Made by a program: the position numbers and the translations under genes. Below the pieces are notes generated by a model that was given only the letters and a program-made list of their open reading frames with translations, did no database searches and was not told the origin of the DNA. A DNA stretch of 64,000 bases from an uncultured bacterium (GTDB taxonomy: Bacteria > Patescibacteriota > Minisyncoccia > UBA6257 > 2-01-FULL-56-20), in NCBI GenBank assembly GCA_963844965.1, contig CAWJQC010000009.1, forward strand, positions 1 through 64,000, written 5' to 3'. Numbering within the stretch: the first letter of the stretch is position 1; each line of letters starts with the position of its first letter. Positions 1 to 64,000 of the stretch are shown one piece after another.

Positions 1-14
1 GCCGTTTTTTTTCG

Positions 15-806
15 TTAAGCCGCAATCTTCTCGGCAAACACGGACGGCGGCATCTTGAGGGCGGAGTGGATCCGCGTGTGGTTGTACTGCCACAAGGTGC
101 TGTCGGTTGCTTCCGCCACGAGCTCGCCGAAGGTCCCGAACCGGTTGGGATCACCGAGGTCAATCTTGAACTTGTCATCGAACAATTCCTGGTAGCCGTT
201 TTCCCATCGGGCACCGGGCCGCGACCGCAAGATAGTGATGCCACAGTCCCCCAGTGTATCGGTGAACGCTCGTGCCTTGTACTCGCTGCCGTTGTCCGAA
301 TGGAAGATGACCGGATGCGGATGGTGGAAAAGCGCGTTGGCCAGGGTCTGTATCGTGAGGGGCGATCCTTTCCGCAACGCCACATGGACGCCCATCAATC
401 GTCTCGTGAAAAGATCGAGTATCGTGGACACGTACACTTTCTTGCCGCGATACAGGAACTCCGTGAAATCGGTTGCCCAGACGTGGTTCGCGTACGAGGG
501 CATGATGGCAAGTAAGAGGTTCGGAAAGGCCCGCGATGCCTTTGATTTCCGGTATTTCCTGCCTAGCCTCCGGTACGGCCTTATGCCGAAAATTCGCATG
601 ACGCGCTGCGCTCGCGGACGGCTCACGCCCAGAGCTTGTCCCAAGCGCCGGGAACCGTATGCCGGATGGCGCTGCAATTCTTCTTCCATGCGGATCTTGA
701 GCGCCCAATCTTTCTTGTCCTGCCGTGATACGTAGTAGAGCGATGCCCGCGAGACGCCCATGGCCCGCGCCATGGCGGACTTGTTCCGCTTTTCCGTCAA
801 TTCTTT
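15..806 (-). CDS. IS3 family transposase OrfB (DDE integrase core), expressed as OrfAB by programmed -1 frameshift
   Basis: rve-domain motifs HSDNGSEYKARAF...RPGARWENGYQELFDDKFK. The frame is open upstream through the A7G site. Stop at 15-17. Confidence 0.75.
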   Translation of the reverse strand, partial: KELTEKRNKSAMARAMGVSRASLYYVSRQDKKDWALKIRMEEELQRHPAYGSRRLGQALGVSRPRAQRVMRIFGIRPYRRLGRKYRKSKASRAFPNLLLAIMPSYANHVWATDFTEFLYRGKKVYVSTILDLFTRRLMGVHVALRKGSPLTIQTLANALFHHPHPVIFHSDNGSEYKARAFTDTLGDCGITILRSRPGARWENGYQELFDDKFKIDLGDPNRFGTFGELVAEATDSTLWQYNHTRIHSALKMPPSVFAEKIAA

Positions 807-1060
807 TTTTGGGCCTGGGAAAGCTTCACGGTAAGCTCGCCCACCACTTCGAACAGCTCCCTGTTCTGCTTCTGGAGACGGCTGAACTCGCCCCAGGAAG
901 GGACGCCCGATGCTCCTGCGCCTAGCCAATTGTAGATGGTGGACTCGTGCAAACCGTGGTCCTTCGCGGCCTGCACTACGGGGACTCCTTCTTCCTTCAC
1001 CCGGCGGAGGATGTCCGCCTTCACTTCCTTCGCAATCCGATGCCCTTTTTTGTTGCTCAT
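797..1060 (-). CDS. IS3 family transposase OrfA (HTH DNA-binding part)
   Basis: 87 aa, MSNKKGHRIAKEVKADILRRVKEEG...; ends KLSQAQKKN* overlapping the A7G slippery site; typical IS3 orfA. Confidence 0.8.
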   Translation of the reverse strand: MSNKKGHRIAKEVKADILRRVKEEGVPVVQAAKDHGLHESTIYNWLGAGASGVPSWGEFSRLQKQNRELFEVVGELTVKLSQAQKKN

Positions 1061-1173
1061 GACACAATGGTAGTTTGTTTCGACCTTTGTGTCTAAATTA
1101 TCCTATCCGGGTCAGGAGCAAGAATCGCTCTTGGCATTTTTATCTTTATCAAAGAAGGGAAGGAGGAAGCACG

Positions 1174-2757
1174 ATGACTTATAAAGATTATGGCGAGAGG
1201 ATGGTAAGGAACATCGCGTTTGCCGTCAAAAATGAAGGACTCGGCGAATTTCCGAAACAATACGGGCAGTTCATGAAGCTCAGCCAGTGGACGAGGAAAC
1301 TTATCGGCAGAAATTTGCCGCTGGTCTTGTCCGACAACTACGAGCATTTCATGGCCTGCTTGCCTCATCTGGATTATGCGGCTCAGCATGCGCTTATCCG
1401 TAAGCAGATTGGCGGCTTCACGACTGTCGCGGGTTTTTGGAAGTGGCTTGAATTTTTAAGCCACAAGGTCACCGAAGCCGAAGTGGAATTGGTCGCTGAT
1501 TTTTTCTCGGGAAAACACAATGGCTATCCGCGCCAATTCAACCGCGATTACTGGATGCATGTTGTGAAAGAGTTTGGCGGTTACCTGCCCCTGCGTATCG
1601 AGTGCATCGGCGATGGCGGGACCTTTACCGGAGTGCCTTTCCCTGTGGCGCAAGTATACGGCGAAACACCCGCGGTGTGGGTTAATGAACCGATGTACGT
1701 TCAGATCGGCCACTTATCCCATGTCGCGACGATTGCCGGGCAGTTCGCGGAAATCCTCGGCGACCCGTTCCGGTTCATTGAGGTTATGTTTCGCGCGCTT
1801 CATAACAGCGACGAATCGGATGATGTTCTGCTCGCCATGCTTATCGGCGGGGGAATCATTTCCACCTCCAACGATCTCGGTGCATTCGTGAACGGTGCTC
1901 CGTTCAAATGCGCCGGAACCACGGGGCACTGCTGGTATCAACAGTACGGCACGCTCAAAGACGCTCTGCGGGACCTGCTTTCAAGCCCGCTCGGTCCTTA
2001 TGCAACCGTATTGCTTGATGTCTATGACCATAAGCACGGGTTTAATGAGCTCATGGAACTCATTCGTGAGGGATTGCCCGCGCCTTTCGCCGACCGTCCT
2101 GACAGCGGTGATACGCTGGAGCTCGGCATGCACGATCTCATGGTCCTGCAGGACGAAGGAAAAGAGATAAATGTTGTATTTGAAGACGGAAAGAAACCGA
2201 AAGACGCGCTCATCGCCGAAAACCACAGGCGGCAGCTGGGTCTAGATAAGAAGCGGACGCTCTACGGAGCAGGAGGCGCGTTCCTGGGGCAGCGCAAAGA
2301 CCTCGAAGCGGCCTACAAGGCGTGTTTCTTCCACAACGGCACTCCCGGCCACCGGACAGATATCGTTGAGACGATGAAAATCTGCCTGGACGACCCGATG
2401 AAGCAATCCATTCCGGGACTGGCACAATGTTTCTACGATCCCGAGAAAGGATTCTACACGGTCGGGTCTGCCGACGAAGCGACGCCGCCCGGTCATCGTA
2501 AGGGATACTTCATTCTCTACGACAATTTGACGGAACCGGGCAATCCCTATTTCAATGCCGACTATGACCCGGACAATCTGGCCAGATGTAGAGCCATAAC
2601 GGATGGCGTTGAGCGCTCAAAGGAAACCCGCCGCCTGCTTGGTCTCTCGTTCACACTGGACGTGGAACCGAATAGAACGCTCATCAACATGACGAAGGCA
2701 GTGCGGGAAAAACGCAGTGCCATTTACAGCCGGGCCCTTTCTTTGGTCGGGAAGTAA
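1174..2757 (+). CDS. nadV: nicotinamide/nicotinate phosphoribosyltransferase family protein (NAMPT-like)
   Basis: 527 aa from ATG 1174, preceded by GGAGGA at about 1161. Contains the RPDSGD motif characteristic of the NAPRTase/NAMPT family and a length typical of NAMPT. The ORF-track start at 1075 has no RBS. Confidence 0.6.
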   Translation: MTYKDYGERMVRNIAFAVKNEGLGEFPKQYGQFMKLSQWTRKLIGRNLPLVLSDNYEHFMACLPHLDYAAQHALIRKQIGGFTTVAGFWKWLEFLSHKVTEAEVELVADFFSGKHNGYPRQFNRDYWMHVVKEFGGYLPLRIECIGDGGTFTGVPFPVAQVYGETPAVWVNEPMYVQIGHLSHVATIAGQFAEILGDPFRFIEVMFRALHNSDESDDVLLAMLIGGGIISTSNDLGAFVNGAPFKCAGTTGHCWYQQYGTLKDALRDLLSSPLGPYATVLLDVYDHKHGFNELMELIREGLPAPFADRPDSGDTLELGMHDLMVLQDEGKEINVVFEDGKKPKDALIAENHRRQLGLDKKRTLYGAGGAFLGQRKDLEAAYKACFFHNGTPGHRTDIVETMKICLDDPMKQSIPGLAQCFYDPEKGFYTVGSADEATPPGHRKGYFILYDNLTEPGNPYFNADYDPDNLARCRAITDGVERSKETRRLLGLSFTLDVEPNRTLINMTKAVREKRSAIYSRALSLVGK

Positions 2758-2763
2758 CAGTTC

Positions 2764-2794
2764 GCGGTGGAGAGAATAAAATCTCTCCACCGCG
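2764..2794 (+). terminator. strong stem-loop downstream of nadV (gcggtggagaga-ataaaat-ctctccaccgc), no clear U-tract
   Basis: 11-bp perfect inverted repeat immediately 3-prime of the nadV stop. Confidence 0.35.
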
Positions 2795-2951
2795 CCCCAC
2801 GCGAGTGATTTATTGCGGAGTAGATCTTTCGCGCGGAGTTCAAAAATTTAAAAAAAGCAGCTTGGCGGCGCATCGGGCAATGACTGAGCAGGAAAAATAA
2901 AACTGCGCGGGCTTATGGCCCGACCTCACTCGAATTCAAACCCAAGATAAC

Positions 2952-3853
2952 CTACGGCGACAAGTTTACGTTCCCGCTGTAATAATCAAACAAGGCCTTG
3001 ATACCGGAGAGATTGCGTTCCCACTCGATTGTGTCGTGAGTTTGAAGTTCTACTGTGATCGCCGGAATGCCGATGGACGCAAGCCACCCTTCGGCGTCGC
3101 CGGTGACTGGGTAGCTGTTGAACGATTTCACAGCCGGGTACGCGGCGGCATGTGCGTATGCGTTCATGATGTCGAGCGTCGTGGGAAGGATGCCGGCATT
3201 GCACTGCGATGCGTACACGGCATTTGCCTGACTGTGCCAGAAGATCGCGGCGGCCGGATGGGTTTGTAGGACGAAATTCCGGATAGCCGCAGTTTCCGGT
3301 TCAGAGAATGGTCCGGACCCCGCGCTCACCGTCTTTCCCTGCCATGTGCCCGTGGACTGCCAGTTGCAGTCAAAGTTCCGGTTAAGATCAACCCCGTGCG
3401 CGTTGAACCGCCCGGCGCCAGGGAAATATTTGTCGGCACGTCGGCGATCGTAAAACGCCCAACTTTCCCGATCACTTTATATACTCCATCGGGATTCACG
3501 GACGGGACTACGGTGACCGAGAGAGTTGCGGGAATGATCTCGGGATGCGCATCAAGATAGTCCACAAACGCATACGCCAGAAGCACGCTGTTCCATTCAT
3601 ATCCGCCGTGCATGCCGCCGACAAAGAGAAGCAGGGTCTTTCCGTTTCCATATGTATATGCGTCAATGGCGCGCTCTTCCACAGAGGTACCGATGACCGT
3701 GTGTTTAGGTCCGGAAGTTTGGGGTTCAACTTGATTTACGGGAGTGGGCGGCGGCGCTTGCTCGCGCCTGCTCGATACCACAAATATGCCCACGCCGAGC
3801 GCGACGAAAACGAGCGCAGCCGCGATAACCCACTTCGTTCCGGAGCGACGCAT
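2952..3853 (-). pseudogene. M14 zinc carboxypeptidase paralog, interrupted by a frameshift (about 3330-3440)
   Basis: N-terminal 175-aa ORF (TM helix, HGGYEW, NPDG) and C-terminal 125-aa ORF (SAGSGPFSEPETAAIRNFV...) are collinear with the intact neighbouring paralog but lie in different frames. Confidence 0.6.
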
Positions 3854-4776
3854 TATTTTCCGTAGTATTGAAGCAGTGCCTCTACGCCAGCCAGATTCTT
3901 ATCCCACTCAACATCGGTATGCGTCGTGAGGAGAACACTGATCGCGGGGATGTTTTGCGCGGCTAACCAATTAACCATATCGCCGGTTAATTTATAGAAA
4001 TCGAAGCTCTTATATGCCGGGTAACCGGATGCGGCCGCGTAGATGGAGGTGATTTTCTTTGTCTCGGCCAAAATCCCATTGTCGCAGCTTGAGGAGAACA
4101 CGCCGCCGGCGGCGCTGTACCAGGCAACAACCGCAACCGGATTGTGCGCGCCTACGTAATCCCGTATGGCCCGGCTTTCCGGCTCGGAGAATGCCGCGCT
4201 TCCTCCGCTCACGGGCGTAGTTTGCCAGACGCCGGTGGCTTGCCAATCGCAATCAAAGTTGCGGCTAAGATCCACATTGTTCGCGTTAAAGCGGCCGGAT
4301 ATCTGGACGGCCGATGACGATGGTACGTCGGACGCCGTGAAACGAGCCGTGGTGCCGACGACTTTATTCAGACCGTCCGGGTTCAGCACCGGAATGACCG
4401 TAACTGTCACGTTCTGGGGAATGGCTTCGGGATGTGCCTTCAAATAATCCATAAGGTCATACGCGACAAGAGCCGTATTCCACTCGTACCCGCCGTGAAT
4501 GTCGCTGATAAAAAGCAGTTCCTTCGCGCCCGAGCCGTAGTGGTATGCGACGATATCGCGTCCTTGGACAGATGTGCCGATGACCGTCTCGCCTCCTGCC
4601 GTGTTTGGGTTCGGCGTACTACTCGCTTGCGTCACGCTCTGCGGCTGACTCGTGGTTGAGGTTGGTGCCTGATTCTGCGTGATGTTCACGGTACCGGGAG
4701 AACTCCGGGTGAAGATGTATATACCGACGCCGACGAGCACAATAACAACAACGAGTGCGATAATTATTTTTTTCAT
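3853..4776 (-). CDS. M14 family zinc carboxypeptidase (gamma-D-glutamyl-diamino-acid peptidase-like), N-terminal TM anchor
   Basis: 307 aa. HGGYEW (HxxE zinc ligand), VLNPDG, and C-terminal TTHTDVEW, typical of M14. N-terminal hydrophobic helix plus S/T/Q-rich linker. Confidence 0.7.
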   Translation of the reverse strand: MKKIIIALVVVIVLVGVGIYIFTRSSPGTVNITQNQAPTSTTSQPQSVTQASSTPNPNTAGGETVIGTSVQGRDIVAYHYGSGAKELLFISDIHGGYEWNTALVAYDLMDYLKAHPEAIPQNVTVTVIPVLNPDGLNKVVGTTARFTASDVPSSSAVQISGRFNANNVDLSRNFDCDWQATGVWQTTPVSGGSAAFSEPESRAIRDYVGAHNPVAVVAWYSAAGGVFSSSCDNGILAETKKITSIYAAASGYPAYKSFDFYKLTGDMVNWLAAQNIPAISVLLTTHTDVEWDKNLAGVEALLQYYGK

Positions 4777-4906
4777 CCCGTTTAGAAGCAGATCGCGGTC
4801 AGGCGATCTGCAAAATTATTTTTTATATACGACGTTTTGTTTATTCTTTTCTAATTGTATATTATGTAACGCGACCGTGGCTTCTAACGGGATTCATAGT
4901 AATCCT

Positions 4907-4937
4907 ATTATACCATAAAGCGGTCAAATTTTCTCAA
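4907..4937 (-). promoter_or_regulatory. sigma70-like promoter for the M14 peptidase gene (TTGAGA ... TATGGTATAAT, extended -10)
   Basis: Reverse strand reads cgcTTGAGAaaatttgaccgcttTATGGTATAATagg, about 130 nt upstream of ATG 4776. Spacer slightly long. Confidence 0.4.
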
Positions 4938-5226
4938 GCGAGGGTTTATCCCTTGGCGCAAAATGTCCCTCGCCGAAGTTGAACGCAAACGAGCGCCTGT
5001 CTGCCGGCGAGGCAGGCGTTCGGCGGCGCATCGGGCCATTCCTACAGTCGTTTCGCGCCGAGGAAGGCCTCAAATGGTCGTTTTACCAGTACGGTTTTTT
5101 TGTTTGCTCTTACGGCCGATTCGTTGTATTATTATAACCGTACTACTTCGCGTTCGCGCGCCCCTCATGCAGGGGATTTTATTTCTGCGTACCGTCGTGT
5201 TCGGCGGCTAAAATAATTTAATTGCT

Positions 5227-7062
5227 ATGGAATTAAGGAATGTTGCTATAATTGCCCACGTTGACCACGGTAAGACCACATTGGTTGATGCCTTATTGAA
5301 GCAGTCTTTGAATTTTAAGCTGAAGGTTGACGCGCCGAGCGAACTCATCATGGACTCTAACGAGCTTGAGCGAGAGCGGGGGATTACTATTTTTTCCAAG
5401 AACGCGGCCGTGAGGTACGGAGACATAAAAATAAATATCGTGGACACGCCTGGCCACGCGGATTTCGGCGGCGAAGTGGAACGCATCATGCGCATGGTGG
5501 ATGGCGTGCTTCTCCTCGTGGACGCGAAAGAAGGGCCGATGCCGCAGACGAAATTCGTTTTGCGGAAGGCGATTCAGGCTGGGCATAAGATAATCGTCGT
5601 CATAAGCAAGATTGATAAGCCGGATGCGAGGCCGGAGTGGACGTTGAATGCGACCTACGAACTTTTCTTTGAGCTCGGAGCGAGCGAATCGCAGATAGAG
5701 TTTCCTGTTGTCTACACCTCTGCCGTCCAGGGAAAAGCCGGCATGACGAAAGATTTAAGCGCGATGAAAAATATAGAACCGGTTTTCCAGACCATAGTCA
5801 AATACATTCCGGCTCCGCTCGTAAACGAGGGAAAACCTCTGCAGATGCTCACGGTAAATCTTGCCTACGACAACTACAAAGGGAAATTGGCCGTCGGCCG
5901 TCTGTACTCGGGGACACTGAAGAAGGGGATGACCGTGGCGCACATCAACCGCGCCGGGAAAATTGAAAAAGCCGGTTTGAGCGCCGTGATGCTTTTTGAC
6001 GGATTGGGCCGCGTGGACGTTCGGGAAGCACCAGCCGGGGATATCGTCGCCGTCGCCGGCATTCCCGACATTACTATCGGCGAAACTATCGCCGACGCGG
6101 AAAATCCGGTCGCCCTGCCGATAATAGAGATAGACGAGCCGACAATAAAAATGACATTCGCCGTGAACACTTCGCCCTTCCGCGGCAGGGAAGGGAAGTT
6201 TACGACTTCAAGAAATCTCAAGGAACGCCTGGAGCACGAACTGGAAACTGACGTCGCTCTTTCCGTGATGCCCACGGAATTTACCGACCACTGGACCGTC
6301 TGTGGCCGCGGCGAACTGCACCTCTCCATCTTGATAGAAAAGATGCGGCGTGAGGGTTATGAACTGGAAGTTTCTAAGCCACAGGTTATTTTGAAAGAAA
6401 AGGACGGGAAGAAACTGGAACCGATGGAACTTACTTCCGTGGAAGTTCCCGAAGCGTATTCCGGCGCGGTGATAAAACTCATGGGAGGGCGGCTCGGCGT
6501 GATGAAGGACATGCGCGTGGATAAGAATATCGTGTTCATGGATTTTGCCATACCGACGCGCGGACTCATCGGCATACGCGACAAGTTTCTCACGGCAACG
6601 AAAGGCACGGGCATCATGAACAGCATTTTTTTGGGATACGAGGGATACAAGGGTGAATTGAGTTCCGTTCAGCACGGTTCTATTGTCGCTACCGAAGGAG
6701 GACTTACGAACAACTACGGACTGGTCACGGCGCAGGGACGCGGCATTTTGTTTTTGGGTCCTGGCGTGCCCGTGTACGAAGGAATGGTTGTCGGGAAAAA
6801 TGCCAAGGCGGGCGATGTTGCGGTGCATGTCTGCCGCCAGCGCCAGCTCACCAATTTCCGCGCCAAGAACGAAGGGCTTGCCGATCAGTTGGAAACGCCG
6901 CTCAATCTTTCACTTGAGGACGCTCTGGACTATATCGGCGACGATGAGCTTGTGGAAATCACGCCCAAGAGCGTGAGAATCCGTAAACTGTCCCTCACCG
7001 AAGTTGAACGTAAACGAGCTCGCTCGGCGGTGAATCGGACCGAGGTTTTGCAAGATAAATAA
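5227..7062 (+). CDS. typA: translational GTPase TypA/BipA
   Basis: 611 aa, N-terminus MELRNVAIIAHVDHGKTTLVDALL (G1 motif), DTPGHADF (G3), length and domain order of BipA. Confidence 0.92.
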   Translation: MELRNVAIIAHVDHGKTTLVDALLKQSLNFKLKVDAPSELIMDSNELERERGITIFSKNAAVRYGDIKINIVDTPGHADFGGEVERIMRMVDGVLLLVDAKEGPMPQTKFVLRKAIQAGHKIIVVISKIDKPDARPEWTLNATYELFFELGASESQIEFPVVYTSAVQGKAGMTKDLSAMKNIEPVFQTIVKYIPAPLVNEGKPLQMLTVNLAYDNYKGKLAVGRLYSGTLKKGMTVAHINRAGKIEKAGLSAVMLFDGLGRVDVREAPAGDIVAVAGIPDITIGETIADAENPVALPIIEIDEPTIKMTFAVNTSPFRGREGKFTTSRNLKERLEHELETDVALSVMPTEFTDHWTVCGRGELHLSILIEKMRREGYELEVSKPQVILKEKDGKKLEPMELTSVEVPEAYSGAVIKLMGGRLGVMKDMRVDKNIVFMDFAIPTRGLIGIRDKFLTATKGTGIMNSIFLGYEGYKGELSSVQHGSIVATEGGLTNNYGLVTAQGRGILFLGPGVPVYEGMVVGKNAKAGDVAVHVCRQRQLTNFRAKNEGLADQLETPLNLSLEDALDYIGDDELVEITPKSVRIRKLSLTEVERKRARSAVNRTEVLQDK

Positions 7063-7183
7063 ATATCACGCCGACCGGGGGTGCGGGGTTTTTGTCTCTT
7101 GGGACGCTGGAGTAAGAGGCTCAAACTGGCTAATTTCGGTCATAATATGACTGTGGATAACTTTCGGTTTACTTTCGGTATTA

Positions 7184-7199
7184 TGGTATAATCAAATCT
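7184..7199 (+). promoter_or_regulatory. extended -10 promoter (TGgTATAAT) ending 7 nt before the ATG: predicted leaderless transcript of the LexA-methyltransferase gene; upstream TTTCGGT repeats (7125-7180)
   Basis: Sequence ggtattaTGgTATAATcaaatctATG. Three TTTCGGT copies and a GTCATaatATGAC palindrome lie just upstream. Confidence 0.45.
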
Positions 7200-8654
7200 A
7201 TGATTACAAAAAGACAAAAACAAATTTTAGATTTGATTACGAGCTATACCAAGAAGCATGGATTTGCTCCTTTATTAGAAGAAGTTAGAAAGCGGTTGCA
7301 CCTACGTTCAATTTCAACGGTTCACCAACATGTTGAAGCTCTCAAAAATAAAGGTTATTTGCTAAAACAAAAAAATCAACGCCGCGGTATAGAGATATCG
7401 AAGTCCGAAAAACTAGTTCAAGTGCCACTTCTCGGCACAATTGCCGCTGGTCAACCGATTGAAGCCATTGAAGATAAAGAAAATATGGTTGTGCCGCGAA
7501 ATAAACTCCCCAGAACTGGTGAAGTATATGCCCTGCGAGTACAAGGCGACAGTATGATTGACGAAAACATTCACGATGGCGACACCATTCTAGTTAAAAA
7601 ACAAAACACCGCCGAAAATGGCGACAAAGTAGTCGCGCTCCTTAATGGGAACGAAGCGACGCTTAAAACTTTTTATAAAGAAAGGGGGCAAATACGACTA
7701 CAACCAGCAAATAAAAATTATCAGCCAGTTATAGTAAAAAACGGGCAACAACTTTCTTTGCAAGGCATCCTATTTGACGTGATCCGAACAAGCGAAGCAG
7801 AACAATCAACTAAATCCTTCGTTTTGTCACCCCGAAAAGATGCCCTGCGACGAGGCAAAATCTCCGACTACCTCAATAAAGTTTACAATGGTGACATAAT
7901 GCACGTTCTAAAAAACTTGCCCGACAACAGCGTTGATATGATATTCGGAGATCCTGATTACAATGTTGGCATAAGATATGGCAGTAATAGTTATACGAGA
8001 GACTTCGATGATTATATAAATTGGTATATAGAACTTACCAAAGAATCAATGCGTGTGTTAAAAAATGACGGCAATATTTTTATGATGAACTACCCGAAGC
8101 AAAATGCACATCTCCGCGTCAAATATTTAGATTTATACTTTCCACACATTAACGAATACGTTTGGGTTTACAATACAAATGTCGGACATACACCAAAAAG
8201 GTTTACAACGGCACATAGAACCATACTCCATGTCAGAAAATGCGCTAATAATAAGTTTTACAAAGACGCCGTCGCACTTCCCTATAAAAATCCAACGGAT
8301 AGAAGAATCCGACAAAATTTAGCGAATGGCTCAAAAGGAAGAATGCCCTATTCTTGGCTTGAGTTTAATCTTGTGAAAAATGTGAGTAGAGAAAAAACTT
8401 ACCATGCCTGCCAAATCCCACAAAAACTAACCGAGATGCTAGTTAAAGCGTCAACCAAACAAGGGGATATAGTGCTAGTTCTCTTCGGTGGCAGTGGTGC
8501 GGAAATAGATGTATGTAGAAATTTAAAACGCCAGTTTATCTCCGCTGAAATAGATAAAAAATACTGCGATATTATAAACAGCCGACTTGCAAACGGCTAC
8601 ATTGATAAGCAATATCGCCTTGGACCACGAGGCAAGAAAATATCTATGGGATAA
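7200..8654 (+). CDS. fusion protein: full LexA-like repressor (HTH + S24 autopeptidase) fused in frame to a beta-class N6-adenine/N4-cytosine DNA methyltransferase
   Basis: N-terminal part: wHTH, IAAGQP (Ala-Gly cleavage site), GDSM (Ser nucleophile), TLKTF (Lys). C-terminal part: motif IV FGDPDYNVG before motif I LVLFGGSGAEID, which is the beta-class order. One continuous 484-aa ORF in about 36% GC DNA. Confidence 0.75.
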   Translation: MITKRQKQILDLITSYTKKHGFAPLLEEVRKRLHLRSISTVHQHVEALKNKGYLLKQKNQRRGIEISKSEKLVQVPLLGTIAAGQPIEAIEDKENMVVPRNKLPRTGEVYALRVQGDSMIDENIHDGDTILVKKQNTAENGDKVVALLNGNEATLKTFYKERGQIRLQPANKNYQPVIVKNGQQLSLQGILFDVIRTSEAEQSTKSFVLSPRKDALRRGKISDYLNKVYNGDIMHVLKNLPDNSVDMIFGDPDYNVGIRYGSNSYTRDFDDYINWYIELTKESMRVLKNDGNIFMMNYPKQNAHLRVKYLDLYFPHINEYVWVYNTNVGHTPKRFTTAHRTILHVRKCANNKFYKDAVALPYKNPTDRRIRQNLANGSKGRMPYSWLEFNLVKNVSREKTYHACQIPQKLTEMLVKASTKQGDIVLVLFGGSGAEIDVCRNLKRQFISAEIDKKYCDIINSRLANGYIDKQYRLGPRGKKISMG

Positions 8655-9282
8655 TCTTTCGCATACTGGCTGCGTCAAAATGATTTTCGCAAACAAGTAT
8701 AAGAGCCGCGTAAAACTTGTCGCGCCCCGCGCCCTTGCTTGTTGGCCCACCATTCCTGTTTTGTAATCTATATGGCATTGTTGAGCCGCATTCTTTCCAA
8801 GATAATTTATAGTTTAGATCCTCTTGCGCCCACATCCATTTCAGCATCTCTAAAAATTGCCGGGAATCAATACCACCGAGCTTTGGCGGTTCTTTATCAA
8901 TAGTATTATTATCATGTAGCCGTACTATCATTTTCCAAAATTTTTTATTTTTCTTTTTGTGAGTTTCAAAATCTTTTAAAAGATTTGCATAGGTAAAGCC
9001 AACCGAGCTTCCTTCATGCCCTTTTTCAAAGGGAACAACCTCAAAATCATAAAGATTTGCCCAAAGAGATGAATTTTTATTCGGCCTTTTTAATGTGCGT
9101 TGTTTTAACTTATAGCCCGGATACCGAATACCGATACGGGGTTTCGCGATAGTACCTTCCACAATAAATAAATGAGAACCAACCGGTGCGGTATGATAAG
9201 GGAGTAATTCCAGTGTTAAGTTTTTAAAAAAATTCAAACCTCCTGAAATATGTAGTTCGTGTATTTTGGTAGATTTAGACAT
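8644..9282 (-). CDS. hypothetical protein convergent with and overlapping the methyltransferase 3-prime end; candidate cognate restriction endonuclease (unverified)
   Basis: 212 aa from ATG 9282 (MSKSTKIHELHISGG...). Same AT-rich islet as the MTase. No recognisable motif beyond a possible D...E.K pattern. Confidence 0.4.
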   Translation of the reverse strand: MSKSTKIHELHISGGLNFFKNLTLELLPYHTAPVGSHLFIVEGTIAKPRIGIRYPGYKLKQRTLKRPNKNSSLWANLYDFEVVPFEKGHEGSSVGFTYANLLKDFETHKKKNKKFWKMIVRLHDNNTIDKEPPKLGGIDSRQFLEMLKWMWAQEDLNYKLSWKECGSTMPYRLQNRNGGPTSKGAGRDKFYAALILVCENHFDAASMRKIIP

Positions 9283-9287
9283 ATTAT

Positions 9288-10055
9288 TTATAAATAATTT
9301 ATTTTTTTGAGCCAGAATTCGTTTTCCCATTCCCATAGCCGTTTCGCGCCGAGGAAGGCCTCAAGGTCGCTTTGCCAATAGGGGAATTCCTTGAGTTCAA
9401 CGTCGCCTTTGAGTTCGCTCCACTCGTGCGGGCAGTCGCGCATCACCTGGTTGCCCCATTGGATTTTTACCTTCTCCCGCCCACCCTTAACTCTTTTTAT
9501 CGCGCCGCAGAGATTACAGGTCTGTATCTGGTCAATCCTTAAAATCCACCTCGTCTGAAGATTTTGGAACTGGTCCTTCAGGGCGTCCATGTAAGCCGCC
9601 GTTTGCAGATTGTAGTCGCGGTAAATTGCTTGGGAAGTTTTTATGTCCAGAACGCCGAACTTGCCGTCAAGAAGCGCCAAGGCATCAACCGTACCGGCGT
9701 AGCGGTGGTCGTAGTGCACGACACGCCGCTCCACGAGCTCCGGCGTCACCTGAATATTCCTGCCCTCAAAATATTTCAAAAATGCCGCGATTGCCGGCTT
9801 CACCGAGAGGGGAATGTCCGGATTTTTGCCGAGGAGGATGCCCTCAACCGTTTCGTGTATCAGTGTTCCTTCCTCGGCGGATTTGTGCGAAACGCTCTGC
9901 GCCGCCTTAAAATTTTCCGCCTCGCCGTAAAAACGCAAAAGCGCCGGCTTCGCCTTGATGGAGACAATTTTCGTCACGCGCGGATACCAAATGCCGTCAA
10001 TGGTATATCCGCAGGCATTTTTGAAACTTTCCGCGTCTTTGAATTCCCCGAACAT
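9288..10055 (-). CDS. RecB-family PD-(D/E)xK nuclease, Cas4/AddB-nuclease-like with 4-Cys cluster
   Basis: 255 aa. One N-terminal Cys (NACGY) and three C-terminal Cys (CNLCG...DCPHEW). VDAL...LDIKT (D...DxK) and QTAAY (QxxxY) motifs typical of Cas4/RecB nucleases. Confidence 0.55.
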   Translation of the reverse strand: MFGEFKDAESFKNACGYTIDGIWYPRVTKIVSIKAKPALLRFYGEAENFKAAQSVSHKSAEEGTLIHETVEGILLGKNPDIPLSVKPAIAAFLKYFEGRNIQVTPELVERRVVHYDHRYAGTVDALALLDGKFGVLDIKTSQAIYRDYNLQTAAYMDALKDQFQNLQTRWILRIDQIQTCNLCGAIKRVKGGREKVKIQWGNQVMRDCPHEWSELKGDVELKEFPYWQSDLEAFLGAKRLWEWENEFWLKKINYL

Positions 10056-10059
10056 TTTA

Positions 10060-10108
10060 AATAATTTTATTCCTAAAATAAAAAATGAGCAATCCGCGCG
10101 GATTGCTC
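10060..10108 (-). terminator. rho-independent terminator after the SAM-methyltransferase gene (gagcaatccg-cg-cggattgctc + T-tract on minus strand)
   Basis: 10-bp perfect stem overlapping the stop codon, followed by attttttatttt on the transcribed strand. Confidence 0.6.
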
Positions 10109-10715
10109 ATAGACAACGAAAGATATAAAGGACGTAATGTTCATCGTTGAAATCTTTGTCCCGATACCCGCCACCCAAATCTTTCTTCAGAACCAGTTTG
10201 GCGTTGGGTATTTTGTTCAGAAAGGCTCTGCATTCCCTGAAACGCTCCGTGCACCACTTTATGCTCTTGATTTCGCCGATGGCACAAGCCAATACACCGC
10301 CCATCTTAACGAGACGTTGCATTTCGGTGATTGACTTCGGACCGGTTAGGCCCACCATCGCGCTTGATACAACCACATCAAATTTTTTATTGGGGAAGGG
10401 AAGGCGATAGGCGTTGGCATGGGCGCATCCACGATATACCAATTTTACCGCGGCCTCTTTCAAGCGTTTTTCCGCAATATCAACACCGATAAGAGTACCT
10501 TGCCATTCGCTTTGTTGTAGTTCCTGTCCGACAAAACCTGGACCGCAACCCACATCAAGAACCAGCTCGCCGCCGCAGAGAAGGGGAGCGAGATTGCGCA
10601 CTAATAACTGCGGTACCTGCCAGCCCTCCAATCGGGATCCTATCTCGTAAACATCTAAGGAATTATAGAATTGTCGGGCTTGTGTCGAGGTTCTCACGCG
10701 AGTCCTCCTCCACAA
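10107..10715 (-). CDS. class I SAM-dependent methyltransferase (small, non-DNA-MTase type)
   Basis: 202 aa with VLDVGCGPG glycine-rich SAM motif and DIAEKRL motif II. Confidence 0.6.
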   Translation of the reverse strand: MWRRTRVRTSTQARQFYNSLDVYEIGSRLEGWQVPQLLVRNLAPLLCGGELVLDVGCGPGFVGQELQQSEWQGTLIGVDIAEKRLKEAAVKLVYRGCAHANAYRLPFPNKKFDVVVSSAMVGLTGPKSITEMQRLVKMGGVLACAIGEIKSIKWCTERFRECRAFLNKIPNAKLVLKKDLGGGYRDKDFNDEHYVLYIFRCL

Positions 10716-10742
10716 TAATTCTGATAAACTTATATCAAAAAA

Positions 10743-12137
10743 CTATCTTTTTAGCAAGTTGTCCGTGTAATTTACAATATCACCGGCGCCCATCATGACC
10801 AATATACACAAATCACGAGGCACGTAACACGAGACACGAGTCGCAAGAAAACTCTTCAAATTTTTGGGGTTGGCGAGGTAGAAAACCGGTTTGCCGGGAT
10901 ATTTTTTTTGGATCGCGGCGGCGAGAGTTTTGGAGGTGAACCGGTAATCTATTTTGTCGCGGCCGGCAACCTTATAGAAGGGGATTAAAACCGTAGTGTC
11001 AGCGTCGTTGAAGGCGGTGGCGAACTCTTTGAAAAGCGCTTGCAGGCGTTTTGCCTGGTGTGGCTGGAAAACGCAGATGATTTTGGATTTCGGGAATTTT
11101 TCGCGGAACGCCGCGAGAGTTGCTTTAATTTCGGTCGGGTGATGAGCGTAATCATCAAAAATTTTCAATTTACAATTTTCAATTTTTAATTGGCCACGAT
11201 ATTCAAAACGGCGCCAGGAGCCGCGGTAGGCGGAGATTGCCGCGACAATATTCTTGTGAGATATACCAAGTGCGCGGCCGGCTTTATAGGCGGCGACCGC
11301 GTTTGAAATATTGTGGACGCCGGGAATTTTTATGACCTCTTTGATTTTCTTCGCCGTGTTGCCGTGAACTGAATACCACAGAATTTTAAGATTTCTGTTT
11401 TGTGCAATCCTTTTTATTTTCGGCCGCAGAGAAAATAAGTTTTTATCGTCTTTGTTTAGGATTAAAGTGCCGCCCGGTTTTGTGCGCGCGAGAAATTGGA
11501 GGAACGCTTTTTTCACGCCGGCTAAATTTTTATAGGTGTCCAAATGCTCCTTATCAATATTGGTGACGACCGTGAGAGTGGGGGAGTAATTCAGGAATGC
11601 CCGGCCGAATTCATCGGCTTCCAAAACCAGATACGGACCTCTTCCCGAACGGAAATTTTTATCGCCCAGCTCCCTGAGCTTCGTGCCGACAATGATTGTC
11701 GGATCAAGAGCGGCTTTTTTGAGGATTAAGCCGATAAGCGTGGCCGTCGTGCTCTTTCCGTGCGCGCCAGCGACGGCGATTGTTTTGTGGCTTCCCACGA
11801 GCACTCCCACGGCCTCGGGGTAGGTGATAGTTGGGAGCCCCAAGCGAGTTGCTTCACGAAGTTCCGGATTGTCCGCTTTTACCGCTTGGCTGCGTATTAT
11901 AAGGGTTAAATCGGCTTTTATATTGCCTTTTTTATGCCCAAAATTGACCTTTACGCCCTCTTTCTGCAACTCACGAGTAATCCGACTCGGGGTCAAATCC
12001 GAGCCCGAAACAGCCCATTTTTCGCCTCTTTTTCCGGTATGATTTTGTGCGAGAAACCAGCGCGCGAGAGCGCTCATACCGATGCCGCCGATACCGATAA
12101 AGTGGACTTTTTTTTGTCTCGCTCTCGCGCCAGCCAT
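10743..12137 (-). CDS. murC: UDP-N-acetylmuramate--L-alanine ligase
   Basis: 464 aa. VHFIGIGGIGMSALA N-terminal Rossmann motif, GAHGKSTT P-loop, Mur ligase middle and C-terminal domains. Confidence 0.9.
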   Translation of the reverse strand: MAGARARQKKVHFIGIGGIGMSALARWFLAQNHTGKRGEKWAVSGSDLTPSRITRELQKEGVKVNFGHKKGNIKADLTLIIRSQAVKADNPELREATRLGLPTITYPEAVGVLVGSHKTIAVAGAHGKSTTATLIGLILKKAALDPTIIVGTKLRELGDKNFRSGRGPYLVLEADEFGRAFLNYSPTLTVVTNIDKEHLDTYKNLAGVKKAFLQFLARTKPGGTLILNKDDKNLFSLRPKIKRIAQNRNLKILWYSVHGNTAKKIKEVIKIPGVHNISNAVAAYKAGRALGISHKNIVAAISAYRGSWRRFEYRGQLKIENCKLKIFDDYAHHPTEIKATLAAFREKFPKSKIICVFQPHQAKRLQALFKEFATAFNDADTTVLIPFYKVAGRDKIDYRFTSKTLAAAIQKKYPGKPVFYLANPKNLKSFLATRVSCYVPRDLCILVMMGAGDIVNYTDNLLKR

Positions 12138-12450
12138 TAGTTAGATTATAAGAGATTATTCTTTGATTGACACGGGTGGTACGTGATATTCAGGTACTAC
12201 GCGGACATCAAAGGGGAGGCCGAAAAACCCCTTACTTTAAAATATCCTATCTGTCGCACAATATACCTTTTGCGTCAGATATATAACGCACTTACCTTTG
12301 AGTTGTCTCTGACCGGCTCCTAGCACCAGACAATCATCGCCACTTAATAAATATATCTGACCGCAAAAGGTTGCGGCCGTTTTGCAACGTCAGAGAAAGA
12401 AATACTCCCCTCTGCCATCGCAAAACGGCCTTATTAGTCGACCGGATCGG

Positions 12451-12861
12451 CTACTTAATCAGCGACAATCCCTGCCGGATCAGATCTGCGGCGGTGTTGA
12501 GCACCCAAATGACAAGCCCGCCGACTGCCTTGATTATCTGAACGAAGTTCAGCCCGGTAGCGCGGATAAGCCACAAATTCGCGTTTTCTAGCGTGTTTTC
12601 AATGCTTATGCCGCCTCCTCCGCCTGAAGTTGTTGGGATGGTAACGTTCGGAATAACATTGTTGCCGCCGCCAATATTCTGCCAAATTTGTTTACCGGTG
12701 TTTATTAGGCTGTTAATTAAGGTTTGTAACCAGGAAGATAGCTGATCGGTATTCAAATTTAAGTTGACGTCGTAGGCGCGGGCAAAATTGATACCCGATA
12801 AGCATAAAACGGAAACGGCCGCGATTGTCGCGATGACCAAATAATTTTTTTTACCGGCCAT
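12451..12861 (-). CDS. hypothetical small secreted/membrane protein
   Basis: 136 aa, N-terminal signal/TM (NYLVIATIAAVSVLCLSG), Gly-rich centre, C-terminal hydrophobic segment. Confidence 0.4.
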   Translation of the reverse strand: MAGKKNYLVIATIAAVSVLCLSGINFARAYDVNLNLNTDQLSSWLQTLINSLINTGKQIWQNIGGGNNVIPNVTIPTTSGGGGGISIENTLENANLWLIRATGLNFVQIIKAVGGLVIWVLNTAADLIRQGLSLIK

Positions 12862-12871
12862 GTTTTTGTTT

Positions 12872-14179
12872 TTAGAGGTAGCCCAAGGGGTTCAGGTCGC
12901 CTCCGAATGGCATTGGCCCGCAAACCTTGCTCGGACCCATGTAAAAAGTCGGGCTGGCGAACACGGAAAAGTGAAGGTGGGGACCGGTCGCGTAGCCGGT
13001 CATGCCCGAATAACCGATTACCTGCCCCCTCTTTATTGTATCACCTTTTGCGACAATCTGTCGAGAAAGGTGACCATACAATGTCGTAAGATTGTCTGTG
13101 TGCTGAATCACGATAAATTTGCCGTAAGCGCCGCGAGGACAGTATGAATCCTGATTGCCGGTCGCGACGACCGTGCCATCCTCGGCGGCCAGGACCGGTG
13201 TGCCGATCGAAGCCGCGAAATCCACGCCGTTGTGCCAATGGCCTTGATAACCGTTTTTTGCGAATTCAGTCGCGCCGTATCCCTGGGTGATGTCATCCAG
13301 CGTATCGCCGCTGACTGGAATAGCCAAAACTCCGTGTCCGAGCGGAGGAAGAGTTGATGGATCGATTTTGGTCCGCAATACCGCGTCAAGCGCCTCAACT
13401 TCGTCAGCGATTTGCTGCTGTTGTTTTTCAAGATCGGCAACTTGTTTTTCGTAGACCGATTCTTTATTTTTGGTTTGAGTGAGCACGGTTTGCTGTTCGG
13501 TTTTCTGGTCTTGAACTATCAATTTTTTATTTGTCAGGTCCTGCTGGTTGAAAGCTATGCTTTCTTTTTTTTGCGTCGCCTCCTGTATCTTGGAGTCGTA
13601 TTCGTCGTGCAAAGAATGCAGATTCGTTATGTCCGTGGTCAGCTGATCTTGCAGGTTCTTGATGTTTTGAGCCTCAAGGACGCCGTCGGCGAGAGTTTTA
13701 CTTTGCAAAAATACCATCAGTAGATTATTGTTGTTCTCGTCGTTCATTTGAACTTCCACGATGGTCCTTATTATCGCGGCTTTTTTATCGGCTATGGACG
13801 ACTGAATGTCGGTGAGATCATAGCCCAGCGATTCCACTTCCAACCCCAGTTCTTCAATAGTTATTTGATCCGCTTTTATGCTCAGACTGAGTTGATCTAC
13901 GTTGTTTTGAAGAGTCGCGAGTTCTTTTTGGAGCGTAAGCCGGTTGCCCGTCGTTTCGCTCAGGGCTTGTTTTGTAGCCTCAATTTGCTTGTTAAGATCG
14001 TCAAGCTGTTTGGCTTTTTCCTGAACTTGCGTCTGGAGATCCTCCCTCGTCATTGTTTGCGCCGTTGAAGTTGCCGCCGGCGTTGAGGTTGCCGCGGTCT
14101 GGGCGGAAACAAAGTTGCGGCAACAAGCGAGCGCGAGCAAAAAGCTGATCGGTAACGAGATTAGGTAGGCACGCCTCAT
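12872..14179 (-). CDS. M23 family metallopeptidase with N-terminal signal peptide and long coiled-coil (EnvC/LytM-like murein hydrolase or activator)
   Basis: 435 aa. Signal peptide, about 250 aa of Q/E/L-rich coiled coil, then an M23 domain (HNGVDF ... GPHLHF). Confidence 0.8.
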   Translation of the reverse strand: MRRAYLISLPISFLLALACCRNFVSAQTAATSTPAATSTAQTMTREDLQTQVQEKAKQLDDLNKQIEATKQALSETTGNRLTLQKELATLQNNVDQLSLSIKADQITIEELGLEVESLGYDLTDIQSSIADKKAAIIRTIVEVQMNDENNNNLLMVFLQSKTLADGVLEAQNIKNLQDQLTTDITNLHSLHDEYDSKIQEATQKKESIAFNQQDLTNKKLIVQDQKTEQQTVLTQTKNKESVYEKQVADLEKQQQQIADEVEALDAVLRTKIDPSTLPPLGHGVLAIPVSGDTLDDITQGYGATEFAKNGYQGHWHNGVDFAASIGTPVLAAEDGTVVATGNQDSYCPRGAYGKFIVIQHTDNLTTLYGHLSRQIVAKGDTIKRGQVIGYSGMTGYATGPHLHFSVFASPTFYMGPSKVCGPMPFGGDLNPLGYL

Positions 14180-15720
14180 GATTTTTTACGGCTGTCTATT
14201 TTCTCAATAGCCGTTCTGATCCTTCTTGCGGCCTCGTCTTTCCCCAGGATCTCCATTATTTCGTAAGGATCCGGAGACGCGGCTTGTCCGGAGAGCGCGG
14301 CCCGGAGCGGCCAGAGCACCATTCCCCTGCCCTCCTTTTCCATAAGTCCGGAGAAAGCATTCATCAAAATTTCGCGTTTCAGGACGTCGGTTTTGATTGG
14401 CTCCGTTATTTTTAAAATTTCGGTGAGGATGGTTCTGATTTTCGGAAGCGGTTCGTTGTTCCACGAAAGCAAGTTCGCGTCATAATCCGGCAATTCAAAG
14501 AAAAATCCGGCGAGTCCGAAAAATTCGTTCAGAGCCGCGAGCCGCGGACGTTCAACGTCAACGATCTTTTCCAGAAATTCCCTGGAATATTTAATTTTCT
14601 TTTCTTTCAAATATGGCTCTATCATGTCGGCGATCTTAGCCGTCGCGAGCGGCTTCAGGTGTTCTTTTTGCAGCCAGTTCAGTTTTTCCAGGTTGAAAAC
14701 CGCGCCGGCTTTCTGAACGCGCCTAAGGTCAAACACTTTCGTAAGCTCGGGCAGGGTGAAAACTTCTTTTTCGTCTTTGGGATGCCAGCCGAGAAGTGTG
14801 AGGAAGTTCACTATGGCTTCGGGCAGATACCCCTGTTTTTGGTATTCGGAAAGCGCGGTGTCGGCGAAGCGCTTGGACATCTTGCTGCGGTCGGGATTCA
14901 GGATCAGCGGCAGATGCGCGTATTCCGGCTCGTCAAACCCCAGCGCTTTTTGGAGCAGAATTTGTCTTGGTGTGTTTGAGAGGTGCTCTTCGCCACGGAT
15001 GACGTGGCTGATTTTCATTTCATAGTCGTCAATGACCGCCGCCAGATTGTAGAGAGGCGTTTCCAGATCCTTCGCGATCACCAAGTCGCCGAAAAGCGCG
15101 GCGTTGAAGCCAACCTTGCCGCGAATTACGTCCTTGAACTCCACCTGCGCTTCCGGCGTTTTGAAGCGGATTACCTGCGGTTCTTTGTCCTTGGGCGGTT
15201 CGCCGGCTGGAGGATTCAAATTGCGGCAATGGCCGCTGTATTTCGGCGGCAAACCCTGCGCGAGCATCGCCTGCCGCTCTGCTTCAAGCTCCTCTTTCGT
15301 GCAGTAGCAATAATACGCCTTGCCCTCGGCTATAAGTTTCTCCAAATATTTTTTGTAAATTTCCGTCCGCTCGCTCTGCTTGTAGGGCCCATAAGGCCCT
15401 ACCGCGGAATCACGCGGACTGAACGCGGACTTACGCTGACCTTTTCCGCGTAGTTCCGCGTCTTGTCCGCGACGGTCCGCGGTTTGGGGCCCTTCGTCCC
15501 ATTCCAATCCCAGCCACAATAGCCCGTCAATCAGTTCGGTTTCGTATTCTTTCGTTGAGCGTTCCTTGTCCGTGTCCTCTATCCGCAATATGAACTTTCC
15601 GCCGGTTTGCCGCGCGTAAAGCCAGTTAAAAAGCGCGGTTCTCGCCCCGCCCACGTGAAGCGGACCTGTGGGGCTCGGTGCAAACCGGACGCGAACAGGT
15701 TTTTCCGATGCAGCTGCCAT
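14176..15720 (-). CDS. gltX: glutamate--tRNA ligase
   Basis: 514 aa. RFAPSPTGPLHVGGARTALFNWL (HIGH region), ILRIEDTD, SKMSKR (KMSKS). Class I GluRS with an insertion. Confidence 0.88.
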   Translation of the reverse strand: MAAASEKPVRVRFAPSPTGPLHVGGARTALFNWLYARQTGGKFILRIEDTDKERSTKEYETELIDGLLWLGLEWDEGPQTADRRGQDAELRGKGQRKSAFSPRDSAVGPYGPYKQSERTEIYKKYLEKLIAEGKAYYCYCTKEELEAERQAMLAQGLPPKYSGHCRNLNPPAGEPPKDKEPQVIRFKTPEAQVEFKDVIRGKVGFNAALFGDLVIAKDLETPLYNLAAVIDDYEMKISHVIRGEEHLSNTPRQILLQKALGFDEPEYAHLPLILNPDRSKMSKRFADTALSEYQKQGYLPEAIVNFLTLLGWHPKDEKEVFTLPELTKVFDLRRVQKAGAVFNLEKLNWLQKEHLKPLATAKIADMIEPYLKEKKIKYSREFLEKIVDVERPRLAALNEFFGLAGFFFELPDYDANLLSWNNEPLPKIRTILTEILKITEPIKTDVLKREILMNAFSGLMEKEGRGMVLWPLRAALSGQAASPDPYEIMEILGKDEAARRIRTAIEKIDSRKKS

Positions 15721-15820
15721 AAATGCATTTTAACACGAAAAAACGTCAATTTCTACCCCGAAATATGGCAAAAAAAAGCCGCACTTTATGTGCAGGGCCT
15801 GTGGATTTTTGTGCGGAATC

Positions 15821-16087
15821 CTAACCGGCTAGTTTCTTCAAGATGAGGTCGGTATGCTTTATGTTGACCGCATAAACCCGCATCGGAAGAATATACTCAA
15901 TACCTGCCACTTCATACTTCCCTGGTGGTATCATTGACGGAGTGTTTGGTCGAACATTTGTCACTTCCTCGTCTGACGGATCATCCGGGACGACTATTGT
16001 TTCTCCAATCCGAATTGGATAGGTTGATTGGAGGGTTAATAGCGATTCTCCAAAAATAAGCCTGTACCAAATTGTAATTGTAGGCAT
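15821..16087 (-). CDS. hypothetical protein
   Basis: 88 aa from ATG 16087 preceded by aaaGGAGtgggaatc. The longer 123-aa ORF start lacks an RBS. Confidence 0.35.
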   Translation of the reverse strand: MPTITIWYRLIFGESLLTLQSTYPIRIGETIVVPDDPSDEEVTNVRPNTPSMIPPGKYEVAGIEYILPMRVYAVNIKHTDLILKKLAG

Positions 16088-16199
16088 GATTCCCACTCCT
16101 TTTTGCCGCCGCATTTGCTCGTGCTCTGCGGCAGCGAAGAAAAAACCGACAATTCCCTCTTCGCTGCCGCAGAAACCATATTCAAATTTCAAATTACTT

Positions 16200-16830
16200 A
16201 CATTTTAATTATAGCATACTTTCTCTAATTCTGTCAATCACCGCGGGCTAAAGCCCGCGGCTTGTGTTCGGCTCCTGTTCCCACTGGTTTCTGATATATT
16301 CTCTCATCGCTTTTTCGTTTTGACGGCCAACGGTTTCGGCAAAGTAACCATCCTGCCACAAGCTGTCTCCCCAGAGGAATTCTTCCAGCTCGGGAAATTC
16401 TTTTCTGACAGCCCTGGACGTACCGCCTTTGAGATAAAACACCGCTTTGGCAACCGTCAGGGTAGCAGGAATTTGAAGCAATAGATGGACATGGTCGGGC
16501 ATTATCTGCGCTTCATGGATGAACCATTTATTCATCTTGGCGGCTTGAAAGAACAATGTCTTGAGTCGCCCGACCATGTCCCCTCGCAGTATCGAGCGGC
16601 GGTACTTTGGGCAGAAAACAACGTGGTACAAACATCGCGTATAGCTGTGGTTGCTTGGCCAGAATCCAGAGGGCATTATCTTCATTATCGCACCGGCAGA
16701 AACCAGTGGGAACAGGCAAATAAGCCCTCCGCCCCTCGCTTCGCTCGGGGCTACGGGGTCGCCTTATCCTCGGCCTAAAGGCCGGGGCTTGCGGCGGAGC
16801 GGGTCAAGGTAAAATAATGCGGTAGAAATA
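16200..16830 (-). mobile_element. IS200/IS605-family element (tnpA only) with hairpin-forming ends
   Basis: Y1 HUH transposase gene flanked by palindromes (ccgcgggctaaagcccgcgg at about 16243; ggcctaaaggccgggg at about 16770). A perfect 19-bp inverted repeat (16262-16280 / 16698-16716) brackets the CDS. Confidence 0.7.
16248..16685 (-). CDS. tnpA: IS200/IS605 family transposase TnpA (Y1 HUH)
   Basis: YHVVFCPKYRR, HVHLLLQIP (HUH), LKGGTSRAVRKEF and WQDGYFAETVG (catalytic Tyr region) are classic IS200 TnpA motifs. Confidence 0.88.
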   Translation of the reverse strand: MKIMPSGFWPSNHSYTRCLYHVVFCPKYRRSILRGDMVGRLKTLFFQAAKMNKWFIHEAQIMPDHVHLLLQIPATLTVAKAVFYLKGGTSRAVRKEFPELEEFLWGDSLWQDGYFAETVGRQNEKAMREYIRNQWEQEPNTSRGL

Positions 16831-17017
16831 GGGAGTTTGAGAGTTGCATGGTTGTATATCTGATATTGTATATCCGACATAGAACAGCGACAGCGCTGCC
16901 GATTGACAGATATTTTCAAATGCTTTACAATGCAGGCAGAAAGAAGGTAATGCCAATACGCCGATGCGGAAGGAGGTCCTCATATGAAGTCGAGTTTGCT
17001 CGTTACATTCAGTTCTG

Positions 17018-17515
17018 GTGTTTTTATTATCCCCTATCGCTTCTGCGCAACAGACAAAACAGAAACAAGCGGCGCCAGCAAAGAGTGCGTGTCAGGATCT
17101 GCTCTTGAAAACTTCCAAGCTTGAACTGGAATATGGTGGGCAGTTCAGAGAGTGGCTTTACGGAAAATCGTCAGACTTCCCCTCTCGGGAAAAAGTAACG
17201 AGGTCCGAAGCGGAAATGCTTACTGCCTGCAGCGTTGAGAACGCGCGTGTGCGGAAGCAGGCGGAAGAATTATTGATGAAGGCGCTGGCGACAATAGATA
17301 TCTCTTGCAGGTTAGATCCGACAGTACGCGAATTCGGCTCACCTTGCGGGAAGATCGCGCCCAATCCGGAGATTCTTATTCTGCACCACGAGTTCTGCGA
17401 CACATGGAACAAGCAAGAACTGGGCGCTAAGCCTGGTATCTGTTCAAAACTTATGCCATTAGAGGGAGGGAAAGCAAAACCAAGAGGTAAGAACTCCTCT
17501 ATTATTGGTATTTAG
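17018..17515 (+). CDS. hypothetical secreted Cys-containing protein; true start probably ATG 16984 with a frameshift at the T5 run near 17021-17025
   Basis: ATG 16984 has a GGAGGT RBS and encodes MKSSLLVTFSSGVF (signal n/h region). The long ORF (GTG 17018) continues the signal peptide (FLLSPIASAQQ) one frame over. Confidence 0.45.
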   Translation: MFLLSPIASAQQTKQKQAAPAKSACQDLLLKTSKLELEYGGQFREWLYGKSSDFPSREKVTRSEAEMLTACSVENARVRKQAEELLMKALATIDISCRLDPTVREFGSPCGKIAPNPEILILHHEFCDTWNKQELGAKPGICSKLMPLEGGKAKPRGKNSSIIGI

Positions 17516-17563
17516 CTTCGCAGCCCCGCGCTTGCATTTCAGCACGGGGCATTTTTGTTCCAA

Positions 17564-18715
17564 CTAACTTGCCAATTTCAATATCTCCTCCGCTATCGTT
17601 TCCGCCGCGTCGGGCTTGAAAAATTTTCCCGAAGCCCGGCTCATTCTTTCTGAAATCTCCGGACCGTGAACGATCTCCTTTATTTTGTCCAAAAGTATTC
17701 CGGGAGACATATTTTGTTCTTCAATTATCGCCGCCGTTGCGCCGTCTCCCGCGAATTCGTAGGCGTTGATCAGCTGGTGGTCGTTCGCGGCTTCTTTGAG
17801 CGGTACCAGTATCGCCGGTTTCCCGAACGCGGCTATTTCCGCGAGCGTGTTGCTTCCGGCCCTCGTCACGATCACGTCGGCCGCGGCAAAGGCGTTTTTT
17901 TCCGCGACGACATCAAGATAAGGAACCGGACGATAGCGGTATTTGGCGCCGGCGCCCGCGAAATGATCCGAGAGCGCGGCACGCGAAAGCTTTTCCGTTT
18001 CGTCAAAATTCGCCTCTCCGGTCTGATGAAGGATCTGGACCTCTTGCAATAAGGCCGTGAGGTTCGTGAGAATGAAGTTGTTGATTCTTCTTGAGCCCTG
18101 CGAGCCGCCGATGACAAGCAGCAAGGGCTCGTTCTCTTTGAAACCCAATTCTTTTTTTGCCGCGCCGGCGGCGGGTCTCGTCTCCAACAGTTCTTTTCTT
18201 ACGGGCGTGCCGACAAGCGCCGTTTTTTTCGGATTGAAATACTCCTTGGCGCGTTCAAAGTTTATCGCTATCCTTTTGGCGAACCAAGCCGAAGCCAAAT
18301 TCGTGAGTCCCGGTATAGCGTCCGATTCGTGGATAATGATCGGAATTCTGTATAACCATCCTGCCGCGACCACCGGCAGAGCGCCCGTTCCTCCTTTGGA
18401 AAAAATAACGTCCGGCATTATGAAAAACATTTTAAAAAGCGCCTCAAAAAAGCCAATGAAAAATTTCGGGATATCCAGAAGATTTTCAAGCGAAAAATAT
18501 CTTCGCAACTTGCCGGACACGACTGTTTTTATTTTGAATCCGGCGGCGTCAAAGATTTCCGAATATGCGTCAAGCGGCCCCATGTAGTAAAGTTCCAGCT
18601 TGGTCTTATCGCCGGCGACTTTTTTAAGTGCCTCGCCAACGGCCAGAAGCGGGTAAGCGTGTCCCCCGCTCCCCCCGCCGGTGAATAATATTCTCAAGGT
18701 TTTTTGATCAACCAT
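17564..18715 (-). CDS. murG: undecaprenyldiphospho-muramoylpentapeptide beta-N-acetylglucosaminyltransferase
   Basis: 383 aa. ILFTGGGSGGHAYP N-terminus, GT28 N- and C-domains, GGSQGSRRIN motif. Adjacent to ftsW and murC. Confidence 0.88.
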   Translation of the reverse strand: MVDQKTLRILFTGGGSGGHAYPLLAVGEALKKVAGDKTKLELYYMGPLDAYSEIFDAAGFKIKTVVSGKLRRYFSLENLLDIPKFFIGFFEALFKMFFIMPDVIFSKGGTGALPVVAAGWLYRIPIIIHESDAIPGLTNLASAWFAKRIAINFERAKEYFNPKKTALVGTPVRKELLETRPAAGAAKKELGFKENEPLLLVIGGSQGSRRINNFILTNLTALLQEVQILHQTGEANFDETEKLSRAALSDHFAGAGAKYRYRPVPYLDVVAEKNAFAAADVIVTRAGSNTLAEIAAFGKPAILVPLKEAANDHQLINAYEFAGDGATAAIIEEQNMSPGILLDKIKEIVHGPEISERMSRASGKFFKPDAAETIAEEILKLAS

Positions 18716-18854
18716 GATTTTGTTTCACTAACCAAATCGTCAAATTTTTCTGCAAAACTTATTTATTATTCAGTTAGCGGGTTAACGTGTTAACGCGTTA
18801 GAATTTTTCAATCAGTTAACTCGCTAACTTGTCAACTCTTTAATATTATAATTT

Positions 18855-19967
18855 TTATGAATATTTGGACACATTCACCGCAATCCCCGACATCGTGAGG
18901 AACACCGCGAGCGCGGTCCCGCCGTAGCTTATGAAAGGCAGCGGCACGCCCGTAAGCGGGATCAGGCCGGAGATCGCGGCCATATTGGTCAATGACTGCA
19001 GTGCTATGACGGTGCCGAAGCCGACGAGGATCAGCCTGCCAAAGTTGTCGCGCGTTTTTCTCGCCAGCCAAAAAAGGCGGAAGGTCAGGATCGCGAACAG
19101 CGCGACGACACTGCCCGCGCCGATAAAGCCGAGCTCTTCCGAGATGACGGCGAAGATGGAATCGTCGGTCGGCGCCGGCAGAGAACCTATCTTTGATGCC
19201 GATTGGCCGTAGCCGACGCCCGTTATGCCTCCGGAACCGATAGCGGTCATCGCCTGATTAACCTGGTAATTTTGGTTTTCGGTATTGCCTGATTGATTCA
19301 GGAAGCCGGTAATTCTTGCCATCCTGTAAGGCGTCACGAGAATTATGGCGCCGAATCCTGCGGCCGCCAAGAGCACTATGGCGATAATATATCTCCATCG
19401 AGCGCCGCTTATGAAGTAAACTATAATCCCCGTGCCAAGAAGGATCATCACCGTGCTTGTCGCGGGCTGGAGTAAAAGTAAGATAGCGATGAATCCGGAA
19501 ATCAGAAGGAATGGCAGGAGGCCCTCAATGAAATTCGCGGCGCGTTTCAGTTTAGGATTGGAGAGCCACGCTGCGAGGTATACGACAAACGCCAGTTTCA
19601 TTATTTCGGCGGGTTGGAAACGCAAAGGACCCAAAGCGAGCCAGCGGTTGGTATTTCTCGCCGTAAGTCCGAGTTTGGTGAACACAAGAGCGAGAGCGAT
19701 AACGCCTACGATCAGAAGCGGCAAGGCGAATTTTTTAAGGTGGCCGTAATATATGGAATAGCCCAGAAAAAAACCGACGAGGCCGACGGACAAGCCGTTA
19801 TAAATTTGATGTTTTAGATAGTAATAACTGTCGTTGAACTGCGTTTTGCCGAGGTTGGAAGAAGCGCTCGCGAGCATCACAAGCCCGAATACGGTCAGAA
19901 CGAAAACGACCGCCATCAGAAAATAGTCCGGGCGATGCCCTGTTTTTGAATTGATTTTATTCAGCAT
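18855..19967 (-). CDS. ftsW: SEDS-family peptidoglycan glycosyltransferase FtsW/RodA
   Basis: 370 aa, 10 TM segments, GVPLPFISYGG signature. Immediately upstream of murG. Confidence 0.85.
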   Translation of the reverse strand: MLNKINSKTGHRPDYFLMAVVFVLTVFGLVMLASASSNLGKTQFNDSYYYLKHQIYNGLSVGLVGFFLGYSIYYGHLKKFALPLLIVGVIALALVFTKLGLTARNTNRWLALGPLRFQPAEIMKLAFVVYLAAWLSNPKLKRAANFIEGLLPFLLISGFIAILLLLQPATSTVMILLGTGIIVYFISGARWRYIIAIVLLAAAGFGAIILVTPYRMARITGFLNQSGNTENQNYQVNQAMTAIGSGGITGVGYGQSASKIGSLPAPTDDSIFAVISEELGFIGAGSVVALFAILTFRLFWLARKTRDNFGRLILVGFGTVIALQSLTNMAAISGLIPLTGVPLPFISYGGTALAVFLTMSGIAVNVSKYS

Positions 19968-20017
19968 CGCGGTTGTCTTTGGCTGGGTCTTTAATTTTCC
20001 GGTTTGCGGCGCGGCGG

Positions 20018-21586
20018 TCAGATCTTTGACGCCGGACCATGCCGTAGTGCGCGTCCATTGCGGCGGTCGCGGAGGCCTTCACTTTTTTTGAAAGCAACCA
20101 TCCCGTTTACAACCGTGTACTCAATCTCAACGTTCTTTTCGGCGGCGGTTCCCTCGGCGGCGCCGGCCGCTTCGTTAACTTTAAAAACTACAAGATCCGC
20201 AAAGTTCCCTTCTTTTACGTCTCCCCTCCCCTTTATGTTGAATTTTCGCGCGGGATCGCCGGTTATTTTTTCTATTGCGGCGTCAAGCGGCATGATATTT
20301 TGGGAAACAGCCATCTTCAAAAATTTCGTGAACGTATTCGTCGCCCTCTCCGGTTTCATGATTCTAACCTTCTCCGAATCGCCCATCGCCGCGGCATTGG
20401 AGGCGATGAAAGAGCGCGGATTTTCAATCGCGCGCTTTATCAGATTTGCATTGATGTTCTTATAGAAGACCACACCGCGCAGTTCGGTCGCCGCCATCAG
20501 CTTAAGCAAGGTTCGCTTGTAATCATCGGTATTATAAATCTCCGACAGCTCTTCAAGCGTTTTGCCGACCAGAAGATCGTTGCCCGGCGCCTGGGCCAAA
20601 ATGAAATTTTTCGGATTCATCGCCGACAAGTCCTTTATGATCTTTTCGCCGAGCCAATCGTCTTTCACGTTGGAGAGCATAACGTTCCTGCCGCCGTTCT
20701 GAGCCCAAACCGGCAGGAACGTATAGATGGGCAGGACGCTCGTGTCAAAAGGATAAATGTCAAAATTGAGATCCGCATCGGCGGGCAAATCGCGAATTTC
20801 GCGGAGAGCTTCTCCGTAGGCCTTTTCCGTTCCCGCGAACGGAAGAAAATGACTGATAAGCGTCTTTACACCGGTTTCTTTCGCCAGCTTTATGGTCTCG
20901 TCAACGGAATCTTTAAGCTCGGGTCCACCTTTGCGCAAATGCGTGGCATAGACGCCGTTGTATTTTTTCACGATCTCCGCCAGATGTTTTATCTCCGAAT
21001 ACGGGGTTCTTGAACCGTGCACATACCCCAAGCCGGTTGAAAGCCCGAAGGCGCCTTCTTGGAGCGACCGCTCAAGAACTCCCCCCAGAACGCGGAGTTC
21101 ATTTTTGGAAAGGTCGCGAAGATTGTCGCCAACGAGGGCGCGGCGCACGGTTGAGTGGCCGACGAGCGTCGCGAAATTGACGCCGAGGGATAGTTTGTTG
21201 AGCGCCGTGAGAAATTCCGCGACCGAATGCCAGCCGACGTTCACTTTGCGTATGTCGCCCCACTTTTGCACGGATTCCAAACTGCCGTAGAGGAGCGGCG
21301 CGAGTGACGAACCACACATGCCGCCGATAATTGTCGTAACTCCTTGTTGCAGGAAGTCCTCCTGCTGCGGATGGTCCAATAAACTCAAATAATGGTCGGA
21401 GTCGGTGTTGACGTCAATGAATCCTGGGCTTAGATACGCTCCCTGGCCGTCAATTATTTCGTCCGCTTTCTTGTTGCCGAAGTCGCCGATCGCCGAAATC
21501 TTGTCTCCGGTCACAAAAATGTCGTGCGTCCCGGAAAGTTTTTCCACCGAACCGAGAATTTGGACGTTTTTTATCAAAAGTGTCAT
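20018..21586 (-). CDS. amidohydrolase-family protein (D-aminoacylase / N-acyl-D-amino-acid deacylase-like)
   Basis: 522 aa. GFIDVNTDSDHY metal-binding N-terminal motif and TIM-barrel amidohydrolase layout. Confidence 0.6.
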   Translation of the reverse strand: MTLLIKNVQILGSVEKLSGTHDIFVTGDKISAIGDFGNKKADEIIDGQGAYLSPGFIDVNTDSDHYLSLLDHPQQEDFLQQGVTTIIGGMCGSSLAPLLYGSLESVQKWGDIRKVNVGWHSVAEFLTALNKLSLGVNFATLVGHSTVRRALVGDNLRDLSKNELRVLGGVLERSLQEGAFGLSTGLGYVHGSRTPYSEIKHLAEIVKKYNGVYATHLRKGGPELKDSVDETIKLAKETGVKTLISHFLPFAGTEKAYGEALREIRDLPADADLNFDIYPFDTSVLPIYTFLPVWAQNGGRNVMLSNVKDDWLGEKIIKDLSAMNPKNFILAQAPGNDLLVGKTLEELSEIYNTDDYKRTLLKLMAATELRGVVFYKNINANLIKRAIENPRSFIASNAAAMGDSEKVRIMKPERATNTFTKFLKMAVSQNIMPLDAAIEKITGDPARKFNIKGRGDVKEGNFADLVVFKVNEAAGAAEGTAAEKNVEIEYTVVNGMVAFKKSEGLRDRRNGRALRHGPASKI

Positions 21587-21659
21587 GTTGATTTAATTAT
21601 AATCTATTTGATAAATACAATAAAAGCTGGTCCGCAAGGACCAGCCATATTCCGAGCCG

Positions 21660-22388
21660 TTAACGCGCGGCGTCGGGAACGATAATTGTAAAACTTATAT
21701 CGTAGCGCACACCTCCCACAGCGTACCGCCCGTTTTCGTCGGGAAACACGCTAAATTGGTTTATAAGAGAACACTCTTTGTCTTCAAACGAAAATGTCGG
21801 TTCTAATTCCGTTATCATGCGGTATAATCGCGGCCATGAATCTACTATGTCGTTCTCACTGACCGTTCCGTAATCGGCGTACGGCGACTGAACAACCAAC
21901 GACAGGCCTGGTAGTTCTATCGCCGGAATGATGTCCCCTTTCGGATAACCGATTATAGAACGCTGCAATCTTTTTTTGGGGGGCAAACGATTCTGATTCC
22001 TCCAGGACGCCGCGCTTTCGTCCGTATGGTACAAATATAGTGTGATATTGGACAGCAAATCGCCAAATGTGGCAATCGTACGGTTGCTCAAAATAATATG
22101 GCCATGGCCGAAATCGTCCCGGCTTAATTTTTTAAAATATCCGGCTCGGTATATGAGTTCTATGTGTCCAGCCATAATCCGGCCATACTTATCGGAAACC
22201 GCCACGTGTACATAACGCACTTTTGTTTTACTCAGCCAAAAGAATTGTTCTGGCTGTTGCGCCACCATCACATCCGCAAACGCAAATAATAAAAGCGAGA
22301 ATAAAAACACACGCGTTTTCAACTTCGGCCTCCTCAAGTAAATCAAATTGGCTGTTGTCAGCATACCCCCGAGCTGGTGGCGCGTCAA
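21660..22388 (-). CDS. hypothetical secreted protein
   Basis: 242 aa; probable signal peptide (RVFLFSLLLFAFADVMVAQQ) if translation starts at an internal Met. Confidence 0.4.
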   Translation of the reverse strand: MTRHQLGGMLTTANLIYLRRPKLKTRVFLFSLLLFAFADVMVAQQPEQFFWLSKTKVRYVHVAVSDKYGRIMAGHIELIYRAGYFKKLSRDDFGHGHIILSNRTIATFGDLLSNITLYLYHTDESAASWRNQNRLPPKKRLQRSIIGYPKGDIIPAIELPGLSLVVQSPYADYGTVSENDIVDSWPRLYRMITELEPTFSFEDKECSLINQFSVFPDENGRYAVGGVRYDISFTIIVPDAAR

Positions 22389-22452
22389 TATTTCCTAGTC
22401 ATTATCTACGCAACCCGTCCGTTCCAAAAATGAAGATTATCCGTGCCCCAGC

Positions 22453-23397
22453 CTATTTTTCCGTATAAACTTCTAATTTTTGCGTGTCAGCCAGGACTTC
22501 AATCGTGCCGTTCTGGTCCGTGCGGAAAACTTTGGCGGTAGTTGAGGCAATCCGTGCGAGTGTCTCTGGCGCCGGGTGTCCGTATGTATTATTCGCGCCG
22601 ACCTCAATGACCGCTATCTCCGGGTTCACCGCCTGCAAAAATTCTTCCGATGAAGAATATTTTGAACCATGATGGCCGACCTTCAAAACATCGGCGGCAA
22701 GTTCGGCGCCGTTTTCTACCAGATAGTCCTCAATATTGGAACCCGTGTCGGAAGTTAAAAGTGTCCTCAGACCGCCAGTTTTTATAAGTTCAACGAAGGC
22801 GGTGTCGTTCAGTTCCGCGCTTTGGATAAAATTTTTGTCTGGCGAAAGGAAATCAACTTCACTGCCCGAATAGTTTATCTTGTCGCCGGCACCAAGCGTT
22901 ATAAGTGGTATATTCTGCGATTTTATTTTATCTAAAAGCGTTTGCCACTCCGCGTTTAGCGGAGAATCTGAACGGCCGTTAAAGATAAAGGCGCCGAAGC
23001 GGTAATTATCCAGAAGATAGTTGAATCCGTTAAAGTGGTCCAGTTGCGGATGCGAAATTATGCCGATGTCTATATAGCGGTCGCCGCCAATGGCACGGCT
23101 CATGCTTCTGAGAACGCTTTTATCTGGTCCGGCATCGGTCAGAATTTTTACCCCCACACCAGAACGAGGATTCAATAAAAAATCGAGCGTATCAAGTATC
23201 AATCCTCGTTTGGTGTGGGGGTGAACATTGCCGGGAAAAACCGCGAGTTCTGCGTCGCCCTGGCCGACATCCAGAAAATAGATCCGCGGCTCGGAGACGG
23301 GCTTCGCGAATACGATTTCATACCAGACAAAAACCGTGAGCGCGACGAGAGAGACCGCTATTATCACACTTAATCCGCCGGTTCTTTTGTTTGTCAT
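22453..23397 (-). CDS. comEC: ComEC/Rec2 C-terminal metallo-beta-lactamase domain protein (separate ORF)
   Basis: 314 aa. N-terminal TM, YFLDVGQGDA, HPQLDHFNG, VGHHGS motifs of the ComEC MBL domain. ATGA start/stop overlap with the upstream ORF. Confidence 0.8.
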   Translation of the reverse strand: MTNKRTGGLSVIIAVSLVALTVFVWYEIVFAKPVSEPRIYFLDVGQGDAELAVFPGNVHPHTKRGLILDTLDFLLNPRSGVGVKILTDAGPDKSVLRSMSRAIGGDRYIDIGIISHPQLDHFNGFNYLLDNYRFGAFIFNGRSDSPLNAEWQTLLDKIKSQNIPLITLGAGDKINYSGSEVDFLSPDKNFIQSAELNDTAFVELIKTGGLRTLLTSDTGSNIEDYLVENGAELAADVLKVGHHGSKYSSSEEFLQAVNPEIAVIEVGANNTYGHPAPETLARIASTTAKVFRTDQNGTIEVLADTQKLEVYTEK

Positions 23398-24836
23398 GTT
23401 GGATTTTGTGTGACGGCCGCCACGGGTTTATGCGGCGAAAAATAATATATAACGACGACCAGCAATCCGTAGTAAAATATTGTGGCAAGCCAGGAATTGA
23501 AAGCAAGCGGCAGAGGCACGCTTAATTCCGCAAAAAGTTTTATGACGCCGATCTCGTAGAAAAGCAGAAGTTCCGCCAGTTTTGCGACTGCGAATCCCAG
23601 ATAAAAGTAGATTGAGCTTAGGGCGGCGAGGATGAACCCCAGAAACATCGTGAACGGCACGAAGACCATTATTAAAACGTTCGCCAGGACCGCCATTAAG
23701 GAAAACTGGCCGAAAGCCGAGATCATAAGGGGCATGACCGCGAGTTGCGCGGAAAGCGTAACGAGCGCGGTTTCTTGGAGGACCGGAGTATTTTTCGCAT
23801 CCAGCCGGAAAAGTTTCTTAAATGCGGGCGTGAGGTATGCGATCCCCAGTAAGCTCAGGAACGACAGCTGAAAACCGAGGTTGAAAACCAGGATGGTCGG
23901 GTCAACGAACGTCATGAGGAGTGCCGTAAGCGCTATTGCGTTCCTCCGGTTGTAGATACGCCCGGTTTCTCTGGCGAGAAACGCAAGGAAGGCCATGATG
24001 GCCGCGCGCACGGCCGAGGCCTCGGCGCCGACCATCAATACGAAAAGAATGATTACGGCAAGCGTAAGATAAAAAGTTTTCCGCCGCGAAAGAAAACAGC
24101 CGAAGGCGAAAGCGACCGTCCAAGCGATAATTCCTATCTTATATCCGAATTGCACGACCACGTGCGTCGTGCCGGATAAAGACATCTGCTCTTTGAATTC
24201 CTGGCTGAAACCGGAGCGCGAGCCAAGCGTGAGCCCGCCCATAAACGCGGCTTCCTCGGACGGGAGCGACTTCTGGAATTGTGAAAGCAAATAATTTTTG
24301 AAGTCAAAAAGTTTTTCCTTTAACCAAAAACCGCGGTGTTCGGCGATGATGGAAATTGTTTTCGGGAACGCGACTGTCGGCTCTTGCGCGACCGATTGCG
24401 CCGGCTCAATCATTCCTTTGATTTCAAGCAGGTCGCCGTATTTGTAATTTTCAAGTGGCGAGGTCAGAATACTTACACTTCCTTTGAGCGGTGGCTGAAG
24501 TTCCACTTCCAAACTTTGATATTTATCGTAAATCTTCGGCTCATCCGCGATTGTTGCCAAAAAGCGAACAGTCGCATTATAAGTTATATTTTCGTTCTGG
24601 TGTTTGATATTCAGATAAAAATGATAATAAAAAGCTCCCGCGAAGAGGAGCAACAACAAAAACAGGAGAAATTTCCAATATTTTAATTTCCAAACCGAAA
24701 ACAAAATCACAAATCCCGCGGTGGCTGCTACCAGAAGCACTACCGCTATATTCCATTCCAAACTCGCCGCGGCAACGCCCGCGAGAAACGCCAGCGCCCC
24801 GCCGAAAACCACATCCGCCGCGACCAAGTTTCGCAT
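23394..24836 (-). CDS. comEC: ComEC/Rec2 N-terminal membrane (competence/DUF4131) domain protein
   Basis: 480 aa polytopic membrane protein with the competence-domain region (GLTLGSRSGFSQEFKEQMSLSGTTHVV). Its stop overlaps the start of the MBL-domain ORF. Confidence 0.75.
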   Translation of the reverse strand: MRNLVAADVVFGGALAFLAGVAAASLEWNIAVVLLVAATAGFVILFSVWKLKYWKFLLFLLLLLFAGAFYYHFYLNIKHQNENITYNATVRFLATIADEPKIYDKYQSLEVELQPPLKGSVSILTSPLENYKYGDLLEIKGMIEPAQSVAQEPTVAFPKTISIIAEHRGFWLKEKLFDFKNYLLSQFQKSLPSEEAAFMGGLTLGSRSGFSQEFKEQMSLSGTTHVVVQFGYKIGIIAWTVAFAFGCFLSRRKTFYLTLAVIILFVLMVGAEASAVRAAIMAFLAFLARETGRIYNRRNAIALTALLMTFVDPTILVFNLGFQLSFLSLLGIAYLTPAFKKLFRLDAKNTPVLQETALVTLSAQLAVMPLMISAFGQFSLMAVLANVLIMVFVPFTMFLGFILAALSSIYFYLGFAVAKLAELLLFYEIGVIKLFAELSVPLPLAFNSWLATIFYYGLLVVVIYYFSPHKPVAAVTQNPT

Positions 24837-24888
24837 TGCTTATTAATACACTAACCAGGGCCTGATTGGCAAGCAAAACGCAGAGCCG

Positions 24889-25485
24889 CTAGATGTATTT
24901 GTAGGATATTTTTCCGTATTCGTCTGTTGTTTTTATTAAAACAAATTCTAGGTTTCCATTGCGGATTGTTCTCTCTATTGAGCTCTGAACTTTCTCCTCG
25001 GTCCTATTTTTTGCAGACTTAGCCATGAAAGATATTTTTTCAATATTGTCTTTGGTAGTCATGCCATGGAAAACAACAAATTCAACCGGCGAAAACAACA
25101 ATCTCACATCTTTTGGGTAGATATCTCGTTTTAGGAAAATCTTATCCATGCCTATTTTCTTTATTTGATTCACGGCCTGTCTTCTGCCCCTAAGCTTCAC
25201 CTTCCTTGTATAAATTGGCTCAACTTTTTCGTACTGCTCTTGTTTATCAGCTAAATCATTTTGTAGATCATTAAAATCCCATCCCAATAAATCAACTTGG
25301 CCTCTGTAAGAATCAAGCCTCTCTTGTTCTTCGATAATCTTACTTAATTCTGGCAATGTTACCCTTTTGCCCATTACGAAAAGGATGACGGCACTTAATT
25401 GAAAGGTCTTATTACAGCATGGGCATATACCAAACATATAATGCCGCTCTTTATAAAACAGAACCAAAAATTTTGTAATATCCAT
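24889..25485 (-). CDS. hypothetical protein, paralog A of a tandem pair: N-terminal CxxC zinc-ribbon, coiled coil, C-terminal putative PD-(D/E)xK/Hjc-like nuclease fold
   Basis: 198 aa. CPCCNKTF; C-terminal VEFVVFHG...EKISFMAKSAKN aligns with paralog B. AT-rich. Confidence 0.4.
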   Translation of the reverse strand: MDITKFLVLFYKERHYMFGICPCCNKTFQLSAVILFVMGKRVTLPELSKIIEEQERLDSYRGQVDLLGWDFNDLQNDLADKQEQYEKVEPIYTRKVKLRGRRQAVNQIKKIGMDKIFLKRDIYPKDVRLLFSPVEFVVFHGMTTKDNIEKISFMAKSAKNRTEEKVQSSIERTIRNGNLEFVLIKTTDEYGKISYKYI

Positions 25486-25486
25486 T

Positions 25487-26053
25487 TTAATAAGGTATTA
25501 AGTTGACAGTTTGTTTTCCCTCTTTGGCTTCTTTGACCCGTTCCCTTACCTGACGCTGGGTTCTATTTAGGGACTGCTGGCCTGTCTTGGCTTCAATAAA
25601 TGAAATTTTTTCAACCCTTCCCTTTTTTGTTAGTCCGCCAAAAGATATGTAATCAATTGGGTTTAATATGGCCCTACAGTCCCCTCTATCAAACCTGAAC
25701 TTGTTTAAGGCCGGTAAAATTTGGTCGAATATTTGGCCAATGTTTGTATACTTTGTAATAACTTGAACCCTCTTGGGTCTCTCTATTTTGCGATGTTTTA
25801 ATTTTTTTATTTTTTCTTTTATGTCTTCGATTTTTTTCAACCAAGTCTGCTCGTCTTTCTTTGTTTCTTCAAAACCCTTTTTGATATTATTGCGTTGCTG
25901 ATCTAATTTATTTAAAACATACCCAGGGTATGGTTTTTTTCTGATATCAAAAAGGTGGGCACTCTTCACACCAAAAGTTTCTCCGCATTTATTGCATTTA
26001 ATTGTCAGGCCCCTAACGCTCTCCAGTATTTTTATTATGTCAATTTCGTTCAC
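25487..26053 (-). CDS. hypothetical protein, paralog B: N-terminal CxxC zinc-ribbon, coiled coil, C-terminal Hjc/PD-(D/E)xK-like motif (IDYISF...IEAKTG)
   Basis: 188 aa. CNKCGETF; D-Y-I...(E)KISFIEAKT resembles Holliday-junction-resolvase/archaeal Hjc-type D...E.K catalytic arrangement. Confidence 0.4.
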   Translation of the reverse strand: MNEIDIIKILESVRGLTIKCNKCGETFGVKSAHLFDIRKKPYPGYVLNKLDQQRNNIKKGFEETKKDEQTWLKKIEDIKEKIKKLKHRKIERPKRVQVITKYTNIGQIFDQILPALNKFRFDRGDCRAILNPIDYISFGGLTKKGRVEKISFIEAKTGQQSLNRTQRQVRERVKEAKEGKQTVNLIPY

Positions 26054-26101
26054 GTTATTTATTTGCGTTTTATCCCATTGCTAAATCTTATATCCTATCG
26101 G

Positions 26102-26851
26102 CTACCCCCTTCTCCACTTGGCAATCTTTTTATGGTCGCCGGAAAGCAGAATTTTTGGAACAACCCAGCGCCGCCGCTCGCTTCTTGACGAGATTTTTTT
26201 CGCATGCTTTCTTATTTTCCTATTCGCGCGAATTAGAAATGGTGATTTCTTCTTCGCTCCAACGCTTAGCGATTTGCGATTTGCGCTTGGCTCGAATATT
26301 TCCGGTCGCGTGTACGTTGGGAACGAACCGTTTATTTCCTCAAGCGATTCGGTCTTGCCCAAAAAACCGGGCAGGAAGCGACTCACGGATTCAATCAAAA
26401 CAAGTGCAGGCAGTTCGCCGCCAGACAATACATAATCCCCTATTGAGATTTCCTCGTCGGCGACATACCTCGCCACGCGCTCGTCAACGCCTTCATAACG
26501 GCCGCAAATCAGAATCAGCTGGTCGTATCTTGCAAGCCGTTTCGCGACTTTCGCGTCCAGTTTTTTTCCGCGAGTGGAAAAAAGAATTACTCTTTGGCTT
26601 GTTTTCTTGCCTCGTGATACGTGATGCGTGATATGTGATACAGCTTTATATATAGGTTCGATTTTGAGCACCATCCCCGGTCCTCCGCCAAATGGCTTGT
26701 CGTCAACTTTGTGGTGTTTGTCAGACGTGAAATCGCGGAGATTATGAATTTTTATATCAATCAATTTCTTCGCCTGGGCGTGCTTAATGAGCGACTCGTT
26801 GAGATAAGATTTGAATGCGTTGGGAAATATTGTAATTACATCAAATCTCAT
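26102..26851 (-). CDS. trmD: tRNA (guanine37-N1)-methyltransferase
   Basis: 249 aa. MRFDVITIFP N-terminus, SPOUT fold, DERVARYVADEEISIGDYVLSGGELPALVLIE, with a short insertion and basic C-terminal tail. Confidence 0.88.
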   Translation of the reverse strand: MRFDVITIFPNAFKSYLNESLIKHAQAKKLIDIKIHNLRDFTSDKHHKVDDKPFGGGPGMVLKIEPIYKAVSHITHHVSRGKKTSQRVILFSTRGKKLDAKVAKRLARYDQLILICGRYEGVDERVARYVADEEISIGDYVLSGGELPALVLIESVSRFLPGFLGKTESLEEINGSFPTYTRPEIFEPSANRKSLSVGAKKKSPFLIRANRKIRKHAKKISSRSERRRWVVPKILLSGDHKKIAKWRRG

Positions 26852-26927
26852 AAAGATGAATCTCCGCCAAAGGCGGATCCGCCTCCGGCGGAAAAAATCT
26901 TGGGAAAAATAGTGATAATATCAAACC

Positions 26928-27125
26928 TCATACGCCGCTGTCATCATATTTCCCGTCACCCTCGTTTTCGTTGCCGCCTTTTTCTTCGTTTTCCGCCAAC
27001 TCTTCTAAGGACAGTTCTTCGCCCTCGTCGCTTTCCTCGCTGCCCTCTTCGGCCAGAAGCTCTTCGCGGTCTTCGTCCGTGCCGTAAAGCGGTGGTTTTC
27101 CGCCATCCTCATCATTTTCGTTCAC
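26928..27125 (-). CDS. possible small highly acidic protein (65 aa, D/E-rich)
   Basis: ORF between the ATPase gene and trmD. Composition-biased; could be spurious. Followed by two short GC hairpins (26865-26900). Confidence 0.2.
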   Translation of the reverse strand: MNENDEDGGKPPLYGTDEDREELLAEEGSEESDEGEELSLEELAENEEKGGNENEGDGKYDDSGV

Positions 27126-27156
27126 GTCGGCTTTCTTGTCGTCGCCAGCGCCGGGA

Positions 27157-29796
27157 TCAGTTCTCGCTCATATTACCAGGGCTGAGGTCGCTATTGTCCC
27201 AGCGGACGCCGTGTTCTTCGGTGACGTCAAACGGACTTTTCCCGCCGTTATTGTGCTCGTTGACATCGCCCGCGACACTACCCGTTCCTTTCGTGGCGGC
27301 ATAGTTTTCGCCGTCGTTGCCGTCAAAGTTTTTCTGCCCGCTTTCTTCTTGTTTTTTGCTTTGCGCGCCGGTTTCTCTTGGTGAAATTGCTGACCGCGGT
27401 GCAGCCGCCGGAATAACTTTCCGCAGCGAATCGCTTATCGCCTCGCGTAATCCACCGATATTCACTTCAAATTTCTGATAAATCTTCGGTTGTTGCTGCG
27501 GTTGTGGCTGGGATTGCTGTCGCGGTTGCTCGGGCCGCCACTGTGGTTGCGAATACCGATTTTCAGGTGCTTCCGCGCGCCGGTTGAGCCCGCTTCGTGA
27601 AACGGACGGGGGTGTCGGCCGCGAACGCGGCGCGCGATTGGACTCGCGTTCGGGGCGATCCGCTTCTCGCTCTCTCGTTCTGCCATATGAGCCGCCTGTC
27701 ACTCCCGGTCTCGGCTGGTCAATATTTTCGCGATAGTCTCCGCTCACATACAGGAGCGTCTGTTCACCGCCACTCCTTTTATCGTCGCGGCGGATAGTGC
27801 TCCGACTCATACCTGCCATATCTTTTCCACCAGTTTCAGTTTCCGAAATATTATCGTTTATGTTCGGAGAATCTTCTTTTTTTTTACTTTGATCGGCCCC
27901 TTCGCTGCGTTCATCAAGGGCAGCCGGCGGGGTTCTCGGTGGAGTTGTGGGCGGTGGCGCAGATTCTTTTTGATCGTTTTTCAGATTATTTCTCCGTAGC
28001 GAATCGCTTATTGCTTTGCGCAGTTCCTCAATGTTTACTTCGGTCTTGGGATGAACTTTTGGCTGAAAGATTTGCGGTCGGCTACCTGGTGTTGTTTTCG
28101 TTTCCTGAGGATAGGGTCTCGTTTCCTGCGGTTGCGGTCGCTCTGCGGTTCTCTGAGGAACGCGCGACTCCGTCGGGGCCGGTTCTCTAACCGTGTCTCC
28201 GGTCCGGAAGTTTGCGGACGGAAATCTCGCGGTCGCTGGTCCACGCGCAACAGCTCCGTCTTCGAAATAAGGACGTTTCAGCGGTACGACTTCGGGTCCG
28301 GGTCGGTTGCTTGTTGCGGCAGTTTCGCCCGCTGGCCGGAAACGTTTCAGCGGCACAATTCTCGGTTCCGGGCGGCTCGCGGGAGCGGAAGAGGCGTACG
28401 AAGAAGGCGGGCGTCGCTCCGGTGACGAACCTTGCAGGGTTTGCCGCAATGGGCGCTCATACTGGCGACTGACTTTCTCATCAACCAGGGTTTCGCTCGC
28501 GGTTTGCCATTCGCTCGCAATTTTATCTTCCACGATTTTTCTCGGCGTGCCATACTTCTGCTGGGAATTTTTTATAATGACGTCTTTGTAAACGAGAAGC
28601 GGAATTTTCTGAGGAGGCGGCGTTTCCGCCGAGAAAGGCCTGGAGGCCACGCCGTCTATCATGAGTTTTATGTAAATGTTGGCCTTCGCCAGATTCACGA
28701 GATCGTTCTGAAGAAATTCCGGCGTGAATTCCGTTTCCAGGAATTCCGCGTCCGCTCCGCCGACGCGGAAGCAAATTATGGTGCCGATGTTGCCGAAAAC
28801 AGAGTCACGCACCTTGGTGCTCTGGTCCGTCATGAGCTGCCCGATGTACTGGTGTGCCAGGATCAGGCTCAGGCGGTACTTTCTCGCTTCAGAAAGAATG
28901 TTGGCGAAAGAATCCGTGGCGAAGTTCTGGAACTCGTCAACGTAAAGGAAAAAGTCCCTTCTTTGCTCTTCGGGCATATCCACGCGCGACATAGCCGCGA
29001 GCTGCAGGCGGGTGATGACCATCGCGCCCAAAAGCGCCGAGTTGTCTTCGCCAATCCTGCCCTTGGACAAATTCGCTATGAAAATTTTTCCGCTGTCCAT
29101 AATCTCGCGCATGTTGAGCGTGGAATTCGGCTGTCCCAATATATTCCTGATCAGCGGATTTGAAATAAATTGGCCTACCTTGTTTTGAATCGCGGCCACC
29201 GCTTCGGTTTCCAGGCGCTGCGTGTAGCGGGCGAATTCGTTCACCCAGAAGGCCTTCACGACGGGATCCTTAAGGTTTTCCACTATCTTCTTGCGGTAAA
29301 CCGGTTCGGACAGCATCCTCATGATTCCCAAAAGAGTTGAACCGGGAAGTTCCAGAAGCGCGAGGAGCGTGTTGTTCAATATGTAAGCCATGCGCGCCGA
29401 CCAGACGTCAACGAATATTTTTTTGAAGACCCCCATGAGACCGGAGGCAACAAGGTGTCTGAATTCGGGATTGACCTGCTCCATCGGATTGAAGGCGACC
29501 GGATATTCCATATCGGCGGGATTGAAATAGATCACGTCATCCATCCTTTCTTCCGGCACGAAGTCCAAAACTTTTTCCGCAAGCTCGCCGTGGGGATCAA
29601 CAACCGCCAAGCCCCTGCCGGCTTTGATGTCAGCGATGGCCATATTTTCAAGAAGCGTGGTTTTGCCCACGCCGGTCTTGCCAATAAGGTAAACGTGCCT
29701 CCGGCGGTCATCAAGTTTTATGCCGAATTTCGTCCTCCGGTTCCTGAAATTGCAGAAACCCAGCGGCGCCAGATCTTTTTCGTTGTTACTATTCAT
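27157..29796 (-). CDS. TraD/VirD4/HerA-like P-loop ATPase (DUF87-type coupling-protein-like) with long C-terminal Pro/Arg/Gln/Ser-rich repetitive tail
   Basis: 879 aa. Walker A YLIGKTGVGKTT, Walker B FLYVDEFQNF, LILAHQYIGQL. The C-terminal 400 aa are low-complexity with two copies of a (K/P)x(I/K)(F/Y)Q...EVNI..LR.AISDSLR motif. Confidence 0.6.
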   Translation of the reverse strand: MNSNNEKDLAPLGFCNFRNRRTKFGIKLDDRRRHVYLIGKTGVGKTTLLENMAIADIKAGRGLAVVDPHGELAEKVLDFVPEERMDDVIYFNPADMEYPVAFNPMEQVNPEFRHLVASGLMGVFKKIFVDVWSARMAYILNNTLLALLELPGSTLLGIMRMLSEPVYRKKIVENLKDPVVKAFWVNEFARYTQRLETEAVAAIQNKVGQFISNPLIRNILGQPNSTLNMREIMDSGKIFIANLSKGRIGEDNSALLGAMVITRLQLAAMSRVDMPEEQRRDFFLYVDEFQNFATDSFANILSEARKYRLSLILAHQYIGQLMTDQSTKVRDSVFGNIGTIICFRVGGADAEFLETEFTPEFLQNDLVNLAKANIYIKLMIDGVASRPFSAETPPPQKIPLLVYKDVIIKNSQQKYGTPRKIVEDKIASEWQTASETLVDEKVSRQYERPLRQTLQGSSPERRPPSSYASSAPASRPEPRIVPLKRFRPAGETAATSNRPGPEVVPLKRPYFEDGAVARGPATARFPSANFRTGDTVREPAPTESRVPQRTAERPQPQETRPYPQETKTTPGSRPQIFQPKVHPKTEVNIEELRKAISDSLRRNNLKNDQKESAPPPTTPPRTPPAALDERSEGADQSKKKEDSPNINDNISETETGGKDMAGMSRSTIRRDDKRSGGEQTLLYVSGDYRENIDQPRPGVTGGSYGRTREREADRPERESNRAPRSRPTPPSVSRSGLNRRAEAPENRYSQPQWRPEQPRQQSQPQPQQQPKIYQKFEVNIGGLREAISDSLRKVIPAAAPRSAISPRETGAQSKKQEESGQKNFDGNDGENYAATKGTGSVAGDVNEHNNGGKSPFDVTEEHGVRWDNSDLSPGNMSEN

Positions 29797-29828
29797 GCTT
29801 TCAGGTTTCTATTATTGAAAATTGAAAA

Positions 29829-31130
29829 TTAGGCCGCCTCTTCTTCTATTACCGGCAGAGGCGCCGGCGGGCCTCCTTTTCGCGACTCAACTTTTTCCAA
29901 AGAAGTGGTTCCAACTCCGGTTATTGGGAAGTGATAAATGGTGGCAAGCTCCTCAATGTTCAAGATCGGCTTATGGGGATTGAAAACCATATCGCGATAG
30001 TGCTCAAAGACCAGGCGTTTGCGCCATCTGAGGCGAAGCGCCACCAGCCAGTAGTGAATGGCGCGGGTCATGGTTGCCTTATCGGGCTTCAGGAGATTCA
30101 TATTCTGCGTGTTGAATTGCCTGAAGAAACCCGATATCGATGCCACATGATCGCGGCTGAACGACCCTCGTTTATCTATGTAAAGGAAGCGGATGTTGGT
30201 CTCAAAGCCGAGTTTGGCGATCTTTCTTTCTATGCCCTCCACGACCTCTCTCTGGCCAGGGGTCAGCATCAGTATCCTGAAATTGGTTCCCTCTTCTCTT
30301 TTCCTCTCCACTTCCAATGACGGGTGTTGAAACGGGGATCTCAACACCTCCTCCATCGTTACGCCGAAGATGGAGGAAAAAAACGGCTTTTTCTTTTTCT
30401 TTTCTTCTCTGCCGGTCAATTTGTCCACAATGGCCATTCCTTTGTCTTTCCAGTCGTCGCCGGTCGGCCGCGCCATTATTTGTATCCATATCCTTTCGTC
30501 GTCCTTGAGCTTAGACACCGTTTCAATGATCATGGCCATAGGATCAACCCTGCGCTCCTCCACCGCTTCTTCAAACATCGGGTAAGTCCTTATGGGATAG
30601 CAATTCGGCGCTCTTAATATTTCTTCCTCGCCGTAGACGTCAAATACTTTATTGGGCAGGACGTATGGCATTTGTTTCACGTAATCCTCCACTTCGGTTA
30701 TTTCCGCCTCCGGATACTGGGAGTAGATAGCCGACTCCATCAAGTGGCGGAACTGTGTCGGCACGCGCATGTAAAAATGAATTTCGCCGTTCTGACCCAC
30801 CAGCTCAAACGATGTCCAGTATTCCTCTTTGCCCTCCCAATATTTTTCCGTGAGCCTCAAGCCGTAGGAATAAGGTACGTGAGCGGCGGCGAAAATCTGC
30901 TCCATGGCTTTCGGAGTCTTCAATATGTTTTTCGGGACTTTGATCTCCAGAAGCTTCCAGTCTATGCCGGTCACGAAGCGGAAGTGGAGATAAATAAGCC
31001 AGAAATCCCAGAAGAAGAAAAATGCGAGGAGCGGCAGGGCTATCCACCACACGGCGCCCCAGACGCTTCTGACGCTTTCCCAAAGGCCGCTCAGAAGCGG
31101 CGAACTGGCGATTATTTGCGACGGAGTCAT
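29829..31130 (-). CDS. hypothetical membrane protein encoded immediately upstream of the TraD-like ATPase (probable operon partner)
   Basis: 433 aa with two N-terminal TM helices (WGAVWWIALPLLAFFFFWDFWLIYL). 32-nt gap to the ATPase gene. Confidence 0.5.
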   Translation of the reverse strand: MTPSQIIASSPLLSGLWESVRSVWGAVWWIALPLLAFFFFWDFWLIYLHFRFVTGIDWKLLEIKVPKNILKTPKAMEQIFAAAHVPYSYGLRLTEKYWEGKEEYWTSFELVGQNGEIHFYMRVPTQFRHLMESAIYSQYPEAEITEVEDYVKQMPYVLPNKVFDVYGEEEILRAPNCYPIRTYPMFEEAVEERRVDPMAMIIETVSKLKDDERIWIQIMARPTGDDWKDKGMAIVDKLTGREEKKKKKPFFSSIFGVTMEEVLRSPFQHPSLEVERKREEGTNFRILMLTPGQREVVEGIERKIAKLGFETNIRFLYIDKRGSFSRDHVASISGFFRQFNTQNMNLLKPDKATMTRAIHYWLVALRLRWRKRLVFEHYRDMVFNPHKPILNIEELATIYHFPITGVGTTSLEKVESRKGGPPAPLPVIEEEAA

Positions 31131-31138
31131 AGAGATTT

Positions 31139-31278
31139 CAATTTCTAATTTCTAATATCTAATTTCTAAATAACACCGAAATCCCAATGCCCAAAATTCT
31201 AAACGTTTGGGATTTGCGATTTGTATATTGGGATTTGTTTAGGATTTAGAAATTTAAATTTAGAAATTTCTGCCATAC
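31139..31278 (-). repeat. AT-rich intergenic element copy A (tagaaatt repeats + ttgggattt repeats) abutting the start codon at 31130
   Basis: Shares an exact 31-nt core aatttctaatttctaatatctaatttctaaa, followed by tgtttggg.tttg.gatttg...ttgggattt.tttagga.ttagaaatt, with copy B at 33395. Confidence 0.6.
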
Positions 31279-31371
31279 TTATAAGTATAAAATCAAAGTG
31301 CAATAACCGCCAATCACAACTATTCGCGAATATTCGCGAATATAATTTTGCATAATTCGGATTTATTCTGG

Positions 31372-32019
31372 TTACGCTTCGCGCACTCGGTATCTTCCAT
31401 CAGGTAAGCGTTCAAAGAAACTTTTGTTTTGCAGGTTTATAAGAACGGTGTTGGGTTTGAAGAATCTTTGTTTTGCCACGTGAGCGACGACATCGTTCGG
31501 CTTCAGCGGTCCCGCCTCCCGCAGAACCTTTTGTATCACTTCCCGCGCGATTCCCGGCTCGTAGCCGTGTTCGCGGAGAGCGTACATCCCGCGTCCAACC
31601 AGCACGAACCGCTCGTCTTTGATCAGCTCGTTATGAACGGTGGGCGCGAGCGCAACCTGGCCGCTGAGTCCGCTCTCATTTATGACCTTGGCTATGTCCA
31701 CGAAATGAAGCGGCTCTTGTTTCTTTTTTAGAACCAAGTAGATGCGGTCTCTCGTGGTCATCGGCTTAATCTCCGGCCAATCGCGCAAGCCAAAATCGCC
31801 GTAGGAATTCTGGCAGATCTTCTTTGAAATACTCAAATAGTTTTCAGCGTGATTTTTGTTGGTTAATTTTGCCCTACTGAACTCCCTGAAGCTTTCAATA
31901 TAAGCGCCGTCCAATATTTTGGGTTTGCGCTCCTTGAGGTGCGAGACCCATCCATCAATAAAACCAACCGCTGTTTTGAGATACGTTCTTGGAAAGGTAA
32001 TAGAACGGCCAGAAGTCAT
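31372..32019 (-). CDS. winged-helix DNA-binding protein (HARE-HTH/RNAP-delta-like region); may be the C-terminal part of the overlapping upstream sigma-region-4 ORF
   Basis: 215 aa. Segment PLHFVDIAKVINESGLSGQ...FVLVGRGMYALREHGY resembles HARE-HTH. Overlaps the ORF 31955-32404 by 65 nt in another frame. Confidence 0.4.
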   Translation of the reverse strand: MTSGRSITFPRTYLKTAVGFIDGWVSHLKERKPKILDGAYIESFREFSRAKLTNKNHAENYLSISKKICQNSYGDFGLRDWPEIKPMTTRDRIYLVLKKKQEPLHFVDIAKVINESGLSGQVALAPTVHNELIKDERFVLVGRGMYALREHGYEPGIAREVIQKVLREAGPLKPNDVVAHVAKQRFFKPNTVLINLQNKSFFERLPDGRYRVREA

Positions 32020-32404
32020 CGTCTTCCGGGTGGTAGTAAAAAGCTGGAAGCGCTTCTATCAAAAGCGCCAGGTGATGATCGCCCAAGCCGTCAGCGATAT
32101 CTTTCAAGTTGCCGAGAAGCGCGTCGTTCTTCATAACGCCGCCGGCGTTTTTCAGATGCTTTTTACTGGAAGCGATTATTTGCGCGCAGTCGGGATTCTT
32201 TGAAATTTCCTTTGAAATGGTATCTATGGCTGAATTCTCTATTTGTCTGATTCTTTCCCGCGTTACGTGCATTCTGTCGCCTATCGCCGCCAGCGTTTCA
32301 TAATCGCCTTTGTTATTCAAACCAAAACGGCCGCAAATTACTTCCTTTTGGCGGCTATTTAAGACACTTATTAAACTATTGAACAACTTCTGTGCCGAAG
32401 TCAT
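31955..32404 (-). CDS. sigma-70 region-4 (HTH) domain protein
   Basis: 149 aa. RQKEVICGRFGL...TLAAIGDRMHVTRERIRQIENSAI matches the sigma-70 region 4 HTH. Confidence 0.5.
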   Translation of the reverse strand: MTSAQKLFNSLISVLNSRQKEVICGRFGLNNKGDYETLAAIGDRMHVTRERIRQIENSAIDTISKEISKNPDCAQIIASSKKHLKNAGGVMKNDALLGNLKDIADGLGDHHLALLIEALPAFYYHPEDDDFWPFYYLSKNVSQNSGWFY

Positions 32405-32487
32405 ATGAGTTATTTGTTAGTTATTATACACCAGAGACCTTTTAAAAGTCAAGGGGGGGTTGCCCACACCCCATTTTTGGGCTTATT

Positions 32488-33394
32488 TTATAAGGATTTT
32501 GAGGGGCTTTTACCGAATATGAGAAGGGCGGGGCTGGCAATGAAGATAGATGAGTAAATGCCGGTAGTAACGCCGACGAGAAGCGTCAAAATAAAGTACC
32601 GCAGATTTATGGGACCCGTGAAGTACATGGCGACGAGCACCAAAATCAGCGTAAGAGAGGTGTTTATGGATCTCGCCAGGGTTTGATTGACGCTTGCGTT
32701 TATAAGGGTCTCAAAGTCCTCCCTGCCTCTGCTTTTTAACAAATTTTCCCTTATTCTGTCAAATACCACGATTGTGTCGTGCACTGAGAAACCCATGACG
32801 ACGAGGAGTGCGACCACGAAATTGCTGTCAATCTCAATTTTCAAAAAATGTCCGAGCAACGCGAGGAGACCGGCTGGAATGGCGACGTCGTGAAAAAGCG
32901 TGAGTAGCGTCACGATGCCATACTTCCAGGAGCTCACCGGCCGCGACGCCTTTCTGAAAGCGAAGGCTATGTAAAGAGAAATGCCGATAAGGACGAGGCC
33001 GATGGCGATCAAAGCGTCCTTGCGGAGCTCCACGCCGATTGACGGTCCGATGGACTGGAAACTCAATTCGTCAAACGAAGGAATTTTGTTCTTAAGGACG
33101 CTCAAATATTTTTGGTGGTCGGTTTCGTTTATCTCCCCGGCCCGCACGAGGAATGTTCCGTTGGTTGTGTCGTAAGTAGCTACGGCATCCGGCAGGGCTG
33201 AGATCGGTATTGAAAATATTCTGGACGGCAGCCGGATCCGTATTGCCGCTCGCGGCCCGGAACTGCCAGAGCGTCCCGCCCGCAAAATCAACCCCTTCTT
33301 TAAACCTGAAGATGAGCATCGCGAGGATAGCTACGCCGACCAAGACACCGGAGAGCAAATAGAAATATTTTCGATTACCGATGATGTTTAACAT
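32488..33394 (-). CDS. secF: protein translocase subunit SecF, interrupted by an apparent frameshift between about 33200 and 33290 (N-terminal 100-aa ORF 33092-33394, C-terminal ORF 32488-33291)
   Basis: N-terminal ORF: TM helix plus GVDFAGGT. C-terminal ORF: SecF/SecD RND-like TM bundle (LARSINTSLTLILVLVAMYFTG). Directly downstream of secD. Confidence 0.7.
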
Positions 33395-33492
33395 AAATTT
33401 CTAATTTCTAATATCTAATTTCTAAACAATATGTTTGGGGTTTGTGATTTGGGTGTTGGGATTTATTTAGGAATTAGAAATTAGGATTTAGG
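33395..33492 (-). repeat. AT-rich intergenic element copy B abutting the secF start codon and overlapping the secD 3-prime end
   Basis: Same 31-nt core and ttgggatttatttaggaattagaaatt tail as copy A. Confidence 0.6.
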
Positions 33493-34785
33493 ATTTGTTG
33501 TCTTGTCGTCTTTAATGAAGACCCTGAGGAACAGCCGCGTTGTCGTAATGGCGGAAAACAAGCTAACAAGAACGCCGATGAGGAGTGTCAGGGCGAAACC
33601 GCGAACAAAACTTGAAGTAAATTCATAGAGAATTATCGCCGTGATTATCGTGGACATGTTGGAATCGCGAATGGAGGGCCAGGCGCGCCGGAAGCCCTCT
33701 TCCATGGCGGATGTCTTTGAAAGTCCGTGTTTCAGTTCTTCTTTAATGCGTTCAAAGGTCAGGATGTTTGCGTCAACGGCCATACCGATGGTCAGGATAA
33801 ATCCGGCGAAACCGGCGAGACTTAGCGTTATTGGTATGAGTTTGAATACGCCGAGCGTGAGCGCGATATAAATAAGGAGCGCTAACGCGGCGTAAATGCC
33901 AAGCTTCCGATAGTACATGAGCATGAAAATAATTATAAGTACGGTGCCGATGATGCCGGCAATTATAACTTTGCGCAACGAGTCCGCTCCCAAGCTCGGG
34001 CTTATCGTCTGCTGATTGATAAGCGTGATCGGCGCGGGCAGCGCTCCGGCATTGAAACGCTCAACAAGTTTCTGCGCTTCGTCCACGGTGAAGCTGCCGG
34101 TAATCACGGCATGCCCTCCGGAAATCTGTTGCTGAACGACGGGGCAGGTCATAAGCTGATTGTCTATGAAAACAGGCAATGGCCTTTGAATATTTGCTCC
34201 CGTGAGATTTTCAAAAATCTTCGCGCCTTCGTCATTGAAAGTGATGGACACGCGCGGCGCGCGAGTTGTTTGGTCAAACTCCAGCTGTGCCCCCGTGACA
34301 TACCGTCCGGTCAGGTTTGTTACGACAAGAGTTGAACTTGCCGGGACGTTGCAGGCCGCGGCTATATCCGGCGGCATGGGGGCTACTTTCTCGCCCGGTG
34401 TGGGAGTTTCTATTTGTGCAAAATAAAGAAGCGGTGTTGAACCGATTTCCTTGATGGCGTCCGAAATATTCGTTACACCGGCCAGTTCCACGACGAGCTG
34501 GGCGTTGCCGCCTGACCTCGCGGTAAATATTTGCGGCTCACTCACACCAAATAAGTTCACTCTACGCTCTATCACGTCCCGCAGTCCGTTGATAACGGAA
34601 TCTTGGTCGGTAGCCGCTACTTGGGAGAGGTCAATCTGATAGACGAGGTGGCTGCCGCCGACCAAGTCCAGCCCCAGACGCCACGGCTGGTATCTGGCGC
34701 CGAGCCATTTCGGATAAACAAAAATCACGGCCGCGATAGCGACCAAAATTATGATTGTTAAAAACAAGCCCGGATTACGGCGCAT
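33481..34785 (-). CDS. secD: protein translocase subunit SecD
   Basis: 434 aa. N-terminal TM, large periplasmic domain, C-terminal six-TM bundle with LAGFAGFILTIGMAVDANIL typical of SecD. Confidence 0.85.
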   Translation of the reverse strand: MRRNPGLFLTIIILVAIAAVIFVYPKWLGARYQPWRLGLDLVGGSHLVYQIDLSQVAATDQDSVINGLRDVIERRVNLFGVSEPQIFTARSGGNAQLVVELAGVTNISDAIKEIGSTPLLYFAQIETPTPGEKVAPMPPDIAAACNVPASSTLVVTNLTGRYVTGAQLEFDQTTRAPRVSITFNDEGAKIFENLTGANIQRPLPVFIDNQLMTCPVVQQQISGGHAVITGSFTVDEAQKLVERFNAGALPAPITLINQQTISPSLGADSLRKVIIAGIIGTVLIIIFMLMYYRKLGIYAALALLIYIALTLGVFKLIPITLSLAGFAGFILTIGMAVDANILTFERIKEELKHGLSKTSAMEEGFRRAWPSIRDSNMSTIITAIILYEFTSSFVRGFALTLLIGVLVSLFSAITTTRLFLRVFIKDDKTTNPKS

Positions 34786-34917
34786 ACCCAGTAGTGAAAC
34801 TGTGATTATTTATAAATCAAGCAATTCACGACGTAATTACTAATTGCCCATGCAATAAACCGTAGATGCCGCAAAGATGTTTTCCGCCTACGGCGTCGCA
34901 GTTCTACTACTGGGCAT
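34786..34917. repeat. approx. 130-bp element bounded by imperfect inverted repeats (cccagtagtgaaac ... gttctactactggg), copy 1, abutting the secD start codon
   Basis: The same terminal motifs bound a second copy at 53882-54008 directly upstream of corA. Confidence 0.5.
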
Positions 34918-34961
34918 ATGGAAATTAGTGTAACAGCATTCTAACAAAAAGTAAACACTTG

Positions 34962-35034
34962 TACCCCCACTAGGAATCGGACCTAGGTCAACTGCTTAAA
35001 AGGCAGCTGCTCTACCACTGAGCTATGGGGGCTG
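34962..35034 (-). tRNA. tRNA-Lys (anticodon UUU)
   Basis: Reverse strand GCCCCCATAGCTCAGTGGTAGAGCAGCTGCCTTTTAAGCAGTTGACCTAGGTCCGATTCCTAGTGGGGGTA folds as a cloverleaf: 7-bp acceptor, D-arm AGCTCAGTGGTAGAGC, anticodon loop CTTTTAA, T-arm GGTCCGATTCC. CCA not encoded. Confidence 0.8.
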
Positions 35035-35156
35035 ACCTGTATTATAACTTCTAATTTGGTTATTTTCAAACAAACAGAGCCGCTCTAAGGCGGCCTGAAG
35101 TGGATAGGTTTATTTAGACATTAATTCGATGATTTTTGTAACCCTATCCCACCGCG

Positions 35157-35687
35157 TTACTTGCTATTTCTCATTCGTTTTATCACTTCGCCAAATCTTC
35201 GCTCGAACTTATTTTTTGGTACTTGGCTACTATAGTGGAGAGCATAGTCCACTTTTATCTCTTTAGAAATTCGTGGCTCAATAAACGGCCCGAAGCTCGC
35301 CTCATAAGTTCTTCTACCCAAAACTACAATGGCTTTCGGTCGTATAATTTCTATTTCTTTAAGTAGGAATGGTAACCATTTCTGTATTTCTTTCTCTGTC
35401 GGTTGTCTTGGTCTATCTCCCGCCTTAACAATGTCGGTTACATAACTCCCGGCGACACCATATTTAACCATCATTTCTTGAAGAAATTTGTCTCTGGTTG
35501 TCCTGCTGAAATTGGGGTATTTATTTCTATTAGATTTTTCTTCGGGCTTATTCATAGACGGCATCTCTGCGACAAACATAAAATTAAACCGTTCCCGTGA
35601 GTCCTTTGGCAAAAATACCCCGCTCGATTCCCGTGATGGCTTTAGTTTTTTATTAAGATTTTTTAGTTTGTCTAGCTTACTGTTCAT
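35157..35687 (-). CDS. putative uracil-DNA glycosylase superfamily protein (family 4/5-like, divergent)
   Basis: 176 aa. FVAEMPS (degenerate GE.PG-type motif A region), AIVVLGRRTY, ALHYSS (motif B-like His). Weak. Confidence 0.3.
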   Translation of the reverse strand: MNSKLDKLKNLNKKLKPSRESSGVFLPKDSRERFNFMFVAEMPSMNKPEEKSNRNKYPNFSRTTRDKFLQEMMVKYGVAGSYVTDIVKAGDRPRQPTEKEIQKWLPFLLKEIEIIRPKAIVVLGRRTYEASFGPFIEPRISKEIKVDYALHYSSQVPKNKFERRFGEVIKRMRNSK

Positions 35688-35707
35688 AGAAAAACTCTTC
35701 TATCTTT

Positions 35708-35888
35708 TCATCTTTTCGATTCACTGATTTTCTTTTTGCAATCTTTGCAAATACCAGCCATTTGTTCGTCCCAATTGCTTAAATATTTTTTACAACTTAC
35801 ACACCGATTGGTTTCGGGAGTGGGAAGATGACACTTAGGACAAGAAGACATTCCGCCATATACAGCACCGCATTTGCAATTTGGCATA
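35708..35888 (-). CDS. small zinc-ribbon protein (59 aa, two CxxC pairs plus extra Cys), not in the ORF track
   Basis: Reverse strand ATG at 35888: MPNCKCGAVYGGMSSCPKCHLPTPETNRCVSCKKYLSNWDEQMAGICKDCKKKISESKR*. Confidence 0.35.
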
Positions 35889-35935
35889 ATTTCGTATTTT
35901 TATTTTATATTTTTACTATATACGCGCGCGACCTT

Positions 35936-36493
35936 TCATCTATTTTTCCTTTCAAGACGCACAATCCACCTTATTTTTTCTTTTTCCACGTCGGTGGGTG
36001 GGTTAACAGATAAACCCTCGAGTTTTTTAGATATTAGATCTTCGGTAAGTCCGCTATTAAGTCCCTCGTCTATAATATCGGCGACTCTTTTAAACTCTGG
36101 ACGATGCGTTTTTTGATAGGCAAACAGCATGTCCGCGGCGTAATCAATAAACTTCTCACCATTAGACGAGAGAGTGCCCCCGTAATCGTCCAGTGGTAGA
36201 CCCCCCTCTTCGCTCTTTCCAGCTATATCATGCACGGTTTTGACAATCTCCTTGGCATCGGAATCGGAGAGGGCTTGGAAACGTTTTACCGCGGCATATA
36301 CTGATGTGATGATTTGATCCTCGGTAAGACCGCCGCGCAAACCCCTTCTTGCTATTCCCGAAAATACTTTCTTCGATTCGCCACCAGCTGATTGGAAAAT
36401 TTTAAATATTCCGTAAAGAAAACCAAAAATCAGCGAGAACACAACGGCGAAAAGACCGAAATCACTACCATCTTTTTTGTTTGATCCTGCCAT
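35936..36493 (-). CDS. hypothetical membrane-anchored protein with internal G(L/N)(R/S)GGLTED(Q/L)II repeats
   Basis: 185 aa, one N-terminal TM helix, repeats RGLRGGLTEDQIITSV / EGLNSGLTEDLISKKL. Confidence 0.4.
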   Translation of the reverse strand: MAGSNKKDGSDFGLFAVVFSLIFGFLYGIFKIFQSAGGESKKVFSGIARRGLRGGLTEDQIITSVYAAVKRFQALSDSDAKEIVKTVHDIAGKSEEGGLPLDDYGGTLSSNGEKFIDYAADMLFAYQKTHRPEFKRVADIIDEGLNSGLTEDLISKKLEGLSVNPPTDVEKEKIRWIVRLERKNR

Positions 36494-36583
36494 TGTTGAT
36501 TACATTCAAATTCTACCATTTTTTGCTTCGACCACCATGCTGTGCAATGACAAAAATATTGTTACTAAAGAGCAGTTTCTTTG

Positions 36584-37720
36584 CTATTCTTCTTTCTCCA
36601 ATTCTTCCAATAGTTTCTTCGCTTTCGGGCTTAATTTCTTCGGCGCCTTGACAGTGAAAGTCACGAGTAAATCGCCGCGGTTTACACCGAGCACCGTCGA
36701 GGTGCCAAATTTTGGCATTCCTTCCTCCGGAATCCGCAAGTTTTCCTTCAGATTGAAGTGCGCCGGGATTTCAATATTGATTTTCCCGCCGCCTATGGTC
36801 GGTATTTCTATTTTGCGTCCCAGAAGGAGGTCAAAAATATTCAGGTCCTTTTTGATGACGAGGTCGCTGCCGTGGCGTTCAAAGACCGGATGCTGGCGGA
36901 CGCGGACGCGGATATAGAGGTCGCCCGCCGCTGTGCCGCGCTCCCCCGCCTCGCCCATTCCTTTTATTTTTATAAGCTGGCCGTCATCAACGCCGGGCAA
37001 AATTTCAACTTTCACCTCGCGCTCGCCCGTGATTTTGCCGTTTCCTTTACAATAGCCGCAGACCTTGTTGGGAATCTGGCCCACGCCGTTGCATTTCGTA
37101 CAGGCCCTGATCTGCGAAAACGTGCCGAAAAAAGTCCTGCGTTGTTCGCGGATCTCTCCCTGCCCGCCGCAGACGGAGCAGGTCGTAAAGCCGGCAGAGG
37201 CGTCGCTCCCCTGCCCCTTGCAGTGCTCACAACGGAGCGATGTTTTTATTTTAAGGTCCTTCGTGACCCCGCGGAACGCTTCCTCAAGCGTCACCTCTTC
37301 CATCATTTCCAAATCCGAACCCCTCTCGTACGTGCGGCGGCGCGGCTTCACGCCGAGTCCCTCAAAGAAACTTTCAAAAATATCGCCAATGTCGCCGAAG
37401 TCCGAATAATTTCCGCCTTCGCTGCCGGGAAATCCAAAACCTTCCCAGTTAAATCCGCCGGGAAATCCACCCCACTCGGGCCCCGCGCCTCCTCCCCAGG
37501 AAAAGCCGCTAGCGGGCTCCGCCGTTCCGAAGCGGTCATAGTTGGCGCGCTTCGCTTTGTCCGACAGAACCTGATACGCTTCGTTTATTTCCTTGAATTT
37601 ATTTTCGTCGCCGCCGGCTTTATCCGGATGATACTGGTGTGCGAGCCGCCTGTAGGCCTTTTTAATCTCCTCTTCGGAGGCGTTTTTGGTCACGCCTAAA
37701 ATTTTATAATAATCTCTCAT
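36584..37720 (-). CDS. dnaJ: molecular chaperone DnaJ
   Basis: 378 aa. J-domain with HPD ([10 protein letters not shown]), G/F-rich region, four CxxCxGxG zinc-finger repeats, C-terminal domains. Confidence 0.92.
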
Positions 37721-37808
37721 AAAAATTTTTAATTTTAAAATTTTGCAATTTTCAATGATAACGCGTTTGAAAATTAAAAATTAGAAATTGAAAATTGGTC
37801 AGTATTCA

Positions 37809-38849
37809 TCAGTATTCTAAGACTTCGTGTGTCCGTGTCTCACCTAAAACGTGCATGAAATTGGACGCCAGAAGCATCTCGTATACCAGGAACGAAATAA
37901 GCCCGACGATAAGATAGAATATCACGCCGAGGATTCGGAGCACGATAAAGACCACAAGCACCCAGCCGATATCAAAAAAACTGCCGAAACGATCGCGCCA
38001 ACTGTTCAAGAACTTGATTATCACGTTATAGAGGACGTCGCTTGTCAGTTCGTCGCCGGTAATCGTTACGCCGAGACTCTTGCCCAGATTTTTTACCAGA
38101 TCGCCGGCGGTTTGCACTATGGCAGAATCCTGATCGGCGGCAGCCAGATTTTCAAATGTCGGATTATTTTTAAGCTCCACGCGCGCTATGCCTTCGGCAA
38201 ACTTTTCAAACGACGTGGAGGGGTTGATCTCCGGGTAGAAATTGGCCACAGATGCGGCAACCCAGTCGTAGAATTTCTGAAAATTGGCTTCCGAGACAAA
38301 CATGGTATTTTCATTCAATTGCGGCAAATAGAGGATGACAAACATCAGAAGAAGCGCCGTTGTCAATTTTTTAAGAACCGGTCTCGTCGTGCGGAAAAAA
38401 CTTATCTCCAAAACATTATCAAGTTCCCTGCGTCCAAATACGTCGCCGCAAAACATGAGCAAGAAGGTGAGCGCGGCGACGATGCCCAAAATTTTCAGAT
38501 TATAGGTATAGAACAATCCGAGGAGGGCAACTACCTCAAGGATAATGATCCAAAGCCGGTGCGCGAGTTCTTTCGTGAGTAGCATTGAGAGAACGGATAA
38601 AACCGAGAAAACGGTTACACCAAGTAAAAGCAGAGCGTAATTTACCGCTCCTACCAGGAACTGCCTGTAGAGGTATCCAACGCTGAACGCCGACGCGACC
38701 GTTAAGAGGTCCATAGCCAGCGGTTTATAAAAGTCGTGGCGCTTCACTGGGGCTTCGGGGTTAACCTGCCTGATCAGGTTTTGGGGAGACAATTTCGGTT
38801 CCATCCCGTTAGAAATAGGACGCGGACGAAAAAACTCCGTGCCTACCAT
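37809..38849 (-). CDS. hypothetical polytopic membrane protein located between dnaK and dnaJ
   Basis: 346 aa, at least 6 predicted TM helices. No recognisable family. Confidence 0.4.
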   Translation of the reverse strand: MVGTEFFRPRPISNGMEPKLSPQNLIRQVNPEAPVKRHDFYKPLAMDLLTVASAFSVGYLYRQFLVGAVNYALLLLGVTVFSVLSVLSMLLTKELAHRLWIIILEVVALLGLFYTYNLKILGIVAALTFLLMFCGDVFGRRELDNVLEISFFRTTRPVLKKLTTALLLMFVILYLPQLNENTMFVSEANFQKFYDWVAASVANFYPEINPSTSFEKFAEGIARVELKNNPTFENLAAADQDSAIVQTAGDLVKNLGKSLGVTITGDELTSDVLYNVIIKFLNSWRDRFGSFFDIGWVLVVFIVLRILGVIFYLIVGLISFLVYEMLLASNFMHVLGETRTHEVLEY

Positions 38850-38940
38850 TATTGCTTAATATATTTCGACCGTTCAATAAATACGTCATTTGTAAAAGCG
38901 TCCGCGATTTCTAACGGGATTCCATCTTTTTCGTTATCTT

Positions 38941-41079
38941 TTATGCGGGCGGCTGTTGAGGTTTTTCTTCGCCTCTGCCTTCGTTCCCTTTATTATAGAA
39001 CGACTGGCCGATTTTTTGAACTTCCGCCGAAAGGGCGGCACTCGCGGATTTTATCGCTTCCAGGTCGCCGCTATCCTTAACCTTCTTGAGCGCTTCAACT
39101 TTTTCGTTCACCGCGTTCTTGATATCAGCGCCGATCTTATCTCCGGCGTCCTTCAAAGATTTTTCGGCGAGGTAAACCAGCGCTTCCGCCTGGTTGCGCG
39201 TATCGGCAAGTTCCTTTTTCCGCGCGTCGTCTGCGGCGTGTTCGGCGGCTTCCTTGCGCAACTTTTCAATTTCATCTTTGGACAAGTGGGTCGTCGCCTC
39301 AATTTTCACCGATTGCGATTTTCCCGACGCCTTGTCCTTGGCCGAGACGGAGAGTATCCCGTTGGCGTCAATGTCAAAAGTCACTTCAACCTGCGGAACG
39401 CCGCGAGGCGCGGGCGGTATGCCGTCCAGAATGAACCGCGCCAGGGTTTTGTTGTCCGCCGCCATTGGCCGTTCTCCTTGAAGAACGTGAACTTCCACCG
39501 ACGTTTGCATGTCCGCGGCCGTGGAGAAAACCTGTGTCTTCGCCGTCGGCACGGTGGTGTTTTTCTGGATCATCGGCGTCGCCACGCCGCCCAACGTTTC
39601 AATGCTTAAAGTGAGCGGCGTTACGTCCAAAAGCAAGATGTCCTTCACGTCGCCCTGGAGAATTCCCGCCTGCACGGCGGCTCCCACGGCTACGACCTCA
39701 TCGGGATTGATCCCCTTGTGCGGCTCCTTTCCGAAAAGTTTTTTCACCGCTTCCACCATCGCCGGCATTCTCGTCTGCCCGCCGACCAGAACCACTTCGT
39801 TGATGTCCGACAGTTTGAACCCGGCGCCTTTCGGCGGCGGGGCGGTCACCGTCTCGCGCGTAAGTTCTATGGAACGAGCTATGTAATCCTCAACGAGATT
39901 CTCCAATTTGGCGCGGCTGAGTTTTATCAGAAAATGCTTTGGGCCGGAAGCGTCGGAAGTAATATACGGAAGATTAATTTCGGTTTCCGTGGAAGTAGAA
40001 AGCTCGTGCTTCGCGCGTTCAGCAGCTTCTTTGAGACGCTGGAGCGCGAGCGGGTCCTTTGATATATCAATGCCTTCCCGCTTCTTGTATTCCGCGACCA
40101 AATATTCGTTGATACGCTTGTCAAAATCGTCGCCGCCCAGGTGCGTGTCGCCGCCGGTCGCCTTCACCTCAACGGTGTCGTCGCCGACCTCAAGGACGGA
40201 GATGTCAAAAGTTCCGCCGCCGAAATCGTAGACAATGATTTTTTCGCTTTTTTGGCGGTTCATCCCGTAAGCCAGGGCAGCCGCAGTCGGCTCGTTAATG
40301 ATTCGCCTAACCTTGAATCCCGCGATTTCCCCGGAATTTTTTGTCGCCTGCCGCTGCGAATCGTCAAAGTAAGCGGGCACGGTGATAACCGCCTCTTCCA
40401 CTTTTTCTCCCAGTTTCGCCTCTGCGTCGGCTTTAAGTTTTCCTAACATCATCGCGGACATTTCTTCCGGCGAATACCATTTATCGCCCATTTTTATTTC
40501 AACACCGCCGGATGCGCTTTGCTGGATGTCATAAGGCAGCCATGCCTTGTCGCGCTGGACTTCGGGGTCGGTCCATTTGCGGCCGATAAGGCGCTTTACG
40601 GAAAAAATCGTGTTCTTGGGATTCGTAATCGCTTGCCGCTTAGCGAGCAATCCGACGAGCCGCTCGCCGTTCTTTGAAATCGCGACTATGGAAGGCGTCG
40701 TGCGGTTGCCCTCGGGATTCTCAAGTATGCGCGGCTCGCCGCCTTCCGTTACGGCAACCGCGGAATTAGTTGTTCCCAAGTCAATTCCAATTATTTTTTT
40801 TCCCGTAGATTCACTGGCCGTAAATTCTGCCTCAAACGCACCTTCCCCGCTCGGCAGTAAAAACGGTTTTTCTTTCACCAAAAGAAAATCCCAATCTCCG
40901 AAATCGCCACCTTTAAAAAGATTCTCTAACCCGGATTTAGAAAATATCCCGGAGGGAGCTTTCTTAATTAAAACTGTTAAAATCCTTTTGCCGCCACCAC
41001 CGGTGGCAATAGCATCTTTCAGAACTTCTACTTCTAGACCTTTATTCTTACAAAATTTTTCAATTTTATCGTAGGACAT
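38941..41079 (-). CDS. dnaK: molecular chaperone DnaK (Hsp70) with an unusual approx. 95-aa N-terminal extension
   Basis: 712 aa. [11 protein letters not shown] begins at residue 97. DLGGGTFD, full NBD and SBD. No Met or alternative start codon between 41079 and the canonical Hsp70 start. Confidence 0.88.
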
Positions 41080-41114
41080 TTTATTATTTATTTTAATTAT
41101 TTTTCTAATTCGAC

Positions 41115-42041
41115 TTATTGCAGTTCCTCGACTTTATAGCTCCACGTTACGTCGTTAAACACCCCACTACTGACGGTTAAAAGGTACGTACCCGGACCAA
41201 ACCCATTATAGGTGCCACTTACTGTTTGGCCATCGGCAACTGGAATATTGTGAACGAACGTACCAAAAGGAATGGGATTTGAAGCATCCAGCAAACTCTT
41301 GATTCTCACAAAATCCAGGTCTTGCTTATTTTCTTCGGCGGTTGTTGGCCATGTATTTGAAGTTACATGATTTGTCATGGTCCATTGTACCCTCCATCGC
41401 TGAGAGGTTATTTGGAACGGCGGCGGATATTTTCTGTCTGTATAAGCTCGTGGGTCAGTTGACCTCGCTATACTGTTACCACGAGAAATCTCGACCCATA
41501 TCCCTGCTTGCGGGGTTGTAGACTGGGATATTACTTTATAAGTGGAGTCATCGGTAATTAGTATTGGTGTCGTTACAGATAAATTCGCTATTGTTTGGGA
41601 TGTATAGGAACTCGGATCACGCAAAGCATTGCCGTTATCGCTGCCAAGGGACCCCAAATACGTACCATTGAAAGAAATTTTATTACCGGGCATCAAATTC
41701 AAATTGTTGACTGTTTTAGGCAGGATGAAAGCAACTGCAGTATTACCTTGACTATCTTTAAGAACGAGACAGCAGTTCATCTCCATGCTTTGTATTGTGC
41801 CCTCGAATTGAGATGAATTCTCGGATGACAAATCTTGGCCAGAAAATTGTTCGATGGGAGATTGTTGCGTTGAGGCCAGAGGTGTTTTTGTCGTGGACGA
41901 TGCGGTTTGCAACTGATTTGTAGGCGTCGGAGATAAGGGCGGAGGTATTGCCACCGGAGTCTGGTTGTACAGTAGCCCGCCAGTTATAGCCACAACGAAA
42001 ATCGCACCGATTACTATAGACCATTTATATTTTGTCCACAT
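41115..42041 (-). CDS. hypothetical membrane-anchored secreted protein inserted between grpE and dnaK
   Basis: 308 aa, N-terminal TM ([16 protein letters not shown]), S/T/Q-rich linker, no known domain. Confidence 0.4.
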
Positions 42042-42064
42042 AGTATTTTTAAATGATAATCTAT

Positions 42065-42817
42065 TTACTTTCGCTTAAATTGAATTGACGGGCCAACTTC
42101 GTTGTGCTCCGAAAATCCGACCACGCGCCAGTCTTTAAATTGTGCCGCATCGAAAACATTTTTTATCTTCTCAAAAGAATCTGAAACAGAAAGCTCTAAC
42201 GGGACAGATAGAATTGACTTGTCATTAGTCCAAAGTGGATAAGGTGTCGTACGTTTAATGACTAAATTATGGCTTTTGCAAAATTCTTCAATCTCTTGAA
42301 CGTTGCCCTTGCTAACTTTAACCCTCGCCGGCCTTAATATTTTATCATAAATTCTGTAGCCGGGCTCTATTTCTTCCAAAACGGTCCCTTCTGGCTTATC
42401 GGATTCGGCGGCGGCAACCGCTTCGGCGGACGACGGGTCAAATTTGTCGCCGACCTTCACCTCAATCCGTTCCACGCCGCGCTTTCGCAAAATATCCTCT
42501 ATCTGCGTTCTAATCATATAAATTCCCTTATCCACAGAGCCGGATTTTTCCATAGCTCTCAATCCCAGGTCAAAATTATCAATAATCGCGATCAAATCTC
42601 TTATGAGTTCTACACTGCCGTAGCGCGCGATATCTTCCAAACGCTGCATTTCTTCCTTTTTATAGTTAATGAAGTCCGCTTTCGCTCTCTGCCAGCCGGC
42701 GAGATACTCAGCTTTTTCTTTCTCGCATTTCTCTAGTTTTTCTTTCAATTCTTTGACTTCGCCGCTGTCCGCGCCGCTTGCTTCCGAATTTTTCTTTTTA
42801 TCTTCTTCGTCTCCCAT
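42065..42817 (-). CDS. grpE: nucleotide exchange factor GrpE
   Basis: 250 aa. Acidic N-terminus, coiled coil, GrpE C-terminal beta-domain (RTQIEDILRKRGVERIEVKVGDKFDPS..AEAV). Sits between hrcA and dnaK. Confidence 0.8.
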   Translation of the reverse strand: MGDEEDKKKNSEASGADSGEVKELKEKLEKCEKEKAEYLAGWQRAKADFINYKKEEMQRLEDIARYGSVELIRDLIAIIDNFDLGLRAMEKSGSVDKGIYMIRTQIEDILRKRGVERIEVKVGDKFDPSSAEAVAAAESDKPEGTVLEEIEPGYRIYDKILRPARVKVSKGNVQEIEEFCKSHNLVIKRTTPYPLWTNDKSILSVPLELSVSDSFEKIKNVFDAAQFKDWRVVGFSEHNEVGPSIQFKRK

Positions 42818-43437
42818 TATTTTTTATTGCTTAATTCTTTGAAAATACCCAGGACCTTTTTATAGTTCATTCTCTTCGGGCCGATAGCCAAAAGAAGAAC
42901 GCCGCCGCCGTTTGCCCCGTAGCTTCCCGAGATGACCGCCAAATCCCCACTTTTCGTCACCGGACTTTTCCTACCGATAAAGACCTGCGGCTCGGCGGAT
43001 TTTTTTAATTTTTTCTCCGCTCTGCCCAGTCGCTCGTCAAGCTCCGCGAAGTCGCGGACAATTTCTTTGATCGCGTCCGGCGTTTCCCACTCCGGCCGTT
43101 CCACGAGATTTTCAATCCCCTCTTTGTATATCTCGCCGCCTCCGCTCGCGACGCCCAAAAGTTCAAGTTCGTCCGAAAGGAATTCCGCGAGTCCCGCCAA
43201 GGCGTGCCTCGCGAACAAATTCCTCACGGACCACAAACCAAAAAACGATTCCTCCTCGGCAAGAATCCGATTGGCGAAAAATTCGTAACCGGCGTCGCTC
43301 GGGACCCTGCCGGCGGAGTGGTGTGGCTGTTCCAAAAACCCTTCGTTGGATAATTTCTCCAGTTCCAGCCGTATCATCGCCGGTTTAATGCCAAAATCGC
43401 AATGTTCGTAAAGCCAGCCGGAACTTATCGGCTCGTC
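42817..43437 (-). CDS. hrcA: heat-inducible repressor HrcA, 5-prime truncated (N-terminal winged-helix lost at the junction with the GC-rich block)
   Basis: The frame is open to 43485, but HrcA-like sequence (..SSGWLYEHCDFGIKPAMIRLELEKLSNEGFLEQPHHSAGRVPSDAGYEF..) ends at about 43440 where composition switches. About 30-50 N-terminal residues are absent. Confidence 0.6.
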   Translation of the reverse strand, partial: DEPISSGWLYEHCDFGIKPAMIRLELEKLSNEGFLEQPHHSAGRVPSDAGYEFFANRILAEEESFFGLWSVRNLFARHALAGLAEFLSDELELLGVASGGGEIYKEGIENLVERPEWETPDAIKEIVRDFAELDERLGRAEKKLKKSAEPQVFIGRKSPVTKSGDLAVISGSYGANGGGVLLLAIGPKRMNYKKVLGIFKELSNKK

Positions 43438-43440
43438 TGA

Positions 43441-45250
43441 GTCGACAGCCGGCCGGAAATCGGCACCTGGAGCACAGCGGCAGCGCTACACATAGACACC
43501 AACGGCAACTCGATCTTCGATCCCGACAACCTCGATTTCACCAACCGCGACCTGGTCTACAGCTTCGGCTTCTCCACCGACAACATGTTCTCCGGCAACT
43601 TCAGCCCGATCGGGGCCGCAGCGGCCGACGGCTTCGACAAGCTGGCCGCCTACGGCAAGATCGGCACGCAATATCGTTGGATCGTCAACACCAATAACGA
43701 CGGCGTGCCGGACGATGGTGGTCAACGACCCGGCGAACATCAACGGCTTGCCGGTCGCCGGCAACTTCGACGGCAACGCCGCCAACGGCGACGAGGTCGG
43801 GCTGTTCGACGGCGCAACTGGTGGCTCGACACGAATCACGACTACAAAGTCAACACGAAAATCGTCAGCTCGTTGCGGGGTTATCCGATCGTGGGCGACT
43901 TCGACGGCGACCACAACTTCGACCTGGCGACCTACCAGGTCAACCCGGTCAACAAGTTCTTCTTCGAGTTGGAGCCGCTAGTGCCACGCCGGTGTTCAAG
44001 AGCATCGATGCCGCGAGCCAGTTCGGCTACATTGGCGTTCGCTCACGGCCGGTCGCGGCCGACATCGAGCGCGACGGCACGACCGACGTGGGGCTGTGGG
44101 TGCCGGACCGCACCGGCGCCACGGGCGACCACATCGGCGAATGGTCGTTCCTGCTCTCCAATTTCGTAGACGCAGCAAGGGCACGGTCAGTACGCTGGAC
44201 CATCAGTTTTCGCCGACGCCGTTGAGCACGACCTGCTTCGCCCGCTTCGGCAACGAGTTCCCTGCCGATGGTGGGTAATTTTGATCCGCCGCTGGCCAGC
44301 GTCAAGGCGGGGCCGGCGATTTCCGGCGTGGTGCTGACCGTTTCCGGGACGAAGCCGACGGTCACTTGGGCGGTGGACGCCGGCCGAGCATTGCCGCGGC
44401 GACGTTGTTGGTGGACGGCAAGGCGGTGGCGGTTTCCAAGCTATCGGGCAGCGCGACGCACGGCAGCTATTCCGCCGGCGCTGGCGGGGTTGAACCTGGC
44501 GGCGGGCAGTCACAGCTTTGTGATCAAGGCCACGGACTCGGCGGGCACGCCCGCCACGACGCAATGCACGGGCACGTTCGACGTCGTCGGGCCGACGATC
44601 AAGGGCGTGGCACTGTCGGTTGCGAAGGGCCTACTCACGTGGAACGCGGTTTCGCCGAACGGCATGGCCGGCGTTGCCCTGATGATCGACAACAAGTCGG
44701 TGTCGAAGATCGCGCTACGCCGTCGGAATTACGCTGGGACGATGGGTTTGCCGGGGATCGGCACCACAAGTACGTCATCACGGCCACCGACAAGACCGGC
44801 AAGAGCGTGACGCTAAGCGACAGTTTTGTCGTTACCGCCCCGACGATCAGCAACGTAGCGATAGCGGCTGCGAAGGGCTTGATCACGTGGACGGCTGCGG
44901 CTTCGCGGCGTGGCGAGTGTTGGTCTGACGATCGACGGCAAGCGAGTGTCGAACACAAGCGGTCCCAACGCGGCGGGGAACTGCTACGGGTTGGCGGGCA
45001 AGCTGCCGGCGGGCACGCACAAGTACGTCATCACGGTCACTGACAAGGGTGGCAAAGCGGTGACGCTTGGCGGTTCGTTCGTGGTGAGCAAGCCGTCCAA
45101 GGCTGTGCAGAGCACCGCGATATCGAGTGCAAGCCGGCTCTGCGTTGTCCGATTCGGCCAAGGTTGCCTGGCTTTACGATCTTGGCGGTTTGACCGGCAC
45201 ATCGTCGAGTACGACCAAAAAGAGCACGTCCGCCCAAGCCGCGGACACCG
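43441..45250 (+). pseudogene. 5-prime-truncated, multiply frameshifted gene for a secreted FG-GAP / Ig-like-repeat surface protein (GC about 65%, foreign-looking)
   Basis: Protein-like segments in alternating frames: NTNNDGVPDD, AGNFDGNAANGDEVGLFDG and IVGDFDGDHNFDL (FG-GAP-like), then three approx. 100-aa Ig-like repeats (..GSHSFVIKATDSAGT.. / ..HKYVITATDKTGKSVTL.. / ..HKYVITVTDKGGKAVTL..). At least 6 frame changes. Confidence 0.5.
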
Positions 45251-45689
45251 TTATTGCCCGCTACTGAGCAGGGTTACAAGGATCGAGAAGCGGTTGAGGC
45301 GACAAGCGACATTGCCTTGTCGTAAGGATAGCATGCGTCGGGACGAGGGTTTCGAAATGGCACTATTTCGGGAGCGAACGCCTGGTCGCAGGATGGGTGC
45401 ATTTACTTACAGGATGTTTCGCCGTGAGAGTTCACCCGACAGGCGGTTGAGGATTTTTTTGAGGGTTGTGCCAACCATCTCCTGATTACCAATTGAGGTT
45501 TGGTGTTAAGAATAAGTGAAACTTGGCTCTCCGACTCGTCTGTATCGGGCGGGGATCGGCGAATCGGACGGGCCCGTCTGCCGGAGCCGTTGATCTTATA
45601 CCAGTCATTTAGAGTCGATCACCGCCGGCTCAGCCTTGCTCTGAGCCAGCCCAATAAGGGAGATTTCTGCCATGTGGTAACACCAAGCC

Positions 45690-48600
45690 ATGGGATTCCG
45701 TAACAACTCGCGACGTTCCTCCTCCGCCACGCGGCAGAAGTCGAAGCCATTCTCGATGCGAAACCGACACGCAGCATTTGAACCCCTCGAAGAGCGTCAG
45801 TTGCTGAGCGTCACGCTGACGGGCGTGCCGGATTGGGTCGCTAAGGGTACCGCCCCGATCGTTGCCGGCAACAGCGACAACGTTACGGGGATGACGCCCG
45901 CCACCAGCCTGGAAGTCGGCGCTGTGAACGCTCTGGCGGTCGACCCGACAAACACCAAGCATCTCTTTGCGGCCACCGTGAATGGCGGCATCTGGCAAAC
46001 CAACGACTTCACCGTGGCGAACCCGACCTGGACCACCAGCACGGATCTCATGCCGTCGCTGGCGATCAGCGCTATCGCCTTCAGCCCCACTAACAGCAGC
46101 GTCATCTATGCCGGAACGGGCAGCTACAGTTCCACGGGTGGCGGTGTGGGCGGGGCCGGCATGGGTGGCGGCTCTGTCGGGCTGTACAAGTCAATCAATG
46201 GCGGGGCCACCTGGCAGGTCATCGACCCGAATGGCATCTTCACCGGACTGCGCAGTCCGGCGAGTTGTCCCGAGACGCTTAACGGAGGCCAAACCGTCTT
46301 TGCGGCCGCGACCGATACGGCGGCCGGGAGCGGCGGCGTCTACCGCTCGGACGATGGCGGCGGCACCTGGACGCGGCTCTCGGGCGATAACGGCCTGCCC
46401 AACGCGGGCGTCACCGACCTGGTGGCTAATCCGGCCAACGCCAACCAGTTCTTCGCTGCGGTCGCCGGCGGATCCGGCGGCGCCGGCGGCACGGGCGGCA
46501 TCTTCAGCCTCGATCTATCGGTGAATACAACCTGGACGAACATTACGGGTAATATCAACACCATCAATCCCGGCGTGCTCAACAATGCGATCCGGGTGGA
46601 GTTGTCTGTCAGCATCGCCGGAGTGAATCCGATCTGGGCGAGCGTGATCAACAGCAGCGGCTTCTACGCCGACGTCTTCCGGGCGCCGAACGCCGCATCG
46701 CCCACATGGGCGGCCGTCGGACCCGGCGGTTTGCTTCCGGACGTTCTCCAAGGCAATCAGGGTGGCGTTCACGGCTCCATCGAGGCCGACCCCAACTCCG
46801 ACACGGTCGTGTACATCGGCGGCGATGCAAAGCAGACTGCCAGTCCCTTTAGCGGGTATCTTGCCCGAGGTGATTCCGGCACCAACACCTGAACCGGCAT
46901 GACCCCCGTCGATACCGTGACGGCGAACCCTGGCCTGACCGTCATCCCGACGGCTAATGGCGTCACCGCCGCCCCGCATCCGGACACCCGCAACCTGGTT
47001 TTTGCCTCTGGCGGAGTCCTGCTGGTATCGTGCGACGGCGGCGTCTACCAAGCCACAAACCCGACGGGGGCCGGGCCGGCGATGGCCTGGACTTCGATTA
47101 ACGGCACCCTCGAAGACAGCGAGTTTTACACGGTTTCCTATGACAACCGAAACACGGCAGCCACGGCCGACGATCTAATCGAGGGGGCCGCCCAGGACGA
47201 CAGCTCGAGTGAGCGGAACACGGCTGCCGTTTGGAACACCCAGACAGGCGGCGATGGCACCGTCGTGCTGGCTGACCCCATCAGCGACACACGCTATTTC
47301 TCGATGCAGAACTACTTCATGGGTAGTGTCATCGGCGGGGGCGGCGTCAATCGACCCGCCGGCACTGTCGCGGGCACGGGGGGCAAGGTTCTGAACGCGG
47401 CTAACGCCGGCACCAAGGCCGAGACGTTCCCCTTTACCCCCGCCTTCCAAATCAACCAGGGGGACATCGGCAGCGGGGCGGGCACGGCACGGGTTATCCT
47501 GGGGGGCAATCAGACGCTCTATGTCTCCAGCGACCAGGCAGCCAACTACACCTCGATCGGCGGCACAACTGCAAATAACCCCGACCCCGTGACCAACCTA
47601 ACCGCCCGGGTGATCACGATCGCGTTTGGTGCGGCGACCAATACGAATGCCTGCTACGTCGCTATGTCCGACGGCAACGTCACCAAGACGACGGACATCA
47701 CCACTGCCGGCGGTGGTTTCAGCCTCACGACCTTCCTTGCGACGGCCGGCGGTGAGGATGGCGCAGGGTATGGCGATCGATCCCAACGACGCGAATACGG
47801 TCTACGTAATCACTCTGACGCGCAGCCTGCGTGACCACGGACGGCGGCACTACGTGGGCCAACATCACGGACAACCTGGCATCCCTGTTCACTCCGGGCT
47901 TTGCCAGCAACGTGAGTCCGAGTCAGGAGCGGGGGATCACCCTGTTCAACAACGGCACGGCAACGAAGGCCGACGACGTGCTGTTGATCGGCGGTCCAGG
48001 CGGTGTCTTTCGGCGTCTGGCCGCATCGCCCCCGGGTGGCATTTGGAGCCAATATGGCGTTGATTTGCCCAACGTGCTGGTCGACAGTCTGCAATATGAC
48101 CAACTGAGCGATACGCTTCTGGCTGGCACTTTTGGCCGCGGCGACTGGACGGTTAGCAGCGTTGCCACCACAATTAACGCCGCTGGCGTGATGGTGATCT
48201 GCGGCGACCAGGATTTTGCCAACGAAGACGACACCTTTAAGCTGGTCCGCGACCCCGGCGATCCGTTGCTGTTGGATGTGTTTCAGAACAACACCACCAC
48301 TACCCCCGACTTCCAAGTGCCGTTGGCGGTGGTCCAGCAGATCGACGTCTTCGCCGCCGGCGGCAACGACAACTTGATTGTTGACAGCAGCAACGGCCTG
48401 ATCAGCGTCGCCGGCGGCATTCGTTACGACGCCGATCACGGCTGCCCGGGCGACACAGCCGCCGGAATCGGCGGTTTCGACCGCCTCACCCTCACCCAGA
48501 ATCTGACGGGTGGCCCCGCCATCGCTTCCGATCAATTGGCGCCGGGTGCCACCCCGGGCGACGGCATCAGCACCGTCAACGACACGGCCGGCAACGTCCA

Positions 48601-51223
48601 GACGATTGATTTCCAGTACCTCGAACCGGTTGTCGATAACGTCCCCTCGCCGACGTTCGATATCGCCGCCGTCCCCGGATTGGCGAGTCTGCTGGACGCC
48701 GACAACGCCATCGACTATACGGCCAGCCAGATTCTGCTTACCGGCGGCCGCGTGACGATCGACAATTTCGAGCCGATCGAGTTCGAGAACAAGGTCACCT
48801 TGGTCATCGACGCCGGGGCCGGCAGTGATGCGATCAATCTGAACAATCCCACCACGCCCACCGGCCTGGCGGCCATCACCGTCAACGGTGGCGACCCGTC
48901 GCTCGCCGATACGATCACCGTCAACGGCATCAAGGGGGCTACGGACCATTTCGTGGTGCTGCCCACGGCCGCAGGCAACGGAAACATTTTCGACACCGAC
49001 ACAGCGAGCGCCAAATATCGCCCCCGAGGTTCACTATTCCGGCATGCAAGGGGTCAACGTCGTGGGCCAAAACGCGGATGCGGACGCCTTGGCGGACGGA
49101 GGAACTGTGGGCGACGACTCGTTCACCTATAATCCTGGCACGACCGCGTCTTCCGGAGAGATTCACGGTTTCAACAGCGGTTTCTCCTTTGGGGCCTTGA
49201 CCTTTAACGGAATCACCGGCTGGGTCACGATGGGATCGCCTTTGGTGAACCTTACCGCAGGTTCGGCGACCGGCCTCCTCGTCCTCGGCGGCCACGACAC
49301 GGTGGTCATCGACGGGACGGCGGCTGACGATTCCTTCAATTGGGACAATTCTCTTGTATTCCTGCAGGTGCGAGTGGACACTGGCGGCGACCTTCACACC
49401 CCCATCGTCCTGGCCGGCGACCAAATCGTTGGATACGTTTCACACGTCATTGTGCAGGGGCTCGACGGCAACGACACGTTCAATGTGATTCCTGGGGGGG
49501 CCCCTGGCAGTGACTTGTTCGACATCCGCATCGAAGGAGGGGATTCCGATAGCTTTACCGACACACTAAACCTCAGCGGCGCCGTCGGCCCGGTGGGGGT
49601 GAATCTGGCCGACAGCACCGTGCCCTCCGACACCTCGATAACCGGCTACGGCAGCACCGTCACGCTCACCGGCGTCGAGTTGGTCCACATGGATGTCAAC
49701 GGCACAAACCCTGACGGTCACGGGCACGGCGGGCGCGGACCAGTTCAACTTCACGCCCACGGCGCTGGGCGTCGGCAGTTTCAAGGTCACGACCACCGGC
49801 GCCATCGTCGAGACCAGCCCGCAATTCACCTATACCGGCGTGGCGGCCACGGGCGTCACGCTCAACGGCGGTACGGGCGGATTCGACGTGCTGGGACTGA
49901 CGGCCACGGCCGGCAACGACACGATCAACGCCGTGCAGACCGACGCCACGCATTTGAGCTTCACCCTCAACGCGTTCACGCAGCCTTTCATTTTCGCCAC
50001 GCCGGCTTCGGTGCCAGGGGTCAACATCTACGCCGGCGCCGGCGATGACTTGATTCGCGTGAGCGTGACCAATGCGCTGGAAAGCACCACGCCGAGCGCC
50101 AGCCTGCGGTTCACGGTCGACGGCGGCGAGCCCAATGCCAGCGATCGGCTGCTCGTGAACGACGACGGCATTGGCGACCTGACTATCCTTCGCCAGGGCC
50201 CCGATGATCGAAGCGGCTCGGTGACGGTGGGCGTTCTGAATCCCGTTGTCTATGAAAACGTCGAGCGTCTCGACGTCACGCCGCTTAATCCCATCACCGG
50301 TGGGACCGGCACTGACGGCAACGGCCGCATCTTCGTCATGCATCAGAATCCGTTCGAGACCAACGACAGCCTCGCGAACGCACGGCGCAGATCGAGCGGC
50401 TGGCCGATTCGCCGACCAGCCCCACGATCGACCCGGCCGGCCTCAATACCCCTCCGTTTACGGTCAGCGGCGACGAAGATTGGTACGTCTTCCGTCCCAA
50501 GTTCACCACGGACTACCAAGTCCGCATCCTGTTCCATCGCATCGTGGCTTTGGCGAACGGCCGGCCTGGCCTGCCGGGCACCGGCGACTTGTCGCTCGAC
50601 ATCTACGACGCCAACGGGGCGTTGATCGTCTCCGGCGTGGCCGATGGAAACGGCGACAACCGCACGGCCATTTTCGGGGCCACGCCCACCGTGGCACAGT
50701 TCGCCACGATCTATATCCGCGTCAAAGGCGGAGAAGCGCCAGCTGGCGCCTCGGTCAATCTCTACGACTTCGACAACATCACCGCATTGACGTTCCCGGT
50801 GCCACCGGGGGTCGGCAACGTGGACGTGTTCGGTCCCCAGGTCACCGGCGTGGCCATCACCACCGCGCCGGCCTACAACTTGTTCGATCCCAAGGAATTC
50901 ACACATGGCGGCCTGGGCCCGACGCCATTGGTAAACGGCCTGACCATCAGTTTCAAGGATTTACCGGCACGCACCCCGGGCTTCGTCTATCCGGCCCTCG
51001 ATCCGGCCACGGCCAGCACCCGGGCACTTATGTGGTCAAGGGAGATGCCAACGGCATCGTTCAGATCTCGCAGATCATCGTGACCAACAACCCGCCGGCG
51101 GTGGGACAGGTGCCCACGGCGACGGTCCAACTGGTTTTCGCCCAGCCGTTGCCCGACGATCGCTTCACGTTGACGATCAACGACAATCTGCTCGATCCGG
51201 CCACCGCGTCTATAAATCCCTGA
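45690..51223 (+). pseudogene. large Planctomycetes-type secreted BNR/Asp-box repeat protein gene, disrupted by an in-frame TGA (46890) and at least 8 frameshifts
   Basis: N-terminus RRSSSATRQKSKPFSMRNRHAAFEPLEERQLLSV (planctomycete-type N-terminal motif). BNR repeats SINGGATWQ, SDDGGGTWT, TTDGGTTWA. C-terminal PPC-like segment DEDWYVFRPKFTTDYQVRI. The reading frame hops 0>0>1>2>0>1>0>2. Confidence 0.5.
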
Positions 51224-51401
51224 ACCGCCGCCTCCAAAATTTTCTGCGTTCTTTCCGTAAACATGGAGTAATCGCGAATAATGCGAATCTATTTTAAATA
51301 ATGCGAATATTATTATTAGTGTTATTTGCTATCATTCGCATTATTAGCGAACACTCCGAATTATAGTCCTATTGGCAATCTTGTCAAGCGATTGCTAATA
51401 C

Positions 51402-51430
51402 TTGACAGAAATATAATTCCATGCTAACAT
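51402..51430 (+). promoter_or_regulatory. sigma70 promoter (TTGACA-17 nt-TAACAT) for the small membrane protein gene, overlapped by a cttgtcaag/cttgacag dyad and preceded by aataatgcgaat operator-like repeats (51276-51354)
   Basis: cTTGACAgaaatataattccatgcTAACAT; two direct and one inverted copy of aatgcgaat upstream. Confidence 0.45.
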
Positions 51431-51489
51431 TACATCAGTACTTGCCCGAACGTGTTTGATGTTGGGCAAGAGAAAAGGAGAAGGGCGAC

Positions 51490-51825
51490 ATGAACTATCG
51501 TCTGAAAGTTTTGATTGCCGTGTTAATTGTGGTGCTTTCGGTCGTGGCGGCTTTGCTGTGCGGCTTTGCCAAGCTCTCGGTTGTGTTCGCGATCGCTGGC
51601 ACAGCCTTCGTTGTCAATCGGCACATCTGTCGGTGCCGCAACTGCTCAAGCTGGAGAACGCATTGGGATTTCCAGTACGTTGGGGATAATTGGAATCCTG
51701 GCCACGGAACAACACAGGAATTTAGGTGTTGCGCGGCATGTCACCAAACAACGCTTTTAGATACCCATTCAAGCTGCGCGGAGAATCCACTGAATGTTCC
51801 CGACGACTTAAACTCGAACTACTAG
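51490..51825 (+). CDS. hypothetical small membrane protein with Cys-rich C-terminus
   Basis: 111 aa, RBS aaaGGAGaagggcgacATG, two TM helices, CRCRNCSS...CCAAC. Confidence 0.45.
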   Translation: MNYRLKVLIAVLIVVLSVVAALLCGFAKLSVVFAIAGTAFVVNRHICRCRNCSSWRTHWDFQYVGDNWNPGHGTTQEFRCCAACHQTTLLDTHSSCAENPLNVPDDLNSNY

Positions 51826-51960
51826 CTTCGTCCTCCAATCCCGCTACGTCCCCCTGCTTTGGCAGAATGGACTTGGCGGGATTTTTATTTGACGGAATTG
51901 CCTATTTCCTATAAAATTTGTGCAGCTTTATCGGATTGATAATTTGCGAGGATGGTGTAA

Positions 51961-52524
51961 ATGAAAAGATTTTTTCTGCCCTGCTTTTTGCTGTTTCTAC
52001 TGCTTCCGTTTCCGTCCGTTCTCACTGCTCAAACTACGGCTCAAATAGAATCATGGAACGACGTTATCGGCGGTAAGATTGTGCCGCAGGTTGACGCCTA
52101 CGTGACGCACAAATCGTCAGAGCGTGTCGGCCAGTTTGCCTGGTTCGTTACGGGCCAGCACTGGTCCGAGGCCTACGCAGGATTGGAGCTTTATCCCAAA
52201 AAATGGATGACATTGGACATGGGCGCTGGCCTGGAGACAAACAAAAATCCATGGCGTCTCGGCGGCATTGTGTGGATGGGTAGCCAAAAACAGTCGCTTC
52301 TGACCGCATTGGAAACAGGCGGCAGCGGCTTCTGGTGGCGGAGCATATACAACCGAAAAGTTAGAAAATGTTTCGGCATCGGGATAATCGGCCAGGCGCA
52401 CAGGGGCGTCGGTCCGAGGGCGCAGTTTTGTATTCCCAGAACGCCAATCACAATATGGGCTGCCAATTTCTTCTGGAACGGCAAGCCTTCACAGGCGTTC
52501 GGGATTGTCTATGGTTTCAACTAA
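51961..52524 (+). CDS. hypothetical secreted protein (signal peptide; possible small beta-barrel, C-terminal ...GFN)
   Basis: 187 aa. MKRFFLPCFLLFLLLPFPSVLTAQT signal peptide, aromatic-rich, ends in Phe-Asn. Confidence 0.45.
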   Translation: MKRFFLPCFLLFLLLPFPSVLTAQTTAQIESWNDVIGGKIVPQVDAYVTHKSSERVGQFAWFVTGQHWSEAYAGLELYPKKWMTLDMGAGLETNKNPWRLGGIVWMGSQKQSLLTALETGGSGFWWRSIYNRKVRKCFGIGIIGQAHRGVGPRAQFCIPRTPITIWAANFFWNGKPSQAFGIVYGFN

Positions 52525-52550
52525 AAACGCCGAACAGCAATTTTCAAACG

Positions 52551-52598
52551 GCCGCCGGAGTTTTTCGTATAACGCGATAAAACTTCGGCGGTTTTTTA
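52551..52598 (+). terminator. rho-independent terminator (gccgccggagtt...aacttcggcgg + T6)
   Basis: 11-bp stem with one mismatch, followed by tttttt, 27 nt after the stop of the 51961-52524 gene. Confidence 0.55.
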
Positions 52599-52690
52599 TG
52601 TTTGACATTTTAACGCGCTGTGCGCTATTGTTCTTCCCAGAAGAAGGCGAACCGCCTTCAGTTTGAAAGTAAAAAAGGGGGGGTAAGGTT

Positions 52691-53218
52691 ATGCAGGCGC
52701 TTGCTGGATTTTTTGGGTTCACGACATTGGCCGGCGTTATTTGGAACTCTGTTGCTTATTTGGCATTCATATTGATTATCATCGGCGTTTTCTCCGACCG
52801 GTACCGCAATATCCTTATGACTTTTGGCGCCGCCGTACTTGCACTATACGCAGCAATCTTCCTTCATAATCCTCTATTTGCCGCACTACAAACGCTGATT
52901 GTCGTTTCAGGATTTTTACAATTAGCGAAGGTTTCCAAACGCACGGCGATGGCTACTATGGTGATATTTACAGCTGTGGCATATCTCTTCCTGGCACTGA
53001 ACGGCTCTATAGCCAATATCTGGGCGCTGCTCGGCTCTCTTGGCCTGCTTGGCATTGCCTTTGGCTTGGTCGCTCTCCCGCAACATAATGGTTTTCTGCT
53101 GATGGCAACGGGGGGTGTGTTGCTGATTGTTTATGCGTTTACGGTGGCTGCCTGGGTATTTTTCCTACTCAACGTTTTCTTTACCGTTGCGAACATTCGC
53201 GTCTGGCGGAAAAGATAA
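52691..53218 (+). CDS. hypothetical polytopic membrane protein
   Basis: 175 aa, 5-6 TM helices, RBS-like ggggggtaaggttATG. Confidence 0.4.
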   Translation: MQALAGFFGFTTLAGVIWNSVAYLAFILIIIGVFSDRYRNILMTFGAAVLALYAAIFLHNPLFAALQTLIVVSGFLQLAKVSKRTAMATMVIFTAVAYLFLALNGSIANIWALLGSLGLLGIAFGLVALPQHNGFLLMATGGVLLIVYAFTVAAWVFFLLNVFFTVANIRVWRKR

Positions 53219-53329
53219 ATTTGCGCAAAAGCTGGCCGCTTGCCCCTTGAGGTCGGCGGCTTTTTGTTTTCCTATCGCCGGTTGTTGAACTAATTTAAAT
53301 GCCCGCCTCAGAACGAAGCGGGCGCATTT

Positions 53330-53773
53330 TTAATGTTTACCCGAAGACAAACTTAACCCGACCACACCGATAATCGTGATGGCGAGGAACGCCGTCTCAC
53401 GCCACGTCAGCATTCTCCGGGACATAACCGATACCAATACGGCAACGACCAGTGGATATGTAGCGGAAATTGCCGTAACTATGGCTACCTGCGTGCCTTC
53501 CGCGCGCGCGTACATGTAGTTGAAACCGATTAGGGCGCAGACATACACTGTCGCGCACAAGATTGTGATAAGAAAACCCTGGCCGCTGGTCACGAATTTA
53601 TCGCCGCAAAATCTCAACTGGATTAAGCCGGCAAGACAATAGACGAAGCCGAGAATTATAAAAAATTCCCCGCCGCTTACTCTCTTAAGGGCCGCGGACC
53701 AAAGCATCACGGCTATGCCCAAAAGTACGGCAACAATAATGGCAACAAAATTCAGATTGAAACCGGAATTCAC
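53330..53773 (-). CDS. EamA/DMT-like small membrane transporter (4-5 TM)
   Basis: 147 aa, hydrophobic throughout, resembles a single EamA repeat. Confidence 0.4.
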   Translation of the reverse strand: MNSGFNLNFVAIIVAVLLGIAVMLWSAALKRVSGGEFFIILGFVYCLAGLIQLRFCGDKFVTSGQGFLITILCATVYVCALIGFNYMYARAEGTQVAIVTAISATYPLVVAVLVSVMSRRMLTWRETAFLAITIIGVVGLSLSSGKH

Positions 53774-53881
53774 AGTTATCCTCCGTCAAGTATTCTGACG
53801 AGAGAATAGCACCGAATTGATTGAACGGCAAGCACTGGTACGTTTTGCCCGCAGCGGCCGATTCGTTTATAATAATTACAT

Positions 53882-54008
53882 GCCGGGTAGTGAAAATTCG
53901 ACCGTAAGTGTATATATCCAACAGCCCGGTTATTGATTATACAATCCAATAAAATTGTCAGAAAAAAGTCGCTGGTTATAAAAATAAGTCGAATTTCTAC
54001 TACCCGGT
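53882..54008. repeat. approx. 130-bp inverted-repeat-bounded element copy 2 (gccgggtagtgaaaattcgac ... gtcgaatttctactacccggt) abutting the corA start codon
   Basis: Terminal motifs shared with the copy at 34786-34917, including the same tca/cta asymmetry in the second arm. Confidence 0.5.
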
Positions 54009-54884
54009 ATGCCCACAACAAAACCAAACGCGGAGTGGATTGATATCCTCCATCCCAAAGCCAGGGACTTGGAGATAATCGGAAAAAGATTTCATATCCA
54101 CCCGGTAATCTTAAAAGAATTGAGGGAGCCGTCGGCCAGGTCACGCGTTGAGGCCTATGACCACTATCTGTATCTGATTTACTATTACCCGGTTTACGAT
54201 CCGGTGGAACAAACGTCGCGGCGGACAGAGATTGACTTCCTGATAACGAAAGGCGCCGTGATAACGACGCACTACGAGCCGCTTGAAGCCATCAGGGACT
54301 TTACGCCGAAGCTAGCCGAAAACACTTTGAAGCTCACCTATTTTCTGATAGAAGCGCTCCTGGATTTTGAAGAACGGCAGTTGAGGCACATTCGGGAAAA
54401 GGTTGAGGCGGTAGGCGCGGAACTGTTCAAAGATAAGGAGAAAGAAGTTCTGCGCAAGGTCTCGCGGATGAAGCGAGATGTTTCCGAATACAGAATTATC
54501 GTCAAGCACCAAGGACCGATATTGAAATCGCTTTTCAGCAGAGGCACGAAATTCTGGGGCGAAGACGCGAATGTTTACCTTGAGGACCTGATCGGCGACC
54601 ATCTCAAGATTGTTAACCAAATTGAGGATTACAGAGACGCCATTTCGGACTTTGAAGACACCAACAACCAGCTTATGAACCTGAAAACGAACGCCGTCAT
54701 GAAAACTTTCACCACGCTTTCCTTTCTCACGTTCCCCTTCATGCTCCTTGCCGCGCTTTTCAGCATGAACACGCGCGATACCCCCGTAATCAGCATGCCG
54801 AATGCTTTTTGGATTGTCTTCGGATTTATGATTGTGGCGATGGTCTCGCTCACTGTTTACTTCAAGAGAAAAGATTGGTTCTAG
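54009..54884 (+). CDS. corA: CorA-family magnesium/cobalt transporter
   Basis: 291 aa. Cytoplasmic N-domain, two C-terminal TM helices, with FSMNT in the position of the GMN signature between them. Confidence 0.7.
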   Translation: MPTTKPNAEWIDILHPKARDLEIIGKRFHIHPVILKELREPSARSRVEAYDHYLYLIYYYPVYDPVEQTSRRTEIDFLITKGAVITTHYEPLEAIRDFTPKLAENTLKLTYFLIEALLDFEERQLRHIREKVEAVGAELFKDKEKEVLRKVSRMKRDVSEYRIIVKHQGPILKSLFSRGTKFWGEDANVYLEDLIGDHLKIVNQIEDYRDAISDFEDTNNQLMNLKTNAVMKTFTTLSFLTFPFMLLAALFSMNTRDTPVISMPNAFWIVFGFMIVAMVSLTVYFKRKDWF

Positions 54885-54905
54885 GCGTCATCCAGCAGAC
54901 GGAGT

Positions 54906-55763
54906 TTGTGTGTTATAATGATTATTATGCATTTAAGCTTTGTGAAAAAAATTCTTTTGGTCGCAGTTGTATTACTGGTGTTGGCGCTTCTTTTGCCAAT
55001 CGTAGAACTGAAAAATATTGATTCTCTTTTGACGGCCACAACTTTTCTTTTTGGCGTTCTTTACGGTTTCGAAATATCGGTTGTTATTGCTAATTTCGTT
55101 GCTTTGAAAACTCAACTTGCTATAGAAAATGCTGGATTATTGTCCATCTACCATTTAGCTGACATCATGGGTGGTAAAACTGGCGAGGAAATAAAAGATC
55201 GAATAGAACTACACCTTCTTGAGCTAATAGATTATCCCCTAGAAAGACATCTTGAGACTGGCAAATCATATTTTAATATTTTTGAACCCCTTAAAAAAGC
55301 TCCTGATCCAAGGAGCGCAGCAAAGGGCCAGGCACTTCAATACCTCAATGAAGGGATCTATTATATTCCTCAGGCACGCAATCAAGTAGCCGATGTTGCT
55401 CCTCGATTTGTGAATAAGGCTGAGTGGATGATGCTGTCAGTTTTGGGATTATTCTTGATCGTAGCTCTATTTCTTGGCCGGGGACCAGATTTCTTTTCGC
55501 AGATAACAGCCGCAGCCTTTTCAACTTTGGTAATCGGCTCGCTACTTCTCCTTGATGAAATTGATTCTAATAGAATCATGGAGGCTTACCTTGAGTATGG
55601 CATGTTCAACGACACACTGAAATCAATTGGCAAAACACCTTACTATCCAGAATTTGCGATTGAACAGGGAGATATAAAAATTCCCAAAGGAGAAAAATAT
55701 CGGTTGGGCACTTTCCCAAACTATCCATCTCTTGAGGGTAGACGCATAAAAATTGTAGGGTAA
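54906..55763 (+). CDS. hypothetical membrane protein
   Basis: 285 aa, several TM helices, no recognised domain. Confidence 0.35.
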   Translation: MCVIMIIMHLSFVKKILLVAVVLLVLALLLPIVELKNIDSLLTATTFLFGVLYGFEISVVIANFVALKTQLAIENAGLLSIYHLADIMGGKTGEEIKDRIELHLLELIDYPLERHLETGKSYFNIFEPLKKAPDPRSAAKGQALQYLNEGIYYIPQARNQVADVAPRFVNKAEWMMLSVLGLFLIVALFLGRGPDFFSQITAAAFSTLVIGSLLLLDEIDSNRIMEAYLEYGMFNDTLKSIGKTPYYPEFAIEQGDIKIPKGEKYRLGTFPNYPSLEGRRIKIVG

Positions 55764-55827
55764 CACGGGTTCTGACGAATCTCCGGCGTATTTGGTTTCC
55801 CACCCTTGCGGTGTTAAAATTTTTCTA

Positions 55828-56871
55828 ATGGATAGATTATTTCGGGGTTTATTGTTGTTTATACCCATCGCATTGGCCGCGCAATTTTTGCATTTTTCTC
55901 CCGTTGCGGTTTTCTTTCTTTCCGCCTTGGCGATAGTGCCGCTCGCAAAATTCATCGGCGAGGCAACCGAGGAGTTGAGCGTCCATGTGGGACCGGCCTT
56001 GGGCGGACTTCTAAATGCCACTTTCGGCAACGCCACCGAACTCATCATCGGGATTTTCGCGATAAGGGCTGGTTTGATCGAGGTGGTGAAGGCGTCCCTT
56101 ACCGGTTCAATTATAGGCAACTTGCTTCTCGTTTTGGGAATGGCGATGTTTGCCGGCGGCTTGCGACATAAAAAGCAGGAATCCAACCGTACCGCGGCCA
56201 TGGCCAGCGGCTCGTCGCTCTTTATAGCGGCGATAGCGCTCGTGATTCCCGCGATATTCTTGCAATCGGTTTCTTCAAGCGGCGGCGCCACCGAAGAACT
56301 AAGCGTTTTCGTATCCATTTGCATCATCCTGCTCTATGTCGCTGGTTTGTGGTTTTCACTTTTCACGCATAAACACCTCTACACGGAAGAAGTCGGAAAG
56401 TTGGAGGCGCGCTGGAGCATAAAAAAGAGTATTTTGATTCTGCTTCTTGCCACCATAGCCGTCGCTTGGATGAGCGAAATTCTCGTCGGTTCCATAAATC
56501 CGCTTGTCGCTGCCCTCGGCTGGAGCGAGCTTTTCGTAGGCGTGATTTTTGTGGCAATCATCGGCAACGCCGCGGAGCACACCTCCGCCATCATGATGGC
56601 GATGAAAAACCGGATGGATCTGGCACTACAAGTTTCAATCGGTTCCGCGACCCAAATCGCGATATTCGTCGTGCCTTTTCTGGTTCTTGTGAGTTCCTTC
56701 CTTTCAAACCCGATGAATCTGGCATTCAATATTTTTGAACTCGTATCAATAGTCCTCTCCGTTTTGCTTGTTAATCTGATAATCGCCGACGGCGAAAGCA
56801 ATTGGCTTGAAGGTCTGCAACTTATCACGGCTTATGTCATCATCGGCGTGGCGTTTTTCTTCTACCGCTGA
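55828..56871 (+). CDS. cax: Ca2+/H+ (cation/proton) antiporter, CaCA family
   Basis: Two alpha-repeat signatures GNATELIIGIFAI and GNAAEHTSAIMMA, 10-11 TM. ATG 55828 is preceded at 8 nt by TGtTAAAAT. The ORF-track start 55792 is a TTG. Confidence 0.75.
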   Translation: MDRLFRGLLLFIPIALAAQFLHFSPVAVFFLSALAIVPLAKFIGEATEELSVHVGPALGGLLNATFGNATELIIGIFAIRAGLIEVVKASLTGSIIGNLLLVLGMAMFAGGLRHKKQESNRTAAMASGSSLFIAAIALVIPAIFLQSVSSSGGATEELSVFVSICIILLYVAGLWFSLFTHKHLYTEEVGKLEARWSIKKSILILLLATIAVAWMSEILVGSINPLVAALGWSELFVGVIFVAIIGNAAEHTSAIMMAMKNRMDLALQVSIGSATQIAIFVVPFLVLVSSFLSNPMNLAFNIFELVSIVLSVLLVNLIIADGESNWLEGLQLITAYVIIGVAFFFYR

Positions 56872-56999
56872 AATAATCACTATACCGGTGTTTAGTAAAA
56901 CGGCCCGGACGCATAGATGCGTTCTGACTTGTTTTTTTACTTTCTCCCCTCCACGTTTAAAATTTTGGCTTTTTATCCTTGCGGTGTTAGAATCTTCCT

Positions 57000-58445
57000 A
57001 TGCTGAAGCTTTACAATACTCTCACGCGGCAGAAGGAAGCGTTCAAACCAATCCACAGGAACCGGGTTGGGCTTTACACCTGCGGACCGACCGTTTACAA
57101 CTACGCGCACATCGGAAATTTGCGCACCTATATTTTTGAAGATATTCTCCAGCGGACGCTGGAATACGAGGGCTACGCGGTGAACCGCGTGATGAACATC
57201 ACCGATGTCGGCCATCTGACCGCGGATTCCGACACGGGCGAAGATAAGGTTGAAAAGGAAGCGAAAAAAGAGCGGAAATCCGTGATGGAAATCGTTCATT
57301 TCTACACGAAGGCGTTTTTTGACGATCTCCGCGAACTTAACATAAAAATTCCCGAAATTTTGGAGCCGGCGACAAAACACATAGACGAGGAACAGAAAAT
57401 CATAAAAAAGTTATTTGAAAACGGATTGGCCTACGAAACTGAGAGCGCCGTCTATTTTGACGTCGCGAAATACGGTCTGGAGAAATATCTGAAACTTTCG
57501 CGCCAGCCGCTTGACGAGAAACGCACTGGCGCGCGCGAAGAAGTGATAGTTGACCCGCAAAAAAAGAGTCCGGCGGATTTCGTTCTTTGGTTCAAGCTCG
57601 CCGGCAAATTCAAAAATCATATCCAGCACTGGCCGTCGCCTTGGGGAGAAGGTTTTCCGGGGTGGCACATAGAGTGCTCGGCGATCTCCTCAAAGTTTTT
57701 AGGCCAGCCGTTTGACATCCACGTTGGCGGCGTTGACCACATAGGCACGCACCACACGAACGAAATCGCGCAGTCGGAAGGAGCGTATGGCGTTCCTCTC
57801 GCGAATTTCTGGCTGCACGGGGAATTTTTGCTCATGAGCGACGCGAAAATGGCAAAGTCGGTCGGGAATTTTCTGACGCTCGGCGAACTGGAAAAGCGCG
57901 GCATTAATCCTCTTGCCTTCCGCTATTTCGTTCTGAACACGCATTACCGCTCCAAACTTAATTTCAGCTGGAAAGGTCTGGAAGGAGCGCAAGCCGGGCT
58001 GAAAAATTTATATCGCTCCGTATATCATCTACTGCTGGAGAAAAACAGACCGGCGCCGAATGCCAAAAAAGTTACCCGAAGACCAGACTACGACGCGCAG
58101 TTTTCGGATGCTCTGAACGACGACCTCAACGCTCCCCGCGCGCTTTCCTGGCTCCATGAAGCCGTCAGGGCGGAAAATTTCACGGCAAAGGAAAAGTTGG
58201 CGCTTATTGAAAAATTTGACCGCGTTTTGGGCTTGAAACTGTTGGAAACCGCGAAAGGCGTACTCAAAGCTAATCGCGGCGCGGAGACGGCAAATATCCG
58301 AAAACTGGTCGGGAACTATGAGAAATTCAGAGCCAGTAAACAGTTTATGAACTCCGACCGCTTGAGGAAAAAAATTCTTGAGTTAGGATATGAGGTGGAG
58401 GACACAAAAAGCGGAACTATTTTATGGCCAAAACATCCACTCTAA
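57000..58445 (+). CDS. cysS: cysteine--tRNA ligase
   Basis: 481 aa. YTCGPTVYNYAHIGNLRTY (HIGH), KMAKSVGN (KMSKS), zinc-binding Cys/His. Preceded by TGtTAGAAT-N6-ATG (leaderless-type). Confidence 0.9.
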   Translation: MLKLYNTLTRQKEAFKPIHRNRVGLYTCGPTVYNYAHIGNLRTYIFEDILQRTLEYEGYAVNRVMNITDVGHLTADSDTGEDKVEKEAKKERKSVMEIVHFYTKAFFDDLRELNIKIPEILEPATKHIDEEQKIIKKLFENGLAYETESAVYFDVAKYGLEKYLKLSRQPLDEKRTGAREEVIVDPQKKSPADFVLWFKLAGKFKNHIQHWPSPWGEGFPGWHIECSAISSKFLGQPFDIHVGGVDHIGTHHTNEIAQSEGAYGVPLANFWLHGEFLLMSDAKMAKSVGNFLTLGELEKRGINPLAFRYFVLNTHYRSKLNFSWKGLEGAQAGLKNLYRSVYHLLLEKNRPAPNAKKVTRRPDYDAQFSDALNDDLNAPRALSWLHEAVRAENFTAKEKLALIEKFDRVLGLKLLETAKGVLKANRGAETANIRKLVGNYEKFRASKQFMNSDRLRKKILELGYEVEDTKSGTILWPKHPL

Positions 58446-59791
58446 AAATTCCGCCGCAGAATCTTGAGGCCGAACAGGCGGTGCTCGGCTGTCTGCTTAT
58501 AGACAAAAACGCCATTGTCCAGGTGGCGGATTTGCTTGAGCCGGCGGACTTTTACGACCCGAGGCACGAAAAAATCTACGAGGTTATCCTGGAATTGTAC
58601 GCCAAACACCAGCCGATAGACCTTATCACGACCACAAGTCACCTTAAGGAAAAAGAGCTTCTGAAAGACATCGGCGGTTCGGCTTATCTCGCGGAACTTA
58701 CGAATCAGGTCGCCACGGCGTCGCACGTCGCAGAGTACGCGGCCACGGTCAAGGAGAAAAAAGTTCTGCGCGATCTCATCAAGGCGGCGGCCGAAATCGC
58801 CGAAGATGTCTTTGAACCGTCAAAAGAAGTGGAAGATCTCCTTGACGAAATTGAGCAGAAAATCTTTTCAATATCGCAGAAATCAATCCAGCAAAATTTC
58901 ATTCATCTCAAGGAAGAATTAAAGGGCGCCTATGAACGGATAGAAAAGCTTCATCAGGGCGGCGGCCGGTTGCGCGGAATCCCCACCGGTTTTGACGAAC
59001 TGGACGAACTTCTGTCTGGATTGCAGAAATCGGAACTTATCGTTTTGGGCGCCAGGCCATCGCTCGGAAAAACCACGCTCGTTTTGGATATCGCGAGGAA
59101 CGCGGCCATGAAGGGCGGCATTCCCGTCGGGATTTTTTCGTTTGAAATGTCGCACGAACAGGTCATTGACCGCTTGATCGCCGCTGAGTCGCAGGTTCCA
59201 CTGTGGCACATTCTGACCGGCCGCATAAAGGAGGATGTGGAATTTGAAATGATACAGGGCGCGCTTGACCGGCTTTCCAAAACAGCCATCTTCATTGATG
59301 ACTCGCCGTCCTCCAATATCAGGGAGATGCGTTCCAGGGCGCGCCGCCTGCAAGCCGAGCACGGCCTGGGGCTTCTCGTCGTGGATTATCTCCAGCTTAT
59401 AAAACCGCGCATAAATTTTGAGAGCATGGTCCAGCAGGTTACGGAAATATCGCGGGGACTCAAGGAGCTGGCGCGCGAGCTCAAGGTACCGGTTCTCGCC
59501 GTTTCCCAGCTTTCTCGCAACGTGGAACAGCGCGAGGAAAGGCGGCCGCGTCTTTCGGACTTGCGTGAGTCGGGCAGTATTGAGCAGGACGCCGACGTCG
59601 TGATGTTCATTTACCGGAAAGACAAAGACAAGACGGATGTTCCGCCGGAAGAACAGAATATTGCCGAGATAACCGTCGCGAAGCACAGAAATGGTCCCGT
59701 GGGCAGCATTAAATTGCGGTTTGACACGGAAAGGATTTCGTTCAGGCCGCTCGAAAAAAGATACGGAGAACCATCGCCGTTCGATTCATAA
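58424..59791 (+). CDS. dnaB: replicative DNA helicase DnaB
   Basis: 455 aa. N-terminal LEAEQAVLGCLL, Walker A GARPSLGKTT, Walker B LLVVDYLQLI, RecA-like C-domain. Overlaps the cysS stop by 22 nt. Confidence 0.9.
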   Translation: MAKTSTLKIPPQNLEAEQAVLGCLLIDKNAIVQVADLLEPADFYDPRHEKIYEVILELYAKHQPIDLITTTSHLKEKELLKDIGGSAYLAELTNQVATASHVAEYAATVKEKKVLRDLIKAAAEIAEDVFEPSKEVEDLLDEIEQKIFSISQKSIQQNFIHLKEELKGAYERIEKLHQGGGRLRGIPTGFDELDELLSGLQKSELIVLGARPSLGKTTLVLDIARNAAMKGGIPVGIFSFEMSHEQVIDRLIAAESQVPLWHILTGRIKEDVEFEMIQGALDRLSKTAIFIDDSPSSNIREMRSRARRLQAEHGLGLLVVDYLQLIKPRINFESMVQQVTEISRGLKELARELKVPVLAVSQLSRNVEQREERRPRLSDLRESGSIEQDADVVMFIYRKDKDKTDVPPEEQNIAEITVAKHRNGPVGSIKLRFDTERISFRPLEKRYGEPSPFDS

Positions 59792-59882
59792 ATTTATTAT
59801 CTATTAACGAATTAACGGATTTGAATTTTTGATACGTTAATTCGTTAATCCGTTAATTTACCAATTTGATTTAATTAAAAGC

Positions 59883-60464
59883 ATGAAACTGCCTGAATCC
59901 ATCAATAATTTAAAAGAGGAGCTGGCGGAACTGCCGTCAATAGGGCCGCGTCAGGCGATACGGCTGGCGTTTTATCTGGTCGGTCGCGGCGAAAATTTTA
60001 TAAAGAATTTCGCCGAGGACATTGACGAACTGCGCCGCGTTAAAATCTGCGAGCGCTGTTTTTTTGTTCATCAAAACAACGGTTCTTTGTGCGATATCTG
60101 CAAGAACCCCGCACGGCGCAAAGACATCATAATGCTTGTTGAGAAAGAAACCGACTTGATATCGCTTGAGAATACCGGCAAATTTAACGGCAGGTATTTT
60201 ATCCTTGGCCCGATCCCGAAAACTGGACTTCTTGAAGATTGGCAGAAACTACGCCTGCAGAGTCTAAAAAATTTTATCCAAAAAGAATTGGGCGGCAAAG
60301 CCGAGGAAATAATTTTGGCGCTGAATCCGACGAGCGTGGGCGATTTCCATGCCTCTCTTCTTGCCAAAGAGCTTGGAGAATTAGCGAAAAAAATAAACCG
60401 CCTGGGACGAGGATTGCCCACTGGAGGTGAGATTGAGTTCGCGGACGATGAGAGCTTTAGGTAG
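59883..60464 (+). CDS. recR: recombination protein RecR
   Basis: 193 aa. LPSIGPRQAIRLAFYL (HhH), C4 zinc finger CERC...CDIC, Toprim domain. Confidence 0.85.
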   Translation: MKLPESINNLKEELAELPSIGPRQAIRLAFYLVGRGENFIKNFAEDIDELRRVKICERCFFVHQNNGSLCDICKNPARRKDIIMLVEKETDLISLENTGKFNGRYFILGPIPKTGLLEDWQKLRLQSLKNFIQKELGGKAEEIILALNPTSVGDFHASLLAKELGELAKKINRLGRGLPTGGEIEFADDESFR

Positions 60465-60531
60465 TGCGCTGGAGAAACGATTTTAGTTTTGCGCAAACAC
60501 CCAAAGTTAATAAAACAAGCCGATTAGAATT

Positions 60532-60882
60532 CTAATCGGCTTTTTGTATCAGTTCTTTGACAATGGCCATTGCCCGAAAACGAATAATCGCGACGTAATC
60601 CTTATCGGCCAAATCGGTTAATGTTTTTCTTAATTTCTCCAGGCCTTCCTCACTAAATTTCGAGGCGCGCACGATTCGCGTTTTTTTCGTAATTCTCAGA
60701 AAGGTAAACCTACCATCGGGAAAAACTCCGAGGACAATTTCGTTTTTTGAGAAATCATAAAGATCCTCATCGTCTTTACAGGAGACAACACGAAAAACAA
60801 TCGCCTCCCTACCCCGGAGCAAATGCTCTTCAAGCGGGTGGCCCTCGTTCAGATTCAATCTCAACTTCCTGATCTTATCCAA
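60532..60882 (-). CDS. hypothetical protein
   Basis: 116 aa, no recognisable motif. Confidence 0.35.
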   Translation of the reverse strand: MDKIRKLRLNLNEGHPLEEHLLRGREAIVFRVVSCKDDEDLYDFSKNEIVLGVFPDGRFTFLRITKKTRIVRASKFSEEGLEKLRKTLTDLADKDYVAIIRFRAMAIVKELIQKAD

Positions 60883-60947
60883 TGCGATCCTCCGAAATTT
60901 TATCTATCTGCTGATGATATTTTAACAAATAAAATTTTATTTGCAAA

Positions 60948-61952
60948 CTAACCGTGGCGCACGACAACCACGTCGCCGTCCTGAACCACATATTCTTTTC
61001 CTTCCAGCCGAATCTGCCCTTTTTGTTTCGCTTGCACCCAGCCGCCGAGTTCCAGAAGTTTTTGCCAGTTGATGACTTCGGCTCGGATGAAGTTCTTCTC
61101 AAAATCCGTATGAATGACGCCCGCCGCCTGCGGCGCCTTTGTACCGCGCTTTATCGTCCAGGCGCGCGTTTCGTCCTCGCCGGTCGTTAGAAAGCTTATC
61201 AAATCCAGAATTTTGTAGGCTTTCTCTATCAGAATCGGGAGCTTGTCGGACGCACCTAGGTCAGCCACGATATAATCCGCCCCCAACTCCCCTATTTTCT
61301 TTATCAATTCCGGCTTGACTTCATTTTCCTTACCGTTCAGGAGGTAAATCTGCCGCTTGGTGGTCAGTAAGTTCAACTCTTTCACGATTTCCTCGTCTTT
61401 ATGTTTCAAGATCAAATTGCCGCCGTTCAATTCCTTCCGCACCACCTCCAAGACAGCCAGGTTTTTCATCGCCTGCTTGTCGCCTGTGCGCGCTTCGCCC
61501 CCCAATTTTCCGAGGCGCTTATCAATCGTTTCCAAATCTTTCAAGGCAAGTTCGGAATTTGTAGTGATGAGATCGCGCAGGGCGTCAACTGAATTTTCCA
61601 CGTGTATAATTTCGGGGTTTTCAAATGTCCGAAGAACTAACACTATCGCCTGCGTGTCGCGGATGTGAGCCAAAAATTGGTTGCCTAACCCCTCGCCCTT
61701 GTAGGCGCCGCGCACGAGCCCGGCGATGTCGTAAAACTCAACGACCGCTGGCACAACCTTTTTGGAATTGCTCAATTTGGCGAGTTTTTCCAGGCGCTCG
61801 TCCGGAACCGACACAATGCCGACATTCGGGTCAATCGTCGCGAAAGGATAGTTGGCGATATTCACTTCTTGCTTCGTTAAAATTTTAAACAGGGTGGATT
61901 TGCCAACGTTGGGTAGTCCCACGATGCCGATTGAAAGTTTTTGACCCGACAT
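60948..61952 (-). CDS. ychF: ribosome-binding ATPase YchF (Obg-like)
   Basis: 334 aa. GIVGLPNVGKSTLF (G1), FYDIAGLV, C-terminal TGS domain. Confidence 0.88.
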   Translation of the reverse strand: MSGQKLSIGIVGLPNVGKSTLFKILTKQEVNIANYPFATIDPNVGIVSVPDERLEKLAKLSNSKKVVPAVVEFYDIAGLVRGAYKGEGLGNQFLAHIRDTQAIVLVLRTFENPEIIHVENSVDALRDLITTNSELALKDLETIDKRLGKLGGEARTGDKQAMKNLAVLEVVRKELNGGNLILKHKDEEIVKELNLLTTKRQIYLLNGKENEVKPELIKKIGELGADYIVADLGASDKLPILIEKAYKILDLISFLTTGEDETRAWTIKRGTKAPQAAGVIHTDFEKNFIRAEVINWQKLLELGGWVQAKQKGQIRLEGKEYVVQDGDVVVVRHG

Positions 61953-63213
61953 AGTTTAGATTTCTAATTGGTATACCGCCGTATACATGCAATTCTTCTT
62001 GAGTGCCTACGACTTTATCTATAACATCCCTAACTATCGTCTTTTTTCCCTCAAAATTCAAGCGTGCAACGACTTCCGCCGCGCACTCGGCAAATTCCCT
62101 TACCTCGTTCCATTGGGGCAAAATAAAGTCATTCTGGCGCTCTCCCGCCTCTGGCGGCTTTGGCATCCTGCTTTCCAGTAAAGCAACCCGTGCCCGTAAA
62201 TCGCTCTTGTATTCCTTCAGCTTCTCCATGCCTATCAGCCCCGCCCCGTATGCCCTGTCATAGCGAGCTTCCTCGTCTTTCAACTTCTCAACGTCCCTTT
62301 TGAAATTGAAAATGGATATATCGGGGCGCGCCGCGCTTTCTTTCTTTTTCCCGATAAACTTCTGCGCGTTTTTCATCATCAGTTCCGGCGAAGTCATAAT
62401 CCCTGCCGTCTTTTTCCATACGAGCGCATCGGCTATCCTCGCGTTTATTCCCCGCTCGGCGCACTTCGGAGGCAAGGGGAAGCTGTGAACCCTATCCGTG
62501 CAGCGATAATAAAGATGTTTCCCGCGCTGCGGGCCTTCTCCGGCCCGCCTTCTCCCGCATCCGCAGTAAATCTTCCCGCTCAAAAGATACTCGTTTTTCC
62601 GGTTTCGCTGGCACTCCGCGAAATTTACCGCAAGTTGCCGCGCCGCCCGCTCAAATAATTCTCGGCTGATGAGGGCGGGTGTCGTTATTTTTATCCACTC
62701 CTCCTCCGGCCTCACCTTGCGGCTCGTCTTTTTGATTCTCCGGTAGCCCTCTTTCTTAAACGGATTCTCCGGCACGACGGCATAAGAGCTTCCATAATGC
62801 CCTTCGCCTATGTAGGTTTTATTCCTCAAAAGCGTTGAAAGGGTGCTGGTATTCCAAACGCCCCGCGCGCTCCAGCGCGGCGCTATGCCCGCTTTCATAA
62901 GCTCCTTCACAACCTGCCGCAAAGTAAGCCCGTCATCGGCAATCCACGAAAATATCTTTTTAACAACGGTTGCCTCTTGTTCGTTGATTTCATAGCAGCC
63001 ATGTTTCCCATCCGTTTCTTTTTTCGGCTTAAAAATATAGCCGTAGGGAGCTTCGCTGGTAATAATATGCCCCTCTTTTGCCTTCCGCAGTTTCCCAAGC
63101 CGGAAGCGCTCGGCGATTTTCGCCCTCTCATACTCGGCAAAAAGCCCCCTAACACCGTGCAGGATTTTCTCCTCGCTATTTTTCGGACGGAATGGTAACG
63201 AACAATACTTCAA
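61885..63213 (-). CDS. large serine recombinase, recombinase + zinc-ribbon domains (C-terminal part; in a different frame from the catalytic-domain ORF)
   Basis: 442 aa. Recombinase-domain motifs (GYIFKPKK..., Cys cluster CGCGRRRAG..C), coiled-coil C-terminus. Overlaps the ORF 63176-63523 by 38 nt. Confidence 0.7.
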   Translation of the reverse strand: MKYCSLPFRPKNSEEKILHGVRGLFAEYERAKIAERFRLGKLRKAKEGHIITSEAPYGYIFKPKKETDGKHGCYEINEQEATVVKKIFSWIADDGLTLRQVVKELMKAGIAPRWSARGVWNTSTLSTLLRNKTYIGEGHYGSSYAVVPENPFKKEGYRRIKKTSRKVRPEEEWIKITTPALISRELFERAARQLAVNFAECQRNRKNEYLLSGKIYCGCGRRRAGEGPQRGKHLYYRCTDRVHSFPLPPKCAERGINARIADALVWKKTAGIMTSPELMMKNAQKFIGKKKESAARPDISIFNFKRDVEKLKDEEARYDRAYGAGLIGMEKLKEYKSDLRARVALLESRMPKPPEAGERQNDFILPQWNEVREFAECAAEVVARLNFEGKKTIVRDVIDKVVGTQEELHVYGGIPIRNLNYVGSKTFNRHRGTTQRWQIHPV

Positions 63214-63523
63214 CTCCCGCCTCCCGTAGTTCGTCCATCACCAATTCCTGATAAGAGTAGCGGCGGGCCAACCTATCTGGGTCATAAATCAAAACCGCTT
63301 CCCATATCTTCTTTTTCACGTCCTGCCGGAGCTGGTCGAGTTGAGGCCGCACGAGCGTGTCCCCGCTCCAGCCGTTATCAATGTATTCCTGCACGATGGT
63401 GTAGCCATTTTTCACGGCAAACTCCCGAACGGCGACAAGCTGGGTTTCAATAGTGCCTTCATCCGGCGAGGTGCTGACACGGGCGTATATGGCAATCAAT
63501 TTTATGATGGCGGCTTCGTTCAT
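63176..63523 (-). CDS. serine recombinase N-terminal catalytic (resolvase) domain
   Basis: 115 aa. IAIYARVSTSPDEG (catalytic Ser region), resolvase fold. Its frame is shifted relative to the downstream recombinase domain. Confidence 0.7.
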   Translation of the reverse strand: MNEAAIIKLIAIYARVSTSPDEGTIETQLVAVREFAVKNGYTIVQEYIDNGWSGDTLVRPQLDQLRQDVKKKIWEAVLIYDPDRLARRYSYQELVMDELREAGVEVLFVTIPSEK

Positions 63524-63702
63524 CGTTTCGTGTTCTTATGTTTGCTTAAAAACTTTTGATATTCGCTTTTCGGTATGCGCCAGAGCGCCGTCCCTTTGCC
63601 GAGTTTATACCCGACCAACAGCCCCTTTTGAAGCCAGCGTTGAACTGTGCGGGGATGTATCCGCAGATTTTTAGCGATTTCGTCTTTCGTGAGAAACTCC
63701 AT
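63520..63702 (-). CDS. excisionase/AlpA-like helix-turn-helix protein
   Basis: 60 aa from ATG 63702 (MEFLTKDEIAKNLRIHPRTVQRWLQKGLL...). Preceded by direct TTGACAA repeats. The ORF-track start 63747 is a TTG. Confidence 0.5.
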   Translation of the reverse strand: MEFLTKDEIAKNLRIHPRTVQRWLQKGLLVGYKLGKGTALWRIPKSEYQKFLSKHKNTKR

Positions 63703-63759
63703 GCTTTTAATTCTATTCCCAATAGTCGCAGTTGTCAAAATTGTCAAAAGTGGACATCT

Positions 63760-63822
63760 TACCCCACCACCCCACTCACTATATCGTAGGCGTAAAACAA
63801 TAGTGAGTTAGAGGGTGGGGTA
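63760..63822. repeat. imperfect 23-bp inverted repeat (taccccaccaccccactcactat / atagtgagttagagggtggggta), candidate recombination (att) site of the serine-recombinase module
   Basis: The two arms are separated by 17 bp, directly upstream of the excisionase-like gene. Confidence 0.4.
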
Positions 63823-64000
63823 AATGAGCATCCTCCTTCTATCGTCAGGGTCTGCTTCTTGGGCTATCAGTCCGGCATTTTCCAGCATCGGGATAATCTG
63901 TTGTCGCAAAAGCCAATCTGGGAGCGGCCGTCCATACACTTGGAAGTGTTTTTGCGTTATTTCCCGTCTTGTAAGCCCGCATGGGGCGCTCGCCATACCA
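63808..64000 (-). CDS. winged-helix (MarR-like) regulator fragment; N-terminus probably outside the window
   Basis: C-terminal LENAGLIAQEADPDDRRRMLIYPTL matches the MarR wing motif (D-P-x-D-R-R). The ORF reaches the window edge. Confidence 0.3.
   Translation of the reverse strand, partial: GMASAPCGLTRREITQKHFQVYGRPLPDWLLRQQIIPMLENAGLIAQEADPDDRRRMLIYPTL

Follow-up and report, generated by a model that had tools for sequence, protein, structure and literature searches.

The locus described here raises the question why a short spacer upstream of a typA/BipA gene holds copies of two gene ends, that of typA itself and that of a nuclease gene, and by which route both copies came to lie side by side. 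The DNA analysed, hereafter referred to as the window, is a stretch of 64,000 nucleotides from a metagenome-assembled contig of an uncultured bacterium. An initial annotation of this window had offered two routes, site-specific integration into gene 3' ends or a duplication/deletion history, and had regarded a part of this spacer as a fossil of the original typA/nuclease junction, into which an islet was later inserted.

Gene organization of the locus

Judging from the source names of the nuclease homologues, the host is a Patescibacteria (CPR) bacterium, kin to Candidatus Liptonbacteria. The spacer in question measures 450 nt and separates an M14 peptidase gene (3853-4776, minus strand) from live typA/BipA (5227-7062, plus strand; Pfam GTP_EFTU, EFG_C and BipA_C), the two genes being divergently transcribed. 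Downstream of typA follow an AT-rich islet (7151-9287) and, in convergent orientation, the live gene of a PD-(D/E)XK, weakly Cas4-like nuclease (9288-10055, minus strand) with weak matches to PDDEXK_1 and Cas4. With 38.5%, the GC content of the islet is lower than that of typA (52.7%) and of the nuclease gene (51.4%). Right of the nuclease gene, the synteny of SAM-methyltransferase, Mur ligase, M23 and GluRS genes is kept in two related loci (L039 and L040), and synteny with both of them breaks exactly at the nuclease stop codon.

The best relatives available are 92% identical in the nuclease, 85% in TypA and roughly 70-79% in the flanking genes, too distant to display an intermediate such as two typA copies or an islet-free junction within one species, and the closest TypA homologues in the databases (84-85% identical) are encoded in other genomic contexts. 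An M14 gene adjoins typA in none of the relatives compared, and no relative sharing the M14-typA spacer was found when the nuclease was searched against genome and metagenome contigs and contigs were looked up by exact protein for nuclease and typA homologues. A foreign origin of typA was considered as well and was rejected, as a best homologue of 85% identity fits the general distance of the relatives; such an origin is further contradicted by lineage-specific residues common to the live gene and its displaced copy (see below).

For the nuclease gene, it had been proposed that the ORF is extended by 15 AT-rich codons beyond GAKRL. This is refuted by comparison with the homologues, since 119 of the 120 listed carry the C-terminus AFLGAK(R/K)LWEWEN(E/D)xWLKKxGYL, and hence the supposed extension is the conserved tail LWEWENEFWLKKxGYL; most of these best 120 are 253-257 aa long. 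The displaced copy, in which EAFLGAKRL followed by a stop had been read correctly, only seems to end there because the TGG codon of W241 has mutated to TAG (5042-5044).

The displaced gene ends upstream of typA

Positions 4957-5094 comprise two collinear pseudogene pieces of ~140 nt in total. The first one derives from the 3' end of typA (plus strand, source 6982-7041) and consists of two parts, of which part 1 (4957-4994) copies 6982-7019, i.e. codons 586-598, with 34 of 38 positions identical, while part 2 (5019-5037) copies 7023-7041, i.e. codons ~600-605, with 15/19 identical positions, is collinear with part 1 and stops 21 nt short of the typA stop codon. Between both parts lies the short palindromic insertion that had already been noticed behind the typA match; it occupies 4995-5018, where 24 nt replace 3 nt of typA sequence (net +21 nt). 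The second piece derives from the 3' region of the nuclease gene on the minus strand (source 9327-9383). Its part 1 (5036-5073) copies 9327-9364, corresponding to codons 231-243, with 35/38 identical positions including a core of 25/25, and lacks the last 12 nuclease codons together with the stop codon, while part 2 (5076-5094) copies 9365-9383 (codons ~224-230; 15/19). In the gapped alignment, the two parts are set apart by a 2-nt insertion, AT, at 5074-5075, which frameshifts the nuclease copy. Both displaced copies are thus real and longer than first stated; the perfect nuclease repeat exists, but it is located at 5049-5073, equivalent to 9340-9364 and not to 9349-9373.

Altogether, the relic spans typA codons 586-605 and, on the opposite strand, nuclease codons 224-243, and each of its halves is ~88% identical to (~12% diverged from) the corresponding live gene. 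Order and orientation of the two halves are those of the live gene ends, while their distance is ~0 nt compared to 2.2 kb in the live locus, with both halves overlapping by a shared CC at 5036-5037 (2-nt microhomology). Of typA, the terminal 21 nt are absent from the relic, as are the spacer and the final 39 nt of the nuclease gene.

At up to three mismatches, the relic cores match no other site in the 64-kb window, and no core match was obtained in 100 shuffles. In a blastn comparison of the window with itself, the relic pair represents the only significant short direct repeats that are not paralogues (E values of 1.7e-10 and 1e-6). Being unique within 64 kb, these repeats are therefore not generic intergenic repeats, a possibility that had been raised initially, and chance similarity is excluded by the shuffles together with this uniqueness. 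Searches of the entire spacer (4777-5226) with blastn-short and blastx for further relic or decayed-gene material returned only the two known pieces, and neither left of 4957 nor right of 5094 was a recognisable trace of a second typA promoter or body found. The contig is assembled from a metagenome, and only one assembly extends over the relic, an independent Logan contig (L001) ending inside typA, which might point to an assembly chimera. A mis-join, however, cannot give 12% divergence, ancestral character states and collinear fragments with indels, leaving an artefact of assembly or chance hardly credible.

Decay of the relic

The relic carries a whole set of disabling changes, including two stop codons, the 2-nt frameshift, the 21-nt palindromic insertion and the truncation of both ORF ends. 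Both stop codons lie in the nuclease half, resulting from the change of TGG to TAG mentioned above and of CAA to TAA at 5083-5085. At the same time, relic and live genes have derived states in common. Thus, typA relic and live typA share TCC (Ser) and GTT (Val), where all relatives encode Tyr/Phe/Leu and Asn/Ile, the motif of relic and live gene being K(L/M)SL(T/A)EVERKRA as compared to YLTENERKRA or similar in the relatives. In the nuclease half, relic and live gene share a derived CTT (Leu) in SD-L-EAF, a position occupied by Phe in nearly all homologues, and by Phe or other residues in 119 of the 120 listed. According to outgroup comparison, the relic additionally retains ancestral states which the live genes have lost, namely CGC at two Arg codons of typA (CGT in the live gene) as well as TAC and AAC in the nuclease (TAT and AGC in the live gene). 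Changes found in the relic only are a replacement of Thr by Ala (T to A), the two stop mutations, the 2-nt insertion and the 21-nt insertion. Along the relic branch, divergence amounts to ~0.08 per site, while ~0.1 per synonymous site is reached along the live one, dating the duplication to ~0.1 substitutions per site ago. As both halves display the same divergence, a single event is indicated which is not recent, and the combination of shared derived with retained ancestral states implies that the duplicate arose within this lineage and drifted afterwards.

These changes follow the pattern of neutral, pseudogene-like decay. An alternative would be a functional element, such as an antisense RNA directed against nuclease transcripts, or a typA-regulating leader or decoy, in line with the perfect 25/25 block and with a strong hairpin at 4990-5022 on the plus strand, the G-U pairs of which are workable on this strand only. 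This hairpin, however, is no local feature but one copy of a dispersed element of 21 nt, while an Rfam search of the relic region gave no match and its overall fold is not better than that of shuffles (z = -0.8 and -0.65). Moreover, substitutions in the relic are pseudogene-like, and the 25-nt block was rejected as a sign of selection, since at 12% divergence a mismatch-free run of this length has a calculated probability of ~4% per given stretch, and a higher one anywhere within 57 nt. A function of the relic thus appears very improbable. The only sigma-70-like promoter match in this region serves M14 and is found left of the relic (4843-4815, minus strand); a scan for a typA promoter detected none, and the promoter of typA would be expected downstream of the relic.

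The typA/nuclease junction in relatives

In nine relatives, collected as nuclease-based loci from genome and metagenome collections, typA is convergent on the nuclease gene. The spacer between both genes measures 17 nt in L018, 25 nt in L107, 62 nt in L100 and 145 nt in L067, while in L034 and L108 the two stop codons even overlap. In the other three loci (L104, L011 and L037), 0.66-2.5 kb of unrelated cargo separate typA from the nuclease gene, encoding trigger-factor-like and pilin-like proteins in L011, and nucleotidyltransferase-like and oxidoreductase-like proteins in L037. An uninterrupted junction, i.e. an empty site, is present in L018, L034, L107 and L108, whose nucleases are only 51-67% identical to that of the window. 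Relatives sharing 70-92% nuclease identity have no typA downstream; a polB-exo/L9 backbone follows there after variable cargo. On this comparative basis, the tight convergent typA/nuclease junction is old and has been invaded repeatedly, and the DNA beyond the nuclease stop codon constitutes a general hot spot of rearrangement and insertion in CPR bacteria.

The LexA-methyltransferase islet

Two genes make up the islet. The first one (7200-8654, plus strand) encodes a fusion of LexA, comprising DNA-binding domain and S24 peptidase, to an N6/N4 methyltransferase according to Pfam, NCBIfam and PADLOC, the latter assigning the methyltransferase to MTase_II (1.5e-123). Its partner, an ORF of 212 aa (8644-9282, minus strand), has no family or structure match in Pfam, NCBIfam, PADLOC or PDB, so that domain matches of the islet genes are limited to LexA, S24 and N6/N4 methyltransferase. 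A putative endonuclease role of the 212-aa protein is suggested solely by the pairing of both genes and by a controller-like HTH gene located upstream of it in a related locus (L130). Fusion of the methyltransferase to a complete LexA repressor hints at a control that may be responsive to DNA damage. This widely transferred restriction-modification (RM)-like module is a by-product of wider value.

At the DNA level, the islet shares homology with other genomes over 7149-9284, its conserved left end beginning with TGTGGATAACT (7151-7161), downstream of which covarying direct repeats are located. Both genes together are encountered in at least five different contexts: between typA and the nuclease gene in the window, between typA and tRNA-Ser in L131-L133, between a 370-aa ORF and tRNA-Gln in L129, next to DUF4238 in L130 (here together with the controller-like gene), and next to DUF5343/HEPN in L134. 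Across these contexts, islet proteins are 74-87% identical, while TypA of L131 shares only 59% identity with that of the window; the LexA-methyltransferase fusion is 74-81% identical to copies in other genomes, and homologues of the 212-aa protein reach up to 94%. The assumption that the islet was inserted into a tight convergent junction is hence supported by its low GC content, by the tail-to-tail arrangement of typA and nuclease gene in distant relatives and by the number of different contexts. From these data, the islet can be regarded as a presumably horizontally mobile, RM-like unit which entered the live junction.

A clue to how the islet arrived may lie in the end of the nuclease gene, where the last six codons and the stop codon (KKINYL*; 9288-9308, minus strand) have a GC content of 0%. 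In these 21 nt, the window reads AAAAAAATAAATTATTTATAA as compared to AAGAAGGTCGGGTATTTGTAA in the relatives, which amounts to seven changes towards AT with the conserved KKxxYL* end still being encoded. A displaced copy of this terminal stretch was not found in the window. The 0% GC tail suggests an islet boundary or crossover point inside the nuclease ORF, meaning that AT-rich incoming DNA with its own nuclease-gene tail probably recombined within the WEWENEFW-coding stretch and that the islet thus probably arrived with a crossover within the last nuclease codons.

Origin of the displaced junction

Our preferred reading, to which we assign a probability of roughly 0.6, is that 4957-5094 represents a non-functional, displaced and decaying duplicate of the typA/nuclease convergence, left over from a larger duplicate upstream of typA. 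In detail, a unit extending from ~5095 (~130 nt upstream of typA) to 9384 (97 nt inside the nuclease gene) would once have been tandemly duplicated, either spontaneously or through a circularised copy that inserted at the nuclease 3' region by a single (Campbell-type) crossover. Subsequently, the upstream copy would have lost its promoter and ~1.75 kb of typA by deletion, with the right-hand end of the unit surviving in the dead space between the divergent M14 and typA promoters, and an internal microhomology (CC) deletion would have fused the two halves. The LexA-methyltransferase and 212-aa module would have entered the live junction, neither a recombinase nor an att mechanism being involved.

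Several observations can be linked to this scenario. The order relic, typA promoter, typA, islet and nuclease gene is the arrangement that a tandem duplication leaves behind, and it is from this arrangement alone that we infer the large tandem duplication; of the two routes proposed initially, it requires the duplication/deletion history. As live typA is intact and the synteny right of the nuclease gene is conserved, the relic must be the extra copy. Furthermore, the terminal 39 nt of the nuclease gene are conserved and were consequently once present in the relic and deleted later, so that the relic is not an intact ancestral junction. The earlier idea of a fossil therefore stands insofar as the relic reflects a probably islet-free junction, but what survives is a displaced copy with an internal deletion, from which the gene ends and the spacer are missing.

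That the relic was copied from an islet-free source follows as most probable from its two halves being adjacent, while their live counterparts are 2.2 kb apart. Starting from an islet-free source, a deletion of 60-80 nt suffices, whereas an islet-containing source would require a deletion of 2.3 kb bracketing the islet within 21 and 39 nt. The relic may nevertheless stem from an islet-containing copy by way of such a 2.3-kb deletion, but by parsimony the duplicated copy was probably islet-free. In preserving the junction, the relic would thus record how the locus was organised when it was duplicated, before it came to hold the mobile LexA-methyltransferase module.

Instead of a tandem duplication, a short templated patch might account for the relic, in which case nothing but ~200 nt of the islet-free junction was copied into the spacer between M14 and typA, and typA itself was never duplicated. 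The duplicated sequence detectable is indeed only ~140 nt long with no second typA body or promoter seen, the source is just 2-4 kb away, and adjacency of the two halves would be explained directly. Such a patch could, for instance, be filler DNA from break repair or result from a template switch in replication; to our knowledge, templated patch insertions of such size are poorly documented in bacteria. Also a patch, however, still needs an internal deletion of ~60-80 nt removing both stop codons, and the location of the relic directly upstream of the copied unit in the same orientation, which is the very prediction of a tandem duplication, would be a coincidence. A patch is consequently considered unlikely.

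Site-specific integration, as suggested initially, would turn the relic into an att-type scar of an element that integrated at the 3' ends of typA and/or the nuclease gene, brought replacement 3' ends and displaced the original ones; in a variant, an RM-driven insertion with long target duplication concerned typA and islet together, the duplicated target being 5036-5094 and 9327-9384. Formally, the nuclease-derived repeats do flank a 4.29-kb segment of typA plus islet, and the final 21 nt of live nuclease sequence, with 0% GC, encode the conserved end as if derived from incoming DNA. In other genomes, the islet additionally sits directly after gene 3' ends, namely those of typA (L131/L132), tRNA-Gln (L129) and tRNA-Ser (L131/L133). 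Nevertheless, Pfam, NCBIfam and PADLOC searches yielded no recombinase, integrase or transposase in the islet or anywhere in 5095-9384, and no direct repeats flank the islet borders (~7151 and 9287 in the window) in the four contexts inspected (window, L129, L131 and L134), leaving integration into gene 3' ends unsupported. The 26-nt and 31-nt repeats that had been suggested as candidates for att-like sites do not flank the islet themselves, as their displaced copies sit together 2 kb away from it on the far side of typA, and the typA-derived repeat has no place in this model at all. Live typA is native to the lineage, given its unique residues in common with the relic, and the claimed 15-codon extension of the nuclease is the conserved tail. 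Hence, an att-type scar or long target duplication is improbable; it persists only in a weak form, with typA and islet together as the insert, on account of the islet recurring directly after typA (L131/L132) and of the 0% GC nuclease tail. Two misreadings of the locus can be corrected: no att site is present here, and no extension of the nuclease gene has taken place.

Comparison with known systems

Like remnants of bacterial tandem or segmental duplications, the relic is a collinear partial copy directly upstream of its source in the same orientation, and it decays neutrally by stop codons, a frameshift and microhomology deletions with no function detected. It differs from such remnants in keeping a convergent two-gene junction and not a piece of one gene.

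Rearrangements linked to restriction-modification were reportedly described by Nobusato et al. in 2000. In integrase-dependent islands, displaced 3' ends of the target gene are present at the borders, the att sites being located at the 3' ends of tRNA, tmRNA or protein genes. The present locus resembles these islands in that a gene 3' end occurs twice and that the final 21 nt of the nuclease gene look as if supplied by an AT-rich incomer. In contrast to them, however, it encodes no integrase, the islet borders are free of repeats, the 3' end of a second gene is fused on, and the repeated segment lies inside the nuclease ORF, 39 nt before the stop codon.

RM-linked 'insertion with long target duplication' has been documented around RM units (Furuta, Abe and Kobayashi 2010; PMC2853133). 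Similar to these cases, the islet combines an AT-rich methyltransferase gene with that of a putative endonuclease, contains no mobility gene and is located at gene 3' ends; its size is within the <20 kb applied to RM inserts, its GC content is unlike that of the host, and direct repeats of unique host sequence exceeding 30 bp are present. Yet, while the duplications (>30 bp) directly flank the RM insert in that class and align to a single copy in an insert-free genome of the same species, a counterpart lacking among the genomes retrieved here, the repeats of the window (58 and ~80 nt) are not placed on either side of the RM unit, their displaced copies being located together beyond typA. The relic is a duplication scar, ordinary in kind, beside a horizontally acquired RM-like islet.

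A 21-nt palindromic element

The palindromic block inserted in the typA half of the relic (4995-5018, plus strand) contains the core GTCTGCC-GGCGA-GGCAGGC at 4999-5017 and forms the hairpin already mentioned, which comprises 13 bp with -24.7 kcal/mol on the plus strand (z = -3.35). It is the sole copy of this element in the 64-kb window, and live typA serves as an internal 'empty site' control for its insertion in the relic. Other CPR loci contain near-identical 19-23-mers, with three copies in L032 and single ones in L035 and L124. A variant, CCTGCCTACCGGACAGGCAGG, is even part of coding sequences, those of nuclease and typA in L037 as well as typA in L100. In the nuclease of L037, this corresponds to an additional PLPTGQA compared to L034 and L108, i.e. 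a clean presence/absence of 21 nt (7 codons), and alignment of typA revealed the same +21 nt in L037 and L100 versus L107, L034 and L108. A literature description of such a 21-nt element was not found. It is polymorphic for presence and absence in essential genes and represents the most interesting by-product of this analysis.

Small dispersed repeats of cyanobacteria are said to have been treated by Elhai et al. in 2008. No transposase is known to be associated with the 21-nt element. Tentatively, we consider it an undescribed mobile palindromic element of exactly 21 nt which is distributed among Patescibacteria and their viruses and inserts into intergenic regions, in frame (+7 aa, e.g. LPTGQAG) into conserved genes like typA and that of the nuclease, and into itself, and which, by analogy, would behave like a very small mobile palindromic repeat. 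Comparable elements are REP/REPIN sequences and, mentioned in the same paper, cyanobacterial small dispersed repeats (PMC3116915), as well as the palindromic elements found in coding genes of Rickettsia (reviewed in PMC10969869). With these repeats it has in common the dispersal of a palindrome, its clean presence/absence between related genes, in-frame positions within conserved coding sequence and nesting in its own copies. It differs from them in being only 21 nt long and in its occurrence in Patescibacteria (CPR) genomes and viral contigs. The exact 21-mer was retrieved from 15 stretches belonging to 10 viral contigs with GC contents of 42-66%, and one viral contig alone contains six exact copies, several copies being nested within others.

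The LexA-methyltransferase islet

The AT-rich islet located between typA and the nuclease gene (window 7151-9287) is a two-gene module which is transferred widely between genomes. In the protein of its first gene, an N6/N4 DNA methyltransferase is fused to a complete LexA repressor that has both the DNA-binding and the S24 self-cleaving domain; the second gene is an ORF of 209-212 aa. For this putative endonuclease, family and PDB searches returned no match. Further copies of the module were found in the comparison loci L129 (7001-9074), L130 (231-2544), L131 (2677-4750) and L134 (1841-3914); in L130, an HTH controller-like gene precedes the 209-212-aa ORF. Because an SOS-type repressor is joined to a methyltransferase, DNA-damage control of the system is suggested.

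Every islet (window, L129, L130, L131, L134) begins with TGTGGATAACT, the reverse complement of the DnaA-box-like sequence TTATCCACA. Two short direct repeats come next, matching within each islet and differing between islets. In the window, the upstream region of the islet (7151-7199) carries ACTTTCGGT twice as direct repeats. Such upstream repeats probably serve the LexA-like domain as its operator.

Regarding its insertion sites, the same islet lies immediately downstream of typA in one further genome, a distant relative (59% identical typA; L131 5101-6918 and L132 2533-4353), as well as directly downstream of tRNA-Gln and tRNA-Ser 3' ends (L129 6889-6962; L131 2533-2620). This distribution suggests that the islet prefers gene 3' flanks, and no recognisable att repeats were found at these sites 3' of typA, tRNA-Gln and tRNA-Ser in L129 and L131. 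A small, very basic ORF of 36 aa (MGKRKRARIIQKEERKKQLERIRIRRSKAARKLQAA; 4955-5065, minus strand) is present between typA and the islet in L131.

The nuclease gene 3' end

The nuclease gene ends in six codons plus a stop (KKINYL*, window 9288-9308) with a GC content of 0%, while relatives use GC-containing codons instead at the corresponding end (KKVGYL*). Islet-associated AT-rich DNA appears to begin within the nuclease ORF. Among about 60 loci of relatives, the DNA directly 3' of the nuclease stop codon varies greatly, and it is an insertion and rearrangement hot spot, since differing cargo has been inserted there, separating the nuclease gene from typA or from a polB-exo/L9 backbone (e.g., L011 10768-13241, L037 10756-13189 and L104 6708-7366).

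A 21-nt palindromic mini-element

A family of palindromic mini-elements of exactly 21 nt (consensus CCTGCCT-RCCGGNN-AGGCAGG) is represented in the window at 4995-5018. Other copies occur in L037 (10483-10503, 14453-14473), L100 (2456-2476), L032 (672, 4529, 10893), L035 (2051), L124 (439) and L141-L155. Related CPR genomes differ cleanly, and in frame, in whether their typA and nuclease genes contain the element. Exact copies were detected in ten viral contigs with a GC content of 42-66%, and some copies are nested within others. A literature search found no published description of this family.

Other features of the window

The second M14 peptidase paralogue (2952-3853) consists of two overlapping ORFs (3326-3853 and 2952-3329) which jointly match a single M14 gene of comparison locus L004; it is therefore either a pseudogene broken by a frameshift or the product of a sequencing error. 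At its stop codon, the SAM-methyltransferase gene overlaps a perfect 26-nt palindrome (10085-10110; ATGAGCAATCCGCGCGGATTGCTCAT). With the T-run that comes after it on the minus strand, this palindrome resembles an intrinsic terminator. Self-comparison of the window additionally revealed a diverged tandem pair of ~230 nt (44592-45067), a repeat common to 31.1 and 33.4 kb (31140-31268 and 33396-33491) and several long palindromes (51265-51357, 59803-59849 and 60510-60549).

What the first reader, a model, noticed from the sequence alone, without database searches (positions are those of the whole stretch)
7100..9350. In-frame fusion of a complete LexA repressor to a beta-class DNA methyltransferase, inside an AT-rich islet with a convergent partner gene
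- Residues 1-200 of ORF 7200-8654 carry every LexA hallmark: wHTH, the AAG cleavage site (IAAGQP), Ser in GDSM and Lys in TLKTF.
- They continue without a stop into a beta-class amino-MTase (motif IV DPDY before motif I FGGSG).
- The 2.2-kb segment is about 36% GC against a 50-55% backbone, and a convergent, overlapping hypothetical gene (8644-9282) shares that composition.
- The promoter is an extended -10 placed 7 nt from the ATG (leaderless type), with three TTTCGGT repeats and a GTCATaatATGAC palindrome upstream.
- Hypothesis: an autocleavable LexA domain covalently tethered to an MTase would couple DNA modification, or control of a cognate nuclease, to RecA-dependent self-cleavage, giving an SOS-responsive R-M or defence/addiction module. 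I am not aware of such an architecture being described.
Basis: partly seen in the sequence, partly recalled or inferred. Interest (0 to 1): 0.85.

Follow-up and report, generated by a model that had tools for sequence, protein, structure and literature searches.

The report
LexA-fused methylase restriction-modification cassette
This is a small mobile restriction-modification gene cassette whose protective DNA methylase carries a complete, apparently self-cleaving LexA repressor at its front end, a design that is widespread in ultra-small (CPR/Patescibacteria) bacteria, that I could not find described in the literature, and that probably ties DNA methylation to DNA-damage sensing.

Summary
ORF 7200-8654 encodes one 484-aa protein with a full LexA (wHTH plus S24; Ala83-Gly84, Ser118, Lys156) joined by a variable linker to a beta-class DNA methyltransferase. 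An independent assembly and more than 100 full-length homologues rule out a missing stop codon. The islet (38.6% GC against 50-54%) is a mobile cassette found in unrelated genomic contexts, mostly in Patescibacteria. All 72 classifiable homologues have a convergent, usually overlapping partner gene from one of two unannotated families. About half also carry an XRE controller (C) gene with a C-box. In one locus the same LexA module and C gene flank a different methylase and a BglII-family restriction enzyme. It is therefore a type II R-M system. Tandem 11-bp-spaced repeats abut the -10 element and co-vary with the LexA recognition helix, so the LexA module is very probably the methylase's autorepressor. 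LexA modules are fused to all four major DNA methylase classes, and the cleavage residues are conserved. Not shown: RecA-dependent cleavage, its physiological outcome, nuclease activity of the partner (confident model, no known nuclease fold), and the role of an invariant TGTGGATAACT (DnaA-box-like) motif. No paper describing this architecture was found. I rate it a new variant of a known kind.

The parts
7134..7140 (+). Third, distal TTTCGGT copy. It may be an auxiliary operator and is specific to this window.
   Evidence: No equivalent copy occurs upstream of the box in related loci of the same operator class.
7152..7162 (+). TGTGGATAACT box. The exact 9-mer matches the DnaA-box consensus TTATCCACA on the other strand. 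It marks the left edge of the conserved cassette.
   Evidence: The exact 9-mer occurs in 65 of 76 non-redundant fusion promoters, or 72 allowing one mismatch. The motif extends to 11 nt, and the 5' flanks are unrelated between loci. It occurs once in this orientation in the 64-kb window. It is absent upstream of MTase-only relatives.
7160..7181 (+). Tandem direct repeats ACTTTCGGTTT / ACTTTCGGTAT with an 11-bp period. This is the inferred operator of the LexA wHTH domain.
   Evidence: The best direct repeat has an 11-bp period in 65 of 76 promoters. The repeat sequence co-varies with the recognition helix. The proximal repeat abuts a -10-like hexamer in 63 of 75 promoters. It is the only match with two or fewer mismatches in the window.
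7179..7192 (+). Two candidate -10 elements: TATTAT (7179-7184) and the extended -10 TGgTATAAT (7184-7192).
   Evidence: Read directly from the sequence. The consensus scan, which needs a -35 element, does not call a promoter here.
7200..8654 (+). Fusion gene encoding LexA (wHTH + S24), a linker and a beta-class DNA methyltransferase (484 aa). It is the modification subunit and the inferred autorepressor.
7203..7388 (+). LexA winged-HTH DNA-binding domain (residues 2-63), with the recognition helix around residues 38-50 (ISTVHQHVEALKN).
   Evidence: Pfam PF01726, 54 bits. This is the most variable folded domain in the family, at 53% mean pairwise identity.
7425..7772 (+). S24 autoproteolytic and dimerisation domain (residues 76-191). 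Cleavage site Ala83-Gly84 is at 7446-7451, Ser118 at 7551-7553 and Lys156 at 7665-7667.
   Evidence: Pfam PF00717, 108 bits. Alignment to E. coli LexA. The Ala-Gly bond, Ser and Lys are retained in all 23 full-length family members and nearly all 21 representatives of other fusion classes.
7794..7877 (+). Variable interdomain linker (residues 199-226).
   Evidence: Lowest conservation in the protein, at 41% mean pairwise identity and with indels.
7860..8639 (+). Beta-class N6/N4 DNA methyltransferase domain (residues 221-480). Motif IV DPDY is at 7950-7961 and motif I FGGSG at 8484-8498.
   Evidence: Pfam PF01555, 126 bits. PADLOC Type II MTase model PDLC03337, E = 1.5e-123, matched end to end. 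The GDPDYNVG motif is shared by unfused relatives in many phyla.
8644..9282 (-). Convergent partner gene of family A (212 aa), overlapping the fusion gene by 11 nt. It is the inferred cognate restriction enzyme, and its fold is unrecognised.
9291..9311 (-). Possible remnant of the 3' end of the deleted controller (C) gene, now forming the C-terminus (LKKINYL) of the host ORF 9288-10055. Low confidence.
   Evidence: Related cassettes have a 73-aa XRE C gene ending ...YKKDISYFI directly upstream of the partner gene. The resemblance was judged by eye only.

Best explanation
The 7152-9282 islet is a horizontally mobile type II restriction-modification cassette.

**Components**
- Its modification enzyme is a beta-class DNA methyltransferase.
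- The enzyme carries a complete LexA module at its N-terminus, comprising a winged HTH and an S24 self-cleaving dimerisation domain.

**Proposed mechanism**
1. The LexA module dimerises through the S24 domain.
2. It binds the two 11-bp-spaced TTTCGGT repeats, which abut the -10 element of the methylase's own promoter.
3. The methylase therefore represses its own synthesis. This is the same logic as the SsoII/EcoRII-type methylases that carry an N-terminal HTH.
4. When DNA damage or self-restriction produces RecA-ssDNA filaments, the S24 domain cuts the Ala83-Gly84 bond.
5. The wHTH then separates from an S24-methylase fragment that stays intact, and the promoter is derepressed.
6. Methylase output rises. 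This would be a damage-triggered 'restriction alleviation' or homeostatic loop protecting the chromosome from the convergently encoded partner (8644-9282), the inferred restriction enzyme.

**Shown**
- The architecture.
- Conservation of the cleavage residues.
- Mobility of the cassette.
- The R-M context.
- Co-variation between operator and recognition helix, and the operator's position next to the -10 element.

**Inferred**
- DNA binding by the LexA module.
- RecA-stimulated cleavage.
- The direction of the physiological effect.
- Nuclease activity of the partner.

The invariant TGTGGATAACT box next to the operator is unexplained. It is most simply a DnaA box that adds a replication-status input.
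For: **Fusion is real and conserved**
- Domain scores.
- The 120 best hits share the architecture at 66-80% identity.
- About 25 species-representative genomes and 80 metagenome loci carry it.
- An independent assembly has an identical junction.

**Mobile**
- Flanking genes differ in every locus.
- DNA similarity to L001 covers only 7188-9267.
- GC is 38.6% against 50-54%.
- tRNA genes flank several copies.

**Restriction-modification system**
- 72 of 72 fusions have a convergent partner, 35 of family A and 37 of family B.
- An XRE/HTH_3 C gene (E = 1e-14) with a C-box-like operator precedes the partner in 30 of 58 assessable loci.
- Family B has distant relatives next to unfused orthologous MTases in other phyla, in a different gene order.
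- In L040 the same LexA module (62-75% identity) and C gene flank a different MTase (about 30% identity) and a BglII-family REase (Pfam 72.7 bits; PADLOC REase_II 7.5e-31).
- The MTase half matches a REBASE-derived Type II MTase model at E = 1.5e-123.

**Autorepressor**
- The best direct repeat has an 11-bp period in 65 of 76 promoters.
- The repeat core tracks the recognition helix. H-F/Y-H/Y goes with TTTCTA; H/Q-Q/E-H goes with NNCGG variants. Fisher p = 4e-8, uncorrected for phylogeny.
- The proximal repeat abuts a -10-like hexamer in 63 of 75 promoters.
- The operator occurs nowhere else in the window.
- In L027 a LexA-like gene, and in L028 a MerR-like HTH gene, occupy the same position as separate genes upstream of the unfused MTase.

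**Cleavage competence is under selection**
- The Ala-Gly bond, Ser and Lys are retained in all 23 family members.
- They are present in 20-21 of 21 representatives of fusions to four MTase classes.

**Precedents**
- M-borne HTH autorepression and C proteins: PMC3874152.
- Damage-linked restriction alleviation in type I systems: PMC11109961, PMC4231737.
- Damage-responsive repressors of defence operons: 10.1101/2022.04.27.489752, PMC11662680, PMC13373217.
Against: - No experiment or expression data supports any step.
- RecA-dependent cleavage cannot be tested in silico.
- No recA gene lies in the window. Whether the host has its own LexA is unknown.
- Partners A and B give confident models but match no known nuclease fold or family. 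The 'restriction enzyme' label therefore rests on gene context only.
- The window's cassette lacks the C gene, so how or whether its partner gene is expressed is unclear.
- In E. coli, LexA fragments are degraded after cleavage (my own knowledge). If that happened to the S24-MTase fragment, the outcome would be less methylation, not more.
- The helix-operator correlation is not corrected for shared ancestry.
- The invariant TGTGGATAACT box is not explained by this model.
Confidence: 0.55

Rival explanations
1. Damage-triggered suicide or addiction switch. Self-cleavage destabilises the methylase, because the fragments are degraded as LexA fragments are. Methylation then lapses and the stable partner nuclease kills the damaged or phage-infected cell, an abortive-infection type of outcome.
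For: - The conserved cleavage apparatus fits this model as well as the best explanation.
- R-M systems act as addiction modules, and an unstable M enhances killing (PMC3874152).
- Many copies lie in defence-rich neighbourhoods containing OLD/TOPRIM, DndB, and Vsr with a C5 MTase.
Against: - Cleavage removes only the 83-residue wHTH. The S24-MTase portion stays covalently intact.
- The same event derepresses the promoter, which works against loss of methylase.
- No degron or protease partner was identified.
- Suicide in response to any DNA damage would be costly for a chromosomal cassette.
Confidence: 0.15
2. The S24 domain serves only as a dimerisation module for a constitutive autorepressor-methylase. 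Cleavage does not occur in vivo, so the system is an ordinary SsoII-style autoregulated R-M system with no link to DNA damage.
For: - Autoregulation by M-borne HTH domains is well known (PMC3874152).
- Other HTH types (MerR-like in L028, XRE C protein) occupy regulatory slots in the same cassettes. This shows that a damage sensor is not obligatory.
Against: - The scissile Ala-Gly, Ser and Lys are essentially invariant across lineages whose wHTH, linker and even MTase class have diverged or been exchanged.
- Residues needed only for catalysis would be expected to drift if cleavage were irrelevant.
Confidence: 0.15
3. The protein is the organism's housekeeping SOS master repressor, to which a methylase happens to be attached. 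It would control a chromosomal SOS regulon rather than just its own cassette.
For: - It scores above the TIGR00498 lexA equivalog cut-off.
- Public annotation calls it 'transcriptional repressor LexA'.
- No other lexA gene is seen in the window.
Against: - The gene travels with its partner as a low-GC cassette in unrelated genomic contexts.
- Its operator changes together with its recognition helix.
- The operator is found only at its own promoter in this 64-kb window.
- LexA modules of this type are attached to at least four MTase classes, and to nothing but MTases in the 20 proteins sampled.
- Only 64 kb of the host genome could be examined.
Confidence: 0.05
4. The cassette is not an R-M system. 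The methylase is an orphan epigenetic regulator, and the convergent gene has an unrelated function, for example an antitoxin-like or DNA-binding factor.
For: - Partners A and B lack any recognisable nuclease fold or family.
- The window copy lacks the C gene.
Against: - The association with a convergent partner is strict, at 72 of 72.
- C gene plus C-box architecture is present in relatives.
- A recognisable BglII-family REase sits at the same position in L040.
- The family B-MTase pairing is kept in other phyla with a different gene order.
- Restriction enzymes are notoriously hard to recognise by sequence or fold (my own knowledge).
Confidence: 0.05

Closest known systems
Autoregulating methyltransferases with an N-terminal HTH (M.SsoII, M.Ecl18kI, M.EcoRII, M.ScrFIA; review PMC3874152)
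   Same: The modification enzyme carries an N-terminal DNA-binding domain. That domain binds an operator overlapping the enzyme's own promoter and represses the enzyme's own gene.
   Different: - The known enzymes are C5 methylases with a simple HTH.
- Here the regulator is a complete LexA (wHTH plus S24 Ser-Lys autoprotease with its cleavage site) on a beta-class amino-methylase, and in relatives on all MTase classes.
- This adds a potential damage-triggered release of the DNA-binding domain.
C-protein-controlled type II R-M systems with convergent C-R and M units (for example Esp1396I; PMC3874152)
   Same: Related cassettes have a small XRE-type C gene with a C-box directly upstream of the partner (R) gene, convergent with the M gene.
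   Different: - The window's copy has lost the C gene.
- The M side is controlled by its own fused LexA module rather than by C.
LexA and LexA-like S24 repressors of mobile elements (LexA, lambda CI, UmuD; solved structures)
   Same: The domain order, cleavage site and Ser-Lys dyad are the same, and the protein scores above the lexA equivalog cut-off. A direct-repeat LexA operator has a precedent in Verrucomicrobia (Erill et al. 2016, recalled from memory and listed in the references seen).
   Different: - It is covalently joined to an enzyme.
- The operator is a direct repeat with an 11-bp period rather than a palindrome.
- As far as 64 kb can show, it regulates only its own cassette.
DNA-damage-responsive repressors of defence operons: CapH/CapP, CapW/BrxR (WYL) and CapK/CapS (10.1101/2022.04.27.489752, PMC11662680, PMC13373217)
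   Same: The concept is the same: a repressor of an immune operon is inactivated when DNA damage or ssDNA appears.
   Different: - The protein families are different: metallopeptidase plus HTH, WYL, and kinase.
- Those regulators are separate genes.
- LexA and S24 are not mentioned in PMC13373217.
- Here the sensor-repressor is fused to the methylase itself.
Restriction alleviation of type I R-M systems by ClpXP (PMC11109961, PMC4231737)
   Same: The proposed physiological purpose is the same: lowering self-restriction when unmodified sites arise after damage, repair or recombination.
   Different: - The mechanism there is proteolysis of the restriction subunit.
- Here it would be transcriptional up-regulation of the methylase through repressor self-cleavage, and this is inferred rather than shown.

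Membership tests
LexA / S24 autoproteolytic repressors (TIGR00498) | N-terminal winged-HTH followed by an S24 domain, scoring above the curated equivalog cut-off | tested here: met
   TIGR00498 scores 181.7 bits against 110.95. PF01726 and PF00717 are both above their cut-offs.
LexA / S24 autoproteolytic repressors (TIGR00498) | Ala-Gly scissile bond and a Ser-Lys catalytic dyad at the aligned positions | tested here: met
   Ala83-Gly84, Ser118 and Lys156 align with E. coli LexA Ala84-Gly85, Ser119 and Lys156. They are conserved in the family.
LexA / S24 autoproteolytic repressors (TIGR00498) | RecA*-stimulated self-cleavage | not testable with these tools
   This needs biochemistry. No recA gene lies in the window.
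LexA / S24 autoproteolytic repressors (TIGR00498) | Represses a chromosomal SOS regulon through SOS boxes at several promoters | tested here: inconclusive
   The operator is found only at the gene's own promoter in the 64-kb window, with no other match at two or fewer mismatches. The rest of the host genome was not available.
Beta-class N6/N4 amino-DNA-methyltransferases (PF01555) | Motif IV (D/S)PP(Y/F) precedes motif I FxGxG, and the Pfam score is above the cut-off | tested here: met
   PF01555 scores 126 bits. DPDY at residue 251 precedes FGGSG at 429. The DPDY variant is shared by all unfused relatives.
Type II restriction-modification system | A type II methyltransferase adjacent to, and co-inherited with, a cognate restriction endonuclease gene | tested here: inconclusive
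   The MTase matches PADLOC MTase_II at 1.5e-123, and 72 of 72 relatives keep a convergent partner. The window's partner (family A) has no recognisable nuclease family or fold. A BglII-family REase occupies the same position in L040.
Type II restriction-modification system | Sequence-specific methylation and cleavage activities | not testable with these tools
   This needs methylome data and enzymology. The recognition sequence is unknown.
C-protein-controlled R-M systems | A small HTH controller gene with a C-box upstream of the R gene | tested here: not met
   It is absent from the window: the partner start at 9282 abuts the host ORF stop at 9288. It is present in 30 of 58 related cassettes.
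SsoII/EcoRII-type autoregulating methyltransferases | The N-terminal DNA-binding domain of M binds an operator overlapping the M promoter | tested here: inconclusive
   Binding was not tested. It is supported by co-variation between helix and repeat and by the repeat abutting the -10 element.
SsoII/EcoRII-type autoregulating methyltransferases | A C5-cytosine methyltransferase catalytic domain homologous to M.SsoII | tested here: not met
   The catalytic domain is N6_N4_Mtase, not PF00145. The protein works like these enzymes but is not a member of the family.
PD-(D/E)XK or HNH nucleases (partner 8644-9282) | A recognisable nuclease fold or profile match | tested here: not met
R.PabI 'half-pipe' restriction glycosylases (partner 8644-9282) | Structural similarity to the R.PabI fold | tested here: inconclusive
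DnaA box | A match to the 9-mer consensus TTATCCACA | tested here: met
   Exact TGTGGATAA lies at 7152-7160 and occurs in 65 of 76 related promoters.
DnaA box | Bound by DnaA, with an effect on transcription | not testable with these tools
   The motif extends to 11 nt and marks the cassette boundary. A role as a recombination or end site is not excluded.

The most novel reading that the evidence does not exclude
LexA-methyltransferase fusions are a general, previously unrecognised control principle of restriction-modification in CPR/Patescibacteria. A RecA-sensing, self-cleaving repressor is built into the methylase, and it occurs on beta, gamma, Dam-like and C5 enzymes alike. It makes the methylation-restriction balance respond to DNA damage. 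The adjacent perfect DnaA box may add a response to replication status. The accompanying partner families A and B would be restriction enzymes with a fold not yet seen in solved structures.
Probability: 0.4. Interest if true: 0.85.

Novelty: new variant of a known kind. Interest (0 to 1): 0.7.

Why it matters
- **A new regulatory input for R-M systems.** R-M systems are thought to be a main defence of CPR bacteria (my own knowledge), yet how they avoid self-restriction is poorly known. A methylase that carries its own damage-sensing, self-cleaving repressor would be a compact way to couple genome protection to the SOS signal. Type II R-M regulation is so far known to use C proteins, M-borne HTH domains, promoter methylation and antisense RNA, not LexA.
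- **Recurrence argues for selection.** The same LexA module is attached to all major methylase classes, and its catalytic residues are conserved. This points to a selected function rather than an accident.
- **Directly testable.** The proposal can be tested with cloned genes in E. coli.
- **Annotation.** Hundreds of these proteins are currently annotated as 'transcriptional repressor LexA'. That could mislead reconstructions of the SOS regulon in Patescibacteria.
- **Possible new enzymes.** The two unannotated partner families are candidate restriction enzymes with no recognisable fold.

Tried and rejected
**Function of partner A**
- Pfam, NCBIfam, PADLOC and a PDB profile search all found nothing.
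- Foldseek against the PDB found nothing significant.

**Function of partner B**
- Searches gave the same negative result.

**Homology between A and B**
- hhalign probability is 1.2%.
- Secondary-structure order and three short motifs are colinear. This is suggestive only, and I could not superpose the models.
I redid it with database homologues.

**Other checks that led nowhere**
- Regulon role: no second operator in the window.
- Phage carriage: the full fusion is absent from IMG/VR. Only an MTase-only hit and a different LexA-MTase fusion were found.
- RNA elements: no Rfam match in 6500-10500.
- No tRNA in 1-20000.
- No recA, dnaA or second lexA in the window.
- The GTCAT-aat-ATGAC palindrome is not conserved in relatives, so I do not count it as part of the system.
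- TGTGGATAACT as the methylase target or the wHTH operator is unlikely. It is absent from promoters of unfused relatives, and it stays invariant while the wHTH varies. Neither role is excluded.

**Literature**
- Seven full-text searches found no description of a LexA-methyltransferase fusion.
- The one directly relevant paper is not held in the library: Sanchez-Osuna, Barbe and Erill 2017, Environ Microbiol, on the Patescibacteria SOS network. I cannot exclude that it mentions these proteins.

Full report
**1. The observation**

ORF 7200-8654 (+) encodes a 484-aa protein. Its domains are:

| Domain | Residues | Score | Source |
|---|---|---|---|
| LexA_DNA_bind (Pfam) | 2-63 | 54 bits | |
| Peptidase_S24 (Pfam) | 76-191 | 108 bits | |
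| N6_N4_Mtase (Pfam) | 245-460 | 126 bits | |
| TIGR00498 lexA equivalog | 2-197 | 181.7 bits (cut-off 110.95) | |

- IAAGQP (81-86), GDSM (116-119) and TLKTF (154-158) align with the E. coli LexA cleavage site, catalytic Ser and catalytic Lys.
- DPDY (251) precedes FGGSG (429), which is the beta-class motif order.
- The junction is not an assembly artefact.
  - An independent Logan assembly of run ERR10755942 is 99.95% identical over window 5581-13644.
  - All four differences lie outside the islet.
  - That assembly calls one three-domain gene, starting at a TTG at codon 12.
- GC is 38.6% for 7100-9350, against 54.0% upstream and 49.6% downstream.
- The convergent gene is real. Homologues place its start at 9282, and it overlaps the fusion gene by 11 nt.

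**2. The fusion is a conserved family carried on a mobile cassette**

- The 120 best hits among 5.8 billion proteins all share the three-domain architecture at 66-80% identity.
- One-genome-per-species scanning finds full-length copies in about 25 species. Most are Patescibacteria classes. A few bins are labelled Elusimicrobia, Pacearchaeota or Woesearchaeota.
- A metagenome scan returned 80 more loci.
- Flanking genes differ in every locus examined.
- DNA similarity between the window and L001 covers only 7188-9267.
- tRNA genes flank several copies.
- Conservation differs by region within the family:

| Region | Mean pairwise identity |
|---|---|
| MTase domain | 80% |
| S24 domain | 72% |
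| wHTH | 53% |
| Linker | 41% |

**3. It is a restriction-modification system**

- All 72 non-redundant fusions that could be classified have a convergent partner, usually overlapping by a few bases. Of these, 35 belong to family A (about 210 aa, as in the window) and 37 to family B (about 275 aa).
- A 73-aa XRE/HTH_3 gene (E = 1e-14) lies directly upstream of the partner in 30 of 58 assessable loci. The rate is the same for A and B. It is preceded by a conserved C-box-like operator, AATCCCAttttGGGATT plus a second element. This is the classical controller-protein arrangement (PMC3874152).
- Family B has 25-30% identical relatives next to unfused orthologues of the methylase in Phycisphaerales, Bacteroidales, Ignavibacteria and Thermodesulfovibrionales, in a different gene order.
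- The most direct evidence is L040.
  - There the same LexA module (62-75% identity) and the same C gene flank a different methylase (SPPY motif, about 30% identity).
  - The convergent, overlapping partner is a BglII-family restriction endonuclease (Pfam 72.7 bits against a cut-off of 26; PADLOC REase_II 7.5e-31).
- The methylase half matches a REBASE-derived PADLOC Type II MTase model end to end (E = 1.5e-123).
- Unfused relatives with the same GDPDYNVG motif occur in many phyla. They are often next to DUF6996/DUF6997 proteins.

**4. The partner proteins**

- Family A has 213 homologues and family B has 274. All are annotated as hypothetical and none has a Pfam domain.
- Both give confident AlphaFold models, with pLDDT 92.5 for A and 87.1 for B.
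- Neither matches a known fold.
  - Foldseek finds nothing significant for A; B was not run through Foldseek.
- hhalign does not relate A to B. Their secondary-structure order and three short motifs are colinear, however.
- Their assignment as restriction enzymes therefore rests on gene context only.

**5. The regulatory region**

- In 76 non-redundant promoters, the best direct repeat has an 11-bp period in 65.
- The repeat sequence tracks the recognition helix, with matching sub-variants. H-F/Y-H/Y helices go with TTTCTA. H/Q-Q/E-H helices go with NNCGG variants. Fisher p = 4e-8, not corrected for phylogeny.
- The proximal repeat abuts or overlaps a -10-like hexamer in 63 of 75 promoters.
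- In the window, the repeats are ACTTTCGGTTT/ACTTTCGGTAT at 7160-7181. They are followed by TATTAT (7179-7184) and TGgTATAAT (7184-7192).
- No other copy of the tandem operator occurs in the 64-kb window at two or fewer mismatches.
- I infer that the LexA wHTH binds these repeats and represses its own promoter.
- Two loci support a 'regulator slot' upstream of M.
  - In L027 a separate LexA-like gene precedes the unfused methylase.
  - In L028 a MerR-like HTH gene does so.
- The -10 to ATG distance is under 10 nt in 25 promoters and 20-40 nt in 43. The leaderless arrangement is therefore not a family trait.

**6. An unexplained invariant motif**

- TGTGGATAA (7152-7160) is exact in 65 of 76 promoters, and in 72 allowing one mismatch.
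- It extends to TGTGGATAACT, and its 5' flanks are unrelated between loci. It therefore marks the left boundary of the cassette.
- It is absent upstream of unfused relatives and has no counterpart at the other end of the cassette.
- The 9-mer is the perfect DnaA-box consensus. From memory, the extended form matches the high-affinity E. coli oriC boxes R1 and R4.
- A DnaA input is the simplest reading. A recombination or end site is not excluded.

**7. The theme is general**

- An exhaustive search of 1.84 billion representatives found the main family and at least 20 further clusters matching across both halves at 37-48% identity. It also found many longer proteins that match only through the LexA part.
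- All 20 that I scanned are LexA_DNA_bind plus Peptidase_S24 plus a DNA methyltransferase. The methylases are N6_N4_Mtase, N6_Mtase/Eco57I (some with TaqI_C), C5 DNA_methylase or Dam-like MethyltransfD12.
- The cleavage-site, Ser and Lys motifs are present in 20-21 of 21 representatives.
- Named members come from Patescibacteria.
- A viral contig (L168) carries another such fusion, followed by a second methylase gene and a convergent Fe-S protein gene.

**8. Mechanism**

- The best-supported model is an autorepressing methylase whose DNA-binding domain is released by S24 self-cleavage when RecA is activated.
- This would raise methylase synthesis. It resembles restriction alleviation of type I systems in purpose (PMC11109961, PMC4231737). 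It resembles damage-responsive regulators of defence operons in logic (10.1101/2022.04.27.489752, PMC11662680, PMC13373217).
- The architecture, residue conservation, operator co-variation and R-M context are shown.
- Binding, RecA dependence, fragment fate and nuclease activity are inferred.
- The main rivals are a damage-triggered suicide switch and a non-cleaving dimerisation role for the S24 domain.

**9. Novelty**

- Seven full-text searches found no description of this architecture.
- A 2013 review of R-M regulation mentions LexA only for toxin-antitoxin systems.
- A 2026 preprint on CPR methyltransferases does not mention LexA.
- The 2017 paper on the Patescibacteria SOS network is not held in the library.
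- The proteins are in public databases under generic names.
- I rate the finding a new variant of a known kind: an autoregulated type II R-M system with a built-in LexA-type sensor.

Noticed in passing
window 7152-7162; also L001-L166 promoters: An invariant TGTGGATAACT motif, whose 9-mer is a perfect DnaA-box consensus, sits at the left edge of nearly every LexA-MTase cassette. It is absent from promoters of unfused relatives, and its function is unknown.
   Followed up: partly
window 8644-9282 (family A); L005 7452-8285 (family B): Two unannotated partner families give confident AlphaFold models with no significant match to any solved structure. Their secondary-structure order and short motifs (PG-K, ED-L/V-N/K, GR) are colinear, so they may be one new restriction-enzyme fold.
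   Followed up: partly
L007 5092-5337, L008 5076-5297, L013, L014, L022 and others; window 9291-9311: A 73-aa XRE controller gene with a conserved C-box-like operator precedes the partner gene in about half of the cassettes. The window has lost it, and the last seven codons of host ORF 9288-10055 may be a remnant of its 3' end.
   Followed up: partly
L040 1423-3663: The same LexA module and C gene flank a different (SPPY) methylase and a BglII-family restriction endonuclease. The regulatory parts are kept while the enzyme pair is swapped.
   Followed up: yes
P0419, P0425, P0429-P0431, P0443, P0456, P0473 and others: LexA (DBD plus S24) is fused to gamma-class (Eco57I/TaqI-like), Dam-like and C5 DNA methyltransferases as well as to beta-class ones. 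All 20 long LexA-containing proteins sampled were methylase fusions.
   Followed up: partly
L168 3974-7328 (IMG/VR viral contig): A viral contig carries a LexA fusion to a third methylase type. It is followed by a second methylase gene and a convergent 359-aa protein with a 4Fe-4S domain.
   Followed up: partly
L027 2252-3843; L028 2730-3789: These are unfused versions of the same cassette. In L027 a separate LexA-like S24 repressor gene lies directly upstream of the methylase gene; in L028 a MerR-like HTH gene does.
   Followed up: partly
L007, L008, L014, L040, L090, L091, L100, L103, L107, L108, L110: about 60-140 nt upstream of the C gene: A non-coding stretch of about 80 nt (ttttgcggcgggc...ccttgcccctccctccctgcgcggaaaag) is conserved beyond the C-box. 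It might be a structured RNA, a terminator or the cassette end.
   Followed up: no
L049 1097-3801, L034, L036, L050: Unfused relatives of this methylase in Helicobacter, Proteobacteria and Bacteroidota neighbour DUF6996/DUF6997 proteins. In H. muridarum the DUF gene sits between a Dam-like methylase and this methylase, so the DUFs are probably restriction enzymes.
   Followed up: partly
window 11215-11220: The window and the independent Logan assembly differ by two single-base indels inside murC. The Logan version splits murC into two genes, so one of the assemblies has an error or the population is heterogeneous.
   Followed up: no
window 7200-7235: The public gene call starts at a TTG at codon 12 (473 aa) rather than at the ATG at 7200. 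This truncates helix 1 of the wHTH. Homologues support the ATG.
   Followed up: partly
window 61885-63747 (-): Serine-recombinase ORFs and a small excisionase-like HTH ORF lie at the end of the window. This is probably another integrated mobile element.
   Followed up: no
L008, L016, L020, L030 (record titles): Nearly identical cassettes occur in bins labelled Elusimicrobia, Pacearchaeota and Woesearchaeota. This reflects either transfer between co-occurring ultra-small organisms or mis-binning.
   Followed up: no
window 9288-10055 (-): The host ORF adjoining the cassette has weak PD-(D/E)XK/Cas4-like matches (E about 1e-3, below the cut-offs). It has backbone GC and is not conserved next to other copies of the cassette.
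   Followed up: partly

What the first reader, a model, noticed from the sequence alone, without database searches (positions are those of the whole stretch)
24889..26053. Tandem paralogous pair of Zn-ribbon + coiled-coil + Hjc/PD-(D/E)xK-like proteins next to split comEC
- Two adjacent ORFs (198 and 188 aa) share architecture: N-terminal CxxC...(C) ribbon, a charged coiled-coil middle, and a C-terminal block (IDYISFGG...EKISFIEAKTG / VEFVVFHG...EKISFMAKSAK) resembling the D...E.K core of Holliday-junction-resolvase/restriction-endonuclease-fold nucleases.
- They sit in an AT-rich patch between comEC and trmD, upstream of a TraD-like ATPase.
- They may be an uncharacterised nuclease pair acting on incoming or branched DNA (competence or defence related).
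Basis: inference. Interest (0 to 1): 0.55.

Follow-up and report, generated by a model that had tools for sequence, protein, structure and literature searches.

The report
Active/inactive nuclease pair, defence-island cassette
Two adjacent small genes encode an intact nuclease and a catalytically dead copy of it that probably zip together through a coiled coil, and this imported two-gene cassette sits among anti-virus genes in many uncultured microbes, so it is a plausible new defence module rather than a DNA-uptake factor.

Summary
Two co-directional ORFs, A (25487-26053, 188 aa) and B (24889-25485, 198 aa), are paralogs (27% identity, E=8e-11). Both belong to Pfam PF10107/COG4741 (Endonuc_Holl), a known, computationally predicted PD-(D/E)xK family with no characterised member found here.

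What is new is the organisation:
- A->B is a fixed, translationally coupled two-gene module, present in 77 of 77 assessable metagenomic loci and in MAGs of five phyla plus viral contigs.
- A keeps E/D...D...(E/D)xK in 43 of 43 dereplicated pairs. B keeps the catalytic Lys in only 4 of 43. The window's B has E135, A155 and S157 at the D, E and K positions.
- B is nevertheless under purifying selection (dN/dS 0.24).
- Each protein has only one CxxC knuckle, which is half a zinc ribbon.
- The CxxC-to-active-site spacing changes in heptad steps (88, 96, 103, 110) in lockstep in A and B (r=0.996) after a single ancient duplication. This argues for a parallel A/B coiled-coil heteromer.

The comEC/trmD/TraD neighbourhood is not conserved. 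The pair is the lowest-GC segment of the window (35.8% vs 50%), so it is an imported cassette. Elsewhere it lies beside Gabija/Old, SIR2-HerA, GmrSD, Mrr and type I R-M genes.

Verdict: a new variant of a known nuclease family and a candidate defence module. Its activity and target are untested.

The parts
25487..26053 (-). Gene A: 188-aa catalytic subunit (CxxC knuckle, coiled coil, minimal PD-(D/E)xK domain), GTG start
   Evidence: ORF. PF10107 E=4.4e-18. Catalytic D110/D134/E154/K156 occupy columns that are invariant in the A lineage. dN/dS 0.20 against the L001 ortholog.
25985..25996 (-). A Cys knuckle C20-N-K-C23 (single CxxC, half a zinc ribbon)
   Evidence: Sequence. Conserved in all paired A proteins. 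AF2 places it on a beta-hairpin, strands 17-19 and 26-28.
25754..25924 (-). A coiled-coil helix (residues 44-100)
   Evidence: AF2 helix 44-100 with pLDDT up to 91. Hydrophobic period 3.5, reached by 3 of 1000 shuffles.
25523..25744 (-). A nuclease core (residues 104-177): helix 1 with D110, D125-C-R127, P-I-D134-Y, F-I-E154-A-K156-T-G
   Evidence: Alignments. Column statistics. Secondary-structure order a-b-b-b-a. VRR_NUC secondary hits in 6 of 28 lineage members.
25483..25489 (-). Gene junction TAA-A-ATG (1-nt spacer): translational coupling of A and B
   Evidence: Sequence. Across 33 dereplicated pairs the junction is a 4-nt overlap in 16, and nearly all others lie within -49 to +20 nt.
24889..25485 (-). 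Gene B: 198-aa catalytically degenerate paralog (CPCC knuckle, coiled coil, pseudo-nuclease domain, C-terminal extension)
   Evidence: ORF. PF10107 E=6.4e-8. E135/A155/S157 at the D/E/K columns and Lys at the helix-1 acid column. dN/dS 0.24. The B lineage is monophyletic in 50 of 50 bootstraps.
25414..25425 (-). B Cys knuckle C21-P-C23-C24
   Evidence: Sequence. The first Cys is present in 132 of 134 B N-termini, so it is better conserved than any catalytic position.
25225..25344 (-). B coiled-coil helix (residues 48-87)
   Evidence: AF2 helix 48-87 at low confidence. The family-averaged hydrophobicity peaks at period 3.5, reached by 2 of 2000 shuffles. The single sequence alone is not significant, at 117 of 1000.
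24892..25191 (-). B pseudo-nuclease domain (residues 99-176) plus lineage-specific C-terminal extension (177-198, 'GNLEFVLIK...GKISY')
   Evidence: Alignments. Nearly invariant B-lineage positions G100, R101, A104, D126, R128, P133, G141, G177, F181, G191.
24880..26100 (.). Low-GC cassette (about 36% GC) inserted between trmD and comEC
   Evidence: GC 35.8% against a window mean of 50.4%, the 0.16 percentile, with GC3 0.38 against 0.50-0.64 in flanking genes. The boundaries coincide with the gene ends. No flanking repeats.

Best explanation
A and B are the two subunits of one asymmetric nuclease, carried on a horizontally mobile two-gene cassette that usually resides in defence islands.

Shown:
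- Both are PF10107 proteins that arose by one ancient duplication.
- They are always encoded A then B with coupled translation.
- A retains the full E/D...D...(E/D)xK site. B has lost it in most lineages, including this one, yet it is under purifying selection and keeps its Cys knuckle and fold.
- The number of residues between the Cys knuckle and the (pseudo)active site changes by one heptad at a time, in lockstep in both partners.

Inferred:
- The two helices form a parallel, in-register heterodimeric coiled coil. This brings the two single CxxC knuckles together at one end, possibly sharing one Zn through four Cys contributed in trans. It also brings the two PD-(D/E)xK-fold domains together at the other end, as an Hjc-like dimer with a single active site.
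- Such an enzyme would nick, or cut one strand of, a DNA structure rather than make the paired cuts of a homodimeric resolvase. B would supply DNA binding, positioning or regulation.
- From its genomic company, the module most likely acts on invading DNA (phage or plasmid). In this small-genome bacterium it is a recently acquired cassette that is transcriptionally embedded between trmD and comEC by accident of insertion.
For: Family and paralogy:
- BLASTP and Pfam results.
- The published fold assignment of COG4741/PF10107 (PMC1189080, PMC3424549).
- VRR_NUC secondary hits and in-register alignment of the motif with YraN (weak).

Obligate pairing:
- An A gene lies directly upstream of B in 77 of 80 metagenomic loci retrieved with a B-only pattern. 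In the other 3, B starts within 175 nt of the contig edge.
- The same arrangement occurs in MAGs of a CPR-like bacterium, Omnitrophota, Aminicenantes, Bacteroidetes and Woesearchaeota, and in viral contigs.
- No third gene is conserved.
- The junction is a 4-nt overlap in 16 of 33 pairs, and a 1-nt gap here.

Asymmetry:
- A keeps D, (E/D) and K in 43 of 43 pairs. B keeps K in 4 of 43 and has K/R at the helix-1 acid position in most.
- Both genes are under purifying selection: dN/dS 0.20 for A and 0.24 for B.

Heteromer:
- Spacing classes (A/B) are 88-90/87-88, 96/95, 103/102 and 110-111/109-111, with r=0.996 for n=41.
- A and B are reciprocally monophyletic with mirrored topology, and the length series is nested the same way in both.
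- Both helices show 3.5-residue periodicity.

Mobility: lowest GC in the window, and likewise low in L001 and L002.

Defence context:
- L002: Gabija-like pair plus HEPN and PIN.
- L031: PstI-type RE and Ymh.
- L036: TerB, BrxCD-like ATPase, DEAD helicase, DUF2779 and Mrr.
- L037 and L027: GmrSD and an HD-dNTPase.
- L028: SIR2-HerA and a type I R subunit.
- L030: DndB/GIY-YIG, GmrSD and a PLD restriction enzyme.
- L119: SIR2-HerA. L050 and L101: Old-like proteins. Wadjet and WYL genes occur in other loci.
Against: - No biochemical or structural evidence exists for any member found here.
- No heterodimer model could be computed. The interaction, the parallel orientation and the shared Zn site are all inferences.
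- PADLOC has no model for either protein, and defence-island residence is only correlative.
- In this window and in the closest relative (L001) the neighbours are not defence genes.
- In phage-like contigs the pair sits in a replication and DNA-modification module. There B often keeps D...DxK (L005, L009, L010), which fits a role in the element's own DNA metabolism.
- Only four length classes exist, so the lockstep evidence amounts to about three coordinated events.
Confidence: 0.55

Rival explanations
1. Toxin/antidote (abortive-infection-like) pair. A is a toxic nuclease that needs A-A homodimerisation. B is a dead decoy subunit that sequesters A in an inactive A/B heterodimer until infection removes or displaces B.
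For: - Same facts as the main model: obligate pairing, coupled translation, an inactive B under selection and matched helix lengths.
- Defence-island residence.
- Related active singletons with a CxxC (for example P0027, 240 aa) exist without a partner, so A-type proteins can presumably self-associate.
Against: - The gene order, active partner first and overlapping the second, is the reverse of most type II toxin-antitoxin operons (general knowledge).
- In some clades B keeps a full D...DxK site (L005, L009, L010, L030), which a pure inhibitor would not need.
- B conserves basic and surface motifs of the nuclease domain such as GRRQA and D-x-R, which suggests substrate contact.
Confidence: 0.15
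2. A structure-specific DNA repair or recombination endonuclease (Holliday-junction, flap or fork cutter). It would serve the replication or maintenance of the host or of the mobile element that carries it, not defence.
For: - The Pfam family is named for its relation to archaeal Hjc.
- In phage-like contigs the pair lies between dUTPase, a DenV-like glycosylase, SNase, DNA methyltransferases and a family B DNA polymerase. In L020 it lies beside an HhH-GPD glycosylase.
- Canonical family members occur on Sulfolobales conjugative plasmids.
- A heterodimer with one active and one dead subunit is how XPF-ERCC1 and Mus81-Eme1 are built (general knowledge).
Against: - The distribution is sporadic, with only 6 loci in one genome each of 185,579 species using a clade-specific pattern.
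- The cassette is compositionally foreign.
- Its neighbours vary and are dominated by restriction and abortive-infection genes in cellular genomes. None of this is typical of a housekeeping repair enzyme.
Confidence: 0.17
3. A competence-linked nuclease working with ComEC on incoming DNA, as the first reader suggested on the basis of adjacency.
For: In this window the pair lies 52 nt upstream of comEC on the same strand, with no terminator in between.
Against: - comEC is next to the pair in no other locus examined, which covers more than 25 independent neighbourhoods, including the 86%/79%-identical ortholog pair in L001.
- The pair's GC is 14 points below that of comEC and trmD, so the juxtaposition is a recent insertion.
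Confidence: 0.03
4. Two independent homodimeric proteins (A2 and B2) that are merely co-inherited, with no physical A/B complex.
For: Hjc-type nucleases are homodimers (general knowledge). No direct interaction evidence was obtained here.
Against: - Independent homodimers would not need equal helix lengths. Yet three successive one-heptad changes occurred in both lineages and the spacings stay within 0-3 residues.
- The gene order and overlap are invariant.
- A B2 dimer with no active site has no obvious function.
Confidence: 0.07

Closest known systems
Pfam PF10107 / COG4741 'Endonuc_Holl' canonical members (for example the 212-aa 'Holliday junction resolvase-like protein' WP_238817693.1 of Acidianus plasmid pAH1)
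   Same: - The same family by HMM.
- The same coiled coil followed by a minimal nuclease domain with E...(V/I)D...E(V/I)K.
- Likewise uncharacterised experimentally.
   Different: - Canonical members are singletons with an N-terminal transmembrane helix.
- Here the helix is replaced by a soluble CxxC knuckle.
- The gene is duplicated into a fixed A/B pair, and one copy has lost the active site.
Archaeal Hjc, bacterial YraN (PF02021) and VRR-NUC minimal PD-(D/E)xK nucleases
   Same: A minimal a-bbb-a core with D and ExK on adjacent strands. The motif aligns in register with E. coli YraN, and 6 of 28 members give weak VRR_NUC hits.
   Different: - Those enzymes act as symmetric homodimers without a coiled coil or Cys knuckle (general knowledge).
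- The similarity found here is weak (hhalign P=0.019), and no structural match could be obtained.
XPF-ERCC1 and Mus81-Eme1 (eukaryotic structure-specific endonucleases)
   Same: The same working principle. A homodimeric ancestor was duplicated into a heterodimer of one catalytic and one catalytically dead paralog of the same nuclease fold, giving a single active site (general knowledge; analogy only).
   Different: No detectable sequence relationship. The dimerisation device differs (HhH2 domains rather than a coiled coil plus Cys knuckles). Those proteins are eukaryotic repair factors, not mobile prokaryotic cassettes.
Rad50 zinc hook / CD4-Lck zinc clasp
   Same: One CxxC (or CxC) from each of two chains could jointly bind one Zn next to a coiled coil. 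This is inferred here from each subunit having a single conserved knuckle (general knowledge for the precedents).
   Different: - The Rad50 hook sits at the apex of an antiparallel intramolecular coiled coil and joins two identical chains.
- Here the knuckles are N-terminal, the coil is inferred to be parallel, and the partners are different.
- Metal binding is untested.
CoCoNuTs (coiled-coil nuclease tandems), a type IV restriction subclass (PMC11090510)
   Same: Defence-island systems that combine coiled coils, CPxC zinc-binding motifs and PD-(D/E)xK domains. In several subtypes those domains are inactivated but retained.
   Different: - CoCoNuTs are built on McrB GTPase and McrC (DUF2357) homologs with helicases and HEPN domains.
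- None of those is present here, and the paper does not mention Hjc-like or PF10107 proteins.
Heterodimeric restriction endonucleases and nickase pairs such as BbvCI
   Same: Two paralogous PD-(D/E)xK subunits encoded side by side that act as one enzyme. Inactivating one subunit yields a nickase (general knowledge).
   Different: In BbvCI both subunits are naturally active and a cognate methyltransferase is present. No methyltransferase is linked to the A/B pair in cellular loci.

Membership tests
Pfam PF10107 (Endonuc_Holl) / COG4741 | Whole-protein HMM score above the curated gathering threshold (23.8 bits) | tested here: met
   A scores 66.0 bits (E=4.4e-18) and B scores 33.0 bits (E=6.4e-8). 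All 28 active-lineage relatives match, with best E=6e-49.
Pfam PF10107 (Endonuc_Holl) / COG4741 | Conserved E-(V/I)D-E(V/I)K catalytic motif (PMC1189080) | tested here: met
   Met for A: D110, I-D134, E154-A-K156, in columns that are invariant in 43 of 43 pairs. Not met for B (K, V-E135, A155-K-S157), which is a degenerate member.
Pfam PF10107 (Endonuc_Holl) / COG4741 | N-terminal hydrophobic (transmembrane or leader) helix, as described for the family (PMC1189080) | tested here: not met
   Neither protein has a hydrophobic N-terminal segment (maximum 19-residue Kyte-Doolittle mean 0.49 for A and about 1.5 for B). A CxxC knuckle takes its place. This feature is descriptive of typical members and is not part of the Pfam model match (profile positions 18-151).
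PD-(D/E)xK phosphodiesterase superfamily | a-b-b-b-a-b core fold with the acidic residues and Lys on strands 2 and 3 | tested here: inconclusive
PD-(D/E)xK phosphodiesterase superfamily | Profile-level similarity to an established member family | tested here: inconclusive
   VRR_NUC is a secondary hit in 6 of 28 members, best E=3.9e-4. hhalign against E. coli YraN aligns D and ExK/R in register, but P=0.019 and probability is 2.5%. The literature reports P about 1e-5 to YraN and lists PF10107 in the superfamily.
Holliday junction resolvase (Hjc-type, functional class) | Symmetric homodimer with two active sites making paired nicks in four-way junctions | tested here: not met
   The window's pair offers only one intact active site per A/B unit. 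Junction cleavage itself cannot be tested with these tools.
Zinc ribbon | Two CxxC (or equivalent) knuckles in one chain supplying four Zn ligands | tested here: not met
   There is one knuckle per chain and no second conserved Cys/His pair in A or B. The third Cys of B's CPCC is variable across the lineage.
Known anti-phage defence systems (PADLOC-DB v2.0.0) | Match to a curated defence-protein model | tested here: not met
   B has no hit, and A has only a noise hit at E=0.41. Neighbours in other loci do match Old, GajA, HerA and others.
Defence-island resident (candidate defence gene) | Recurrent location next to diverse known defence genes in unrelated genomes | tested here: met
   At least 9 independent loci qualify: L002, L031, L036, L027/L037, L028, L030, L050, L101 and L119. 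No background control was run. The window itself and L001 are exceptions.
Type II toxin-antitoxin module | Small labile antitoxin that neutralises a toxin; toxicity of the toxin alone | not testable with these tools
   Only the gene order (active partner first) and the retention of an intact site in some B proteins could be examined.

The most novel reading that the evidence does not exclude
The A/B cassette is a previously unrecognised stand-alone anti-phage/anti-plasmid system. Its effector is an asymmetric Hjc-like heterodimer with one live and one dead PD-(D/E)xK domain. An intermolecular four-Cys zinc clasp holds the two chains in register, and a coiled coil of quantised (heptad-stepped) length acts as a rigid spacer, or 'ruler', between a sensing or binding end and the cutting end. 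The membrane-anchored singletons of the same family would then be the ancestral form of a broader, unstudied class of coiled-coil nucleases guarding against incoming DNA.
Probability: 0.25. Interest if true: 0.7.

Novelty: new variant of a known kind. Interest (0 to 1): 0.55.

Why it matters
PF10107/COG4741 has been a 'predicted secreted endonuclease' in the databases since 2005 with no experimental follow-up that I could find. This analysis shows that a large soluble branch of it exists only as a fixed pair of an active nuclease and a dead paralog. There are hundreds of representatives, almost all from uncultured bacteria, archaea and their viruses.

The sequence record also contains an unusually clean signature of physical coupling: heptad-by-heptad co-variation of helix length. 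If confirmed, this would have three consequences:
1. It would add a compact (about 1.2 kb) two-gene candidate to the catalogue of defence systems.
2. It would give a prokaryotic parallel to the XPF-ERCC1/Mus81-Eme1 route from symmetric to asymmetric nucleases.
3. It would provide a natural single-active-site, structure- or strand-specific nuclease scaffold.

For annotation, it corrects two easy mistakes: calling both genes 'Holliday junction resolvases', and linking them to competence because of comEC.

Tried and rejected
- **PDB sequence searches:** phmmer and profile searches found no solved relative.
- **Other family libraries:** NCBIfam, PHROGs and PADLOC gave no meaningful family for either protein.
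- **First word-indexed homolog searches:** these found only 2 and 5 relatives. An alignment query, the exhaustive representative search and pattern scans were needed.
- **Genome scan with the mixed A+B alignment:** it failed for lack of a conserved stretch and was repeated with a B-only alignment.
- **tblastn against cultured phage genomes and PLSDB plasmids:** B gave no match and A gave no match in phages. A only hit transmembrane-type singletons on two Sulfolobales plasmids.
- **Search for a conserved third gene:** none across unrelated loci.
- **Search for insertion scars or att-like repeats around the low-GC cassette:** only chance-level short repeats.
- **Promoter and terminator scan:** no more sites than in shuffled sequence, and no terminator between trmD, A, B and comEC.
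- **Tree building:** the first run timed out. The second was invalid because of NaN distances and is disregarded. The corrected run is.
- **Single-sequence heptad test for B:** not significant (117 of 1000). Only the family profile is significant.
- **Exact look-up of the window's own A protein:** not on record in the contig index.
- **Link to the TraD-like ATPase:** considered and set aside. A homolog lies 5.5 kb from the pair in L027, and DUF87 ATPases flank the pAH1 singleton. The association is absent from the other loci.
Full report
**1. What is there**

On the minus strand the window has two ORFs:
- A: 25487-26053, 188 aa, GTG start.
- B: 24889-25485, 198 aa, ATG start.

A's TAA stop and B's ATG are separated by a single nucleotide. 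The surrounding gene order is trmD (stop at 26102), 45 nt, A, 1 nt, B, 52 nt, then comEC. The comEC gene is itself split into a Competence/DUF4131 ORF and a metallo-beta-lactamase ORF that overlap by 4 nt. No terminator-like site separates these genes.

A and B are paralogs: 27% identity over 162 residues, E=8e-11. Both pass the gathering threshold of Pfam PF10107, 'Endonuclease related to archaeal Holliday junction resolvase' (A 66 bits, B 33 bits).

**2. What the family is**

PF10107 corresponds to COG4741. It was assigned to the PD-(D/E)xK superfamily by profile methods in 2005, and listed again in 2012. The description was a minimal core of four strands and two helices carrying E-(V/I)D-E(V/I)K, normally preceded by a hydrophobic N-terminal helix, hence 'predicted secreted endonuclease' (PMC1189080, PMC3424549).

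I found no experimental study of any member and no solved relative by sequence. The exhaustive HMM search finds 2,229 cluster representatives at E<=1e-3.

A canonical annotated example is the 212-aa protein of the Acidianus plasmid pAH1. It is a singleton with a transmembrane helix, a coiled coil and an intact GEE...PVDY...IEVKSG motif.

My own fold tests were inconclusive:
- The AF2 models had pLDDT 65 (A) and 49 (B). The secondary-structure order was right (knuckle hairpin, long helix, a-bbb-a), but the nuclease part was unreliable.
- Weak support comes from VRR_NUC secondary hits in 6 of 28 members, and from an in-register but statistically weak hhalign match to E. coli YraN (P=0.019).

**3. 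The pair is a fixed two-gene module**

Homologs of B always have an A-type gene directly upstream on the same strand. This holds in:
- a related 888-kb MAG chromosome (L001/L025);
- Omnitrophota, Aminicenantes, Bacteroidetes and Sphingobacteriaceae MAGs;
- a Woesearchaeote MAG;
- several IMG/VR viral contigs.

A metagenome scan with a B-specific peptide pattern confirmed 306 relatives. Of the 80 loci retrieved, 77 have A immediately upstream. In the remaining three, B starts within 175 nt of the contig edge.

Among 33 dereplicated pairs the A-stop/B-start junction is a 4-nt overlap in 16. Almost all others lie within -49 to +20 nt.

An all-against-all comparison of neighbourhoods found no third gene shared across unrelated loci.

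**4. One live and one dead subunit**

In hmmalign-mapped columns, the two classes differ as follows:

| Position | A class (n=50) | B class (n=162) |
|---|---|---|
| Helix-1 acidic residue | E or D in 49 of 50 | Lys/Arg in 103 of 162 |
| Catalytic D | 50 of 50 | 91 of 162 |
| (E/D) of ExK | 50 of 50 | 79 of 162 |
| K of ExK | 50 of 50 | 41 of 162 |
| First Cys of CxxC | 30 of 30 N-termini where present | 132 of 134 N-termini present |

In 43 pairs dereplicated at 70% identity, A is intact in 43 of 43. B keeps the Lys in only 4: three phage-like contigs and the archaeal MAG.

The window's A has D110, D134, E154 and K156. The window's B has K, E135, A155 and S157 at the same columns. It also has a 9-residue deletion around helix 1 and a 20-residue C-terminal extension typical of its lineage.

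B is not decaying. Against the L001 orthologs, dN/dS is 0.20 for A and 0.24 for B. The B lineage also keeps its own set of nearly invariant residues.

**5. Evidence that A and B work as one molecule**

Each protein has a single CxxC and no second ligand pair, so neither has a complete zinc ribbon.

Both have a long helix with 3.5-residue hydrophobic periodicity:
- A: 3 of 1000 shuffles reach the observed power.
- B family profile: 2 of 2000.
- B single sequence: not significant.

The number of residues from the second Cys to the catalytic-D column falls into four classes. A and B of the same locus always share the class (r=0.996, n=41):

| Class | A spacing | B spacing |
|---|---|---|
| 1 | 88-90 | 87-88 |
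| 2 | 96 | 95 |
| 3 | 103 | 102 |
| 4 | 110-111 | 109-111 |

The steps are 7-8 residues, which is one heptad.

This is not shared ancestry within each class. In a neighbour-joining tree rooted on transmembrane singletons:
- A and B are each monophyletic (B in 50 of 50 bootstraps, A in 27 of 50).
- The two clades have mirrored topology.
- The 88->96->103->110 series is nested the same way in both.
- A-to-A and B-to-B identities across length classes (34% and 30%) exceed A-to-B identities within a class (about 20%).

So after one ancient duplication, both partners gained heptads in step. Together with the coupled translation, this is best explained by a parallel, in-register A/B coiled coil. It would place the two knuckles together at one end and the two nuclease-fold domains together at the other.

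A shared four-Cys zinc site formed in trans (compare the Rad50 hook and the CD4-Lck clasp) is an attractive inference, but it is untested.

**6. Where it lives**

The comEC/trmD/TraD setting is particular to this window.

The pair is 35.8% GC in a 50.4% window. That is the lowest 1165-nt segment (0.16 percentile), with GC3 at 0.38 against 0.50-0.64 in the flanking genes. The drop coincides with the gene borders, and no flanking repeats were found.

The orthologous pair in L001 is also 36% GC, against 55-57% for its surroundings. There it sits between a 1698-aa protein and superoxide dismutase.

Elsewhere the neighbours are overwhelmingly defence genes:

| Locus | Neighbours |
|---|---|
| L002 | Gabija-like GajA/GajB, HEPN, PIN, ResIII |
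| L031 | PstI-type REase, Ymh/Abi-like, S24/HTH |
| L036 | TerB, BrxC/D-like ATPase, DEAD helicase, DUF2779, Mrr |
| L037, L027 | GmrSD, HD-dNTPase |
| L028 | IS3 integrase, SIR2-HerA, type I R subunit |
| L030 | DndB/GIY-YIG, GmrSD, PLD REase |
| L119 | SIR2-HerA |
| L050, L101 | Old-like ATPase-nucleases |
| Further loci | Wadjet, WYL, DUF2779, C5 methylase |

In a set of syntenic phage-like contigs the pair instead sits in the nucleotide-metabolism and replication block. That block contains RNR, dUTPase, a DenV-like glycosylase, SNase, several DNA methyltransferases and PolB.

PADLOC has no model for A or B. Neither protein is found in cultured phage genomes, and the pair is absent from PLSDB plasmids.

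**7. Most likely mechanism and rivals**

I favour the following, with confidence about 0.55 for the whole statement:
- an A/B heteromeric nuclease with a single active site;
- carried on a mobile cassette;
- acting on invading or branched DNA as part of the defence repertoire.

My confidence in the components differs:

| Component | Confidence |
|---|---|
| Family membership | about 0.95 |
| Dead B in this clade | about 0.85 |
| Hetero-association | about 0.75 |
| Trans zinc site | about 0.4 |
| Defence role | about 0.55 |

The rivals are:
- a toxin/decoy arrangement in which B restrains A (0.15);
- a repair or recombination nuclease serving the host or the element's own DNA metabolism (0.17), favoured by the phage contexts and by B proteins that keep D...DxK;
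- independent homodimers (0.07);
- a competence role (0.03).

**8. Comparison and novelty**

The domain family is known and would be annotated automatically.

I could not find the following described anywhere:
- the soluble CxxC branch;
- its obligate A/B organisation;
- the systematic death of B's active site;
- the heptad-locked helix lengths;
- the defence-island habitat.

It works like XPF-ERCC1 or Mus81-Eme1 (live/dead paralog heterodimers) and superficially resembles CoCoNuT systems (coiled coils, CPxC motifs, inactivated PD-(D/E)xK domains). It is a member of neither.

I rate it a new variant of a known kind, with moderate interest (0.55). It is a well-defined, compact and testable candidate, but one among many uncharacterised defence-island modules, and there is no functional evidence yet.

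Noticed in passing
window 7200-8654 (+), with convergent ORF 8644-9336 (-): A 484-aa protein fuses a complete LexA (LexA_DNA_bind plus Peptidase_S24) to an N6/N4 DNA methyltransferase. It lies in another low-GC (38-40%) patch. The convergent 230-aa ORF has no Pfam match and could be a cognate restriction enzyme. An SOS-repressor/methylase fusion is unusual.
   Followed up: partly
window 43000-51000: This block is 58-65% GC in a roughly 50% GC window. Its long plus-strand ORFs (45690-46892, 46899-47834, 47831-49132, 48888-50048, 50246-51223) have no Pfam match. It could be foreign DNA, a giant or repetitive gene, or an assembly chimera; this is unresolved.
   Followed up: partly
window 22453-24836 (-): ComEC is encoded as two ORFs that overlap by 4 nt (23394-23397). 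One is a Competence+DUF4131 membrane part (480 aa) and the other a metallo-beta-lactamase part (314 aa). Whether this is a genuine split or a frameshift was not determined.
   Followed up: partly
window 27157-29796 (-); L027 14323-16758: The TrwB/TraD-like coupling ATPase (879 aa) carries a C-terminal tail of roughly 500 aa that is low-complexity and rich in P, S, R and Q. A homolog lies 5.5 kb from the A/B pair in the Aminicenantes MAG locus L027, and DUF87 ATPases flank the family singleton on plasmid pAH1. This may hint at conjugative-element carriage, but it is not seen in other loci.
   Followed up: partly
window 34700-36200; ORF 35157-35687 (-): A third low-GC patch (about 39%) contains a uracil-DNA-glycosylase-superfamily ORF and a 185-aa ORF without a Pfam match.
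   Followed up: no
L005, L007, L008, L009, L010 (IMG/VR contigs); L030: In a syntenic group of phage-like contigs, and in the Woesearchaeote MAG, the B subunit keeps a complete D...DxK site. Both subunits may therefore be active there, unlike in most cellular pairs.
   Followed up: partly
L008 10471-11103; L010 3808-4039; L103 and L117 (about 600-nt gaps): In a few loci one or two small ORFs are inserted between A and B, which breaks the usual overlap. Their identity was not examined.
   Followed up: no
L035 10001-10723 (P0027) and representatives P0044, P0050, P0052, P0081, P0086, P0090, P0174: These 236-250-aa family members have a CxxC knuckle, a much longer spacer (129-151 residues) and an intact active site. 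P0027 is a singleton in a non-defence context. They may be the homodimeric ancestral form of the soluble branch.
   Followed up: partly
L055 1988-2404 (-): A second, unpaired A-type family member lies on the opposite strand, 7 kb from the A/B pair in the same contig.
   Followed up: no
L028 9083-13713 and L119 4487-7636: A SIR2-HerA defence system lies directly beside the A/B pair in two unrelated loci. In L119 it is co-directional with a 290-nt gap. Old/GajA-type ATPase-nucleases are adjacent in three loci (L002, L050, L101). This could be simple island co-residence or a functional link.
   Followed up: partly
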